A stretch of DNA of 52,520 bases, taken from positions 40,928 through 93,447 of the forward strand of contig MU271320.1 in NCBI GenBank assembly GCA_021432655.1, read 5' to 3'. The notes beneath the pieces are model-generated. The model searched no databases. It was given only the letters and a program-made list of their open reading frames with translations, and was not told where the DNA came from. The translations under genes were made by a program, and so were the position numbers. This document shows positions 1 to 52,520 of this stretch, in pieces. Numbering within the stretch: the stretch's first letter is position 1; every line of letters starts with the position of its first letter. The DNA comes from Atractiella rhizophila. Lineage: Eukaryota.

Positions 1-273
1 CCTGCTTCTTTCAAGAGCGGTATGTTCGAAGAGTGGAAGGGAAAGAAGAAGTTGAAAGTGCCGAAGGTGGGGGAGAGGGAATTGGAGGGCGTCAAGTCGA
101 CGGCCAAAAAGTGGAGGCATTCACAGGTGAAGGAGAAGAAGGGTTTGAAAGGTAAAGGAGCTGGAAAGGGCAGCGGAAAGTCTGAGTTGAAGAACGTGGC
201 GACCATTCGGAAGGAGAGAGCGGCTAAGGCTAAAAGAAAGGAGCGAAGCAATCAACCCAGCAGGAAGAAGTAG
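1..273 (+). CDS. DBP10: 3' end of DEAD-box RNA helicase Dbp10/DDX54 (partial)
   Basis: Frame is open from base 1 and reads PASFKSGMFEEWK...PKVGERE...KSELKNVATIRKER...QPSRKK*, matching the Dbp10 C-terminal region as recalled. The 5' part lies outside the window. Confidence 0.8.
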   Translation, partial: PASFKSGMFEEWKGKKKLKVPKVGERELEGVKSTAKKWRHSQVKEKKGLKGKGAGKGSGKSELKNVATIRKERAAKAKRKERSNQPSRKK

Positions 274-752
274 TTGTAACATGCATTTCATGAAGTTGAC
301 GTGGAAGAAATACCAGCTGAACATGCCCGGTGACTCTTTCAAGGTCAGGCATTGTTGAAGAAATAGAATATCACTGGCAGAGACAGAGAAACTCTAGCTT
401 TAGGCAGCCTGTGACCATGATGGCACCTCACTTCGGTAAATGGTATAGTATATTAAGGCCACCCATTAAATCTAAGCAAACTTTGAGCCAGGACGTGTCA
501 GGTTTGGTCCTCAGATCAGAACAAACCCCAGCGCAACCAGCTGCACCAGCAAAAAATATTTGTGGAAGCGCGTCCGCCCCAACCCAATGGTCCATGCAAG
601 ATAAGATTTGCTTCGATCACCCCAACCCAACGCCTCCACCTCAACGTCTTCCCAAAAACACTCGTCACTCTTGCTCATTTCTCAAAAAACGACCAACGTA
701 CTCTTACAATAATTTTATAGACGACCTTTAGGTGGAACGAGGACGAAGAACC

Positions 753-3700
753 ATGCCTTTCACTTCTAAATCGCAGCCAGACTCTTCTCGACCTTCCCTT
801 CATGCTCGGCATCCAACATGGGTTCAGGATGGAGATGAGCGTGCAGAAGTTGACCATGAGGCTGTTAAACATTTTATTGGTGAGTTGTCCTTGTGACGAG
901 TTGGTATCTACTATGCAATGTGCCTTGCACTGATGCAACACAATGCACAGGTGGAAACAGCCTTCATAACGCTGCTCCTGGTCGCGTTACCGACTTTGTG
1001 AAAGCAAAGGGCGGACACACAGTAATCACAAAGGTTTGTTTTGCTATCCGTCTGCAGGACTTCCACTGAAGCTTCACAACAACAGGTCTTGATTGCAAAC
1101 AACGGCACGCACTCTTTCTTGTAGCACTTCGTTCTTGTTAACAGTAGCTTCAGGTATTGCTGCTGTTAAAGAGATTCGTTCCGTTCGAAAATGGGCGTAT
1201 GAGACATTCGGGGATGAGCGCGCGATTCAGTTCACCGTAATGGCTACTCCTGAAGATTTAAGAGTGAACGCAGACTACATCAGGATGGCGGACCATTTCG
1301 TAGAAGTACCTGGAGGGACGAATAACAACAATTTCGCAAATGTAGATGTTATTGTGGACGTTGCTGAGCGATCTGGTGTACACGCAGTGTGGGCTGGTTG
1401 GTGCGTCTTTCCTACGACCTGCAAGGATCAGTGGGATTAAGAGATCGATGTATGCAGGGGACATGCCTCTGAGAACCCACGATTACCGGAGACGTTAGCG
1501 GCGAGCAAGAACAAGATCGTCTTCATTGGTCCCCCAGGATCAGCCATGCGTTCTCTAGGAGACAAAATCTCTTCCACAATCGTCGCTCAATATGCGAACG
1601 TACCTACTATGCCATGGTCCGGAAGTGGAATAAGCGACACCGCGACCTCAGAACAAGGATTCCTTGTCGTCCCAGATGATGTTTACGCCAAGGCTTGTGT
1701 CACAACCGTCGAGGAAGGCTTGGAGAGAGCAGAAGCCATTGGATGGCCTGTTATGATCAAGGCTTCAGAAGGAGGTGGTGGAAAGGGAATCAGGAAGGTC
1801 GAGAGTAAAGACGCTTTCTCGATGGCTTTTAACGCTGTCCTTGGGGAAGTCCCTGGTTCGTGTTCCGTTTCCTTCCTCTCCATCAGTACAGTAAGTTGAC
1901 TTGGTGGGGTTGGAATAGGGAGTCCCGTATTCATCATGAAACTTGCTGGGGCTGCTAGGCATCTGGAAGTGCAGGTATTAGCAGATCAATACGGAAACGC
2001 AATCAGCTTGTTTGGACGGGACTGCTCAGTCCAACGACGACATCAGAAGATCATTGAAGAAGCGCCTGTCACTGTTGCACCTCAAGCGCTTGCGGAGGAG
2101 ATGGAAAAGGCGGCTGTGAGGCTCGCCAAGCTCGTTGGATATGTTTCTGCAGGTACTGTCGAGGTAAGCACATGTTCCCCACGAGCCGTTGACATTGCTG
2201 AAGATACTGATTCGCGCTTCACAGTGGCTTTACTCCTCATCCGATCAGAAGTTTTATTTCCTTGAGCTAAACCCGCGACTGCAAGTCGAACATCCGACGA
2301 CTGAAATGGTTTCTGGAGTCAATCTTCCTGCTGCTCAGCTCCAAATTGCAATGGGGATCCCTCTTCGTTCCATTCGAGACATCCGTACGCTTTACGGGAA
2401 GTCACCTCACGGCAATTCATCCATCGACTTCGATTTTCTGGATCCTCACTCTGGCGAAACACAGCGCAAGCCTTCTCCTAAAGGTCACGTCGTCGCTGTC
2501 CGTATCACGGCTGAGAATCCAGACGCTGGGTTCAAACCTTCTTCCGGAACGTTACAAGAGCTGAATTTCAGGTCCTCCACAAATGTTTGGGGTTATTTCT
2601 CGGTCGGAACAGCTGGAGGACTGCACGAGTTTGCTGACAGTCAGTTTGGTCACATTTTCGCGTACGGCGCGGACAGGTCGGAGAGTAGGAAGAACATGGT
2701 TATCGCTTTGAAGGAGCTGAGCATTCGTGGTGACTTCCGAACGACTGTGGAGTACGCTGTGTCTCTGCAATCCTGGCTGCAATATTGATTTGTTTGGTTC
2801 AGGTACCTCATCAAGCTTCTCCAGACCGACGCTTTCGAACAAAACGCCGTCACAACCGCCTGGCTTGACGGTCTGATCTCCGACAAGCTGACAGCAGAAC
2901 GACCAGAGACAACCCTCGCTGTCATCTGTGGAGCAGTGGCCAAATCTCATCTCCAGGCTGAAGAATGCGCAGCTGAGTTCAAGAAGGGATTAGCCAAGGG
3001 GCAAGTACCTCCTAAGGAATTGCTGAAAACGATCTATTCTGTCGAGTTCATCTACGAGGGGATGAAGTACTCGGCTATGATGGCGCGCTCTAGTCCTGTC
3101 ACCTGGACGATGTATCTCAACGGGAAAGGCACCCAAGTTGGTGTCAGACCACTTGCGGATGGTGGTTTACTGGTTCTGCTGGATGGGCGTTCTCACACGG
3201 TGTACCTGACCGAACAAGTCGGGGCTCTGCGATTGATGATTGACAGCAAGACTTGCTTGATTGAGCAAGAGGTTTGTCTTTATATTGCTATCAGGTGTTC
3301 ATTAGCTGTAGCTTCGCATAGAATGATCCGACGCAACTTAGGAGCCCCAGTCCTGGCAAACTCGTTCGTTTCCTGGTCGAATCTGGGGATCACATCTCTT
3401 CTGGAGCTGCTTACGCTGAAATCGAAGGTACGTCGTTGCGTAAAACTGATGCGTTAAAGCACTCAAGCAATAAACAGTTATGAAGATGTACATGGCGCTC
3501 ACTGCCACCGAAGATGGCATTGTCAACTTCGTCAAGCAACCTGGTGCTACCCTGGAGCCAGGAGACATAATCGGAATTCTTACTTTGGACGATCTCTCAA
3601 AGGTCAAGCGACCGATACCTTTCTCTGGCCAACTGGAGTCGATGGGCTCTCCAACTGCCATCGGAACGAAACCGCATCAACGATTTGCTTACCTCTCCGA

Positions 3701-6700
3701 GGTTTTGAACAGCGTTCTAGCTGGCTACGACCACCAAGGCGGCGTCGCGGTCACTATTCGAGAGCTCCTTTACGTTCTCGAAAACTCCGAACTACCTTAT
3801 GGGGAGGCGACTGCTATCCTTGCGACACTCTCTGGAAGACTGCCGAGCAAACTCGAGGCATCTATTCGCTCCGCTCTTGAATCAGCTCATTCGAAAGGCG
3901 CAGAGTTCCCTTCTACGAAGATTTCGCGAACAATTGACAGCTACGTCAAGGACAACGTCCGTCCTCAAGATCGCCAGACACTTTTTACTTCCATGTCTAC
4001 TCTTCTTGATGTCATCGAGCGTTACAAGGGAGGGCTCAAGACGCATGAATGGAACGTTCTGGCCGGCTTCTTGAAAACCTACCTTGAGGTGGAGAAGATT
4101 TTCAGCGGACGGCAGGACGATGTCATTCTACAACTCAGAGACCAGCATGGGGACGATTACGATCCTGTGATCGCTGTCACGCTGTCCCATACGAAGGCCG
4201 CATCTAAATCGACCATGATCATCCAACTGCTCGACATCATCAAAGAGAGTGCGACTCCTTTCGCCATGCAGACCGTGTTCGAACCCGTGTTGCGTGAACT
4301 GGCCAATTTGGATGGCAAAGGAACCCACAAGGTTGCTCTCAAGGCTCGGGAAGTCTTGATTCACGGTGCACTTCCCTCCTTGGATGAGCGTCGACAGCAA
4401 ATGGAGCAGATCTTGATGGCTTCAGTGACGACGACACACTACGGCTCGCACAAGCCAGAACGACGAGCACCAGATGTTCAGCAGCTTCGAGAACTAATTG
4501 ACTCTCGCTACACAGTTTTTGATGTTCTGACGTCCTTCTTCACCCACGACGATCCTTGGATCACCTTGGCCGCTCTCGAGACCTACGTCCGGCGTGCATA
4601 CCGAGTGTACGATATAACCAATGTCGAGTACCTTGGGGGGGATGCAGAAGAGGGAGAAGGTCCCATCTTGACCTGGGATTTCACGATGACAAAATCTGGG
4701 CAACCAGCTTTAACCCCTGCTGCTACTCCCATATCATCTCGAGGTCCTTCCTATCCGGAACTGTCTTATGCTCTCACCAAAGCGAGACGTGACCCAATCC
4801 GACACGGAGCTTTCTTTGCTATCGACGACTTAGAGGAACTGAAGGGTGAACTCGAAAGGGCGATCTCTCTCTTCTCCGGTAAAACCACTTTGGCTCCACC
4901 AATTGTCGACGAGCACTCGCACGTCATCATGGTAGCTTACATCGTCGAAGCTGATTCGACTGAGACCACTGATGCTGTGACTGCGCAATTCGAAGACATC
5001 GTCAACGAGGTTGCGTCAGAGCTGGATCGACGAGCGATCTCTCGAGTAACTTTACTCGTCAGCAAGGATGGTCAATATCCCTTGTACTATACGGCACGTA
5101 ACCACGACGGCAAATGGCGAGAGTCGTCAACCATTCGAGACATCGAACCTGCATTAGCTTTCCAGTTAGAGCTTTCTCGCCTATCGAACTACAACATTAC
5201 ACCTGTTTTTGTCGCAAACCGTCAAGTACACGTCTACCTGGGTGTCGGTAAAGAGAATCCAGCAGAACGTCGTTTCTTTGTCAGAGCCTTAGTTCGACCA
5301 GGTCGCGTCCGAGCAAACATGAAAACGGCGGATTACTTGATTTCGGAATCCGATCGACTCATAAGCGACATTCTAGACGAGTTGGAAGTTGTGTCTGCTC
5401 AGCATCGCAATGCCGATGCGAACCATGTCTTCTTGAAGTGAGGAGTCGTCATTCTCCCCGATGTAACTAACTGTTTGCTGCAGTTTTGTCTACACATTGT
5501 CTTTAGAACTAGAAGAAGTCCAGGAGGCGTTAGCTGGGTTCATTGAACGGCACGGCAAACGACTCTGGCGACTTAGAGTGATCAGCGCAGAAATCAGACT
5601 TGCTATCGAAGATTCTAACGGCAATTCTGAAGTCATTCGGGCTATCATCGAAAACGTAGCGGGATTCGTTGTCAACTACGAGATCTACCGGGAAGCGAAG
5701 AGCGATCGCAACAAGACCATTCTTAACTCAATCGGCACCCAAGGAGCTCTGCACCTGCAACCTGCTGACGCACCATATCCTACAAGAGAATTTCTTCAAC
5801 CAAAGCGTTCCAAAGCCCACGTTGAGGGTACTACCTACAGTTACGACTTCCCGGACCTCTTCAGGCAGGCTATCAGGAGGGAATGGGCTGCAGCAACTGA
5901 GCGAGTGCCAGGTTTGCATGCACCTGCTGACCCTTTGTCAACAAGGGAGCTTGTGCTAGATGAAGATGGAAGTCCTCAAGAAATCGTTCGTGCACCAGGA
6001 TCCAACAATATCGGAATGGTAGCTTGGGTTTTCACAATGAAAACTCCAGAATATCCAGAAGGGCGTCGTGTCGTGGTGATAGCTAACGACATCACTCACA
6101 AAATCGGTTCCTTCGGCCCGGCAGAAGACAACTTCTTTTTCAAAGTGACGCAGCTGGCTCGAGATCAAGGCATTCCTCGTCTATATCTTTCGGCAAATTC
6201 AGGGGCTCGTCTTGGAGTTGCTGACGAGTTGGTTGAATTGTTCAAAGTTGCCTGGGTTGACAAAGAGCATCCCGAAAAAGGTTTTCGATACCTCTATCTT
6301 ACGGCTGAGGCTCTTGGTCAGCTGAGGAGCAAAGGGAAGAACCCCGTTTTCACGACAGAGATAGAGGATGAGGGAGAAAAGCGCTACCAAATCACCAGCA
6401 TCGTCGGTCTCCAAGATGGTTTAGGTGTCGAGTCGCTGAAAGGATCAGGCTTGATAGCTGGGGTCACCTCGAGAGCATACGATGACATCTTTACTGCTAC
6501 CCTTGTCTCCTGTCGCTCTGTCGGTATTGGTGCCTACCTCGTACGACTAGGACAGCGAACTGTTCAGGTCGAAGGACAGCCCATCATCTTGACCGGTTTT
6601 GCAGCCCTCAACAAGGTTCTAGGACGAGAAGTGTATTCTTCTCATCTGCAACTTGGAGGCACGCAAATCATGTATCGCAACGGAGTCAGCCACTTGACAG

Positions 6701-8138
6701 CGGCCAATGATCTGGAGGGTGTCTCGCACCTTGTTCGCTGGTTGTCCTTCGTTCCCCGAGCTCGCTCTCTGCCTGTCCCGGTATCCCCGTCTAGCGACCC
6801 TTGGGATAGGGAGGTGACTTACACACCAATCAAAGGACCTTATGATCCTCGATGGTTCATCCATGGAAAGGAAGAGGAGGATGGATCGTGGTCTAGCGGC
6901 TTCTTTGACAAAGGTTCCTTCCAAGAAACTCTCTCTGGCTGGGCGCAGACGGTGGTAGGTCGCTATTCCCTAATTGTCGTCTAGATCTAAGGATCGTATA
7001 GGTCGTCGGACGAGCTCGATTAGCTGGCCTTCCAGTTGGCGTCATCGCAGTCGAGACTCGGACGATAGAGCGTGTGGTGCCAGCCGACCCTGCAAATCCT
7101 TCGTCTGTCGAACAGAAAATCATGGAAGCTGGCCAAGTAAGCGATACCGCTCTGTCAGACCTTCATTACTCAACATTTGGCTCAGGTCTGGTATCCTAAT
7201 TCGGCATTCAAAACTGGACAAGCCATTTTCGATTTCAATCGTGAAGGTTTGCCATTGATAATCTTTGCCAATTGGAGAGGCTTTTCTGGAGGACAACAGG
7301 ATATGTTTGATGAAGTCTTGAAACGGTAAGAGATCTAGTTAGTGTTCCAGGACAATCCTCACCCACCTTTAGTGGCTCTCTCATCGTGGATGGACTGTCA
7401 ACATACAAAGCACCAGTCTTCGTCTATATTGTACCGAATGGCGAGCTTCGCGGCGGGGCATGGGTTGTGGTGGATCCATCGATAAACCAGAATGGAATGA
7501 TGGAGATGTGAGTGTTCGTCGAGATGTGATGCATAATCTGAAGGCGTGGTAGGTACGCTGATGAGACGTCTCGAGCTGGGGTCTTGGAACCCGAGGGTAT
7601 TGTCGAAATCAAGTTTCGAAAGGACAAATTGATGAAGCTCATGTCTCGCCTGGATCCGACATACGCTGCGCTGAAGTCGCCAGAGAACACCGCTTCTGAT
7701 AACTCAACAATATCTGCGAGAGAGAAACAGTTATTGCCCGTGTATTCTCAAGTTGCCCTTCAGTTTGCCGACTTGCACGATCGCAGTGAAAGGATGAAGG
7801 AGAAGGGCACGATCAGCAAAATCTTGGAATGGAAAAACAGCCGAAGATTTTTCTACTGGCGTCTCCGTCGACGACTCCAAGAGACTGAAGCGATGAACCT
7901 GGTCTCTTCGATTTCGCGAGAAAAATTATCCCGACCTGAGTGTCAAGACCTTGTCAAATCTGTGGTAGAAGAGTGGGCGACAGCATGGGAGGAAGAGAGT
8001 GACGAAAAATTCGTGACGCATTACGACAATAACGCTACGCAACTCCACCAAATCCTGAAAACGAAAACACGATCCGCACTCCTGTCAAAACTGAAACAAG
8101 AAGTTGCAGAGTTGGAGAGTCATGTGCATGATGCTTGA
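753..8138 (+). CDS. ACC1: Acetyl-CoA carboxylase (multi-exon)
   Basis: The ATG at 753 is in frame to ...HFIG|GNSL. Spliced motifs: [28 protein letters not shown] (biotin carboxylase), EIEVMKM (biotin attachment, split by an intron), and carboxyltransferase motifs SANSGARLG and GVLEPEG. Stop at 8138. Confidence 0.97.
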
Positions 8139-8580
8139 TGTTCATTTCCGTGATTTCTTTTGCGATCCATTTTAGATTAGTTCAGTGACCAGTAAGTAAC
8201 GCTGCATAGTTTTTTCACAAGGGAAAGTACATAGACTGCAAAGGACTATAACCACCGAAGCTATTCGAACAGGACACGCTCTTTGTTATTTGAAGAATGC
8301 TAGACTAACCGAGAGGAATCCTGGTAACTTGAAGGTTATAAGGCTGGCCAATCGATGCTCGACGACAACACAGACCATGGCGCTCCGCGTCGTTGGAGTA
8401 CACCCTAACAGCGGCAATGATGAAATGACATGGATGATAATGATACTGTAGGACAGAAGTGTGCAAGTGCAACGGGAAGGTTGAGGCGACAGGAAGGAAT
8501 CATATGAAGACAAATGAAGCAGTGACCTAGCCCAACATACATTGGTAGGGTATAAGAAGCAAATAGAAAACCTGACATGA

Positions 8581-9655
8581 TCAAGCTTGATGGAGAGGGA
8601 GAACATCGGGAGACAGCGTAAATCTTGCAGTGGCGGCAAAGTCGGTGGCGTTGACTTCCAGTGTGCTGCTGAGTGGCGAGGCAGTAGATGGAAGATGCAT
8701 CATGAGAAGTCTCTCAATCTGAGGACGTGCTTGCAAGACTGCTTGTGCCAATTCTTGATCGCGAACAAGAAGTTGAAGAACGTCGTTCACGAGCCTATTG
8801 ACGAGAGTAAGGTTGGGAAGTGTCGGGTCTTCAAAAACAGGGTTTCTCAATATGGACGTAATTAAAGAGGAGGAGTCGATGAGACTAAGAAGGCTAAGGC
8901 TTGTTGTTGTGGGGTTAGAGGTTGAAACAGGTTGGGGTGTTGTAGCAGAACGGACTGAACTCGGAAGCGGAGGGTTGGATGAAGATGTTGAGGTGGTAGA
9001 CAATAAGGAGGCTGCCCGTCGTCTGTTGCTCACGATCCGATTCGCCATGTTGTTGACCGGTTCCAGGGTGCCTTTGTGCCTCCTGCCGAACATAATCAAG
9101 ATATGGCCGTCTACAAAGCGGAAGCTCAGGCATACAAGTAGAATGGATCGTACCGACTCCCTGGCCGACCCCCTCTTTCAGACGGCTTTGGGACCACAGT
9201 TGCCTTAGCCCAGCCAACACTTACCGCCTTCCCATCCTAATGACAATGAATGGGTATGCGTCTAAAAAAGAAGCCGGCTACCTACAATATGCAGACCACC
9301 AAGACTGTGAAAATAGTCTATTGCGGCTTCCGCTGTGTGCTGCTCTCGAAAGGTGACGAAGAAATAACACTCGTCGCTACCTTCCATCGGATCCATTCGA
9401 AATACTTCGATCAAACTTGCACCACCAATCTCAGTGAGACGTTCTAAAGGGATATACGGCAGGAACGTACGAGCCGAACGACGAAAAGATTCCCCGTACC
9501 GTCTCCTGGGTTGTGTTCTATTCGTTTGTCACGTCTCAGCATAAACTGGAAGGGACCCAGCCAAGGCGGATAAAATAACATACAACATGAGTTTTGCCCA
9601 CATAGATTTTGTATCCTCGAGGAGCGTTCAACGTGGGACTTCTGATGGGTATCAT
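8581..9655 (-). CDS. RRM-domain RNA-binding protein with Ser/Thr/Pro-rich tail (multi-exon; start tentative)
   Basis: Manual splicing through four short GT-AG introns gives YKIYVGKTHV|NTTQETVRGIFSSFGS|LIEVFRM...YFFVTFREQHTAEAAIDYFHSLGGLHI|DGKAVSVGWAK...YDPFYL|RHKGTLEP, which joins the 8581..9099 ORF. RNP2, RNP1 and beta4 of an RRM are all recognisable. Confidence 0.75.
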
Positions 9656-10818
9656 AGCAGCCCTAATATCACAGATGAGAGAGGTCGGAAGGAGCGTGGA
9701 ATATGTACGAATGATTCATTTGATGTAGCTGATTGAAACATCTCAGATCTCAGCGCTCTCAGCTGCAATGATTGATGGTTGACGCAGAGAATTCAGACTC
9801 ACCTTGCTTTATCGCAAATGAAAGTTAATTCCAACAGTCCGCTCTGTAAATGTTGATCGGTGTCTCCATTAACAAGAGGATGAGCCAAGCAGTAAATGGA
9901 AGAGGAATGAGAAGCTAACGAGAGAATAACGAGTATTCAGGAACTAGTATTCGAAAGGTGAAGATGAACAGATCTGGACACAGAAAGTGCCACGAGCCGA
10001 GAAGACTTGGGGGAACTGTATAGGTATCTCAACTTCTGAGGTATTATGCTCTCTATGGGGAGCATGGAGCAGGGAGAGAAGAAGACGCCAGGCTTTTATA
10101 GCTAACCGTCCATTCTTTGACATGGACAAGACAAAGCTGGACAAAGAGCTCTACTTCAAGCTTCTGGTCGGAGGTAAGTCCCTAGCCAGACTCTAGTGAG
10201 AGCGGCACATAACCATGCATAAAGGTTTGGAAAGGCAAGCAGTCGTCTCCATTGTTTGGGACTGATCGAGGGATTGCACAAATCCTAAATCTGAGCCAGA
10301 CCATAAGCTTCGCTCGCGTGGCCCAGGAGCCGACGAACCACAGTCGTGCGCTGAGCGTTGAAGATGTTGAGAGTTGGTGAAAAATGAGGATGCACATGAA
10401 ATTATGACGGAGGCATGAAACGGATCTTCCAACATCTTCCTTTGTGCCGAACCATCCCCGACTTCGCCTGAAATAATGAGTAGCTGAAGAAAGGGACCCC
10501 ATAACGACCCGAGATGATTGTCACTATCAGTCATAATTATGTCTTTGTCTCTGTGGCCTGATACTTAGTGTTGCTGCAACAATTAGAGCATCGATGGGAA
10601 GAAGATCTGGATGAACGCGCACGTGGAAACCATTCATTGCCTAATCAAGCAACAACCTCCGTGCGCTCCGTGGCACAGACAGTTTGCATGAAAACATCTG
10701 AGGCGCATTCACACATTCACAGATTTGAACACCCCACGTTTCAAGAAGAAGGCATGACCGAATACATAAAACAAAACAAAGCAGTGTGGGGAGCGGGCTC
10801 ACGACATAAACATCGTCA

Positions 10819-13269
10819 TCACCCCTCTCCCATCACGCTCTCCCTCCAATTTTCGATTATACCCTCTCTCCTCCCTTCCGCAGGAAGACCTGCCCATTCC
10901 GCATCCTCCATCTCGTCGTCTGAATTCTCAAACTCTTCATTCTTCCTTACGAGCGCATCCAAGAGTCGTGCTAGAATCGTTCAGCATGGTTTGTTCTGAG
11001 AGAAAGAGACAGAACGCACGAGGTTTCCGTACTTCTTTGGTTTCTTCCATGTCCTCGTCCTCGTCGAAATCATCTTCGTCCATCGCAGTCCGTGGCACAT
11101 CTGCAGCATCAACCAATCAGTACATCCCCATAATGACCAGTCAATCTACCAAGCATGCGAACAAGAAAGAGAATATCAACATGCCCAAATAGTCCGCCAT
11201 GATAGAACAACCAACTGTCAACACCTCCAAATAGTTCGCACGCAGAAATATCATACTATCAACAGATCCAAATAGTTCTCAGGTTGAAGTGGAAACAGAA
11301 CATGAATACTTCTACAAGACAGACCACAGAAACATATGTGCATACCTTGTAAAGGTACCGAAGGTGCGATGTCTACCTTCTTTAAATTAGCCAATACCTG
11401 GGCTAAGGTCTTTTCCAGATATTCCCTTGTATTGAGGTCTTCCATGTTACTCGGACGGACGTCTAAAGCGTAAGTAGGGCCAAAATAGTCATAGTATTCG
11501 TTCATTGGGATCCCTATCACGGCGGTATCATCCAAAAAGGAGGTGTACGTTAGCATTTGTCGCTGTTGTATAGGAGCAGGGGGGAAAGATGGAGGCAGGG
11601 GGAGACATACGTTCTTGCATCTCCATTCCGGCAGCCAATCCTGTCTCATAAGCCCAAGTGCGTGAGACATTACGGATGGTGTATCCTCCCCCACCGAGGA
11701 GGAGGAGAGGCAGATTAAGGGATCGGACAAAGGAGACGCATTGGGCGTGGCCTGTTTTGGACCAAAAGGAGAATCCATGCAATCAAATATGTCAGCGACA
11801 AAATTATCGGGAAATGGAGAAAGGGCTTTCGTACCGCGCATGGAGAGGTTCAATGACCCCAACCTGTCTCCTCCCAATGAATCTGCTCCGCACTGAAGTA
11901 CAATGGCTCCGGGTTGATAGCGCTCCATGACAGCCGTTATAACCTACGATTACGATCCATGTGTCAATAGTGTTCTACTCTGGTTATTGAAATGGAATAT
12001 TTCGAGAACATACGGGCTCAAATACGCTCTTATAAGTCGCGTCCGTCACTCCGTCCCTCAAAGGAAAATTGACGGCATGGTTCTTGCCTCGCCCATATCC
12101 CGTATCCTACATTCATATTTATTAGAGGGATCCGTCCTAGGGAGAAGTCAAGAGAGATGCATACCCTCAGATCTCCGGTACCAGGAAAGAACTCGCCATA
12201 CTTGTGGAATGATACAGTCATGACGCGATCGGTAGTGTAGAACGCTTCTTCTACCCCGTCTCCATGGTGCACGTCGATGTCGATGTATAAAACACGTTCA
12301 TGATACCTTTCAAGTGACATGGGTCCCGCTCATGTCAAAGGAAATGACAGTGCATACCGTAGAAGTTCAAGGATACCAAGAACAATATCTGAATCCGAGT
12401 TGGTTAGAATGTTATGAATGGGAGACGGACGGTACGAAGGATTGACGTTGAAGGTTGTTCTCAAATTGGAAAAGGACGGAAAGTGAGAAAATGCCCACCA
12501 TTGATATAACAAAATCCGGACGCCTCAGCCTTCTTCGCATGGTGCAATCCTCCGGCCCAATTTATGGCAATGTCACATTTATCCCTACTCAACCTCGCTG
12601 CGCCTTCCATGCTCCCACCGGCGGAGATGGAGCAGTAATCGAAGAGACCATCGAAGACTGGGCAGTCATCGCCGACGTTGACTAGTGGTACAAGCACTCG
12701 TGAGCTGATAAAACCAAAACAACAAACTTAGGAAAAAAGGAAGGACAGACACTTTGCCATTTCTCGAGAGTGCGTATCGACATTGTCGGGTATGATTCGA
12801 GATAAAAAGTCAACGTATTCGTCGGTGTGGAACTGTGACATTTCGCGTTTCGTCGCTGGTTTGGCGCGCTGTTCATGCATCAGGTGGTTTACTTGAACGC
12901 CAACCAAGCGTTCAAGGACGAACAAAGATTTCCATATGTTTGTATAAATTGTACTGTCAATCAACATATTAAACAAGAAAAGTTATTGAGAAAGAGCTTA
13001 CGTTCATTACGAGCGAATGGGTCATTTTCACCCTATGCGGCTTCATAGGGTGTCCAGGTCCATAATGATAGTTTCCAATCTTCGAAGAGCTTCAACAATG
13101 TCTCCACATAGCTCGCTAAGAGGAATCTCACGTCAGAATCGAAAAAGTAGCACTGGATGTGGTTGCTGTCAATTTGGTGTGCCACAGCTAAGAGGAAAGT
13201 ACGCACCACTCGTTTCTTCCCTGCCCCGTCGATGGGCACGCAATGGTCCTTCTCTCCGTCATTTCGCAT
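10819..13269 (-). CDS. RPD3: Class I histone deacetylase Rpd3/Clr6 (multi-exon)
   Basis: Motifs [71 protein letters not shown] and [19 protein letters not shown]. Confidence 0.96.
11174..11276. repeat. Three-copy interspersed 20-bp motif TRTCAACA-NNN-CCAAATAGT inside the long RPD3 intron
   Basis: Copies at 11174-11193, 11216-11235 and 11257-11276, separated by unrelated 22-nt and 21-nt spacers. Confidence 0.85.
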
Positions 13270-13629
13270 GCTGTGATGGGGTAGAACACAGAGTCGCACA
13301 AGAACTAGAATGCTGGTTGGTCAACAATATTGGAGATGGATGATCATAGTGATTAGTTCCGGTTCTCAACTAAAAGCGATAAGAACAGGCAAAAAGTAGA
13401 TCCAAAATCGCCCAGGAGAAGCATTCATTCATCTATTTTTCTGACTTTGTTGAGGAAATAGAAGAGCACGTATAGAAAGGGAGGAGCGGTGATGGTGCCA
13501 TAGACTTTAATTTGCCTTCATAAATAGTGAGCGTCTTCCTCAGAATTAGCGACTGGGTTACCCATCATTTTCCTGCTGCTTGGCAGCTAAACCAGCTTAG
13601 TTGCCCAAAATATCTAAATCACAAAAGAA

Positions 13630-15080
13630 ATGCCAAACAAATCATACCCATTCTACTACGGCGGAATCGCAGCTTCCCTTGCAGGAGCATGCACCCGTCA
13701 GTCCCCCTTCACTTTGCCTTCAGTGACCAATTATAATTATGTAATTGACCACAGATCCACTTGACGTCGCCAAAGTGTTCGTCCGCTCACCCATTCTACA
13801 TTGTTCTTGCTGAGGGCATATGTACGGGAAGACGAATGCAGACCTCCTCTGAACGCTCCCTCTTCCGAGTTGTCATCAACTCAGTCCGACAATATGGTCC
13901 GTCTCTGTCGTCTCTTCCTACTGGTAATAATTAGACGCTGTAGGACTGAAAACTGGTGCTTATGCTGGCCTGTCCGCATCCCTCCTCCGCCAAATGACCT
14001 ACTCCCTTACCCGCTTCGGAGCATACGATGTCATCAAGGAGCGCATGGCTGGTGCAGGTGACTCGAACAAGTTACCTGCTTACAAGGTCGTCGCGGCTGG
14101 AGCACTGGCAGGAGGTACAGTGACCTTATTTCTTGGTGCCTCAAATGATTGATGGATTCTTGGTGGAACGAAGGACTAGGAGGAATAGCGGGGTCGGTTG
14201 GTCGTCCTCTCGCCCTTTACAACCCTGACTCTTTCACTACCTTTTGACAGCAACGGCGCGGATGTGGTGCTAGTACGGATGATTGGAGATGTCAACAGAC
14301 CGCCTGAAAAGCAGTACAAATACCGGAACTGCTTTGTTGGCGTGTATCGAATCTTGCGGGTACGTCCACACTTCCCCTTTACCATGAAGTACTCTTTCGT
14401 CGAATGACTGTTTGTGGGTGGGTAGGAAGAAGGTCCAGGCAGCCTCTTCACGCGCGGCCTCGGCCCCAACATCGCACGAGCCGTACTCATGTCTTCCTGT
14501 CAGCTTGGCACCTATGATATCTTCAAGCGGACACTGGGAGAATGGTTGAAAGAAGGACCTGTGTTGCATTTTTCTGCCTCCTTTCTCGCTGTGCGTGTCA
14601 CACCTTTCCTTCCATGAGAAAATAATGACCGGGACGGACGGCGAACGTAGGGAACAGTGGCTACAACTGTCTGCAGTCCTTTTGACGTGCTTCGGACACG
14701 GGTATGGTTTGCCTACTCCTCAAATCGCACAGAGAGAACTGAGAGTGGTGCCTGCTTACGCTGCAGATAATGAGCGGCAGCGGCTCGCATTCTGTGAGTC
14801 AATCCCCTTTCTTTTCTCTAAAGACCTTGAACCGCTACCAGATCCTTGACGTCCTCCGATACTCTTTCAAGAACGAAGGTGCACGATGGATGTTCCGTGG
14901 CTGGACGCCAGCTTGGATTAGGCTCACTCCTCAGAGCATACTTATCTTGTACGTCCTTCCCCCTTCCCACCCTCAGCTTTCCTTTTCTTGTGGTATGGTC
15001 TGACTATTGATGACGCGCTCGCGGTGAACAGCTTGATTTTTGAACAGATGAAAGTGGCACATGATAAATTCCTTCGATAG
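13630..15080 (+). CDS. DIC1: Mitochondrial carrier family protein, dicarboxylate carrier-like (many short exons)
   Basis: MPNKSYPFYYGGIAASLAGACTHPLDVAKVRMQ; ASLLRQMTYSLTRFGAYD; ADVVLVRM; MFRGWTPAWIRLTPQ. These give three carrier repeats with a DIC-like signature. Confidence 0.85.
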
Positions 15081-15330
15081 ATCGACATTTCAATGTGCGA
15101 CCGTTTAGAGTGTGTGTAATTACCTGTTTTTGCTCTTCATGAAGATGGAGCGTACCTATAACACGGACAAGGAAATCTCAAGGTCACAACGATCGAGAGT
15201 ACACTGAGGCTTAGTATGCAGTACAACTCAGTGTGTTAATAATGGAAGAGAAAATGCAGAGCCTCATGCTACTCCGAACAACAAAACTCAAAACTAACGA
15301 CTGGAGGATTTGGGCTTGGGCTTCGGGTCA

Positions 15331-17006
15331 TTAGGCACTTTGTCGAAAGAGGTCCATGAAACTTGAACCGGAAGACTGCTCCTTGAAATTCATCACGATA
15401 TGAGCTTTGGTGACATAACCTAACGAACAGTCTTTCAGCATCCCTTCCTCATGATACTCAAACGACCTACTTGATGGTTTACTTGGTAAGAATTTCTTTC
15501 CATCAAATAAAGTTTTGGCCGTCCTCAAATCTTCCTCTGTTTCGTACTCAACAACGGCTTCTCCCTGATCGATGTTGACTGTGATGGCACCCTTGACGGA
15601 TGGAACCACGATATTCCTAAATGTCTCACTGATAGTTGGTGCTCCAGGCTTCCTGCTACTGTGCCAGTCAACGAACTTGGGTCGTCCAGCGTGGATCCAT
15701 GCCCTCAGTTTGAGATCCATATGGGCACGAGCGGCGGCTGTATCTGCTTTGCGGATCTCTTCGAAGATGTAAGGAGAGCAGCGGAAGAAAATGTCGTAGA
15801 GATCCTCGCTATTAGCGAGAAGTGGCGGGAAACCAGTCACTTTTAGCTTGAACGGCGGTTGCAGAGTAGACGTCAATGCTGTCGGCTCGTCTAGTTTCTG
15901 CATTGGCGAGTCGTCATTCATATCGTCCGGAGAATCTTGCCGAAAGACTGAGCCATGCAGCGATAAATCCTCTGGTGCTTTTGGAAGGCGAATATTGGAT
16001 GTAACCACTGGTGCAGTTATCCCACTCGTGCTCGACGTGCTCTGTGAGATGATTCTCACACTACCAAAGGATTGGATCGGCACTCGTAAGGAGTGAGGTA
16101 TCTGACTATCGACCTGCATTGGCACAGGTTGATCTGACACCTGCGATGTCTTCTGAGCGTCGAACTCTTCAAAATCCATAAGCTCGTCGGGCTCAGCCTG
16201 TTCAGACTGTCTGACACGTTGTATCCTTCGGAATCGGCTTTTGGTTGGGACATCTGCCAGTGCTGCAGCCGGTTGTTGAATCTGAGGTTTGGGCTGGATA
16301 GCATATGGAGGCACCAGTTCGGGTTCTGGGTTATTGGCGGATGCGAGGGAAGTGATGGCATCTTGAAGGAAATCTGACGTAAGGTTCTCAATCTGCGAAA
16401 GCTCTTGGATGAGCTGTGCTATTTCGATCGCTGTCACCACAAAATGGCATTAGTATATTGCATATAAGCGAAGGATTCAAAACAATCGAACTAACGCATT
16501 TCATATTTCCTGGGAGCGTTGCGCCATTTCCCCATCTCCTCAGCACAAAGACGATAAGCGCTTGAATTTCGGTCCTGTCCAGCACCACGTTCGAAGGCTA
16601 GTGATTCGCAATCGAAGCCTTCAACCGTCCACAGCATGCCCAGACCAACATCCATACCGTTTGCTCCTTTCTTGAGTAATGCACAAAGAGCAACAGGCTA
16701 TTGATAACGTCAAGACTTAATCTTTAGAATTTAGAGAGATAAATAACACACGTTGCCTAACCTGCAAGCCCACCAACAGAGTGATCTTAAATCATGAGCA
16801 GGCGTATTGAGCACTCGAGGTGTTACTGTCTTAGATGGATCTCCTGATCCATCAAGCAGGGACAGGAACTCAATCATTGGTTTGTAGAATTTGGGATCAT
16901 TTTGAGCAACATCTTGGGAATAGAAGCGTTTCATCGCGTCACATAACCTGTGTGCAAGCTGCTCGTCCTCCGTCAGAGGTTGCACGCTGCTGGGGACATT
17001 GCCCAT
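15331..17006 (-). CDS. Uncharacterised protein with an ankyrin-like repeat and a divergent C-terminal RRM-like region (3 exons)
   Basis: Exon 1 (MGNVPS...WWACRLGN) splices to PVALCALLKKGAN... and then in frame to the 15331..16440 ORF. The C-terminus has FKLKVTGFP and GEAVVEYETEEDLRTAKTLFDGKKF. Confidence 0.6.
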
Positions 17007-17209
17007 GTCTCGCCTAGCCTCTGAGAAGCCGTGCTGAGTCGTCACGCGTCAGCCTGAGGGTGTCCGACTTCTTTAGGCATACTACAGTAGAAGCCACAAG
17101 CTGGTCAAGAACGGGACAGACACGCTCTAGTTCCTTTGACACTACGTTGACACTACAGCACACCTGACTTCAGTTCTGTCCTCTCTCTCTAAGAAGACGA
17201 AAAGAAAGA

Positions 17210-17837
17210 ATGCATTGTACGGCAGATTTTTGCTTGGTACCTATGGGTACGGAGACGTGTGTGACCTTTTGAACTCAGGATAGATTGTCTATTAACCCCG
17301 GCATATCAGGTCTGTTGGAAAGTATATTGCAGAATGCCAAAGAGTGCTCGAGAAGACGGGGTTGAAATATGAGGTCTGTACTGCAGTTGGAGTTCTGCTA
17401 TCACTAACGATAAAACAGCTTCAGTAAGCCCTATCCTGTTGCACTTTCAGAGCCAACCTTCTCAAATGTACAGTGGGTATGGCACCGGTGCGTCATTCCC
17501 TTGTGCCCCTGTCTTCTGTCATTAATTTGTCTGGCATTTCAGGTCTCGAAGGCGAATGGACGGATGTCATGAAAGCAATCGAAGCCTGTCATGAAGCTGT
17601 GCACAAGATGGGATGCGTAATCTTCTCTCCCTCTGATCGTTTTCTGTCAACTTGAACTGATTGTGTGCTTTAGCCGCGCATAGCGACCGGTTTGGTTTCT
17701 TCTATTTCCCCTCTGCAATCTGATCACTTCCATGCGACATAGACATTAGAATTGGAACGAGAACCGACAAAGCCAGCTCTTTGAAGGCTAAGGTGGATTC
17801 AGTGAAGGAACAACTTGCTCGGGATGGCGCGGCATAG
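17210..17837 (+). CDS. ECM15: Thiamine-binding/UPF0045 (MTH1187/YkoF-like) protein, ECM15-like, built from micro-exons
   Basis: Spliced product MHCTADFCLVPMGTETSVGKYIAECQRVLEKTGLKYELHGYGTGLEGEWTDVMKAIEACHEAVHKMGCPRIATDIRIGTRTDK... Confidence 0.85.
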
Positions 17838-18382
17838 TAACTTGAATAAGATGTAAAGTGTAACATTAGGTTCGATATCAAAGAGGAACCCAAAGAGATG
17901 TGACCTGGATTCGAGTCGATCAGTAGGTTATTAACAGTCTGGTTAGTTGCAGCTTTCAATTTTACAATGAACAGATGATATTCCTCATTGCTCCACACTT
18001 GCGCTCAAGCCCAAGGACCTGTGTAAAACTCTGGCAGGGCGATACCATCTAACTGCAGTCTAAATTCCTATGGACTTGATTATGCGCTGGTTGAACTCAT
18101 TCATTGACGCCGTCAATTTCAAATTTACTCTCAGATCCTGAGATTTCTCAATGACAGGAGGGGAATTCTAACACACGATAAGAGTGGCCTCTTCTTACTG
18201 CCAGCTCATGCGGATCCTGAGAATGTTAAATGAGAGGAGGATGCAGCAGTCAATTGCGCAAGATTGGGAATTAATCCATGGCAAGACTCGCATTATCAAA
18301 TGCTGGTCGTTCCTCCTAGTTACATGATGTGGTCAAGGGTGGGGAGACAAAACGGCAAACTTGTGACGAAAATACTGCATGA

Positions 18383-19258
18383 CTAAAGCTCTTTACCTTC
18401 CTTAAGGTCAACGCAAGTGAGCAAGTTTATTTGGAACTAAGCCGAATGTTAGTCACTTCGACTCTTTGCCATGGAAATATTCAGCATTGGACAACTCACA
18501 GTGGCCAGTGGCATCTGAAGAAGTTTTAAAGTCGCAGCTTGCTTAACATCCAACTTGTCGCCGAATGAGCAGACTTTATGTTCATTATCGAGTGTGATAG
18601 CTCCCCTGATCAGTCTTGTGCTCAGTCCGTTATTGCGGAATTGGGGCTCTAACGAGGCTGGTGCTGGATCGCCTTCGATCTTAATTGTGCCGGCAGGTAG
18701 GAGGACATCTTGTGAGGCCAACTCTCCTGATCGAGCGTAATCGATTGGATGGTAGGAGTCGAACCAGTCGCGAACAACGTCTGGCTCTTCATCTGTAAAT
18801 AGCAGACCAACTTCTCCTTCCATACGCTGCATGCCACGGAATGAGTTTATGAAATAAGACAAAGTAAACGAACATTTGAGATAAATCGCACGCCTTGTCG
18901 GTACTCGTCCTCCTCCGTGGTACCCAGACTTTTCCTGAAGACAGCATTTCGACCTAGGAGTATTCTGCAGTTATAGATCTCAGTGGATATCTACGTGCAG
19001 GCCATAAGCACTTACCGTGAACCTTTCCACTTCAGTCTAATTTCATTCATAAAGGAGGATCGGAAGTGATTTGACGAAAAGAGCCAGATATAATGGTATT
19101 GATCAGCGAGTTGACGGACATTGTCAAACTGAGCTGCTTTGGTCTCTTTGGTGACTTTCTTCTCAACCTTTGAGAGATGAACCGTTTTTTGACGTTCTGC
19201 ATCTCCGCTCAGATAGTAGTATATACGACGACGAGGGAAACTCACTAGACTTAGGCAT
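18383..19258 (-). CDS. MRT4: Ribosome assembly factor Mrt4 (uL10 paralogue)
   Basis: MPKS|...VHLSKVEKK...IRLKWKGSR, GEVGLLFTDEEP, DYARSGELASQDVLLPAG, LEPQFRNNGLSTRL, QAATLKLL. Confidence 0.92.
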
Positions 19259-19520
19259 TTTGGGTGATGTTGATAATGTATGAAAAAATGTGCATACGCA
19301 GCAAAATTATCGTGTAACCTAATCTGACAAAGCTATATCACGTGCACAGTGGAGGAAGACAAGAAAATGATTTGAAATAGGTTCTCATTTTCATGAGATT
19401 GATTGGCCACGTTTCAACTTTCCAGCTCAATCCAACATCTCTGTTTCCGAGTGCACCAGGCGCCAATTTGGGCAAACGAGGCGCTTTCTGTGTCTGGAAC
19501 TCCACTCAGCTGCAGACACA

Positions 19521-20962
19521 ATGTCAGAGGAGACAACAATAATATGGATGGGTTTGTTCCTTCTTCATCTCACCATACAGACTCTGATCTCGCATGGGCC
19601 ACCACGAACAGACGGCGTATTCGACCTCACGCGTGCGTCTTCTCTCCCAATTGTTACTGTTACCGATCAACCAACACAACGAGCAGATTACGGGCACTAC
19701 AATGCGATTCGCCAAGGTCTCCAGTTCGGGAACCGCGTCCTCGTAGGGCTGCACAGTGATGACGAGGTCGAAAAGAACAAGGGGCCACCTGTGTTGACGC
19801 AGGACGAACGGGCGGCGCTTGTAGGTGGTGCGTTTCTTCTCATATCTAGCCTTCCACAGTTGTGGATTGCTGATCGATGATAATTGGTGGGAGACAGCTT
19901 GCAGATGGGCAGACGAGGTGGTTTGTGATGCTCCATACACAACCGGTCTGTCCCCTACTTCCTTTTCTTTGTCCTTTGAACGAATTAGAAAATAGCTGAT
20001 ATTTTCACAACAGATCTAGAATTTATCAAACCTTACAATGTACCCCCTTTCCTTCATCCGAGCATGATGAACGGACACTAATCGACGGTCGAAAGGAAGG
20101 TAGACTACGTAGTGCACGGCGACGACATGTTTGTCCTTTTCTATCTTCTCCCGAGGATGTCCATGATTATTTCTACCAGTTCCACAGATGCTGACGGCTT
20201 GGATGCCTACAGACATGTCAAATCATCTGGACTATATAGAGAATGCAGTCGCACTCGGGGAGTGTCAACCACAGACCTAATCTCTCGCCTTTTGTCTCCT
20301 CATCTCCGCACTACTCCTCTGCCTGACGAAGATTCACCAGCGGAGAGGGAGCTGCTACTTTTGTTCGCAGCGGACAAGAGGTGGAAGGGGAAACAATGGA
20401 GTCACGATGGAGTGACCTGTGTGAAGGGGGTGGAGAGGATGGAGGACAAAGGAGGGACCGTGTATGTTGTCGGTGCGTGGGAGGTATTGGGTGTAGAGGA
20501 TGTAGAATATCTCAAAGATCTATCACAGAGATTCGGTGAGCGCAACTTCTTTCCCGCAATCAACATGGAAGTGACTACTGACAATTCAATGATGACTGGC
20601 ATGTGTGCAGATAATGTGGTGGTCGGAGTCGAAGCGGGATCAGAAATATATGAACGCACAGGATCCTATCCCTTGCTCACGCTCAAAGAACGCACTCTTG
20701 CTCTGCTTGCTCTCCGAGTCAGTTTTCGTTCCATCTTCCGCATCTTCAACATTGAACGGTGCTGTAGTCAGTGACAGCGGTCGTCTCCCCGTCCCTCCCC
20801 TCTTCATCTCTGCCGTTTGATGTTGCACAAGAGATAAAGAGGGAGAGAGGGGAGAGTAAAGTACGGGTCAGGGTTAGGGAGAAGAGGAAGGAGATGGAAG
20901 CGAGACAGATGAGGAAGGGCGGCAAGAGTCTGCTTGAGAGAGAGATGGAGTTGTGTCAATGA
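19521..20962 (+). CDS. ECT1: Ethanolamine-phosphate cytidylyltransferase (PCYT2/Ect1-like)
   Basis: WMDG|VFDLT|HYGHYNAIRQ, GLHSDDEVEKNKGPPV, CRWADEVVCDAPY, YVVHGDD and RTRGVSTTDLISRLL, followed by a degenerate second cytidylyltransferase domain (YPLLTLKERTLALLALR). Confidence 0.85.
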
Positions 20963-21109
20963 ACTCATCCTGCTGCTATTAGCGTTGGTGATGCATCACT
21001 GCATGAATGGTTAACGTGGAGCGAATATTTATTACATTGCTATTGAGTTTGCAAGGACGAAGACGAATATTCGTCGTGCGTAATGCCTCAGAGAATCTGG
21101 ACGGATGCA

Positions 21110-21760
21110 TTAGTCGGCAAACAGTTTCTTCACTCTCTTGAGCACAGAGTCCTTTGATGGATCTACGCGCCATGAGCATCCTCCTCAGATTTTCCAACAT
21201 GGAACACATACCGTAGGGATGGTCTTTACTATTACATCCGAACAAATGTTAAAACGGTGTAACGTTGTGAGAGGTACCAAGAGAGCACAAACCTTGGGAT
21301 CTCCAACACTGCTGGGAAAGCTTGAGAGTACTTTTCAACCTGTGGTCTTATTCTGTCTGCGATCTACAACCGTGATCAGCATATCTTCCAAAGGCGACAT
21401 GAGATATGGGAGAGGGGAAACATACATGTTGATTGATCAACAGAATAGCGATATCATGTCTCTCTTGCGTGTACTCGTTGAAAGCATTCTCAATGGCACT
21501 TGTTGGCGTCTCTAAATAATAAATAGCTGCTCAGTACTTCCATGGAAGGTAGGAAGAAAGGTATAATGAAGGAATGGAAGAAAGATGCCTAACAAGAGGA
21601 GACAGCCAAAGAAGAAAGGGGCAAGCGAATACGAACTGTTGTCAACAACCAAGAAGTTCTTGCTCCCTTTGTCTACGTGTCCAGTACCAGCTAACAGGAG
21701 GCCCGTGATGGAGTCCTCGTCTGCAATCGTAGCGATCAACGTGCGTTCTACCCCTGCCAT
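21110..21760 (-). CDS. VMA7: V-type ATPase V1 subunit F
   Basis: [62 protein letters not shown]. Confidence 0.95.
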
Positions 21761-21852
21761 CTTTCAGTCTGGAAGAGCTCCGGACGGGACTGCTGTTCGC
21801 TAAGGAAAACACTAAGCGTTGGTCGCACTTTAACCAGAGTCAAATTAACAAA

Positions 21853-22418
21853 ATGGCAACTTTCGCTCGCACAGGTACGTCTTCTCGCATGCTTCATAGT
21901 TCCCCATTGAAATACGTTTGAAAGGCCTCCCATCCTCCCGACGTCTTCTTCCAAAATCACCCAGCTCTTTGAACCCCAAACCAATTCTCAAATCCGATGC
22001 ATTTTCCATGCTCCGTTCTGAGGGCCAGTCCCTCTACGCACGTGTCCAACTCATGAACCGACTCTACATCATTACTCCTTCAGACTCTCTTCTTGTCCCA
22101 CGCCTCAAGGACGCGCTCGTGGGGGACACATTGCGACTCACACGAGTACTCGAAGTCGGAAGTCGAAGTTTCACCCTTCGCGCTCCCACACCTTTCATTA
22201 GCTCAAAATTTCTGGAGAGGGATTGGCAGCGTAAGCCGGATGGAATGGGAAAAGGTTTGGGGGATAAGGTTCATTTGGAGGCGACGGTGGTTGAGCATAC
22301 CAAGAGTAAAATGAGCACGAAGGAAAAGTTTAGGAGGAGGAAACGGTATCATCGGACACTGAGGCAGAAGCTGGAGTGGACTAGGTTGAGGATAGGCGAG
22401 ATCAAGCTTGTTGAGTAG
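21853..22418 (+). CDS. MRPL49: Mitochondrial ribosomal protein bL21m (L21/MRPL49-like)
   Basis: One intron after MATFART. Basic presequence-like N-terminus; VGDTLRLTRVLEVGSRSFTLR; ATVVEHTK; KFRRRKRYHR...TRLRIGEI. Confidence 0.88.
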
Positions 22419-22990
22419 CTTTCTTTAATTGCAGTATGATAATTTTATGGGCCATCCTTCTCGCCTTCCAATGTCGTTAAGGAATAGAGTGTGCTCCCTT
22501 TCGACAATGTTCGTTGAAGGGCTCTCCTCAACTTCCAAGAATTAAACTTGCGCATAGTGGGCAAACCTGTGTTTGATATACAGACCACGGGCTACATTCT
22601 GAGTGAAAATAGGGCATAAACATTGCCTTGAGAGAGAACCGAGACCCACCACATCGCTCAGGTCCTCATCTCCTCCTTCCAGTCCGCGACATGTTATATC
22701 AGTCGTTTCGCTCCATATAATCGACTTTACTTGTGATGCCTTTCCTACCTTCTCAGAAGAAAAGGTTCGCGATCTGGCAACCAGACTTTACTAAAATGAT
22801 TTTTTTCGCTGGCAAACATGAATGTGCAATTTAGTGGGCAAACCAGTGGTAGTAACATTCCCATTTTGGAACAATGTGCGCTGTGTAGTGAAAATCGAAA
22901 TTCCACCGAGATAGAATACCAAGACAATAGTATACCAAGACAACAACAACTGAACTGCTCATCCCTCAGCGCCATGCCTCTTCGTCACTC

Positions 22991-24332
22991 TCATCTAATA
23001 GGCATGTTGATCGTGTTCTCCGCCTTGATGACCGGAGGCAAAGCCACAGCAGGCGGGAAGTCGCTCGCTCCGTTCGAATAGTTCGAGCTTGCGGTTGTGT
23101 TCAGGTCTCCAGCTGCCAGTCTGTTGGCGAAAGCGGCCAGAGAAGCTTCCATCACTTGCAGCTTGGAAACGGTGGAGATGTCGAAGTCAGGGGAGAGGCC
23201 GCATTGTTTTGTACAGGTTTGCGTGCCGATGTTCAGCACCGCTGGGATCGTGGAGACTGTTCATATGTGAAGTGAGAATTGGTTGTGTTGCGTTGGAACA
23301 CTTACCATCGACGGGGCTGTGTTGGAGTCCCAGAGAGGCAGCAATGCTCTCGTCGTCGAAGCCGAAGAATGTATTGGCGGTCAGCACTAGACCTGCGTCT
23401 TCCGAGCTTTGAGCGGGTGAATATCAAATCAGTCCCTGTTCTTCTGCTTAAACAATGCAGCTTACTTGAACATGGAAACGATAGTCGTTGGGTCACAACC
23501 GAGATTGGTTCCGTAATGTATAGACCCTCTATGCACAGCTCGCCTGATCAGCGACTGCTTTGAAGGGGGGAGGAATACGACGGACTGAGGGAGAGTGATA
23601 GATTGTCCAATTCTCAGATATTCGTATACCGTCGGTCCACCAGCCTCCAAGCTTATTCCGAAACGCATCGGCCCTCCTGATACGAGGAACATGATCTCAC
23701 TTCCTCTCGGATGGCTAAAATCGTTAAAATGAGCACAAGACAAACAGGGAAGCAAAAACGCTACCTATGAGGTGGAATGTCTCCACAGGGCTATACTACT
23801 CGTTTAATTTGGTCTGCGAGTCGAGATAAAAAAATGCTCACGCCAAGAGCAAACCATGCAACCGCCATTCCGCTCCCTACACTGGCAGGGAAGTTTCCAT
23901 TGTAAGCCAGGGTCCTGAATCCATCCTTTCCTGCGCTTCCCGTCAACCTTACCAAGTCCAATTCTCAATTAGATGTGATACCTCAAGGAATGAAAGCGGA
24001 ACCAAAAAACATACGGAGAATGCATGAAGTCGAAGACGTAGCTTTCGCCCGCCGATTGTAACATATTCTCCATGTCGACGAAAGTTGGTGCGGCCTATGC
24101 ATTACCGTCAGATGATCATCAGACAATGGCGAATAAAATGCACCTTCAGCGCTTTAATTAGCGGTGCCTTTGCAGGATCGTTTCCTGTGGGCAGAGCGCC
24201 ATCAGGGGGATTCATTGTCTGTCGTTTCATTAACATTTCTTCGGCGTTGTAGACATGATTCCCATTGTCGGCATGGAAGGGATGGGCGATGGTGACGGAG
24301 AGGAGGGAGAGGAGGGAGATAGGGAGAATCAT
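22991..24332 (-). CDS. Secreted germin/spherulin-like cupin protein (multi-exon)
   Basis: Signal peptide MILPISLLSLLSVTIA, a Kex2-like KR site, cupin box PCG..PPH|SHPRGSEIMFLV and a second box GQSITLPQ..GSIHY. Exact splice junctions were not all resolved. Confidence 0.8.
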
Positions 24333-26383
24333 CTTGTAATTCTGCTGCTTGGCTCGGAGAGAAGGAAGAGAGGGAGGGGATGTGGAATCTGTGGCCTCTG
24401 TTAGCTTTTAAGACTAGATGTCGGGCTATGAAGACATACGATCGAAGACGACGCTTCTCTGCACTCGCTACTATCCTGTCAATGTATGAACCGGACTGGC
24501 CAAGCAAGCTCGCTTGTACTACACAACTCCCATACTCCATCGGGGAGCCTGAGGCTGTAATCCACTTCATCGCAACGGCAAGCAACTACTTCTGAAGGGA
24601 GTTTGTCGTCCTATAGTATTGCAAGCGCGTCCGGAAACTCTTTCACGAGTACAGTGTTTATTTTTGACTTTGCCCAGACAGGGCATGCAGAACCGATGAT
24701 GTCCTGATTACTGTCAGTTGAATATTCGCTCCTGAGCCGTTACTGCCACTGTTCACGGAGACAGATCTTGAAGCTAGATGTGAAGTCGCAATTGACATAT
24801 CGTTTAGTTCTACAAATACTGTTTACCTCCTCGCTCTAATCAATTGCGAAAAAGCGGTTTAAAAATAGTCACACGGGAGCAGGAAGGTAACACTTTTCAC
24901 AATTCACTGCCGACCTGATTTTGCTTTCTTCGAGGGCGACTCATTCCATAGAGAGAAAGAGAAGACTCTAGATAACCTCATACCTAGTAAACTATCACAC
25001 CAAGGAGGAGTTGTCCTTTACCTGGCTTCACGCAGGTCAACTATACCGTGAACAGCACATATCCGCGGTGCAATTTTACAAAATCCGCGCTGACAGTGGA
25101 TGAACCTCGCTAAGGGCAAGCAGACCGAAAGCGGCATGAGAGTACGATCACGGGTATGATGGTATGGATCGGAGCCACCGTAAGAGTGACTGGAGGGATG
25201 TGCCTCAAGGCCATGCATGACTTTGGCGTAGCACGACTTTGCGGCGTTACAAGTGAAACCAAAGGATTTTGGGCCACCAAAACGGAGACAAAACCGAGAA
25301 AAGGGGAGGGAGACCGCCAAATTTTTCCAGTCAGCTGTCAGCCTCGGTGGAGGCGGAAGCCTTTTAAGAGAGTGAGAACGAAGACGGACCATTAATTGTC
25401 TCTGTTTTCGGCCCACGAAGCTTCTCTCCTCTTTTGTTCCTTCACAAGGTGCGACTGCTCGAAGCGATCAAATGGCATACTTGCAGCGCGTTGAAACATC
25501 AAATTGATGAGAAGTCTTCGCTAACAACACACTGGCTACCACATGAATTCCTGAACTTGAACAGTGTACTTTCGGACTAAGACCAGGTGCTGTAGTCGGC
25601 TCAGAGTTTAGGACTGCTGAGAATCAAATCTTCAGTTTCAGACGTGGTCTCGTAGTGTTTTGCCCTCGATAAGGGTTGTGACTTCAGCAATGTCAAAAAC
25701 AATCATGAAGTCACGAACGTCGGCTTGAACATGTCAACGGTGCATATAGAAAGCATATCGAAGAACATGACTACAGTCCTCTTGAAATGTTATCCGTCGA
25801 TAACAGCCGCATGTTCAACTGGTGAGGAGCCTGGGTGACAGCGTGTCATCAACTACAGTGATTCCAATCATTACATCCATTTCGGATATCTTTCAACGTT
25901 GGAGTATCTCGGAGCATCATGATTCCCATTTGCGAATGACAATAAGATACAAGATTGACAACATGTTTAATTCTGGGGCATTTTTTGTAGGTCTAGCCAG
26001 CATAAACAGCTGGCGGTGAATCTGCACCAGCAACAGGACAGGGAAGTGTTTACTAGTAGCTAGTACTAGTAGCATTTGAGCAGAGCGGAAGACTCAAGGA
26101 CCTGTTTTTGATACCTCGACTTCCCTTCTCTCCTACTGTATCCTCTGTGCGACGCATACACCGGAAAGCCAACTCTCTCATCCCTGTCTCATCCAATATC
26201 CACCCCATGCAGGCCTGGCCTCATAATCGTCGCACCAAGATCAAATTGGCAAGTTCTTACAGCAGGGGCGAAGAAGGGAAGTAGAGGGCATCAAAGCGCA
26301 TCAACACACCCTCGAAACGCGTAACATCCATCCTCACCAACACGCTGCCTGCAGAGGCATAGGCATATACACTAATAATAAGG

Positions 26384-29300
26384 ATGGACTCCCCACCACT
26401 CTCACGTTCACCTGCTCCGCCGCTCTCTTCCCTCCCGCCGACGGAGTCAGCCGACATCCCCCAGCTCACCACCTATCTCTCCTCCCTCCTCTCCCTTCTC
26501 CTCCCCGGCCCATTCCCCGCCCTCTTCACCACGCCGAGCTACCCCGAACTCGCATCCCGGCTCTTCAACGACCCCTCGCTGCAGGCGCTGTACATCACCA
26601 AGTACAGGACGGTCAGCGAGCCAGAAGGCGAAGGAGAGGAGGGTGGTGCTGTGGCGGAGGAAGAGGAAGAGGGCAGATACGAGATCGACTCAGTGCTCTC
26701 CTACGCGCCGAACGTGGTGGCCACTCTCGCGCTCATCAAGCGTCGTCCCACCCTCGACTCCACGCGCAGCCTACATGCTCAGATACACGTCCTTAACCTC
26801 TTCGGACCTGCGAACGACGGCTCTCCCTCACATCTTCCCGGTGGTGCTTCAGCGGAGGAAGACGGTGCAGTGGGAGGGAAGACGAATGGGGTCAATGGTA
26901 CGCCGCGTCGTCAGCTTACGGAAGGGAAGGATGGGAAGGAGGAAGACGAGGACGAGGCGCGTTCTCAAACCCCGACCGGCACGCCATACGAGTCCCTACA
27001 CTCTCTGATCCACCACGGAGTCTCGCCTTACTTCGACGCATACGTATCCTCCCGGAAGGATCTCACTTCATCGTCCGCTACTGGCGCTGGAGGGAAAGGC
27101 GGAGGAGGAGGAAAAGAGAGGGATGCGGAAGCCAAACTCGGGATTCCAATGACAAAAAAGAAGCTCGCCGAACTCGAACTCTCCCTCCTCCACCTCCAAC
27201 AAAACGTGGAGATCCCAACCATCATCCTAGCCATCCATCCCATCATCCGTTCCACCATCGAGCGCTGTCACTCCTCCGGAGAGCGTGTTTCACCCCTCGC
27301 GCTCCCTCCAGAAGTGGTCGGCGACACCGCTTTCCTCAACAAGCTGCAGGGAGGAGTGAATGGCTGGATAAAAGAGATTCAACAGGTCACCAAGCTCAAT
27401 AGGGACGTCAGTTCCGGCACCGCAAGTCAAGAAATCAATTTTTGGTTGTCCCTCGAAACCGCTCTAGAAGGGATTCAAGACCAACTCGAAGGGGAAGAAG
27501 TACTATTGACCTTGGAAGTATTGAAACATGCAAAGCGTTTTTTGGCGACGCTGAGCTTCATAGCGGATACGGGATTGAAGGAGGCGAAGGACACGGTCGG
27601 GAAGTACAATCAGTTGATGAAAGATTTCCCGCTCAACGACCTCCTCTCTGCTACCGACCTCGAGCGCGTCCATTCGGCCATCATCGTCCTCTTCTCCCAC
27701 ATCACTCGCAAGCTTCGCGTCGCTCCATATCCCATCCGTCGCGCTCTCCCACTCGTAGAAGCCATCTCCAGAGACCTCAACGACACCCTCCTCAAGGTCC
27801 TAGCCAGTCAAAGACTCATGTACCTCCCCTATCCCTCCTTCGAATCCTCCATGTTATCGGTCGCTCGCGTCTTCAGCGCCTGGGACGAGGTCTTGAAGGA
27901 GTTCACGAACCAGGCGAGGGAGTTGCAGAGGAAGAGGAGCGAGAAGTTCATTCCGATCAAGATCGTCAGTAGGACGGGAAAGCTGAAGGAGAGGCTGGCG
28001 TATTTGAGAGGATTCAGGAAACAGCATGAGCAGTTGGCCGTCATGACTAAAGGCGGAGCGGCGGGGAAGGGTGCAGGTGGCGTTTTGGGAGATGTGGATA
28101 TGCAGGAGGAAGTCGCGGCGGCTTATGAGAGTGTGAAGAATGTGGACGTCTTAGACGTTTCTCAAGGTCGGTTTTTTCTAACCGCCTGCCTCACTTAGAT
28201 TATGTCGAGCTCATGAATGCTTGTTGCTGGTGTTTTAGAGGGAACGGAGATTTGGGTGACGGCGGAGAACGCATATAACGAGCGAGTATCTCGAGTAGAG
28301 AACCAGATCATAGCTCGTCTCAGGGACCGTCTGGGGAGCGCAAAGAATGCCAACGAGATGCTTCGAGTGCTCTCCTCCTTCAACGCCCTCTTCGTGCGGC
28401 CCAAGATCAGAGGCGCAGTATCCGAATACCAAACCTCGCTCATCGAAAGCGTGAAGGAGGACATTAGGCGGTTGCACGACAAGTTCAAGACCCAATACCA
28501 GTTTTCGGAGGCTTATCACATGTCTCAACTTCGCGACCTTCCGCCGATCGCTGGTGCCATCATTTGGGCGAAACAGATCGAGAGACAGCTCAATACGTAC
28601 ATGAGGAGGGTGGAAGACGTGTTAGGGAAGGGATGGGAGGACTATGCGGAAGGTCAGAAGCTTGCGAGCGAGAGCACGAGCTTTAGGATGAAGTTGGACA
28701 CGAAACCTATCTACGAGGCCTGGCAGCACGAGATCCAGAAAAGAAACCTTTCGATTAGCGGGAGGATATTCGATGTAGCGAGGACGAGGCAGGCGATTGG
28801 AGGATTGGGAAATTATCAACTCGTCATCAACTTCGATTCGCAGGTCGTGAGCTTGTTCAAGGAAACTCGAAATTTGCTCTGGTTGGGATTCTCGGTGCCG
28901 CATCAGATTTCGAACATTGCAAAGGATGCAGCGAGGGTGTATAGTCCCGCGATGAGCTTGATGGAGGCCGTGAGGACATACACTCAGACGATAATCAAGG
29001 TTCATGAACACGAAGAGATTGCTCCCCTCCTCGCTTCTCACCGCAATGACGTTCAGAATATGATTGTCAAAGGACTAGGAATTAGATGGGAGTCCTTCGT
29101 TTCTACCTTTGATACCTCGAGGCATCAACTCGACCTAGGAGGAATGGAGCACCGCGCGGTCGAGAACTCGAGACACGCTCAAGCTAACTTTGTGAAGGAG
29201 TTCTCCAAGACAGTTTCGCTCTTCCAAGACAGAACGGATTCGCTCATTGAGATGGAAGGTGATTTGAAGAAGGTTCTGGAAGAGCTGGAGGTGTGCGACT

Positions 29301-32300
29301 ATTCGAGGGAAGTGTTTGAGAAGAGTTTAGAGGTCGTGCAGAAAACTGTGCGTTCTCTTAGCCGCTCTCTTGTTTGACAACGCTGACACATGAGCAGATC
29401 GACAAGCTCAATCTTGAGGGATACTCGAACCTCGAGAGCTGGACAAAGACTTTGGACGAAAAGATCGAGCGAGTGTTCATTGAACGCCTCAAATCCATTC
29501 TCGAGCTATGGTCTGCACAGTTCTTGAAGGACGGATCGAAGGAGCGAGAGGGAGCGCATGCGGCCGGTCGGAAAGCGGTAGAGAAGAAAGAGTCTAAGAA
29601 GGATGGGGCGCTGGAGCTCAAGCCTATCGTTCATGAAGTCTGCATCAAGAACCAAGTCATCTACCTCGACCCTCCCATCGAATTTGCTCGAGCCCAATGG
29701 TATGGTCAGCTTCAGGATTGGTTGGGCGTCATTTGTGGATTGAAGAGGATACAAAGCTCGAGGTATGAACTGGGATTGAAGTTCAAGAGCAGACCAGAGG
29801 ACGAGAACTATGTCTCAGTCGTACGTGTTCCGCCTTCTCCATGATTGTGCTCACAGCATTGGTAGCTTGGGAAATTCGACGAGGCCACTCTCTCCAAGCC
29901 TTTTTCTATGATTGAAGACAAGCTGAGCCAGATTTCCGCTTATGTCAAGAAGTGGCTTCAGTTCCAGTCGCTTTGGGATCTCGAGAGCGAATACGTGTAC
30001 AACCTCATCGGCGACTCACTCGTCCAATGGCAACAACTCCTTTCCGAAATCCGCAAGACTCGTTCCACCTTCGACAATTCGGAAACCCAGAAATCTTTTG
30101 GCGTCGCCGTCATCGATTACGAGCAGGTGCAGAGCAAAGTCAACGCTAAATATGACACCTGGCAGCGCGATATCTTGGGTCGATTCGGGACAAAACTCGG
30201 TAGCTCGATGAGGGAGACTCATGCAGCGATTCTCAAGGCTAGACATGATTTGGAACATCAGAGCGTGGAAGGATCTTCGACTGCTCAGGCCGTTTCGTTC
30301 ATCACCTTCGTGCAAGACTTGAAGAGGAAGGTGAAGAAGTGGGCTCCTGAAATCGAGATCTTTGCGAGTGGCCAAAAGACGCTCGAGCGCCAGAGATATC
30401 AGTTCGCTACGGATTGGCTTTATGTCGATCAAATTGAAGGCGAATGGGGGGCGTTCAATGAGATCTTGATGAGAAAGAATGCTGCTATCCAGGAGCAACT
30501 CGCTGGTTTACAGATGAAGATTGTCGCTGAGGATCAGATTGTAGCGAAGAGGATTGGGGAGATTGTGGGAGAGTGGGATCAGAACAAACCAATCCAAGGA
30601 AGTCTCTCGGCTGCCAATGCGATGAACATCATCAATGTCTTCGAGGACCGAGTTACGAGGCTTAAAGAAGAATACGACATGGTCACTCGTGCGAAGGAAG
30701 CTCTCTCCCTCGAACTCGTCCATGATGAACGCCTCCAACCCGTTCTCGAGGAGATCAGTGACCTTAAGGCGGTCTGGACAGCTCTGTCAGGGGTTTGGGC
30801 GCAGATCGGAGAACTCAGAGAGACAAGTTGGGCGTCCATTCAACCTAGGAAACTAAGACAGCAAATCGACGGACTGCTTGCCTCAACGAAAGAGATGCCA
30901 GCCCGGATGCGACAGTATGCTGCTTACGAGTTTGTTCAGGATTCTTTGAAGGCTTACCTCAAATCCAACATTCTCATATCCGAATTGAAGAGCGAGGCGT
31001 TGCGGGAACGACACTGGAGACAGCTCTACAAGAACCTGAAGGTCGCTAGCCAATATATACCGTCTCAAATGACGTTAGGATCAGTTTGGGATCTCGATCT
31101 GAAGAAGAATGAAGGAGCTATTAAGGAAGTGATTATGCAAGCTCAAGGTGAAATGGCGTTGGAGGAATATCTGAAGCAGGTATGTCACCAGCATTCGTTC
31201 GTTTCGTATGGCCAACCATGCATTCCAGGTCAAGGAAATTTGGACGAACTATAGCCTCGAATTAGTCAACTACCAGACGAAGACCAAGCTGATCAAGGGC
31301 TGGGATGACCTTTTTGCCAAGTGTAGCGAGAATCTAAACTCACTTACGGCCATGAAGATGTCGCCATACTACAAAGTGTTCGAGGAGGAAGCTTCGTCTT
31401 GGGAGGAGAAACTAAACCGCATTCATGTTCTGTTTGACGTTTGGATCGATGTGCAGAGACAATGGGTCTATCTTGAGTGCGTTTATTGATTGATTTGTAC
31501 GGTGCCAGACCAAGTGACGCTGTCTCAGGGGAATCTTTTCTGGGAGCGCCGACATCAAGCATCTCCTTCCCGTCGAGAGTCAACGCTTCAATACTATCAA
31601 TGCGGAGTTCATGTCCGTCATGAAGAAAGTTGTCAAGTCACCTTTCGTCCTCGAAGTGCTTCAGATTGCCGGCGTACAGAAGAGCTTGGAGCGCCTTGCT
31701 GATCTCCTTAGTAAGATCCAAAAAGCTCTCGGAGAGTACTTGGAACGAGAGCGCTCACTTTTCCCACGGTTTTATTTTGTCGGAGACGAAGATTTGCTCG
31801 AGATCATCGGTAACAGCAAAGACGTGGTAAGGGTCATGAAGCACCTCAAGAAGATGTTCGCAGGGATCTCTTCTCTCATCCTGGACAACGTCGAAGACGT
31901 CACTCAAATTGAAGGCATCTCATCCCGTGAAGGAGAAGAAGTTCACTTTACCGCTCCAATCGTCCTCAAAGACTTCCCAAAGATCAATGACTGGTTAACC
32001 AAACTCGAACTCGAGATGAAAGTCGCCCTTGCTGATCTTCTTCAACAGAGCAGGGGCGAATTGACACCCATTTACACAGCCACAGATCGCCTCGACCCAG
32101 AGTCCTTCTTAGAATGGGTTGGCAAATACCCTGCTCAATTAGTGGTCCTTGCTATCCAGGTGGAATGGACATCCCTAACAGAGCAAGCGTTGGAAGAACA
32201 GTCTGGATTGAAGAAGCCTATCGACATTGTCCTTCGAAGCTTGGACGTGCTCGCCGACGCCGTTTTGACAGATCTAGAGCCCATCAAGAGGAAGAAGTGC

Positions 32301-35300
32301 GAACACCTCATCACGGAGTTGGTGCATCAAAGGGATGTCCTGAGAGATATTGAGAAAGCAGACCTCTCCATGGGCAAAAACAGCTTCGCCTGGCTTTACC
32401 ACATGAGGTTCTATCACGATCCCACGATTTCCAATTCTCTTGATCGCCTCACTGTTCGCATGGCCAACGCTGTCTTCCCATACGGCTATGAATACCTTGG
32501 AGTCCCGGAAAAACTTGTCCAGACGCCGCTGACGGATCGCTGCTATCTTACCATGACGCAGGCTCTGGATCAACGACTTGGTGGTTCACCTTTCGGTCCA
32601 GCGGGAACAGGTTTGCACTCTTTTCTAGCTCGTTATGATGTTGCTGACATTTTCTATAGGTAAAACGGAGTCCATCAAAGCTTTGGGGGTGCAACTAGGC
32701 CGTTTCGTCATAGTATTCTGCTGTGACGATACTTTTGACTATCAAGCAATGGGACGTATCTTAGTGGGATTGTGCAAGACTGGACATTGGAGTTGTTTTG
32801 ACGAGGTACGCAGCTGAACAGCAACCGAACGATGGCTGATCCACGGAGCAGGTCAATCGACTGAGCGAAGGCACTCTCAGCGCCGTCTCCCAGCAAATTG
32901 CGGACATAACATCTGCGCAAAGAGCCCGTACAAACCCGACAAGCAGCGCCATTGTTCAGCTTGCTGGAAAGGAAGTAGACGTCAAATCGGAAACCGCTAT
33001 CTTTGTTACCTGTCAGTGGATTTTCTTTACCCGGAGGTTTTGTTGACCAGACTCACAGATAATCCCGGTTACGCAGGACGTTCTAATCTCCCCGACAACC
33101 TGAAGAAGCTTTTCAGGAGCATGGCTATGACCCATCCAGATCGTGAACTCATTGCTCAAGTCATGTTGTTCTCTCAAGGATTCAGAACCGCCGAGAGACT
33201 TGCGTCCAAAGTAGTGCCTTTCTTCAACCTCTGTTCCGAACAGCTGTCGAGTCAGCCGCACTATGACTTTGGTCTTCGAGCCCTCAAGGCTGTCCTCACG
33301 AGTGCTGGACAACTGAAGCGAGAGCGCATCGCTAATCCAACAGATGCTTCCCTCGCGACGTCTAACGATATTGTAGAGCAGGAAATTGTAATCCAGAGTG
33401 TCACGGACACCATTGTCCCAAAATTGGTGGCGGATGATGTCCCTCTCCTTACCAGGTTAGTTACACCTGACTTGGACTCATTACCAATCTCACGAGAGTT
33501 GCAGCTTACTTTCAGATGTATTCCCTGGTATTGATTATCGACCTGTCGATCTAGAGAAACTTATCCAACACATTTCTGACGTTTGCAATCAGCAGCATCT
33601 TCAAATGGGCGAGATTTGGTTGCACAAAGTTCTACAGCTTTATCAGATTCAGAATATCCAGCACGGGTTGATGATGGTTGGTCCAGCTTCGACAGGAAAG
33701 AGCAAATCTTGGAGCGTACTTCTCCAAGCCATGGAAAGACTTACTGGTGTTGAAGGTGTTTCTTACGTTATTGACCCCAAGGCGATTTCCAAAGATGCCC
33801 TCTATGGGACCCTTGACCCCACCACGAGGGAATGGACTGACGGACTCTTTACAAGTATTCTTCGCAAGATCATCGATAACGTCCGAGGAGAGAGTTCTAA
33901 GCGACACTGGATTATCTTCGATGGTGATGTTGATCCAGAGTGGGTGGAAAATCTCAACAGGTAAGCAACATTTTAGATTTTTGACAGGTCTCATAACGAC
34001 TGGTTCCAGTGTTCTTGACGATAACAAACTCTTGACACTTCCGAATGGTGAACGCCTCAGCTTACCCCCGAACGTGCGCATTATGTTCGAAGTCGAAACG
34101 TTGAAATACGCGACTCTCGCGACGGTCAGCCGCTGCGGCATGGTGTGGTTCAGTGACGACGCTGTTACCCCCAGCATGATGTATCGCCATTATTTCTCTA
34201 ACCTCCGGAAAGTCGCCATCGATGCAGCAGATGATGAGCTGACCGCTGAAGGACTTGGACGTGTCGCAGAAGGTGAAGACAACCATTTAGCTACTCAATC
34301 ATCAATCGCCACCATCTTGGAGCAACACTTTCAGGAAGATCAGCTGGTGCCGAGAGCTTTACAGTATGCCGCAACCGTGGATCACATCATGGAATTCACT
34401 GCCAGTCGAGCACTCACTACGCTCTTCTCCCTCCTGAACAAGACCGTTCGAAACGTTCTTGAGTACAACACGACACATCCTGACTTCCCTCTGCAACTCG
34501 AACAGATCGAGTCTTATGTCCAGAAACGACTTTTGGTCTCCATAGTCTGGTCATTCACCGGAGATTCCAAGTTGGATACAAGGATGGGGATGGGTTCTTT
34601 CCTCAGAGAGAACTGCGGTTTAGATTTCCCTCCACTTGGGCCGGGTGCCTCCTTAATCGATTACGACGTTCAAGTTTCCAATAGCGACTGGATTTCGTGG
34701 CAGAATTCGGTACCTACGATCGAAATCGAAACCCATTCTGTCACAGCACCTGACGTGGTGATTCCTACTCTCGACACAGTTCGACATGAAGATGTTCTTT
34801 ACGCCTGGCTCTCCGAGCACAAGCCATTGATGCTTTGCGGTCCTCCCGGTTCAGGAAAGACTATGACATTGTTCAGCGCTCTACGAAAACTTCCAGACAT
34901 GCAGGTCATTGGACTCAACTTTTCCAGTGCCACCACGCCGGAGCTCGTTCTCAAGACATTCGAGCAGCATTGTGAATACAGAAAGACCCCCAATGGAGTT
35001 ATTCTGTCTCCATCTCAAGTCGGTCGCTGGATTGTCATTTTCTGTGACGAGATCAATCTCCCTGCAACTGATAAATACGGCACTCAGCGCGTTATTTCAT
35101 TCATTCGTCAGCTTGTCGAACAGAATGGATACTGGCGAACGTCGGATAGAGCTTGGGTCAAACTTGAACGCATCCAATTTGTTGGAGCTTGCAATCCTCC
35201 TACAGATCCTGGCCGAGTGCCTCTCACCCAACGATTCCTGCGACATGCTCCGCTTGTCATGGTTGACTACCCTGGAGAAGCCTCCCTCATTCAGATATAT

Positions 35301-38300
35301 GGTACATTCGCAAGAGCGTTGCTCAAAGTCATTCCAACCCTTCGGGGCTACGCGGAGCCTCTCACTGCTGCCATGGTGGAGTTCTACCTCGCCTCTCAAC
35401 GGAAATTCACCGCTGATATTCAAGCCCATTATGTCTACAGCCCCCGAGAGCTATCGCGCTGGGTCAGAGGTGTCTTCGAGTCCATTCGCCCCCTAGAAAC
35501 CTTGTCGGTCGAGGGTTTGGTTCGTGTATGGGCGCATGAGGGACTTCGTCTGTTTCATGACAGGTTGGTGGACGAAGAAGAGCGAGTTTGGACCGTCGAC
35601 ATGATTGACGCCACTGCCCTCAAACACTTCTCTACCATAGAGAGAGACGAAGCTCTTGCCAGGCCAATTCTGTTTTCCAACTGGACCTCCAAATTTTATG
35701 TTTCTGTCGACAGAGAGGAGCTTCGAGAGTTTGTTAAGGCCCGACTAAAGGTGTTCTATGAAGAGGAACTCGATGTCCAACTTGTACTTTTCAACGATGT
35801 ACTGGACCACGTCCTCAGAATTGATCGAGCCTTCAGGCAGGTGCAAGGGCACATGCTCCTTATTGGCGTCAGTGGTAGTGGAAAGGTATGTGTCTCCCAG
35901 TCAGATGACAGAATTAATGTAACGTCCCCAGACAACACTATCTCGGTTCGTTGCTTGGATGAACGGTCTCAGCGTTTTCCAAATAAAGGTCCACAATAAG
36001 TACACGGGAGATGATTTCGATGAAGATCTTCGAACTGTTTTACGACGAGCCGGGTGCAAAGGAGAGAAGATTTGCTTCATTATGGACGAGTCCAATGTTC
36101 TGGATTCTGGATTCCTGGAGCGAATGAATACTCTCCTCGCCAACGCTGAGGTCCCTGGTCTATTCGAAGGTGACGAATATGCTGCTCTCATGACCAGTTG
36201 TCGAGAAGGAGCTCAGAAGGACGGATTGATGCTGGATACACCCGATGAGCTGTACCGATGGTTTACGACTCAGGTTGCCAAGAATCTTCACGTCGTGTTT
36301 ACTATGAACCCTCCAGAGAGCGGATTGGCATCAAGAGCTGCTACTTCGCCAGCCCTTTTCAACCGTTGCGTCTTAGACTGGTTTGGAGACTGGTCAGATC
36401 AAGCATTCTATCAGGTTGGAGCCGAGTTCACGCAGACGCTCGACCTGGATATCGCTGGCTACGCTCCGCCCATCAACTTCCCTATTGCTTACAGGCAGCT
36501 TGAGCTCCCACCCGTCCATCGAACTGCCGTCGTCAACGGTCTCGTGGCTGTTCATCAATCCATGTATGAGACGAATACCAGGTTGAGCAGGCGTCAGGGT
36601 CGCTTCAACTATGCTACTCCTCGACATTATCTCGATTTCATCAAACATTATGTCCGTTTGTTCAACGAGAAGCGCGACGATCTTGAAGAACAGCAGCGAC
36701 ACTTAAACGTTGGACTGGACAAGTTGAAATCTACTGTGCTTCAGGTAGAAGAGCTGAGAGGTAGTTTAGCAGTCAAGAGAAACCAGCTGGAAGCGAAAAA
36801 TGCGGAGGCGGATCAGAAACTTCAAAGGATGCTTATAGACCAGCAGGAAGCCGAGCAGAACAAAAAAGCCTCGGAGGAAATTCAGGTTGCTCTGAAGCAG
36901 CAGCAGAAAGAAATCGCAGAACGTCGAGCTGTTGTACTAGCTGATCTCGCGAACGCGGAACCTGCCGTTGTCGAAGCACAGCAAGCGGTGAGGGACATCA
37001 GAAGGCAACATATACAGGAAGTTCGAGCCATGGCCAACCCTCCAGAAGCGGTGAAGAATGCCATGGAATCTGTTTGCATCATCCTAGGAAACAAGATCGA
37101 AGGATGGAAGTCTGTCCAATCGATTCTGAGGCGAGACGACTTTACTGCTACGATTGTTAGTTTCGACACCTCCGCCAAGATGACTAAAAGCCTGCGTGAT
37201 AAAATCAAGCACGACTACCTATCAAATCCCAACTTCAATTTTGAGACAGTCAACCGTGCTAGTCGAGCTTGCGGTCCTCTTGTCAAATGGGTGATTGCTC
37301 AAGTTGGCTACTCTGAAATCCTTGATCGCGTGGGCCCTCTGCGTCAAGAGGTGCAATCGCTGGAGGACCAAGCCAATGGCACAAAACAAAAGGCCTCTCA
37401 CATCATTACAATGATCAAGGATCTTGAGGCCAGCATCGCGCGTTATAAGGACGAATATGCCGCCTTAGTTCGAGAAACCGAGGCCATCAAGCAAGAAATG
37501 GAAAGAGTGCAGACAAAGGTGGACCGAAGCATCACTCTTCTTGACAGTTTAGGATCCGAGAAGTCGCGTTGGGAAGGCGGGAGTCGAACATTCGAAGCAC
37601 AAATGGCCACTATTCCGGGAGACGCTCTTCTCTCCGCTGCATTCCTGGCATACGCGGGTTTCTTCGACCAACAGTACCGAGAGAATATGTGGGCTAGCTG
37701 GGCGAATCATCTCACTGATGCAGGGATTAAATTTAAAGCAGAGCTCTCGTTACCTGAATACCTGTCCACTGCAGACGATCGTCTCGGCTGGCAAGCGAAA
37801 TCCCTCCCAGTTGACGACCTTTGTACGGAAAATGCTATCATGCTCAAGCGCTTCGATCGTTACCCACTGATCATCGATCCATCCGGCCAAGCCACCACCT
37901 TCGTAATGAACGAGTACAAGCAGAGGAAGATCGCTGTCACCAGCTTCTTGGACGACGCATTCCTTAAAACGTTGGAAAGTGCTCTGCGTTTTGGAACGCC
38001 ACTGCTCATACAAGATGTGGAGCACCTTGACCCAATCTTGAACGCCGTGCTGAACAAGGAAATCCGCAGAGCAGGTGGCCGAGTCCTCATTCGCTTAGGC
38101 AGTCAAGATATTGACTTTTCTCCATCATTCATGATGTTCCTCTCCACCAGGGACCCATCCGTCAACTTCTCTCCAGATATATGTTCACGAGTGACCTTTG
38201 TCAACTTCACCATGACCCGTGGCAGTCTACAAAGTCAGTGCCTAAATGAAGTTCTCAAAGTCGAACGACCAGATACGGATAAGAAGCGAACAGATCTTAT

Positions 38301-41300
38301 GAAGCTGCAGGGCGAATTCCATCTCCGACTCAGGCACCTTGAAAAGCTGCTCCTTCAAGCATTGAACGAATCATCTGGCAACATCCTAGATGACGACAAA
38401 GTCATCGACACCCTGGAAACTCTGAAAAAGGAGGCTGCGGAAGTCAGTCGGAAAGTAGAGGAAACTGACTTAGTCATGGCAGAAGTTGAACAAGTGACTT
38501 CAGTCTACCTTCCTTTGGCACAAGCTTGCAGCAGCATCTTCTTCGTGCTAGATCAATTGGCACTTTTGCACCACTTTTACCAGTTCTCTCTTGGCTTCTT
38601 CCTGGACATATTCAGCTTTGTCTTACATCGAAACCCAGGCCTCAAAGGAGTCACAGATCCCAATCAACGTCTTTCCATCCTCAAGCGTGACATCTACCTT
38701 CAGACTTTTAAGCGGACGGCGCGGGCTCTCCTGCACACAGATCATCTCGTTTTGGGAATGTTGTTAGCACAAGTCAAACTTCGTAGCGAGCACGGATCCT
38801 TCAACGAGACAGAATTTGGATATCTTCTGGATTCAATCAGAGCTGCTGCTTCGTCTGACAAACCTGCTCCGGGTGCCTTGAATACGGACCAAGCGGAAAA
38901 GGTCAACTCTTTGGCGGAGCTGCTCCCATTTAAGGAACTACGTCAGCAGTTAGGGGCGGATCCGGAGAAGTGGAAGACGTTCTTTGATTCAGAAACACCA
39001 GAGACGGTTGTTCCAATTACTTGGGAAGATTTAGATGGTACGTGTCATCGGTAGTCGAGCTACTTGGCTGATAGTCGCTGCAGTCGTAGGAGTCAGCTTA
39101 AGAGAAGCGCTCTTGATGAAATACCTGCGACCGGATCGTCTCCTGCAAGCAGCTGATCGGTTCGTGCAAACTGCGTTTGGCCAAGACATCTCTGCAGAAG
39201 CCGCGTTCGACCTTGAGGAAGTTGTTACTCAAGAAGTTAAAGCCACGCAACCTATCTCTTTGGCATCGGTTCCTGGGTACGATGCTAGTTATAAAGTCGA
39301 CAATATCACAGTCTCTGTCGGAGCGAGATGTGCCTCTATTGCGATGGGTACCGCTGAAGCGACATCACAAGCTGATCAGGCGATAGCAGCTGCAGCACGA
39401 ATGGGTAGCTGGGTCCTGTTGAAGAATGTTCATCTCGCTGTGTCTTGGCTCGGTCAGTTGGAGAAGAGGCTTCAGAGCATGCAGGCGAATCCCAACTTCC
39501 GCCTTTTCCTCACGATGGAAACAAATCCGTCTATTCCGGTCAACATTCTTCGTCGCTCTTGTGTTGTGATGAACGAGCCGCCGCCGGGCATTCGAGCTAA
39601 TATGGTGGACTCTCTTCAGTCGATTCCAAGTGGACGTCTATCTTCCGGTCCGGCGGAGAAAGCAAGACTCTACTTCTTGCTTGCCTGGCTGCATGCTGTC
39701 TTGCAAGAAAGAATGCGATACGTACCCTTGGGCTGGAGCAAGGCCTATGAATTCAACAATTCAGATCAGGAGTCGACGCTCAATACCATCGACAAGTGGG
39801 TAGATACGGCAGCTCGGGGCAAATCGAATCTAGCACCGGAGGCAATACCTTTCCCTGCCATCAGAAGTCTTATCAAAGAAGGTGCGCTTGAGACACTTGA
39901 ACTGCTAATATTGTGGCTAAATCATCCTCATCAGCCGTCTATGGAGGACGAATCGATCGTGCAGTGGATCAAGCTCTGTTAGACGGTGTGTCGTCTCCTT
40001 CCATCTCCGCAGTGTAAGCTGAATTATTTTGTAGCCTTTGTTGACCATTTATTCCAACCCGGAGCTTTCGAGAATAATTTCAAGCTTGTCAGGGATACTG
40101 ATCTTGCAGCGCCGGAAGGAAGAACGCTAGCTGACTTTTTATCTTTCGCGAGAAACCTCCCAGAGCGAGAACCTCCTTCTTGGCTCTCTCTTCCCGTCAC
40201 CGCCCCTGCTGTCATATCAACCGGTCAAGGTAAGTAGTTCTCGGAGCTCTCATCCGTTGCTCAAAGTAGTGCAGGTCGCGATATGTTGCAGAAAGTTCTG
40301 AGGATGCGCAGTCTCGATGACGACGATGGTGCGGCTGGAAGTACCACCAAGACGGCAAGCACACAACCTGCCTGGATGCGCCAAGTGGAATCCGATTGCA
40401 AGAAATGGCTGGACATTCTCCCCAAGGTGAGGGATGATATCTTCGTGATTTTCTTTCTGATATATTATGGCAATAGGGAGTTCCAACCATGACCTTTTCA
40501 GACATCCATGACCCTCTAGCTCGTTTCTTCGTGAGGGAGTTGCAAACTGCCAAGAAGATTCTTGGACGCATCAGGAAAGATCTCGACGACCTCATACTAG
40601 TTTGCGAGGGGGAGCTTAAGCAAACCAACGATCTCAGAGAATTGCTGTCCAATGTCAACAAAGGTTTGTCCGCACATTGCCAAGGCATCGATCAAGCTGC
40701 TGAGCTACGCTGTAGGAATTGTACCCAATCACTTCCGTCCGTTCAAGATCCAAAGTCTTCCTCTCAGCGACTTCATCAACGACTTCGTATCTCGCCTTCA
40801 ACAGTTGGTCATGTTGTCAGAGACTGGCATCGAGGCGGATATCTGTCTCGGGAAGCTGTTCTTTCCACAATCGTACATCACAGCTACTCGTCAAAAGATC
40901 GCTCGGCAGACGAAGGTCTCGCTAGAGACGTTGAAGCTTGAACTCGACCTGGAATCATCCCAGCCATCAGTTGGCTTCCGTGTAGCAGGTGAGACGATTT
41001 GTTTCCGTCGAAATACGCGCTGACCGTTAATCTTACAGGCTTGTCTCTAGAAGGAGCGGTATGGAACGGTTCAAATTTGGAGATGAACAATGGAGACATG
41101 ATCCCATTGAAACCGTCTCAGCTGAGGTGGGTTGAGGGCAAACGTGGCGAAAGTGACGAGCGAGCTGTAAGTGATACTGCTGGGTACAAAGTACTTTTTT
41201 GACTGATGCAGCAGGCTGTTCCGGTGTACCTGGATCCTACTCGCTCCGAGCTACTTTTTGTAGCAAGATTACCAGTAACGAAAGGGGCAGAGAGTTTGAT

Positions 41301-41331
41301 GATAGAGAGAGGCGTGGCGATTTTTGTTTGA
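26384..41331 (+). CDS. DYN1: Cytoplasmic dynein 1 heavy chain, single unsplit gene
   Basis: Tail ([11 protein letters not shown]), linker, four P-loops ([32 protein letters not shown]), stalk/MTBD, AAA5-6 ([18 protein letters not shown]) and a C-terminal ERGVAIFV*. Confidence 0.97.
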
Positions 41332-41550
41332 TGGATTCCACTTTTCATGTTTATTTGGTTTGGTTATCACGTTTTGTTTCGCATTTTTAACGGGGTCATT
41401 TTGATTAATGTATGATGAAATGAACATATTCCGTTTACACGAGCACTCAAGCAGTAACTTGATCACTCACGTACAGTCACAGATGGAAGTATAGACGCAT
41501 CCCTGCGACTTTATTTGCGACGTCTGTTTGACAAAACAGGGTAGGCGAGA

Positions 41551-42543
41551 TCATCCACGAAACCATACCCTCCACCAACCGAGGTAGCCGCTCAAGCCCA
41601 ACGCCTCCACTACAGTGATGGCCACTGCTGTTTTGGCTTGTAGCGATCCATTCCAGCAGTAAAACGAGAGTACTGAGCCAGAAGCGATAACTGATGCCCA
41701 CAACAGAGCTCCACATCGCATCGCATATGTCCTTCCGTTGATGAAGTCATCTTTGTCGTTTAATCGCGGAAAGGGTACATCTGGGACCGGAACGTCAAGG
41801 AAAGTGCAGAGTGGTTCCCAACCTTCGGAGATTGAGTATACGAGGAGATTTTCTTTCGGTATTGCGAGCGAAAGAATATGGTTTTTGTAAGCAGAAATTG
41901 ACGAGGGTGTCATCCAATAGTTGAGCGCTGGACCGGGAGACCGCGTTCGAGTGATTGAGAGTATTAATTTGACCTGATAATAAAGGCTGTAGGAAGGATG
42001 AGTCTCAGGATTTGTGAAAGACAACCAGACTCACTTCGGGAACCAAAATGTCAGCAGTGTCCACAATGGCATGTTAATCATCATCCATCCGATCGTCTCA
42101 TTAAAGCTTTTTCTCCACTTATCCTCGTCCCTCGTCATCAAGATGACTTTCACCTTTTCCATACCTCGAGCCTTCACGATCCACTCCACCGAACTCGCGG
42201 TAGGCTCATCAACCGCACTTCCATATCCCCTATAAAGGTCTGCGAACCCATCGACGTCGCGCCCATTCGAGTCTCTGATCGCGTCGTGCACTCTGATGAA
42301 GTCACGCGAACGTCGCCAGTCCCTCGTACAAACAGCCATATGATGGCACGGTCCGAAGCCTAGAATCTCCAGGGCCACCTTCAGTGAAGAAGTCCCTGAC
42401 CGCGGTGGAGTCGCGCCAATGACACGAAGAGTGGAAGGAGACGCGGCATGATCGTATGGAGGAACTTGTTCTGGCTCTGCCAGAGGAGTCCAAAACCGGT
42501 ATGGGGCTGCTGGCACCATTGATGAACAAGCAGTCAAAGGCAT
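41551..42543 (-). CDS. P-loop sulfotransferase-like protein (Sulfotransfer_4-type) with C-terminal hydrophobic segments, 2 exons
   Basis: RVIGATPPRSGTSSLKVALEILGFGPCHHM and EGWEPLCTFLDVPVPDVPFPRLND. A GT-AG intron near 41988-42035 joins the two ORFs. Confidence 0.85.
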
Positions 42544-43035
42544 GTTTCTGCCCCAGATTCAGGCATAACTCAAGGCAGCCTCTGGCTTATAATGACGAAT
42601 TTCAACAACGGCCTTCGGATACGGAAATAGAGGCGAAAGACTAGGACTACATGGATTCAGAGCGCTCTGCTACAGGGAAGAAGAGCTGCGACCGATGCCC
42701 ATTGTAAACTAAACAAAACTGGAACCTGCAAAGGTAGGGACTGGCCGAAGGAGCATCAAGGATTTTGATGGCGACGGAGTATCAGAGGCGAGAATACGGA
42801 GAGCAAGACTCAGAGTTTGTAGAGTGACTGACAATTTACAAACTCCCAAGTCCAAACAGGATCGCTAAACAATAATTTCTCACCGCTCAATTTCCTTTTT
42901 TACGGAATATAATGTCACCCGTATTTTGACATTCCTTCTCTCTCTGTGCCAGTGCTCTTTAGCAATCCAGACATTATTTTGTGGTACTGCAACGTTGACT
43001 GACCCCTTGACTGTATAAATAAATGGATGAAGTTA

Positions 43036-43144
43036 GACCAAATTTTCGCCCGCTACGTCGAATGTTTCGGCTGTTACGTCCGAATTTTGGTCCAAAATGC
43101 AGCCGTAACTACGGGGACGGCTGTAGTCACAGCTGTAGTCAGCC
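43036..43144. repeat. Nested direct and inverted repeat cluster, candidate transposon left (sub)terminus
   Basis: GACCAAA...TTTGGTC inverted pair enclosing two copies of TTTCGnCnGnTACGTC(C)GAAT, then a CAGCCGT/ACGGCTG inverted pair and GCTGTAGTCA twice. Confidence 0.6.
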
Positions 43145-43858
43145 ATCGAGCTGAGATCAATCATCTAAGAGAATCTGGCAGTGGAGGAACATGCGTCGCA
43201 ACATATGGCATCAAATGTATGTCTTCTATTACTTCTTTCCCTTCCCTCTCGTTGTAGCGCACACCCATCGAAATCCATAATAATTACCTTCGTCTTTGCC
43301 AGGATCCAAAGACAGCGCCGTCCTCACTGACTGGAGCAACTCTCGTACAAGCTAACATCTTCCATTTTTGCCAGTGTCCGCGTCCTTCGACCCACTCTGT
43401 GATTCCTCACTCCGCTTGCTCGCCATTCTGTTCGCCCTTCTGTCCTCCACCACATTCCTGTCCTGCTGTTATGGTTCCGGTTTGGCTCTCCTCTCTTGCG
43501 CCACAGTTCAACTCTCTTTCCTTTCTCCCCGGCTCAAATTGCTCCGAAACTGTTCGGATTGGGACATCGATTGATCCTTTGTCCTGCTCGCAAAGTGATC
43601 CATGTTCTCCATAACCAACTGGCATACTCCACGAGCTCCGAACTGAACATCACGGCACTCGTACACAGCAGAGCAAAAGAGGAGGACACCGAATGGTATA
43701 TCTCATCCTTTCTACTAATGCTGATATTGTGTGCCTGACCTTGTTATCTGACCTTATTTCCTTCCTGATTCAGATGTCGGTGACAGGGCAAGTGTTCTTG
43801 AGATCAGCCAGCCCAAACTTCCCGAAATATCTTATTGTCACACGGTCATCAGAATACA

Positions 43859-44203
43859 GCATTCGATATTGAAGACCTTCTTTACGGTTTTAAAGCTTTG
43901 ACATTGAATCGAATTTCTAGTCCCAACAGTTGGCGACAGGCGGCAACGTCCTCGAGATCCGGTGCGTGAGGTGTAAGACCATTCACCAAGTCACCACTAA
44001 TCAGATTTGTGCTACAGTGACCGTGGCTGAAGTCTTAGAGTTTCAGCTTCAGAAGATGGCCGACCCCAAACCTGCCTCCACCTCTTCAGGTTCTATGTTA
44101 CCAAATGAATTTCTCTGTCCAACCATGCTGGTACGTTTCCTCTTCGCCTAGCTTCAGTTGCACTTATTGAGCGCATGCTCAGCAAGGGATAGCTGATTGC
44201 TGA
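43859..44203 (+). CDS. Small spliced orphan ORF (partial model; 5' exons unresolved)
   Basis: FDIEDLLYGFKALTLN...SSRS joins in frame, via a GTGCGT...CTAAT...ACAG intron (43962-44017), to VTVAEVLEFQLQKMADP...PTML. Another intron then leads to QGIADC*. Confidence 0.3.
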
Positions 44204-44521
44204 TTAAATATACGCTAACGTTCGTCCTCCTCATTTCAAATAAATAGCAAGCCTGATGTCACAATGTAGCTCACTGACTGTTTTGTGCAATGATCATTAC
44301 GCTTCCAATCAGCCTACCTCTTGCTCGCGCACATTTTCCACCTTGTGAGAACATTGTGGAACTTGACTACATTGAGCTTCACAGCTTAATTAAGTTGGAG
44401 CTGTTGTGGTGAATGAGTGAAACACTCACTGTTCCAGAAGCAATGATGCCAATCACATTGACACATATATGGCTTGGTTCTCTCCCAAGCTGTACTTTTC
44501 TCCCATTCAGCGTGCGCTATT

Positions 44522-47500
44522 ATGTCCCTCAGATCTTTAGAAACTTTCATTACTAAACGGAATGTTCAACAGCATGACATTCCCAATACAACGCCAACTG
44601 TTGAATTACCAAACCACTCTACATTCCCATCAGCTCGCCTTTTTGCCACCAGACCAAGCAGCTTGTTCAACTCCTCTACGGTCCGCGATCCAGCAGCTTC
44701 TGCACAGGAATCGAATAAACCAAGGCACTCGTTACTTGACCGCCTATTCGCTAGAGTTCAAACAAAAAGTCCACCTCAACCTTTAGACCTCAACACGCTC
44801 TCTGCTGTTCGCACGAATTCCTTCCTCTCGCGGCTTGAAGCTCTTACTCGACAACAGCCAAAGATGTCTCGGCCGCTTTTAATCAAGGATGTCCTTTCGT
44901 CAGAGGAGGTATTAAACTCCACCTCTTTCTTCGCAGATTACCTTCATCTTTCCGAGGCACAAATGGAGGAAGTTGATGCACTTTGGAGGAGAATGCTCCG
45001 TGGAGAAGTGGGATACCGTCGCTTTGATAGATATACGTTTGTTATTCAAGCCACCGAAAAACGCCAAACTGAAAAGGCAAGATCCTTCCACTTAATAGTG
45101 CATCATGCTGCTTAACAGATGTTTACTCAGGCTCGTTGCAATTATTTCCAAATCAAAGTTGGGTACAATTCCTTTCCGGAGGACCTTCTCAGTCAGTGCA
45201 CTATTGACACCCAACGTTTTGCAGCCGCCTGCAATTGCCTCGAATATGGTCGCAATGCAAGTGGATCTCATTACTGCCCTCATGTCGGTGTGGTCGTGAA
45301 GTATATCTTTGACGCAACGGGGGGAGAGGACCCTCCAACATTTCATGGTCTGTATTTTCTTCTTTATCGCTACGGTCAAGGCTCAGTTTTACGCATAGCT
45401 GAAACCCCACGCATTCGATTTGTTCATTATCAGCTCGAACCTCCTATGCTCACCTTTGCTATGCGCCGTGCTTTAGATAGCACGAAGAATGTTTCCGGAA
45501 AGCTTTGTTTCGTTTCCGGTTTAGGACCTGGATTGTGGAGGTGCAGCAGCTGTTCTGGAGCCAACTTTGCACGATGTCCGCACATTCAGCCTGCCATCCA
45601 GCTCACTTCTAGATTTCTTGTTGAAGATGAACAAAAGGACGAAGTTTATCAGCTAGCTGACTTGGTTCTTAGCTCTCCCGGAACGTTTGATGCGACAGAT
45701 ACGAAGGGATTTCACTTTGACATTTCCTCCACGATCGAGGCCCCCCGATCCTGCCGGCGCCTCCCAGCCAGCGTTTCTCTGACCAGAATCCCTCCAGCTC
45801 CTTGGATTGCTTTGCCAGAAGACACTAACAAGTACCCGCGGCCAGAATTTTTCACTCCGACTTTGCTGCCCAGCCACTTTCCATATGACAGTGATGGTTG
45901 CTGTTGTGTTGACAGTTGTCGAGCAAGAGGCAGCGATTTGCCTTTTTTATCCGCTCTTTCTCAAACTGAGTTATCCGAAGCAATTTTATTTACCACATTA
46001 GGAGCTCGCAAAGTCACAATTGGAACAAGACGCTGTGTATCCAAGAATTGCACGAAAGGCAGCATAGGACCAGATCAGGTTGCTTATTGCATTCTGAATT
46101 ACAATAACAAATTCTTATTCACTCACGAACTTCTAGTTTCATTCCTTCTTGCCTCTCGCCAATCTATGACGATTAATGGCGAGTACTGGAAAATGCAGAG
46201 CATCTACAAAAACCATGCGTCGCCTTTTGACCTTCCCAGTTTTCCGGTCATTCTTGCAGCCTACTATCGCTACTTGGACCTCCTTGATTTTAACGAACGC
46301 TTTCATTGTCCACTCTGTCCAAACGATAGCTATAAGGTCGTGGGAGGCGATGGCAAAATGTCTGGTTCCTACAAAGATCTATTCACAGCTGAACTTCAAC
46401 CACCGAGCAAACCAAATCCAGACTTTCCAGATTACACCAGGCTACCACCAACTAACATTCGCATCTGTTTACCTTGGATTTCTCTGTCGAATCACCTGAA
46501 AGCACTATTAGGAAAAGAAGCTGCTCAACTTCGAATTCCCATCAAAGCTGAAGACTGGAAATCTTTAGCTAATGCACTTCTCGACAGCTTGAAGCAGAGG
46601 AAGGCATCCACTTTAAACCTGCCTGTTATCACACTACCTTGCCTTGATTCCCGCCTCGTCCAAGCCATAGCTCCTAGGGTTAGGAAGGTAGAGAAGATGC
46701 AGGACGTGTCAGAAGGAGCAAGACAAACCAAGACACGGAGTACAAAACAAGATCTCATTTACGATCAGGATCAGAACAATCCTGAAGATGCAGACCGTTT
46801 GTCATTCGGACAAATCAAGGGTCCAGACATGGACTCCCTGTGGCTTGCTCTTCATGGGTTGACAGCAATGGCAATTATCATGTCAATGGACCCTACAATT
46901 GATGGCACGATTTTTGTGAACCCAGTTCGTGCATTCCAAGCCAAACTTCGCATCCTTCTTGAAATCCTGACCTCTCCCGATTGGATCACACAAGTGGTCG
47001 CCGATGATCTATTACCTTGTCTGCAGGCTCTCACTAACGAACAACTGCAAGACCCAACATTGTCTAGCAAAAAAAGCTGGCTATTAATACTCCGGATCAA
47101 GCAACAGTTTCCATCTTACGGCGATATTCTAGAACACGCGAAGCTAGCTGAAGAGGCTACGATCAAGAAGAGCATTCCAGCCTTTGCGTCTTTGGCTGCT
47201 TTTTTTGTTTCCAGGCTTCAATCTTTTCAAAATTATCTTGAGAATTGCAAGGATGACCAGACCCGAAGATTTCCTCGCCTCCCTCAGCTTTTACCTTGCT
47301 CTACCACACAAACTTCAGTAGTTGGACCGCTATATGAGCCGGATGGACCTGATGGACCTTACCACACTCAACTTTTTGAGACAGCCCAGCCTAATCCAAT
47401 CTACAGTGGATACGAGTACTTTTTGCCTAAAATTCGTGAACGCCCTTTCTATGCCAACTTTATCAACGATGGTCAGCAAGATTCTCCCAGCGACAACTTA

Positions 47501-48046
47501 GGAGCAGGTTGTCCATCTAAAGAGTTTGACAAGGAAACCAAAAAGAAGCGAGATAGGACTGGCGGTGTCTTCATCTTATGGTGCTTGCTCCACGGTTTCT
47601 GCCTAGGATTTCATCTTATCCCCAACCATGAGGGAAGAAATGACTTTTTCTCTGTTCTGTTCTGCCATTTCCTCATCGCTCCCGACATCATCGTCTACGA
47701 TTATGCGTGTCAGCTGCATCGGTATTGCATGGCCAGGGAGTATCAATTTTTTCGGAAGAGTCTTTTTTTAACCGATGAGCTCCATGGAATCAACCACGTT
47801 TCCTGCTCCGCTGCGACATTGCTAGCTCATTACATGGCCACTAATCCATCATATTATGCTATACGCAGCTCTCTCTGTGAGGTAGGAAACTTGACTGTCA
47901 AAAAGATCGAAAAATCTCTGTCTTTCATGCATCAAGAACAAGCCAATCGCTATCTTCGCATTCATCTCTTGATTCACAATCGAATTTTATTACTTCGTTC
48001 TCGTGGAGCCAGTCACTTCCCACCTGCGACTGGTCTAGGATCATGA
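44522..48046 (+). CDS. KDZ-superfamily DDE transposase (SWIM fingers, CxC4-like cluster, KDZ RNase H-like core; HMGXB3-related type), about 1160 aa
   Basis: SWIM-like CNC..CPH and CSSC..CPH; CxC4-like C..C..IGPD..LNYNNKFLFTHELL; CPLC..VVGGDG; TGGVFILWC.HGFCLGFH.IP..EGRNDFFS; IIVYDYACQLHRYCMARE; TDELHGINHVSC; SSLCEVGN. The upstream ORF is joined by a predicted GC-AG intron at 45077-45118. Confidence 0.88.
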
Positions 48047-48138
48047 TGTATTACGATGTAAATTTACATTCTGATCAATGAATACGATGTACAAATCAAG
48101 AGAAGAAGAAATATAAGAACATGTACTGCCGTAAGTAA

Positions 48139-49197
48139 TCAGGGCGATTCCTGACTAGAGCCTGGCGCGTCAGGACCGGTGCGCAATTGATCTTGGTTCA
48201 TAACAACCTGTATCAACCTCAGTACTAGGTATGGTCTAGAAGAAAGGAAGTTACTCACTTCCTCCCAATTTGTAAGCTTAGCTCGCATCGCACTACTGGC
48301 TGCTACCGCTTCATCTGCATTTTTAGCCCAATATGCAGACGCTTTCTGAGCGACATAACCTTTGATAAGGTTCTTGAACATTGGGAACTCCTCATCCGAA
48401 GTGAACACAGAGGAAGCTGTGATGGTAATGGCATTTTGTACGATTTCGCGTAGTTCAGCGTCTGTTAGCACCCTGGCATCACGAAGAGCAGGAGGAGGAT
48501 CGGCGCTGGGAATGTAACAATTTACGTGAGTATAGGTTTGGGCTTAAAGAGAGGAGAGGACTTACGGAAATGCAACAACCAGCATATTCCCATTTGACGT
48601 ATGCTCATACTTGGGCAACTGAAATCAAACATTCTTAGTGTAAACATCAAAATGAAGGAGTATAGTCCACACCTTACTCTGCAAGCTTGCCATTGTACGG
48701 TTGAAAGAGCGATCTCTTTCTCCAGGAGTTGAGAATGGTTGTTCTCTTTTTCTCTTGCGTGGAGTCGATGCCGGAGATGCGGGTGGTGTCACAGCAGAAC
48801 CAGAGGAAAGAAATGGATCGATGAGATTATTTTCCCATTTAATGACAGCAAGACGAGATGGAGAGACATAGTCTGCGTCGTAAGGATCTTCTCCAGCTTC
48901 TAATCGCACTATTACTGCCTTCAGATCGTTGCGAAATCTTTCCGCCCCAGAACAATTGTGATGGCGGCCCTTCTCTAAAACACCCAGGTAGACCCAACAA
49001 GCAGAGCATTTGTAAGTCGCTTCGAATGCTTGGGCTTGGAGGAAGGGAATAGGAGGTTCTACTCGGTTCGTATAGGCTGGAAGGAGGTGTTGCCATTGTT
49101 TTGCTAGCATAGTGAGTTTGACAGACTCAATCTGCTGTAGATTTGGATAAGCTGCCCCTATAGCTTGCCCTGGCAGAGTGGTGGAGGAGGACGGCAT
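48139..49197 (-). CDS. Orphan putative nuclear protein with CxxC...H..C zinc-ligand motif and NLS-like PRKRKR (4 exons)
   Basis: Exons join in frame through GT-AG introns (...LQSK|LPKYEH...VAFP|ADPPP...VLTDAELRE...NWEE|VVMNQ...). The motif is YKCSACWVYLGVLEKGRHHNC. Confidence 0.65.
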
Positions 49198-49506
49198 ATC
49201 AAATGATTATACAAGACGTGCAAGAAGTGAAGCCTCAGTGTAAGAAGCTAGAAGTCAAACTGTCAGAATAAGTCATTATCAGGAGAGAATAACGTACAAG
49301 TTGCCAAAACAACGTTACACCACACAGCTAATTGAAGGTAGGGGAATCTTGGGGTAGTTGGCTTTGTTGGTAGCAGGGAGCAATTCTGCGGGAAGGGTTG
49401 CGGATCCGAAGTTGCAAAATAGGGGAAAAGATCATAATCTACCGCTCTAATCCTGCCGATATAAAAGACATCTGATCTTTATATTTCGCTTTACAGGATC
49501 CCTGTC

Positions 49507-50905
49507 ATGGCTGTCCCATTCGATATTCGCAAACATGACATTTCATCCACATTAGGGAGTACCATTTTTTTCAGCTACGAGAAAGAAGATGGAAACACTT
49601 TCATCTGCCGCAGGAAGGTTACAGGATACGAATCGTATAGCAAGGTCGCGGATCTGGAGCGGGTAACTGTTAGGACATGGGACGGTTCACGGAATCTTTG
49701 GCGTGTTCTTGTCGGCAAAAGAGTTGATTATTGCCTCCACGAATTCTTCGACGATTGCGACGCCCACATCAACGACGGTTGCAGAGCAAGAAAGCATTAC
49801 AAGTCTGATCGTCATCGTGCCACGGACTGGGTGGAGGAAGGGAATCAAGGGAGGCAGCATCTTCTTCCTCTACTCCCTGAGGTGAAGAAAGCAAGGAATA
49901 CTGCTGCTAAAAGAGAGTGCGTTTAATGTCTCCTGTAATAAAACGCGTACTCAATATGTATATTTTAACAGATCTCGGGCACGACAAAAGAACAACTGCA
50001 AAAAAATCGAAGACGATGTCTACGCTTCAGATGAAGACGAAGGAGGTGATTTTGCCGGCCCTCTTCCCTCTGCCATTCTTGCGCGCCAGATCTTTGATTC
50101 GGAGGAGAAACTGCAAGGCAACCAGCTCTGCCAGCTCCTCAATTCTTTTCGTAGCGACAGGAAGGCATTCGAGATAATTGCCACTAAGGCGGTCATCGAC
50201 TTTGAACCTCCTGAAGGACGTCATCGGTGGCTCCTCCTCCTTTTATTCAGAACGATCTTTTCCCCTCTGTATCAATATGTTCCAATCTCACCTCTCTCCC
50301 CTCTTCTACGTTATCCTTGGGAAGGGGGTCATGCGATTGACACAGAAAGAATGGCAGAGGACTTAGCCGTCAGCCTGCATTTTGACAAGGATAAGAAGGA
50401 GAGATTGGAGGAAGTAAAAGAGGAGCTAGATGACATGGAATATCGCTGGTTTACGGATATTCTCGATAGCAATGCGGTCCTGATCCGCAAGATGCAACGT
50501 TCATGGATGGCGTGGAACTTCCTGCTTCACCTAGATCCGCTTTCCGACTTCCCCAACGATCTTGGTCTTACTACCAGAAACACGACGGCTCTTTACGAAT
50601 CCATCTCCCAACGTGCCCCTCCTCCTCTTATCCCCCGCATCACGTCATCCAACGATCTCCAGCTCACCACGAAAGCTGAAGCTCTCCTTGCATCTCAACC
50701 GCAGCGAAATGGAGCGGTCCGGAGGAGGAACGTCACCTTACCAAAAAGGAGGAAACCGGTAAATCAACCGCATAGTCCAAAGTGTCAGTCCCCCTCCACC
50801 TCCTCATTATCCGATCTAACCGATAGCAATCCAACCTTGGCTCCTACAAAAGTATTGAGCAAGCTGCGACCAAAGGCCCATCGCATAGCAGCAGGTCACG
50901 TCTAA
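49507..50905 (+). CDS. Orphan protein with a C2H2-like zinc motif and a GCN4-like basic region lacking a zipper (about 448 aa, 2 exons)
   Basis: The intron at 49917-49971 (GTGCGT...AACAG) joins the 49507 ORF to a frame that stays open through the 50351..50905 ORF, creating KKARNTAAKRESRARQKNNCKKIEDDV. Confidence 0.7.
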
Positions 50906-51369
50906 CTGTACGAAGCAGAGGAAGGTAAGGCATTATTTATATTATTTTAGAACTTGGTAATCGTTCATATTCCTTCTCTTTCTGCGTTTATTCTCGTTTA
51001 TGTCATCTTGTCGATATGTCTTGGTCCTACACATTACACTTTCCGCTTATGGGCTTCCGCAAGGATGGAATAGTGTAGTCAGGGTATTTCACTTCTTATT
51101 ACTTGAACACATCTTGGTACATGTTGAAATAATGATCGCTCATTTTATTAATTGCAGACATAGAAGACATGACAAATCAAAATACAATAGAGAAAGATGT
51201 GATAACAGGTTCAACAAGAAAGACAGAAAGGGAAGCGAACATCAACAGGCTGGAGTACATGACCATCTGAAGGTCTGTAAGTTATAAATTTCAACATCCA
51301 ATGAGTGGGACAAAAGCTTTGTCATGAGGTTTGAGTAAGTGGATGAAACTGTCACAGGAAGAGACAACG

Positions 51370-51511
51370 GTGCTGAAAGTAGAAGACAAAACACAACGTC
51401 TTTGAGATTGGAAACACAAATCGAGTGACAAAGGAATGGTGTGCTGAAAGTAGAAGACAAAACACAACGTCTTTGAGATTGGAAACACAAATCGAGTGAC
51501 AAAAGAATGGT
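51370..51511. repeat. Tandem duplication, 2 x 71 bp with one mismatch
   Basis: The unit GTGCTGAAAGTAGAAGACAAAACACAACG...GACAAARGAATGGT starts at 51370 and again at 51441. Confidence 0.95.
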
Positions 51512-51674
51512 CTCCCACATCGAGGTCAAAAACACAGAGACAACAGAAAAAGGATGGAAGTTCGAAAGACAGAAGTAAAGGGAACGTCACAAACAAGGTA
51601 GGCAGTCCCCCTAAAAGGCAATGCAATCAAATCAGGCAGATAGTCTATTGTCAAAGGTCACCACTTATCCCATC

Positions 51675-52441
51675 CTAGCGCAAAATAGGCGTCTTGGGCG
51701 GCAGAGGTAGATCGTCCTTGACAGAGAAATGCCCACGCAATACCTTTGCGTTCTTGGGGATCGAAGGTGGCCAAATCGATTCGGCTGTGCGGTTGGCCAC
51801 GAGCCATGGTAGATGATCCTCCATCTGGACAGGCCAAAAACAGTCCCCCGGACTAAGCGAACAATCAGCAACATTGTCAAGTAGCAAAGACGGGAAGGAA
51901 GTGCCTACCCGAGGAGTCGGAGCAAGATGTAGCGGCTTTCCACAAAATCGACAATCTTGTGACAGGAATAGCTGAGCTTGGAGAGAGCTGGGCATAGGAG
52001 GAACAGAGCTTGACCTATTTGGATTCGGCGCGGCTCGTTGGAGAAACATCGGGGCACTTGGACACTGAGGGACGGTAGGTAACGGTCCTGGTGAAGAATG
52101 GAGAAGCGATGTGGGCAACCCTTTTTCCATATCAGGCCCAATGTATTAAAGTATGAGTAAAACATACCCGTCGCACGAGCATCCAATTCGCTCAACACTA
52201 TCACTTTTCCCACCTTTTTCTTCCTAGCCAAGGGACTGCCTCGATTAGTAACATTTGAGGCAGACAAGGATCTGCGCAGCTCGATCGTTGGGAATGGAGA
52301 GGCTGAAGCAGAAGAAGAGGCAGGGCAGTATGACCGTTGTGAGCGCAAAGACCGTTTCTCCACTTGTCGCAGTAGAGCCTCTCGACGTTGTCGAAGCTCC
52401 GAACGGGAGGGGGTAGAAGGGGGACTATTCAGTGTAACCAT
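51675..52441 (-). CDS. Orphan Ser/Pro-rich basic protein with CRFC...H...C motif (2 exons; start may lie further upstream)
   Basis: The intron at 52121-52167 (GTATGT...CTGAT...AAG) joins ...LDARATG to LPTSLL... in frame. Contains RKKK and DCRFCGKPLH. Confidence 0.55.
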
Positions 52442-52520
52442 GTCCTTGGGCTTGATCAATATGTTGGGCCTGGTCCTGGGTGAATGAATGTTGGAATGTT
52501 GATGTTGCTTGTGATTCTGA

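What the first reader, a model, noticed from the sequence alone, without database searches (positions are those of the whole stretch)
43036..52520. Candidate large KDZ transposon carrying a cassette of orphan zinc-finger/transcription-factor-like genes
Seen: after 42.5 kb of conserved genes come a repeat-dense boundary, an uninterrupted KDZ transposase, and three tightly packed spliced orphan genes. Each orphan has a Cys/His cluster and basic NLS-like patches. The first ends about 90 bp from the transposase stop, and the first two share a divergent promoter of about 310 bp. Established: fungal KDZ transposons are linked to TET/JBP and chromatin-protein cargo. No TET/JBP motif is visible in this window. 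Inference: this is an element of more than 9 kb with a distinct regulatory cargo set, possibly controlling its own expression or host chromatin.
Basis: partly seen in the sequence, partly recalled or inferred. Interest (0 to 1): 0.82.

Follow-up and report, generated by a model that had tools for sequence, protein, structure and literature searches.

The report
KDZ transposase gene beside three orphan genes
A real transposase gene of the fungal KDZ type lies next to three real but uncharacterised genes in an Atractiella-like fungus, but nothing shows that they move together, and KDZ elements with extra unknown genes are already known.

Summary
A KDZ-type transposase gene runs from 44522 to 48046 (Pfam CxC4 at 55 bits; the KDZ core scores below cut-off). 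Three phase-consistent spliced genes follow: O1 (48139-49197, minus), O2 (49507-50905, plus) and O3 (51675 to beyond 52520, minus). The stop-to-stop gap is 92 bp and the divergent spacer is 309 bp. A true repeat boundary lies at 43010-43014.

O1-O3 match no Pfam family, so the 'zinc-finger/TF-like' label has no support. The boundary repeat looks like a roughly 365-bp MITE, not a proven KDZ terminus. No TIR partner or convincing TSD lies in the window.

The window matches a 93,447-bp Atractiella rhizophila contig. A second KDZ + O2 pair lies on a 46,698-bp contig. However, the isolate carries two versions of the whole region, including the conserved flank, at similar difference density. The window itself looks like a flattened consensus. 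The second copy is therefore more likely the other allele than a transposed copy.

Cargo status is unproven. Cryptococcus KDZ1-3 and KDZx1 already show 6-11 kb KDZ elements with extra domain-less ORFs. Verdict: new member of a known kind, modest interest.

The parts
41551..42543 (-). Sulfotransferase-like flank gene, the last conserved gene before the segment
   Evidence: Pfam Sulfotransfer_4 on both exons. 100% match to P0005 (314 aa, KAH8923511.1, contig 93447).
43010..43376 (.). MITE-like multi-copy repeat with ACTG...CAGT ends. The inverted core is 43021-43036 against 43352-43367.
   Evidence: Contig breaks and at least 4 foreign left flanks at 43012-43014; other-copy matches end by 43379. 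Inverted core with 2 mismatches in 16. The ends pair in a DNA fold, but the fold energy is not unusual, z -0.97. 0 of 3 foreign flanks tested occur in the window.
44522..48046 (+). KDZ-type transposase gene, about 1150 aa. ATG at 44522. Intron of about 45077-45130 covering the in-frame TAA at 45113. Main exon runs to the stop at 48044-48046.
   Evidence: ORFs, sequence, annotated relative P0001.
45863..46225 (+). CxC4 cysteine cluster module of the transposase
   Evidence: PF18717 at E 9.7e-15, 55 bits, residues 250-370 of ORF 45116-48046.
47525..47806 (+). Divergent KDZ catalytic core, below the Pfam cut-off
   Evidence: PF18758 at 16.9 bits and 19.7 bits, E 7.4e-4, on the last 215 aa. Cut-off is 26.6.
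48139..49197 (-). O1, orphan gene of about 298 aa. Exons 49197-48673, 48618-48566, 48505-48259 and 48207-48139. Convergent with KDZ, 92 bp between the stop codons.
   Evidence: Phase-consistent GT..AG model read from the sequence. No Pfam, no Atlas hit, AF2 pLDDT 41.
49198..49506 (.). 309-bp divergent spacer between the O1 and O2 start codons
49507..50905 (+). O2, orphan gene of 424 aa. Exons 49507-49916, 49972-50783 and 50853-50905.
   Evidence: 100% match to P0002 and 1 real difference to P0003. X3 contig piece 49972-50783 with 0 differences. No Pfam; Atlas scores below 0.8; AF2 pLDDT 39.5.
51370..51511 (.). 71-bp tandem repeat, 2 copies, between O2 and O3
51675..52520 (-). O3, orphan gene with its 5' end cut by the window end. 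Introns 51853-51908 and 52120-52166.
   Evidence: Spliced joints in X3 contigs. The frame stays open across both introns for 252 codons. No Pfam.

Best explanation
The segment holds a resident, low-copy KDZ-superfamily transposase gene. It has a CxC4 zinc-chelating module and a divergent KDZ core. A small MITE-like repeat lies upstream, and three ordinary-looking, spliced, lineage-restricted genes of unknown function lie downstream.

Shown: the gene models, the domains, spliced transcripts of O2 and O3, the repeat boundary, and a second KDZ + O2 pair in the assembly.

Inferred: the sequenced isolate is heterozygous, and the whole region, conserved flank included, exists in two slightly different versions. 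The window is a flattened consensus of them. The second KDZ + O2 pair is then the other allele, not a transposed copy. One version seems to end the transposase before its catalytic part. On this reading the KDZ gene is an old insertion or relic fixed at this locus. If a KDZ element survives here it would work like other KDZ elements: the CxC module binds the ends and the DDE-type core performs cut-and-paste. At most the tightly abutting O1 would belong to it, as the extra ORF does in Cryptococcus KDZx1. O2 and O3 are more likely host genes than cargo.
For: KDZ identity: CxC4 at 55 bits plus a sub-threshold KDZ core.

Low copy: only 1 related protein of 536-1708 aa among 7523 candidates, and the O2 cluster has only 2 members.

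The window lies on the 93,447-bp contig. The sulfotransferase P0005 (KAH8923511.1) and O2 P0002 (KAH8923514.1) are both 100% matches on it.

Heterozygosity:
- X1 and X2 come from one sample but disagree at 35639, and X1 holds both letters at 39817.
- The window letter is the alphabetically earlier one in 72 of 80 (X1), 73 of 85 (X2) and 44 of 49 (X3) differences. The same holds for 12 of 13 inferred base changes against P0001.
- The density of visible differences is alike in the conserved flank (34 in 7160 nt) and the KDZ stretch (22 in 5964 nt).
- An allele-like sulfotransferase fragment, P0009, lies on a separate 7,400-bp contig.

P0001 stops at ...KKK, just before the catalytic part, where the window has CGA.

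O2 and O3 occur as spliced transcripts in X3.

No TIR partner, no convincing TSD and no internal copy in the window.
Against: - KDZ and O2 co-occur on a second contig, three accession numbers apart (KAH8917813 and KAH8917816). No sulfotransferase copy at 90% identity or more sits on that contig. That is what a transposed unit would look like.
- The X2 junction unitig 42963-43041 has about half the depth of both neighbours and does not rejoin. The other version therefore differs structurally from 42993 on, which could be an empty site.
- The packing is tight: 92 bp and 309 bp.
- All four genes are restricted to this lineage, and the segment starts exactly where the conserved genes end.
- Experimentally mobile Cryptococcus KDZ elements of 6.4-10.9 kb do carry extra domain-less ORFs (bioRxiv 10.1101/2024.08.15.608186, passages read).
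- The right end may simply lie beyond 52520.
- Depth figures are not copy numbers, by the tool's own warning.
Confidence: 0.45

Rival explanations
1. One KDZ transposon of 9.5 kb or more starts at about 43010 and ends beyond the window. It carries O1, O2 and O3 as passenger genes, as Cryptococcus KDZ1-3 carry extra ORFs. The 46,698-bp contig holds a second, transposed copy.
For: Second KDZ + O2 pair with two annotated genes between them. No sulfotransferase copy at 90% or more on that contig. Sharp multi-copy boundary at 43012-43014. Tight packing. O2 has no homologue outside this species in a word-based search, 1 cluster among 1992 candidates. Known 9-11 kb KDZ elements carry domain-less ORFs.
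Against: Only two versions exist, with a difference density like that of the conserved flank. Divergence is uneven: 22-23 differences in 43.7-49.7 kb against 0-1 in 49.65-52.5 kb, which is unexpected for one transposed unit. The boundary repeat closes on itself as a roughly 365-bp MITE. No TIR partner or TSD was found. No other close KDZ protein was found.
Confidence: 0.2
2. A shorter, KDZx1-like element of about 6 kb holds only the transposase and O1. It ends in or near the O1-O2 spacer, and O2 and O3 are flanking host genes.
For: KDZx1 is 6,397 bp with a CxC4-type KDZ gene plus one unknown ORF, 8-bp TSDs and no TIRs. O1 abuts the KDZ stop at 92 bp. The difference density drops at the contig break 49648-49677. 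O2 and O3 occur as spliced transcripts.
Against: No 7-9 bp duplication pairs the left boundary with the 49.2-49.7 kb zone, apart from chance-level 7-mers. The break at 49648-49677 lies inside O2 exon 1, not in the spacer. No SWIM domain was found. There is no evidence of mobility.
Confidence: 0.2
3. The KDZ gene is a domesticated or relic transposase without element structure, like the Cryptococcus KDZ-domain proteins that lack TIRs and TSDs. All neighbours are unrelated host genes.
For: The KDZ core is below the Pfam cut-off. No ends were found. The gene sits at a single locus. Such relics are reported in Cryptococcus.
Against: The CxC4 module is retained. The amino-acid differences between the two versions (13 in about 983 aa) and a probable premature stop in one version look like relaxed constraint rather than a conserved host function.
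Confidence: 0.15

Closest known systems
Cryptococcus neoformans KDZ1, KDZ2 and KDZ3 (bioRxiv 10.1101/2024.08.15.608186; passages read)
   Same: Basidiomycete KDZ elements of 9.2-10.9 kb. Each has a CxC-type KDZ transposase plus extra ORFs without predicted domains.
   Different: Those elements have 8-bp TSDs and long TIRs (236 bp in KDZ1), a CxC1 module, several copies and observed transposition into FRR1. Here the module is CxC4, no ends or TSD were found, only two versions exist, and no mobility is shown.
Cryptococcus deneoformans KDZx1 (same preprint)
   Same: CxC4 plus KDZ transposase with one adjacent unknown ORF. No TIRs detected. About 6.4 kb, which is close to the distance from the boundary repeat to the O1-O2 spacer.
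   Different: KDZx1 has a SWIM domain and 8-bp TSDs and was seen to move. Here no SWIM domain and no TSD were found.
TET/JBP-carrying Kyakuja, Dileera and Zisupton elements (Kojima 2025, PMC12730594; abstract and sections 3.1 and 3.2.1 read)
   Same: KDZ transposons that carry a passenger gene. Dileera forms occur in Pucciniomycotina.
   Different: No TET/JBP domain was found in 88 ORFs. The 7-bp (Kyakuja) or 8-bp (Zisupton-1_PGr) TSDs and CA..TG termini reported there were not found here.
KDZ-domain proteins without TIRs or TSDs in Cryptococcus, possible relics
   Same: A KDZ-like gene with no detectable element ends.
   Different: Those proteins lack the CxC module; this one keeps CxC4.

Membership tests
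KDZ (Kyakuja-Dileera-Zisupton) DNA transposon | N-terminal CxCn zinc-chelating module in the transposase | tested here: met
   PF18717 CxC4 at E 9.7e-15, 55 bits, cut-off 26.9.
KDZ (Kyakuja-Dileera-Zisupton) DNA transposon | KDZ transposase catalytic domain (PF18758) | tested here: inconclusive
   16.9 bits on the whole ORF and 19.7 bits, E 7.4e-4, on the last 215 aa, against a cut-off of 26.6. Only profile positions 60-163 of 217 are matched.
KDZ (Kyakuja-Dileera-Zisupton) DNA transposon | Defined termini (TIRs or CA..TG) flanked by 7-8 bp target-site duplications | tested here: inconclusive
   No inverted partner of the 43012-43036 terminus occurs anywhere in the window apart from 43352-43367. 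Only chance-level 7-9-mers are shared with the right side. The right end may lie beyond 52520.
KDZ (Kyakuja-Dileera-Zisupton) DNA transposon | Several copies or insertion polymorphism | tested here: inconclusive
   There are two versions in the assembly. Whether they are allelic or transposed was not resolved. The junction unitig at half depth hints at a structural difference.
TET/JBP-carrying KDZ element | A TET/JBP dioxygenase gene inside the element | tested here: not met
   0 of 88 ORFs of 50 aa or more in 42.4-52.5 kb match a TET/JBP family at E<=0.001.
Zisupton-type domain structure (CxC4 + KDZ + SWIM, as stated in the preprint) | SWIM zinc finger | tested here: not met
   No SWIM hit at E<=0.01 on the whole ORF or at E<=1 on the last 215 aa.
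Zinc-finger or transcription-factor proteins (O1-O3) | A recognisable DNA-binding or zinc-finger domain | tested here: not met
   0 of 6 queries hit any Pfam family at E<=1. Atlas gave no hit for O1 and scores below 0.8 for O2. AF2 models had pLDDT 39.5 and 41.4, too poor to search.
MITE (for 43010-43376) | Short, multi-copy, with terminal inverted repeats and a TSD | tested here: inconclusive
   Multi-copy: at least 4 foreign flanks. Inverted core matches 14 of 16, with ACTG/CAGT ends. No matching TSD is visible next to the ends (sequence).

The most novel reading that the evidence does not exclude
A Zisupton-like (CxC4) KDZ transposon of 9.5 kb or more in Atractiellomycetes carries three transcribed, domain-less genes as cargo. 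It is present at two different loci, or hemizygous, in one heterozygous isolate. That would make it a gene-shuttling KDZ element outside Cryptococcus and the mushrooms.
Probability: 0.17. Interest if true: 0.45.

Novelty: new member of a known kind. Interest (0 to 1): 0.25.

Why it matters
If the unit were shown to move with O1-O3, it would add an early-diverging Pucciniomycotina lineage to the few cases of large KDZ elements that carry extra genes (Cryptococcus KDZ1-3). It would also provide three expressed passenger genes to test for a role in element control.

As it stands, this is a routine annotation result: a KDZ transposase gene or relic beside orphan genes. There is also a technical caution. 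The window seems to be a flattened consensus of a heterozygous genome, so 'intact' ORFs and 'second copies' in this assembly need phased data before they are read as biology.

Tried and rejected
- Earlier findings of this scan: nothing by place, sequence or words.
- Metagenome scans found nothing: a KDZ protein search gave 56 pattern matches with 0 confirmed, and a 26-nt terminus pattern gave 0 matches.
- The near-length search with the sulfotransferase exon missed the species' own 314-aa protein because of the length limit, and found only a 50% relative, P0004.
- Exact look-up of 10 single-exon Met-to-stop translations from 44.5-52.4 kb found 0 of 10 in the collection. The proteins annotated between the sulfotransferase and O2 could therefore not be identified.
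- Structure: AF2 single-sequence models of O2 (pLDDT 39.5) and O1 exon 1 (41.4) were too poor for a fold search. Atlas gave nothing usable.
- Rfam and tRNA scans of 42.0-52.5 kb found 0 hits.
- TSD candidates were judged to be chance, and each falls inside a coding exon: CTTGACTG at 47890, CCTTGAC at 51716, TGCAACGTT at 50493.
- No RNA holder is listed for the stretch.
- X3 contigs left 44527-47861 without cover, and cover at 47862-49195 was only 0.8-2.9. This says nothing firm about KDZ or O1 expression.
- Depth was considered as a copy-number guide and set aside, following the tool's warning. KDZ stretch against flank: X1 366 against 318-347, X2 241 against 224-249. Right part: X1 228-249, X2 165-169.
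- Iyer et al. 2014 (PNAS) is not held. What is said about it here comes from Kojima 2025 and from recall.
- The supplements of Kojima 2025 (Table S1, Data S1) and of the preprint were not opened. They may list element termini that bear on the comparison.


Full report
WHAT IS THERE. The window carries conserved genes up to 42.5 kb: acetyl-CoA carboxylase, ribosomal proteins, a dynein heavy chain at 26.3-41.2 kb, and a Sulfotransfer_4 gene at 41551-42543 on the minus strand. To the right lies a 976-codon frame at 45116-48046. It has a Pfam CxC4 module at E 9.7e-15 and 55 bits. Its match to the KDZ transposase domain is below cut-off: 16.9 bits on the whole ORF and 19.7 bits on the last 215 aa, against 26.6. 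The gene starts at ATG 44522. The in-frame TAA at 45113-45115 lies in an intron of the annotated relative P0001. 'Uninterrupted' therefore holds only for the main exon.

THE THREE NEIGHBOURS. O1 (49197 to 48139, minus) has four exons with consistent phases. O2 (49507-50905, plus) has three exons and equals the 424-aa protein P0002. O3 (minus) runs off the window end and stays open across two introns. The contigs of run X3, whose kind is not on record, carry GT..AG-bounded skips throughout the conserved genes, so they behave like transcripts. They carry both O3 introns (51853-51908 and 52120-52166). They also carry an O2 piece that starts and stops exactly at predicted splice sites, 49972-50783.

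ARE THEY ZINC-FINGER OR TF-LIKE? Cys/His clusters and basic patches can be seen in the translations. However, full-length O2, two O1 exons and three O3 exons gave 0 of 6 Pfam hits at E<=1. Of 88 ORFs of 50 aa or more in 42.4-52.5 kb, only 1 hits any family at E<=0.001, and that hit is CxC4. No TET/JBP domain, other transposon domain, Rfam family or tRNA was found. Atlas look-alikes were below 0.8 for O2 and absent for O1. AF2 models were unusable, with pLDDT 39.5 and 41.4. The functional label is unsupported.

THE BOUNDARY. Public DNA contigs (X1, X2) break at 43013. At least four different foreign sequences join the window at 43012-43014 (table 7). Zero of the three that were tested occur elsewhere in the window. 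This is a true multi-copy repeat edge. Matches from other copies stop by about 43379, and extra cover is confined to bins left of 43860. An inverted core links 43021-43036 with 43352-43367 (14 of 16 bases), with ACTG/CAGT at the tips. The simplest reading is a roughly 365-bp MITE-like repeat at 43010-43376, 1.1 kb upstream of the KDZ start codon. It is not a proven KDZ terminus. No inverted partner lies further right. Shared 7-9-mers that could be TSDs are at chance level and fall inside exons.

COPIES. The sulfotransferase (P0005, KAH8923511.1) and O2 (P0002, KAH8923514.1) are 100% matches on one Atractiella rhizophila contig of 93,447 bp, so the window lies there. A second pair lies on a 46,698-bp contig:
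- O2' (P0003, KAH8917813.1), with one real amino-acid difference.
- KDZ' (P0001, KAH8917816.1), with 13 real differences in about 983 aa. Its model ends at ...KKK, just before the catalytic part.

No other related protein of 536-1708 aa was found among 7523 candidates. No sulfotransferase copy at 90% or more sits on the 46,698-bp contig. An N-terminal fragment, P0009, lies on a 7,400-bp contig. It matches 48 of the 51 aligned residues, and its tail reads in another frame of the window.

ALLELE OR TRANSPOSED COPY? Several facts point to a heterozygous isolate.
- X1 and X2 come from one sample but disagree at 35639, and X1 holds both letters at 39817.
- The window letter is the alphabetically earlier one in 72 of 80 (X1), 73 of 85 (X2) and 44 of 49 (X3) differences. 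The same holds for 12 of 13 base changes inferred against P0001. That pattern is expected if ambiguous sites were flattened to their first letter.
- Visible differences are about as dense in the conserved flank (34 in 7160 nt) as in the KDZ stretch (22 in 5964 nt). They nearly vanish right of 49.65 kb, with 0-1 differences.

The flank and the KDZ stretch thus both exist in two versions. The second pair is most simply the other allele, assembled redundantly. The uneven divergence across the proposed unit also argues against one recently transposed block.

Against this reading, the X2 junction unitig 42963-43041 has about half the depth of both neighbours and does not rejoin. The other version therefore differs structurally from 42993 on. 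The alternative flank fragment and the alternative KDZ copy also sit on different contigs. I could not resolve this without the assembly.

COMPARISON. Large KDZ elements with extra domain-less ORFs are already documented and were seen to move: KDZ1 (10,944 bp, 8-bp TSD, 236-bp TIRs, three genes), KDZ2, KDZ3 and KDZx1 (6,397 bp, CxC4 + KDZ + SWIM, one unknown ORF, no TIRs). This comes from bioRxiv 10.1101/2024.08.15.608186, passages read. TET-carrying Kyakuja, Dileera and Zisupton elements have 7-8 bp TSDs (PMC12730594; abstract and sections 3.1 and 3.2.1 read). Neither literature search listed work on KDZ elements in Atractiella (listings only).

VERDICT. The KDZ call is right. The cargo model is possible but not shown, and the only co-occurring copy is probably allelic. 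This is a new member of a known kind, of modest interest.

Noticed in passing
window 32521-52520 (whole laid stretch): Differences between the window and public contigs are strongly directional. The window has the alphabetically earlier base in 72 of 80, 73 of 85 and 44 of 49 places for X1, X2 and X3, and in 12 of 13 changes inferred against P0001. This looks like a heterozygous genome flattened to the first letter at ambiguous sites, so ORF intactness in this assembly may be partly artefactual.
   Followed up: partly
window 47540-47550: P0001 ends at ...KKK, where the window reads AAG CGA. A single C-to-T change would give TGA, so the other version of the transposase may be truncated before its catalytic part. 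This is inferred and was not seen in DNA.
   Followed up: partly
window 43196-43614: A possible small spliced Cys-rich ORF: ATG at 43196, GTATGT intron to 43257, then frame 43258-43614. It overlaps the MITE-like repeat. An X3 contig from another genomic copy shares the same start motif (loose end at 43204), so this may be a small expressed multi-copy family.
   Followed up: no
window 49648-49677: Both DNA runs break their contigs here, inside O2 exon 1. The density of differences and the mean word depth both drop to the right (X1 366 to 249, X2 241 to 165). The cause is unknown. It could be a heterozygosity boundary or a structural difference.
   Followed up: no
window 42300-49700 versus a 7,400-bp contig of the assembly: The contig holding the sulfotransferase fragment P0009 is 7,400 bp long. 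That is about the distance from where the fragment's model ends (about 42.3 kb) to the contig break at 49.65 kb. It may be the alternative version of exactly this stretch.
   Followed up: no
window 51370-51511: A 71-bp tandem repeat, two copies at 98-99% identity, between O2 and O3. It breaks the public contigs at 51399-51474.
   Followed up: no
window 45077-45130: The first KDZ intron implied by P0001 would have a GC..AG boundary in the window. The second gap in that model is only 33 nt, against 45-56 nt for introns confirmed by X3 in neighbouring genes. The annotated model may be imperfect.
   Followed up: no
window 42818-42910: The intergenic stretch between the sulfotransferase and the repeat carries small indels in the public contigs: 1 nt and 7 nt left out, and 1 nt put in (table 4).
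   Followed up: no

Follow-up and report, generated by a model that had tools for sequence, protein, structure and literature searches.

A transcribed orphan gene with a zipper-less, Gcn4-like basic stretch beside a KDZ-type transposase reading frame of Atractiella rhizophila

Introduction

How can a stretch that resembles the basic region of yeast Gcn4 come to lie inside an orphan fungal protein, split by an intron and with no leucine zipper behind it? Is it a remnant of a bZIP gene, a working basic helix, or just a Lys/Arg-rich sequence that happens to look like one? The question is raised by a gene near one end of a 52,520-nt stretch of an A. rhizophila contig, which was analysed as a whole and is called the window here. 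The window is fungal in its content: it carries genes for acetyl-CoA carboxylase, dynein heavy chain, ribosomal proteins and a sulfotransferase, and those for acetyl-CoA carboxylase (1441-8135, forward strand) and dynein heavy chain (26363-41000, forward strand) are ordinary host genes with many introns. The answer matters in either direction. If the stretch is derived from a bZIP gene and binds DNA, it would be a rare fungal basic region that works without a zipper; if it arose by chance, the gene is an ordinary transposon-linked orphan, and it warns how closely the bZIP signature can be imitated by a short basic stretch.

The gene and its transcripts

The gene that contains the stretch consists of three exons and starts with the ATG at 49507, and its spliced coding sequence (49507-49916, 49972-50783 and 50853-50905) encodes 424 amino acids. 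The translation computed from it is identical at every letter to that of NCBI KAH8923514.1, a hypothetical protein of Atractiella rhizophila, which is called P0001 below. The parts of the gene are as follows.

49507..49916, forward strand: exon 1, encoding residues 1-136 and two bases of the E137 codon, with K127-R136 from 49885; a contig of run X4 spans 49434-49916
49885..50020, forward strand: basic stretch, codons K127-V153 (KKARNTAAKRE, then SRARQKNNCKKIEDDV), split by intron 1
49917..49971, forward strand: intron 1, 55 nt, GT..AG, phase 2, within the basic stretch; joint 49916>49972 in X4 and X3
49972..50783, forward strand: exon 2, with the second half of the basic stretch (V153 at 50020), an acidic, Gly/Pro-containing tract without a zipper, and a helix-rich middle part
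50784..50852, forward strand: intron 2, 69 nt, GT..AG, in frame and stop-free; joint 50783>50853 in X4 and X1
50853..50905, forward strand: coding part of exon 3 with the stop codon; the transcript contig extends to at least 51300

The basic stretch comes into being at the first splice. It opens with the first base of the K127 codon, at 49885, and closes with the last base of the V153 codon, at 50020. On the unspliced DNA, the reading frame that runs from 49465 leads to PEVKKARNTAAKRECV and then to a stop, and if intron 1 is retained the frame stops after ...KRECV. Removal of the 55 nt between the donor GTGCGT at 49917 and the acceptor AACAG ending at 49971 joins GA and A into the codon of Glu137, after which the protein continues with SRARQKNNCKKIEDDV. 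Is this junction, across which the original prediction had the basic region created, really used? The contigs of four public runs were compared with the window over positions 48000-51300, and the junction 49917-49971 was found spliced in transcript contigs of two of them. A 1842-nt contig of run X4 carries both joints, 49916>49972 and 50783>50853, each with GT..AG ends; the former is also present in a 239-nt contig of run X3, which bears a different study code from X4, and the latter in a 182-nt contig of run X1. These three runs are unrecorded as RNA and are taken as RNA-like because their contigs skip GT..AG introns. No alternative splice form of the gene was seen in the contigs of these runs, a kind of material in which rare variants are lost. 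The P0001 gene is real, expressed and correctly spliced.

Two further points concern the same transcripts. Intron 2 of the gene had been overlooked in the original prediction. At position 50479, run X1 has G where the window has C; this is a third codon position and the change is synonymous (GTC to GTG), and the G may come from another copy or strain.

Likeness to Gcn4

The likeness to yeast Gcn4 had been put at 15 identical residues out of 27, and the same count came back from the alignment of a PDB search. When the whole P0001 was compared with PDB sequences by phmmer, four GCN4 bZIP chains were obtained with E values of 0.15-0.17 (13.8-13.9 bits), together with a fifth GCN4 match, to a 29-residue peptide, at E 5.5. 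The chains align to residues 126-153 of P0001 without a gap. In this alignment the invariant Asn and Arg correspond to N131 and R139, and the N-x7-R claimed for the stretch is retained; likewise, the Lys that had been placed at the specificity position equivalent to A239 is K135. It should be added that an unrelated helicase stands slightly ahead of GCN4 in the whole-protein search (E 0.054), and thus the GCN4 match alone is not significant. With an 86-aa segment as query, which was picked after the fact, all six PDB matches at E<=10 are bZIP domains: five are forms of GCN4 (E 0.017, the best, to 1.1) and one is another bZIP protein (E 0.35).

Which class of bZIP proteins is closest? In pairwise comparison with a reference set of 192 fungal bZIP proteins (Table S1 of PMC10877997, where cells of more than 400 characters are shortened), yeast GCN4 came out at the top with E 5.5e-4, and eight Gcn4/CpcA-type proteins took ranks 1, 2, 3, 6, 10, 15, 17 and 38 of the 182 scored; since these eight are mutual orthologues, their ranks amount to one observation, not eight. 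The general signature of basic regions, N-x7-R/K in a Lys/Arg-rich stretch, is present with N131 and R139, and the residues of the Gcn4/CpcA pattern found in P0001 127-153 are N131, A134, S138, R139 and R141. Four of the five base-contact positions of Gcn4 are kept, as N131, A134, S138 and R139. As to the exceptions, K135 stands where Gcn4 has Ala239, and E137 where Gcn4 has a basic residue (Arg241).

The strict contact motif N..A...SR.R begins at residue 131. It appears in 0.08% of shuffled P0001 sequences, and it has no other occurrence in the 105,036 residues of the six-frame translation of the window. A relaxed bZIP-type motif has two chance occurrences among the same 105,036 residues.

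Tests of family membership

Is P0001 then a bZIP protein? A profile search of the spliced protein with bZIP_1 and bZIP_2, the check that had been proposed for the bZIP assignment, went against it: neither family is listed by Pfam for the whole P0001 or for the 86-aa segment at a maximum E of 10, in a search whose HMMER filters discard most matches above about E 0.1. A PROSITE-type basic-region pattern has no match in P0001 and fits only when its second [SAQ] position, where K135 stands, is freed. From a language-model feature search of residues 118-160, no bZIP cluster was obtained.

A graded measure is given by a home-made bZIP profile of 133 basic-plus-zipper segments, which were cut from the same set of 192 fungal proteins by a simple rule and of which at least two rows are out of register and were kept. 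Over the full domain this profile gives P0001 9.7 bits (E 4.6e-5 for one sequence), with residues 127-148 lying on the basic region. One of 5000 shuffles of the whole protein reached 9.7 bits, and none of 5000 did so when the 45 residues 116-160 were shuffled in place. Without its two Gcn4-type rows the profile still gives 7.7 bits, a value reached by 0 of 5000 shuffles. Among the 746 six-frame ORFs of the window, exon 1 of P0001 scores 6.4 bits and the best other ORF 3.6 bits. How do true basic regions behave in the same test? With their zippers removed and under ten-fold hold-out, they have a median of 32.7 bits and a 5th percentile of 17.9, and two of the 133 score 9.7 bits or less. By these scores, the bZIP likeness of the basic stretch goes far beyond what its composition would give and falls far short of that of true members, and P0001 is not, by the tests run, a member of the bZIP family. 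It is to be kept in mind that the failed family tests weaken the statement that P0001 is a bZIP more than the statement that its stretch works like a basic region.

Could chance or convergence be enough? The stretch would then be an ordinary Lys/Arg/Ala-rich sequence resembling a nuclear signal, in a transposon-linked gene that is young, evolves fast or arose de novo, with no bZIP ancestry and possibly with no selected function. No family threshold is reached, homologues and a confident fold are lacking as described below, relaxed motifs turn up twice in the six-frame residues of the window, and the feature came from a scan over very many windows, all of which fit such an origin. Moreover, a probability of about 5e-5 to 2e-4 per protein means that about one chance match of this kind is expected per fungal proteome. 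What speaks against chance is that the order of the residues beats all 5000 shuffles of the same 45 residues, that the strict motif is as rare as stated above, both in shuffles and in the window, that every PDB match of the 86-aa segment is a bZIP domain, and that the 424-codon frame is open across two introns and transcribed. The likeness is beyond chance in the targeted tests; at the scale of a proteome or of the whole scan it is not. We take chance or convergence as a serious explanation, to be given a little less than an even chance.

Zipper, upstream cysteines and histidines, and fold

That no leucine zipper follows the basic stretch was borne out by counting heptads from I149. S156, D163 and S170 stand at the Leu positions, E160 and P167 at the a positions that come after V153, and past the single zipper-like heptad (I149, V153) there are two glycines at 161-162 and a proline at 167.

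The zinc-finger-like motif said to lie upstream was not supported. The Cys and His residues named for it exist (C34, C76, H78, H97 and H103), and the candidate ligands in P0001 comprise C34, C76, H78, C84, H87, C92, H97 and H103; the spacing of a C2H2 finger, a finger family in Pfam and a confident fold did not come with them. C2H2 and matrin-type fingers are spaced as C-x2-4-C ... H-x3-5-H, and from C34 to C76 there are 42 residues. Pfam gave no zinc-finger family, either for exon 1 at E<=1 or for the whole P0001 at E<=10.

Predicted structures are of low confidence. AlphaFold2 on the single sequence gave a mean pLDDT of 39.5, too low for a fold search, with residues 1-167 below 50, and the Atlas model of P0001 has a pLDDT of 0.36. 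Atlas searches with P0001 gave nothing above chance level and indicated no family; OrsD (PF12013), which has an Atlas score of 0.75, was tried as a family and set aside, having no Pfam backing. With neither a recognisable domain nor a confident fold found by Pfam, AlphaFold2 or Atlas, P0001 is probably a largely non-globular protein.

Can a basic helix without a zipper read DNA by itself? The original prediction offered a monomeric binder in the style of SKN-1, in which the basic helix alone would read a Gcn4-type half-site and be steadied by a flanking N-terminal domain. The base contacts of Gcn4 kept at four of five positions agree with this, and so does the fact that the basic stretch is the sole part of P0001 with PDB matches, those being bZIP domains. 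Isolated bZIP basic regions bind DNA weakly, which is a general point against such a binder, and K135 and E137 in place of the Ala and Arg of Gcn4 are particular ones. There is a precedent in nematode SKN-1, which, according to PMC3488259, has no zipper and binds DNA as a monomer. However, the PDB matches at E<=10 include no SKN-1 or CNC chain, no Pfam domain lies upstream of the stretch, and residues 1-125 have no confident fold. The support helices and N-terminal arm of SKN-1/CNC proteins were likewise not seen by sequence (PDB at E<=10 and Pfam, with the model of residues 1-167 below pLDDT 50). An SKN-1-like reading is possible, with nothing in P0001 to support it beyond the missing zipper, and we regard the monomeric binder as unlikely.

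Relatives of P0001

Where else does such a protein occur? When residues 1-175 were searched against 5.8 billion proteins, P0001 itself was all that came back among proteins of 233-742 aa, and exon 2 against 5.8 billion clustered proteins found the gene's own protein only. A HMMER search of exon 2 against 1.84 billion representatives gave the gene itself and one repeat protein, P0002. The latter, a bacterial-type repeat protein of 702 aa from an unknown source, matches residues 327-372 of P0001 (window 50540-50677) in six stretches at E 5e-6; it was rejected as a relative, since repeats inflate a likeness over 45 residues and the match was judged spurious. The P0001 sequence concerned, LSDFPNDLGLTT...SNDLQLTTKA (327-372), resembles about one and a third repeat units of P0002 (LSDFNNDLGLATVA...). 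A metagenome scan with 171 pattern matches contained no relative of P0001, and there is no paralogue of it within the window. As far as the databases reach, P0001 is restricted to Atractiella rhizophila. The sole other copy is identical across the basic stretch, and therefore there is no sign of selection on N131 or R139.

The repeated gene pair and the KDZ neighbourhood

That other copy, P0004, lies on another contig, falls into the same cluster as P0001 and differs from it at one of 424 residues, namely residue 423. It is to be considered together with what lies upstream of the P0001 gene in the window.

44462..48046, forward strand: KDZ-type transposase reading frames, 44462-45115 (217 codons) and 45116-48046 (976 codons)
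48110..49247, reverse strand: divergent orphan neighbour, encoding P0006 of 297 aa; spliced, the introns being 48206-48256 and 48619-48672, with one more joint at 49248-49297

P0006 contains a PRKRKRE stretch and a C-x2-C...HH-x-C cluster, has no Pfam family, and showed no relatives elsewhere in a near-length search. Three copies of this neighbour gene are found on three contigs, encoding P0006, P0003 and P0005, which differ from one another at 1-2 of 297 residues. The accession numbers of P0004 and P0003 stand next to each other, and likewise those of P0006 and P0001; thus the gene pair is repeated as a pair. The P0001 gene and its neighbour exist in at least two near-identical copies, and the neighbour in three, and the three contigs may include two that are allelic. 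This repeated unit of the P0001 gene and a divergent orphan neighbour is new here.

Next to the pair is the KDZ-type sequence. The frames of 217 and 976 codons are in different reading frames and are probably joined by an intron. The longer ORF, 45116-48046, contains a CxC4 cluster matched at E 9.7e-15, and its match to the catalytic KDZ family is weak, at E 0.0055 and under the curated cut-off. From its end to the neighbour gene there are 64 bp, tail to tail, and between it and the P0001 gene there is just the 297-aa neighbour gene.

Is the P0001 gene, then, carried by a transposon, as had been suggested? The link held as far as the KDZ ORF at 64 bp from the neighbour and the repetition of the gene pair are concerned, and did not extend to the ends of an element, which are undefined in the window. 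A search for terminal repeats or target duplications around the unit was negative within the window, which ends at 52520; when 42559-44600 was compared with 50906-52520, no convincing inverted repeat appeared either, the best having 17 nt with mismatches. As described in PMC12730594, Kyakuja elements have CA..TG ends, lack terminal inverted repeats and make target duplications of 7 bp, those of Zisupton and Dileera elements being 8 bp long. Downstream of the P0001 gene, at 51370-51511, there are two tandem 71-nt units that are 99% alike; they lie beyond 51300, where the comparison with transcript contigs stopped.

Base composition at third codon positions adds a weak hint. GC3 is 0.508 for the P0001 gene, 0.434 for the KDZ ORF and 0.394 for the neighbour gene; three host ORFs of the window are at 0.52-0.54 and a fourth, for dynein, is at 0.668. 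The P0001 gene is thus nearer to these four host ORFs than to either of the other two members of the unit, which counts somewhat against its being KDZ cargo, and the parts of the unit may differ in history.

Such a difference would suit the other origin put forward in the original prediction, the capture of a fragment of a host Gcn4/CpcA-class gene, together with its intron, by a transposon that fused it into a new frame. The likeness of the stretch is indeed greatest to this class, the P0001 gene lies within a KDZ-linked repeated unit, and its GC3 is on the side of the four host ORFs (0.52-0.67). It is also reported, in PMC12730594, that KDZ and other fungal DNA transposons take up passenger or host-type genes, for example TET/JBP. 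How old would a capture have to be? The stretch is identical to the class at only about 55% of 27 residues, whereas protein differences among the copies of the unit amount to 0.2-0.7%, so any capture must be much older than the present copies. Further against it, the likeness stops past one heptad, the top match is from yeast and not from a basidiomycete, and the search with residues 1-175, in which 298 word-sharing candidates of 233-742 aa were compared, gave no A. rhizophila bZIP at E<=10. We consider capture of this kind improbable. Descent of the basic stretch from a Gcn4/CpcA-class bZIP gene, taken as a statement by itself, is something that we would neither assert nor dismiss, with the balance somewhat on the negative side.

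Origin and role of the gene

Which reading brings these observations together best? We lean slightly to the one in which the P0001 gene belongs, as cargo or as an accessory gene, to a young mobile or duplicated unit linked to KDZ, and encodes a largely non-globular protein, probably nuclear, whose basic helix is bZIP-like and lacks a zipper. The compact unit would be made up of the KDZ transposase ORF, the gene for P0006 and the P0001 gene, of which the last two at least are repeated elsewhere. In the protein, residues 127-153 would form a basic, helix-like stretch that may serve both in nuclear targeting and in nucleic-acid binding. The sequence KK-x10-RARQK at residues 127-143, read by eye, fits the classical bipartite nuclear signal pattern, and there is PKRRKP at residues 394-399. 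Judging from the acidic Gly/Pro tract after the first heptad, dimerisation through a zipper is not to be expected, and if a TGA(C/G)-type half-site is read in a sequence-specific manner, help would be needed from elsewhere in the protein or from a partner. It is from such features that we infer nuclear location, DNA binding and mobility of the unit.

A bolder role can be imagined, in which P0001 is an undescribed KDZ accessory DNA-binding protein whose zipper-less, Gcn4-like helix reads sequences near the element ends or rewires host Gcn4/CpcA-type sites. We hold this to be very unlikely. If it is true, P0001 would be the counterpart of the Myb-like protein of Harbinger or of TnpA of En/Spm, built from a bZIP fragment. 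More generally, if the helix is derived from a bZIP gene and binds DNA, no earlier DNA-binding accessory protein would be linked to a KDZ transposon, and P0001 would provide a handle on how the poorly known KDZ elements locate their ends or affect host regulation. A limited literature search found no published case of a transposon accessory protein with a bZIP.

Comparison with known systems

With which known systems can the P0001 gene be compared? To the Gcn4/CpcA class (PF00170, PF07716) it is linked by an ungapped likeness of 27 residues, which runs from the basic region through the hinge to the first heptad. Unlike in that class, the stretch of P0001 occupies residues 127-153 of 424 instead of the C-terminus, and neither a leucine zipper nor a Pfam match goes with it. 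SKN-1 of C. elegans, as presented in PMC3488259, shares with P0001 a bZIP-type basic stretch without a zipper; P0001 differs from it in having no sequence likeness at E<=10 and no recognisable upstream support domain, and in that its stretch is internal, with 270 further residues after it. The third comparison is with the passenger genes of KDZ (Kyakuja-Dileera-Zisupton) and other DNA transposons. Like those described in PMC12730594, the P0001 gene is a non-transposase gene, is packed beside a KDZ ORF and is repeated, whereas the TET/JBP genes and the Myb/SANT protein of Harbinger/Nuwa treated there are set apart from it by their domains, P0001 having neither a TET/JBP nor a Myb/SANT domain.
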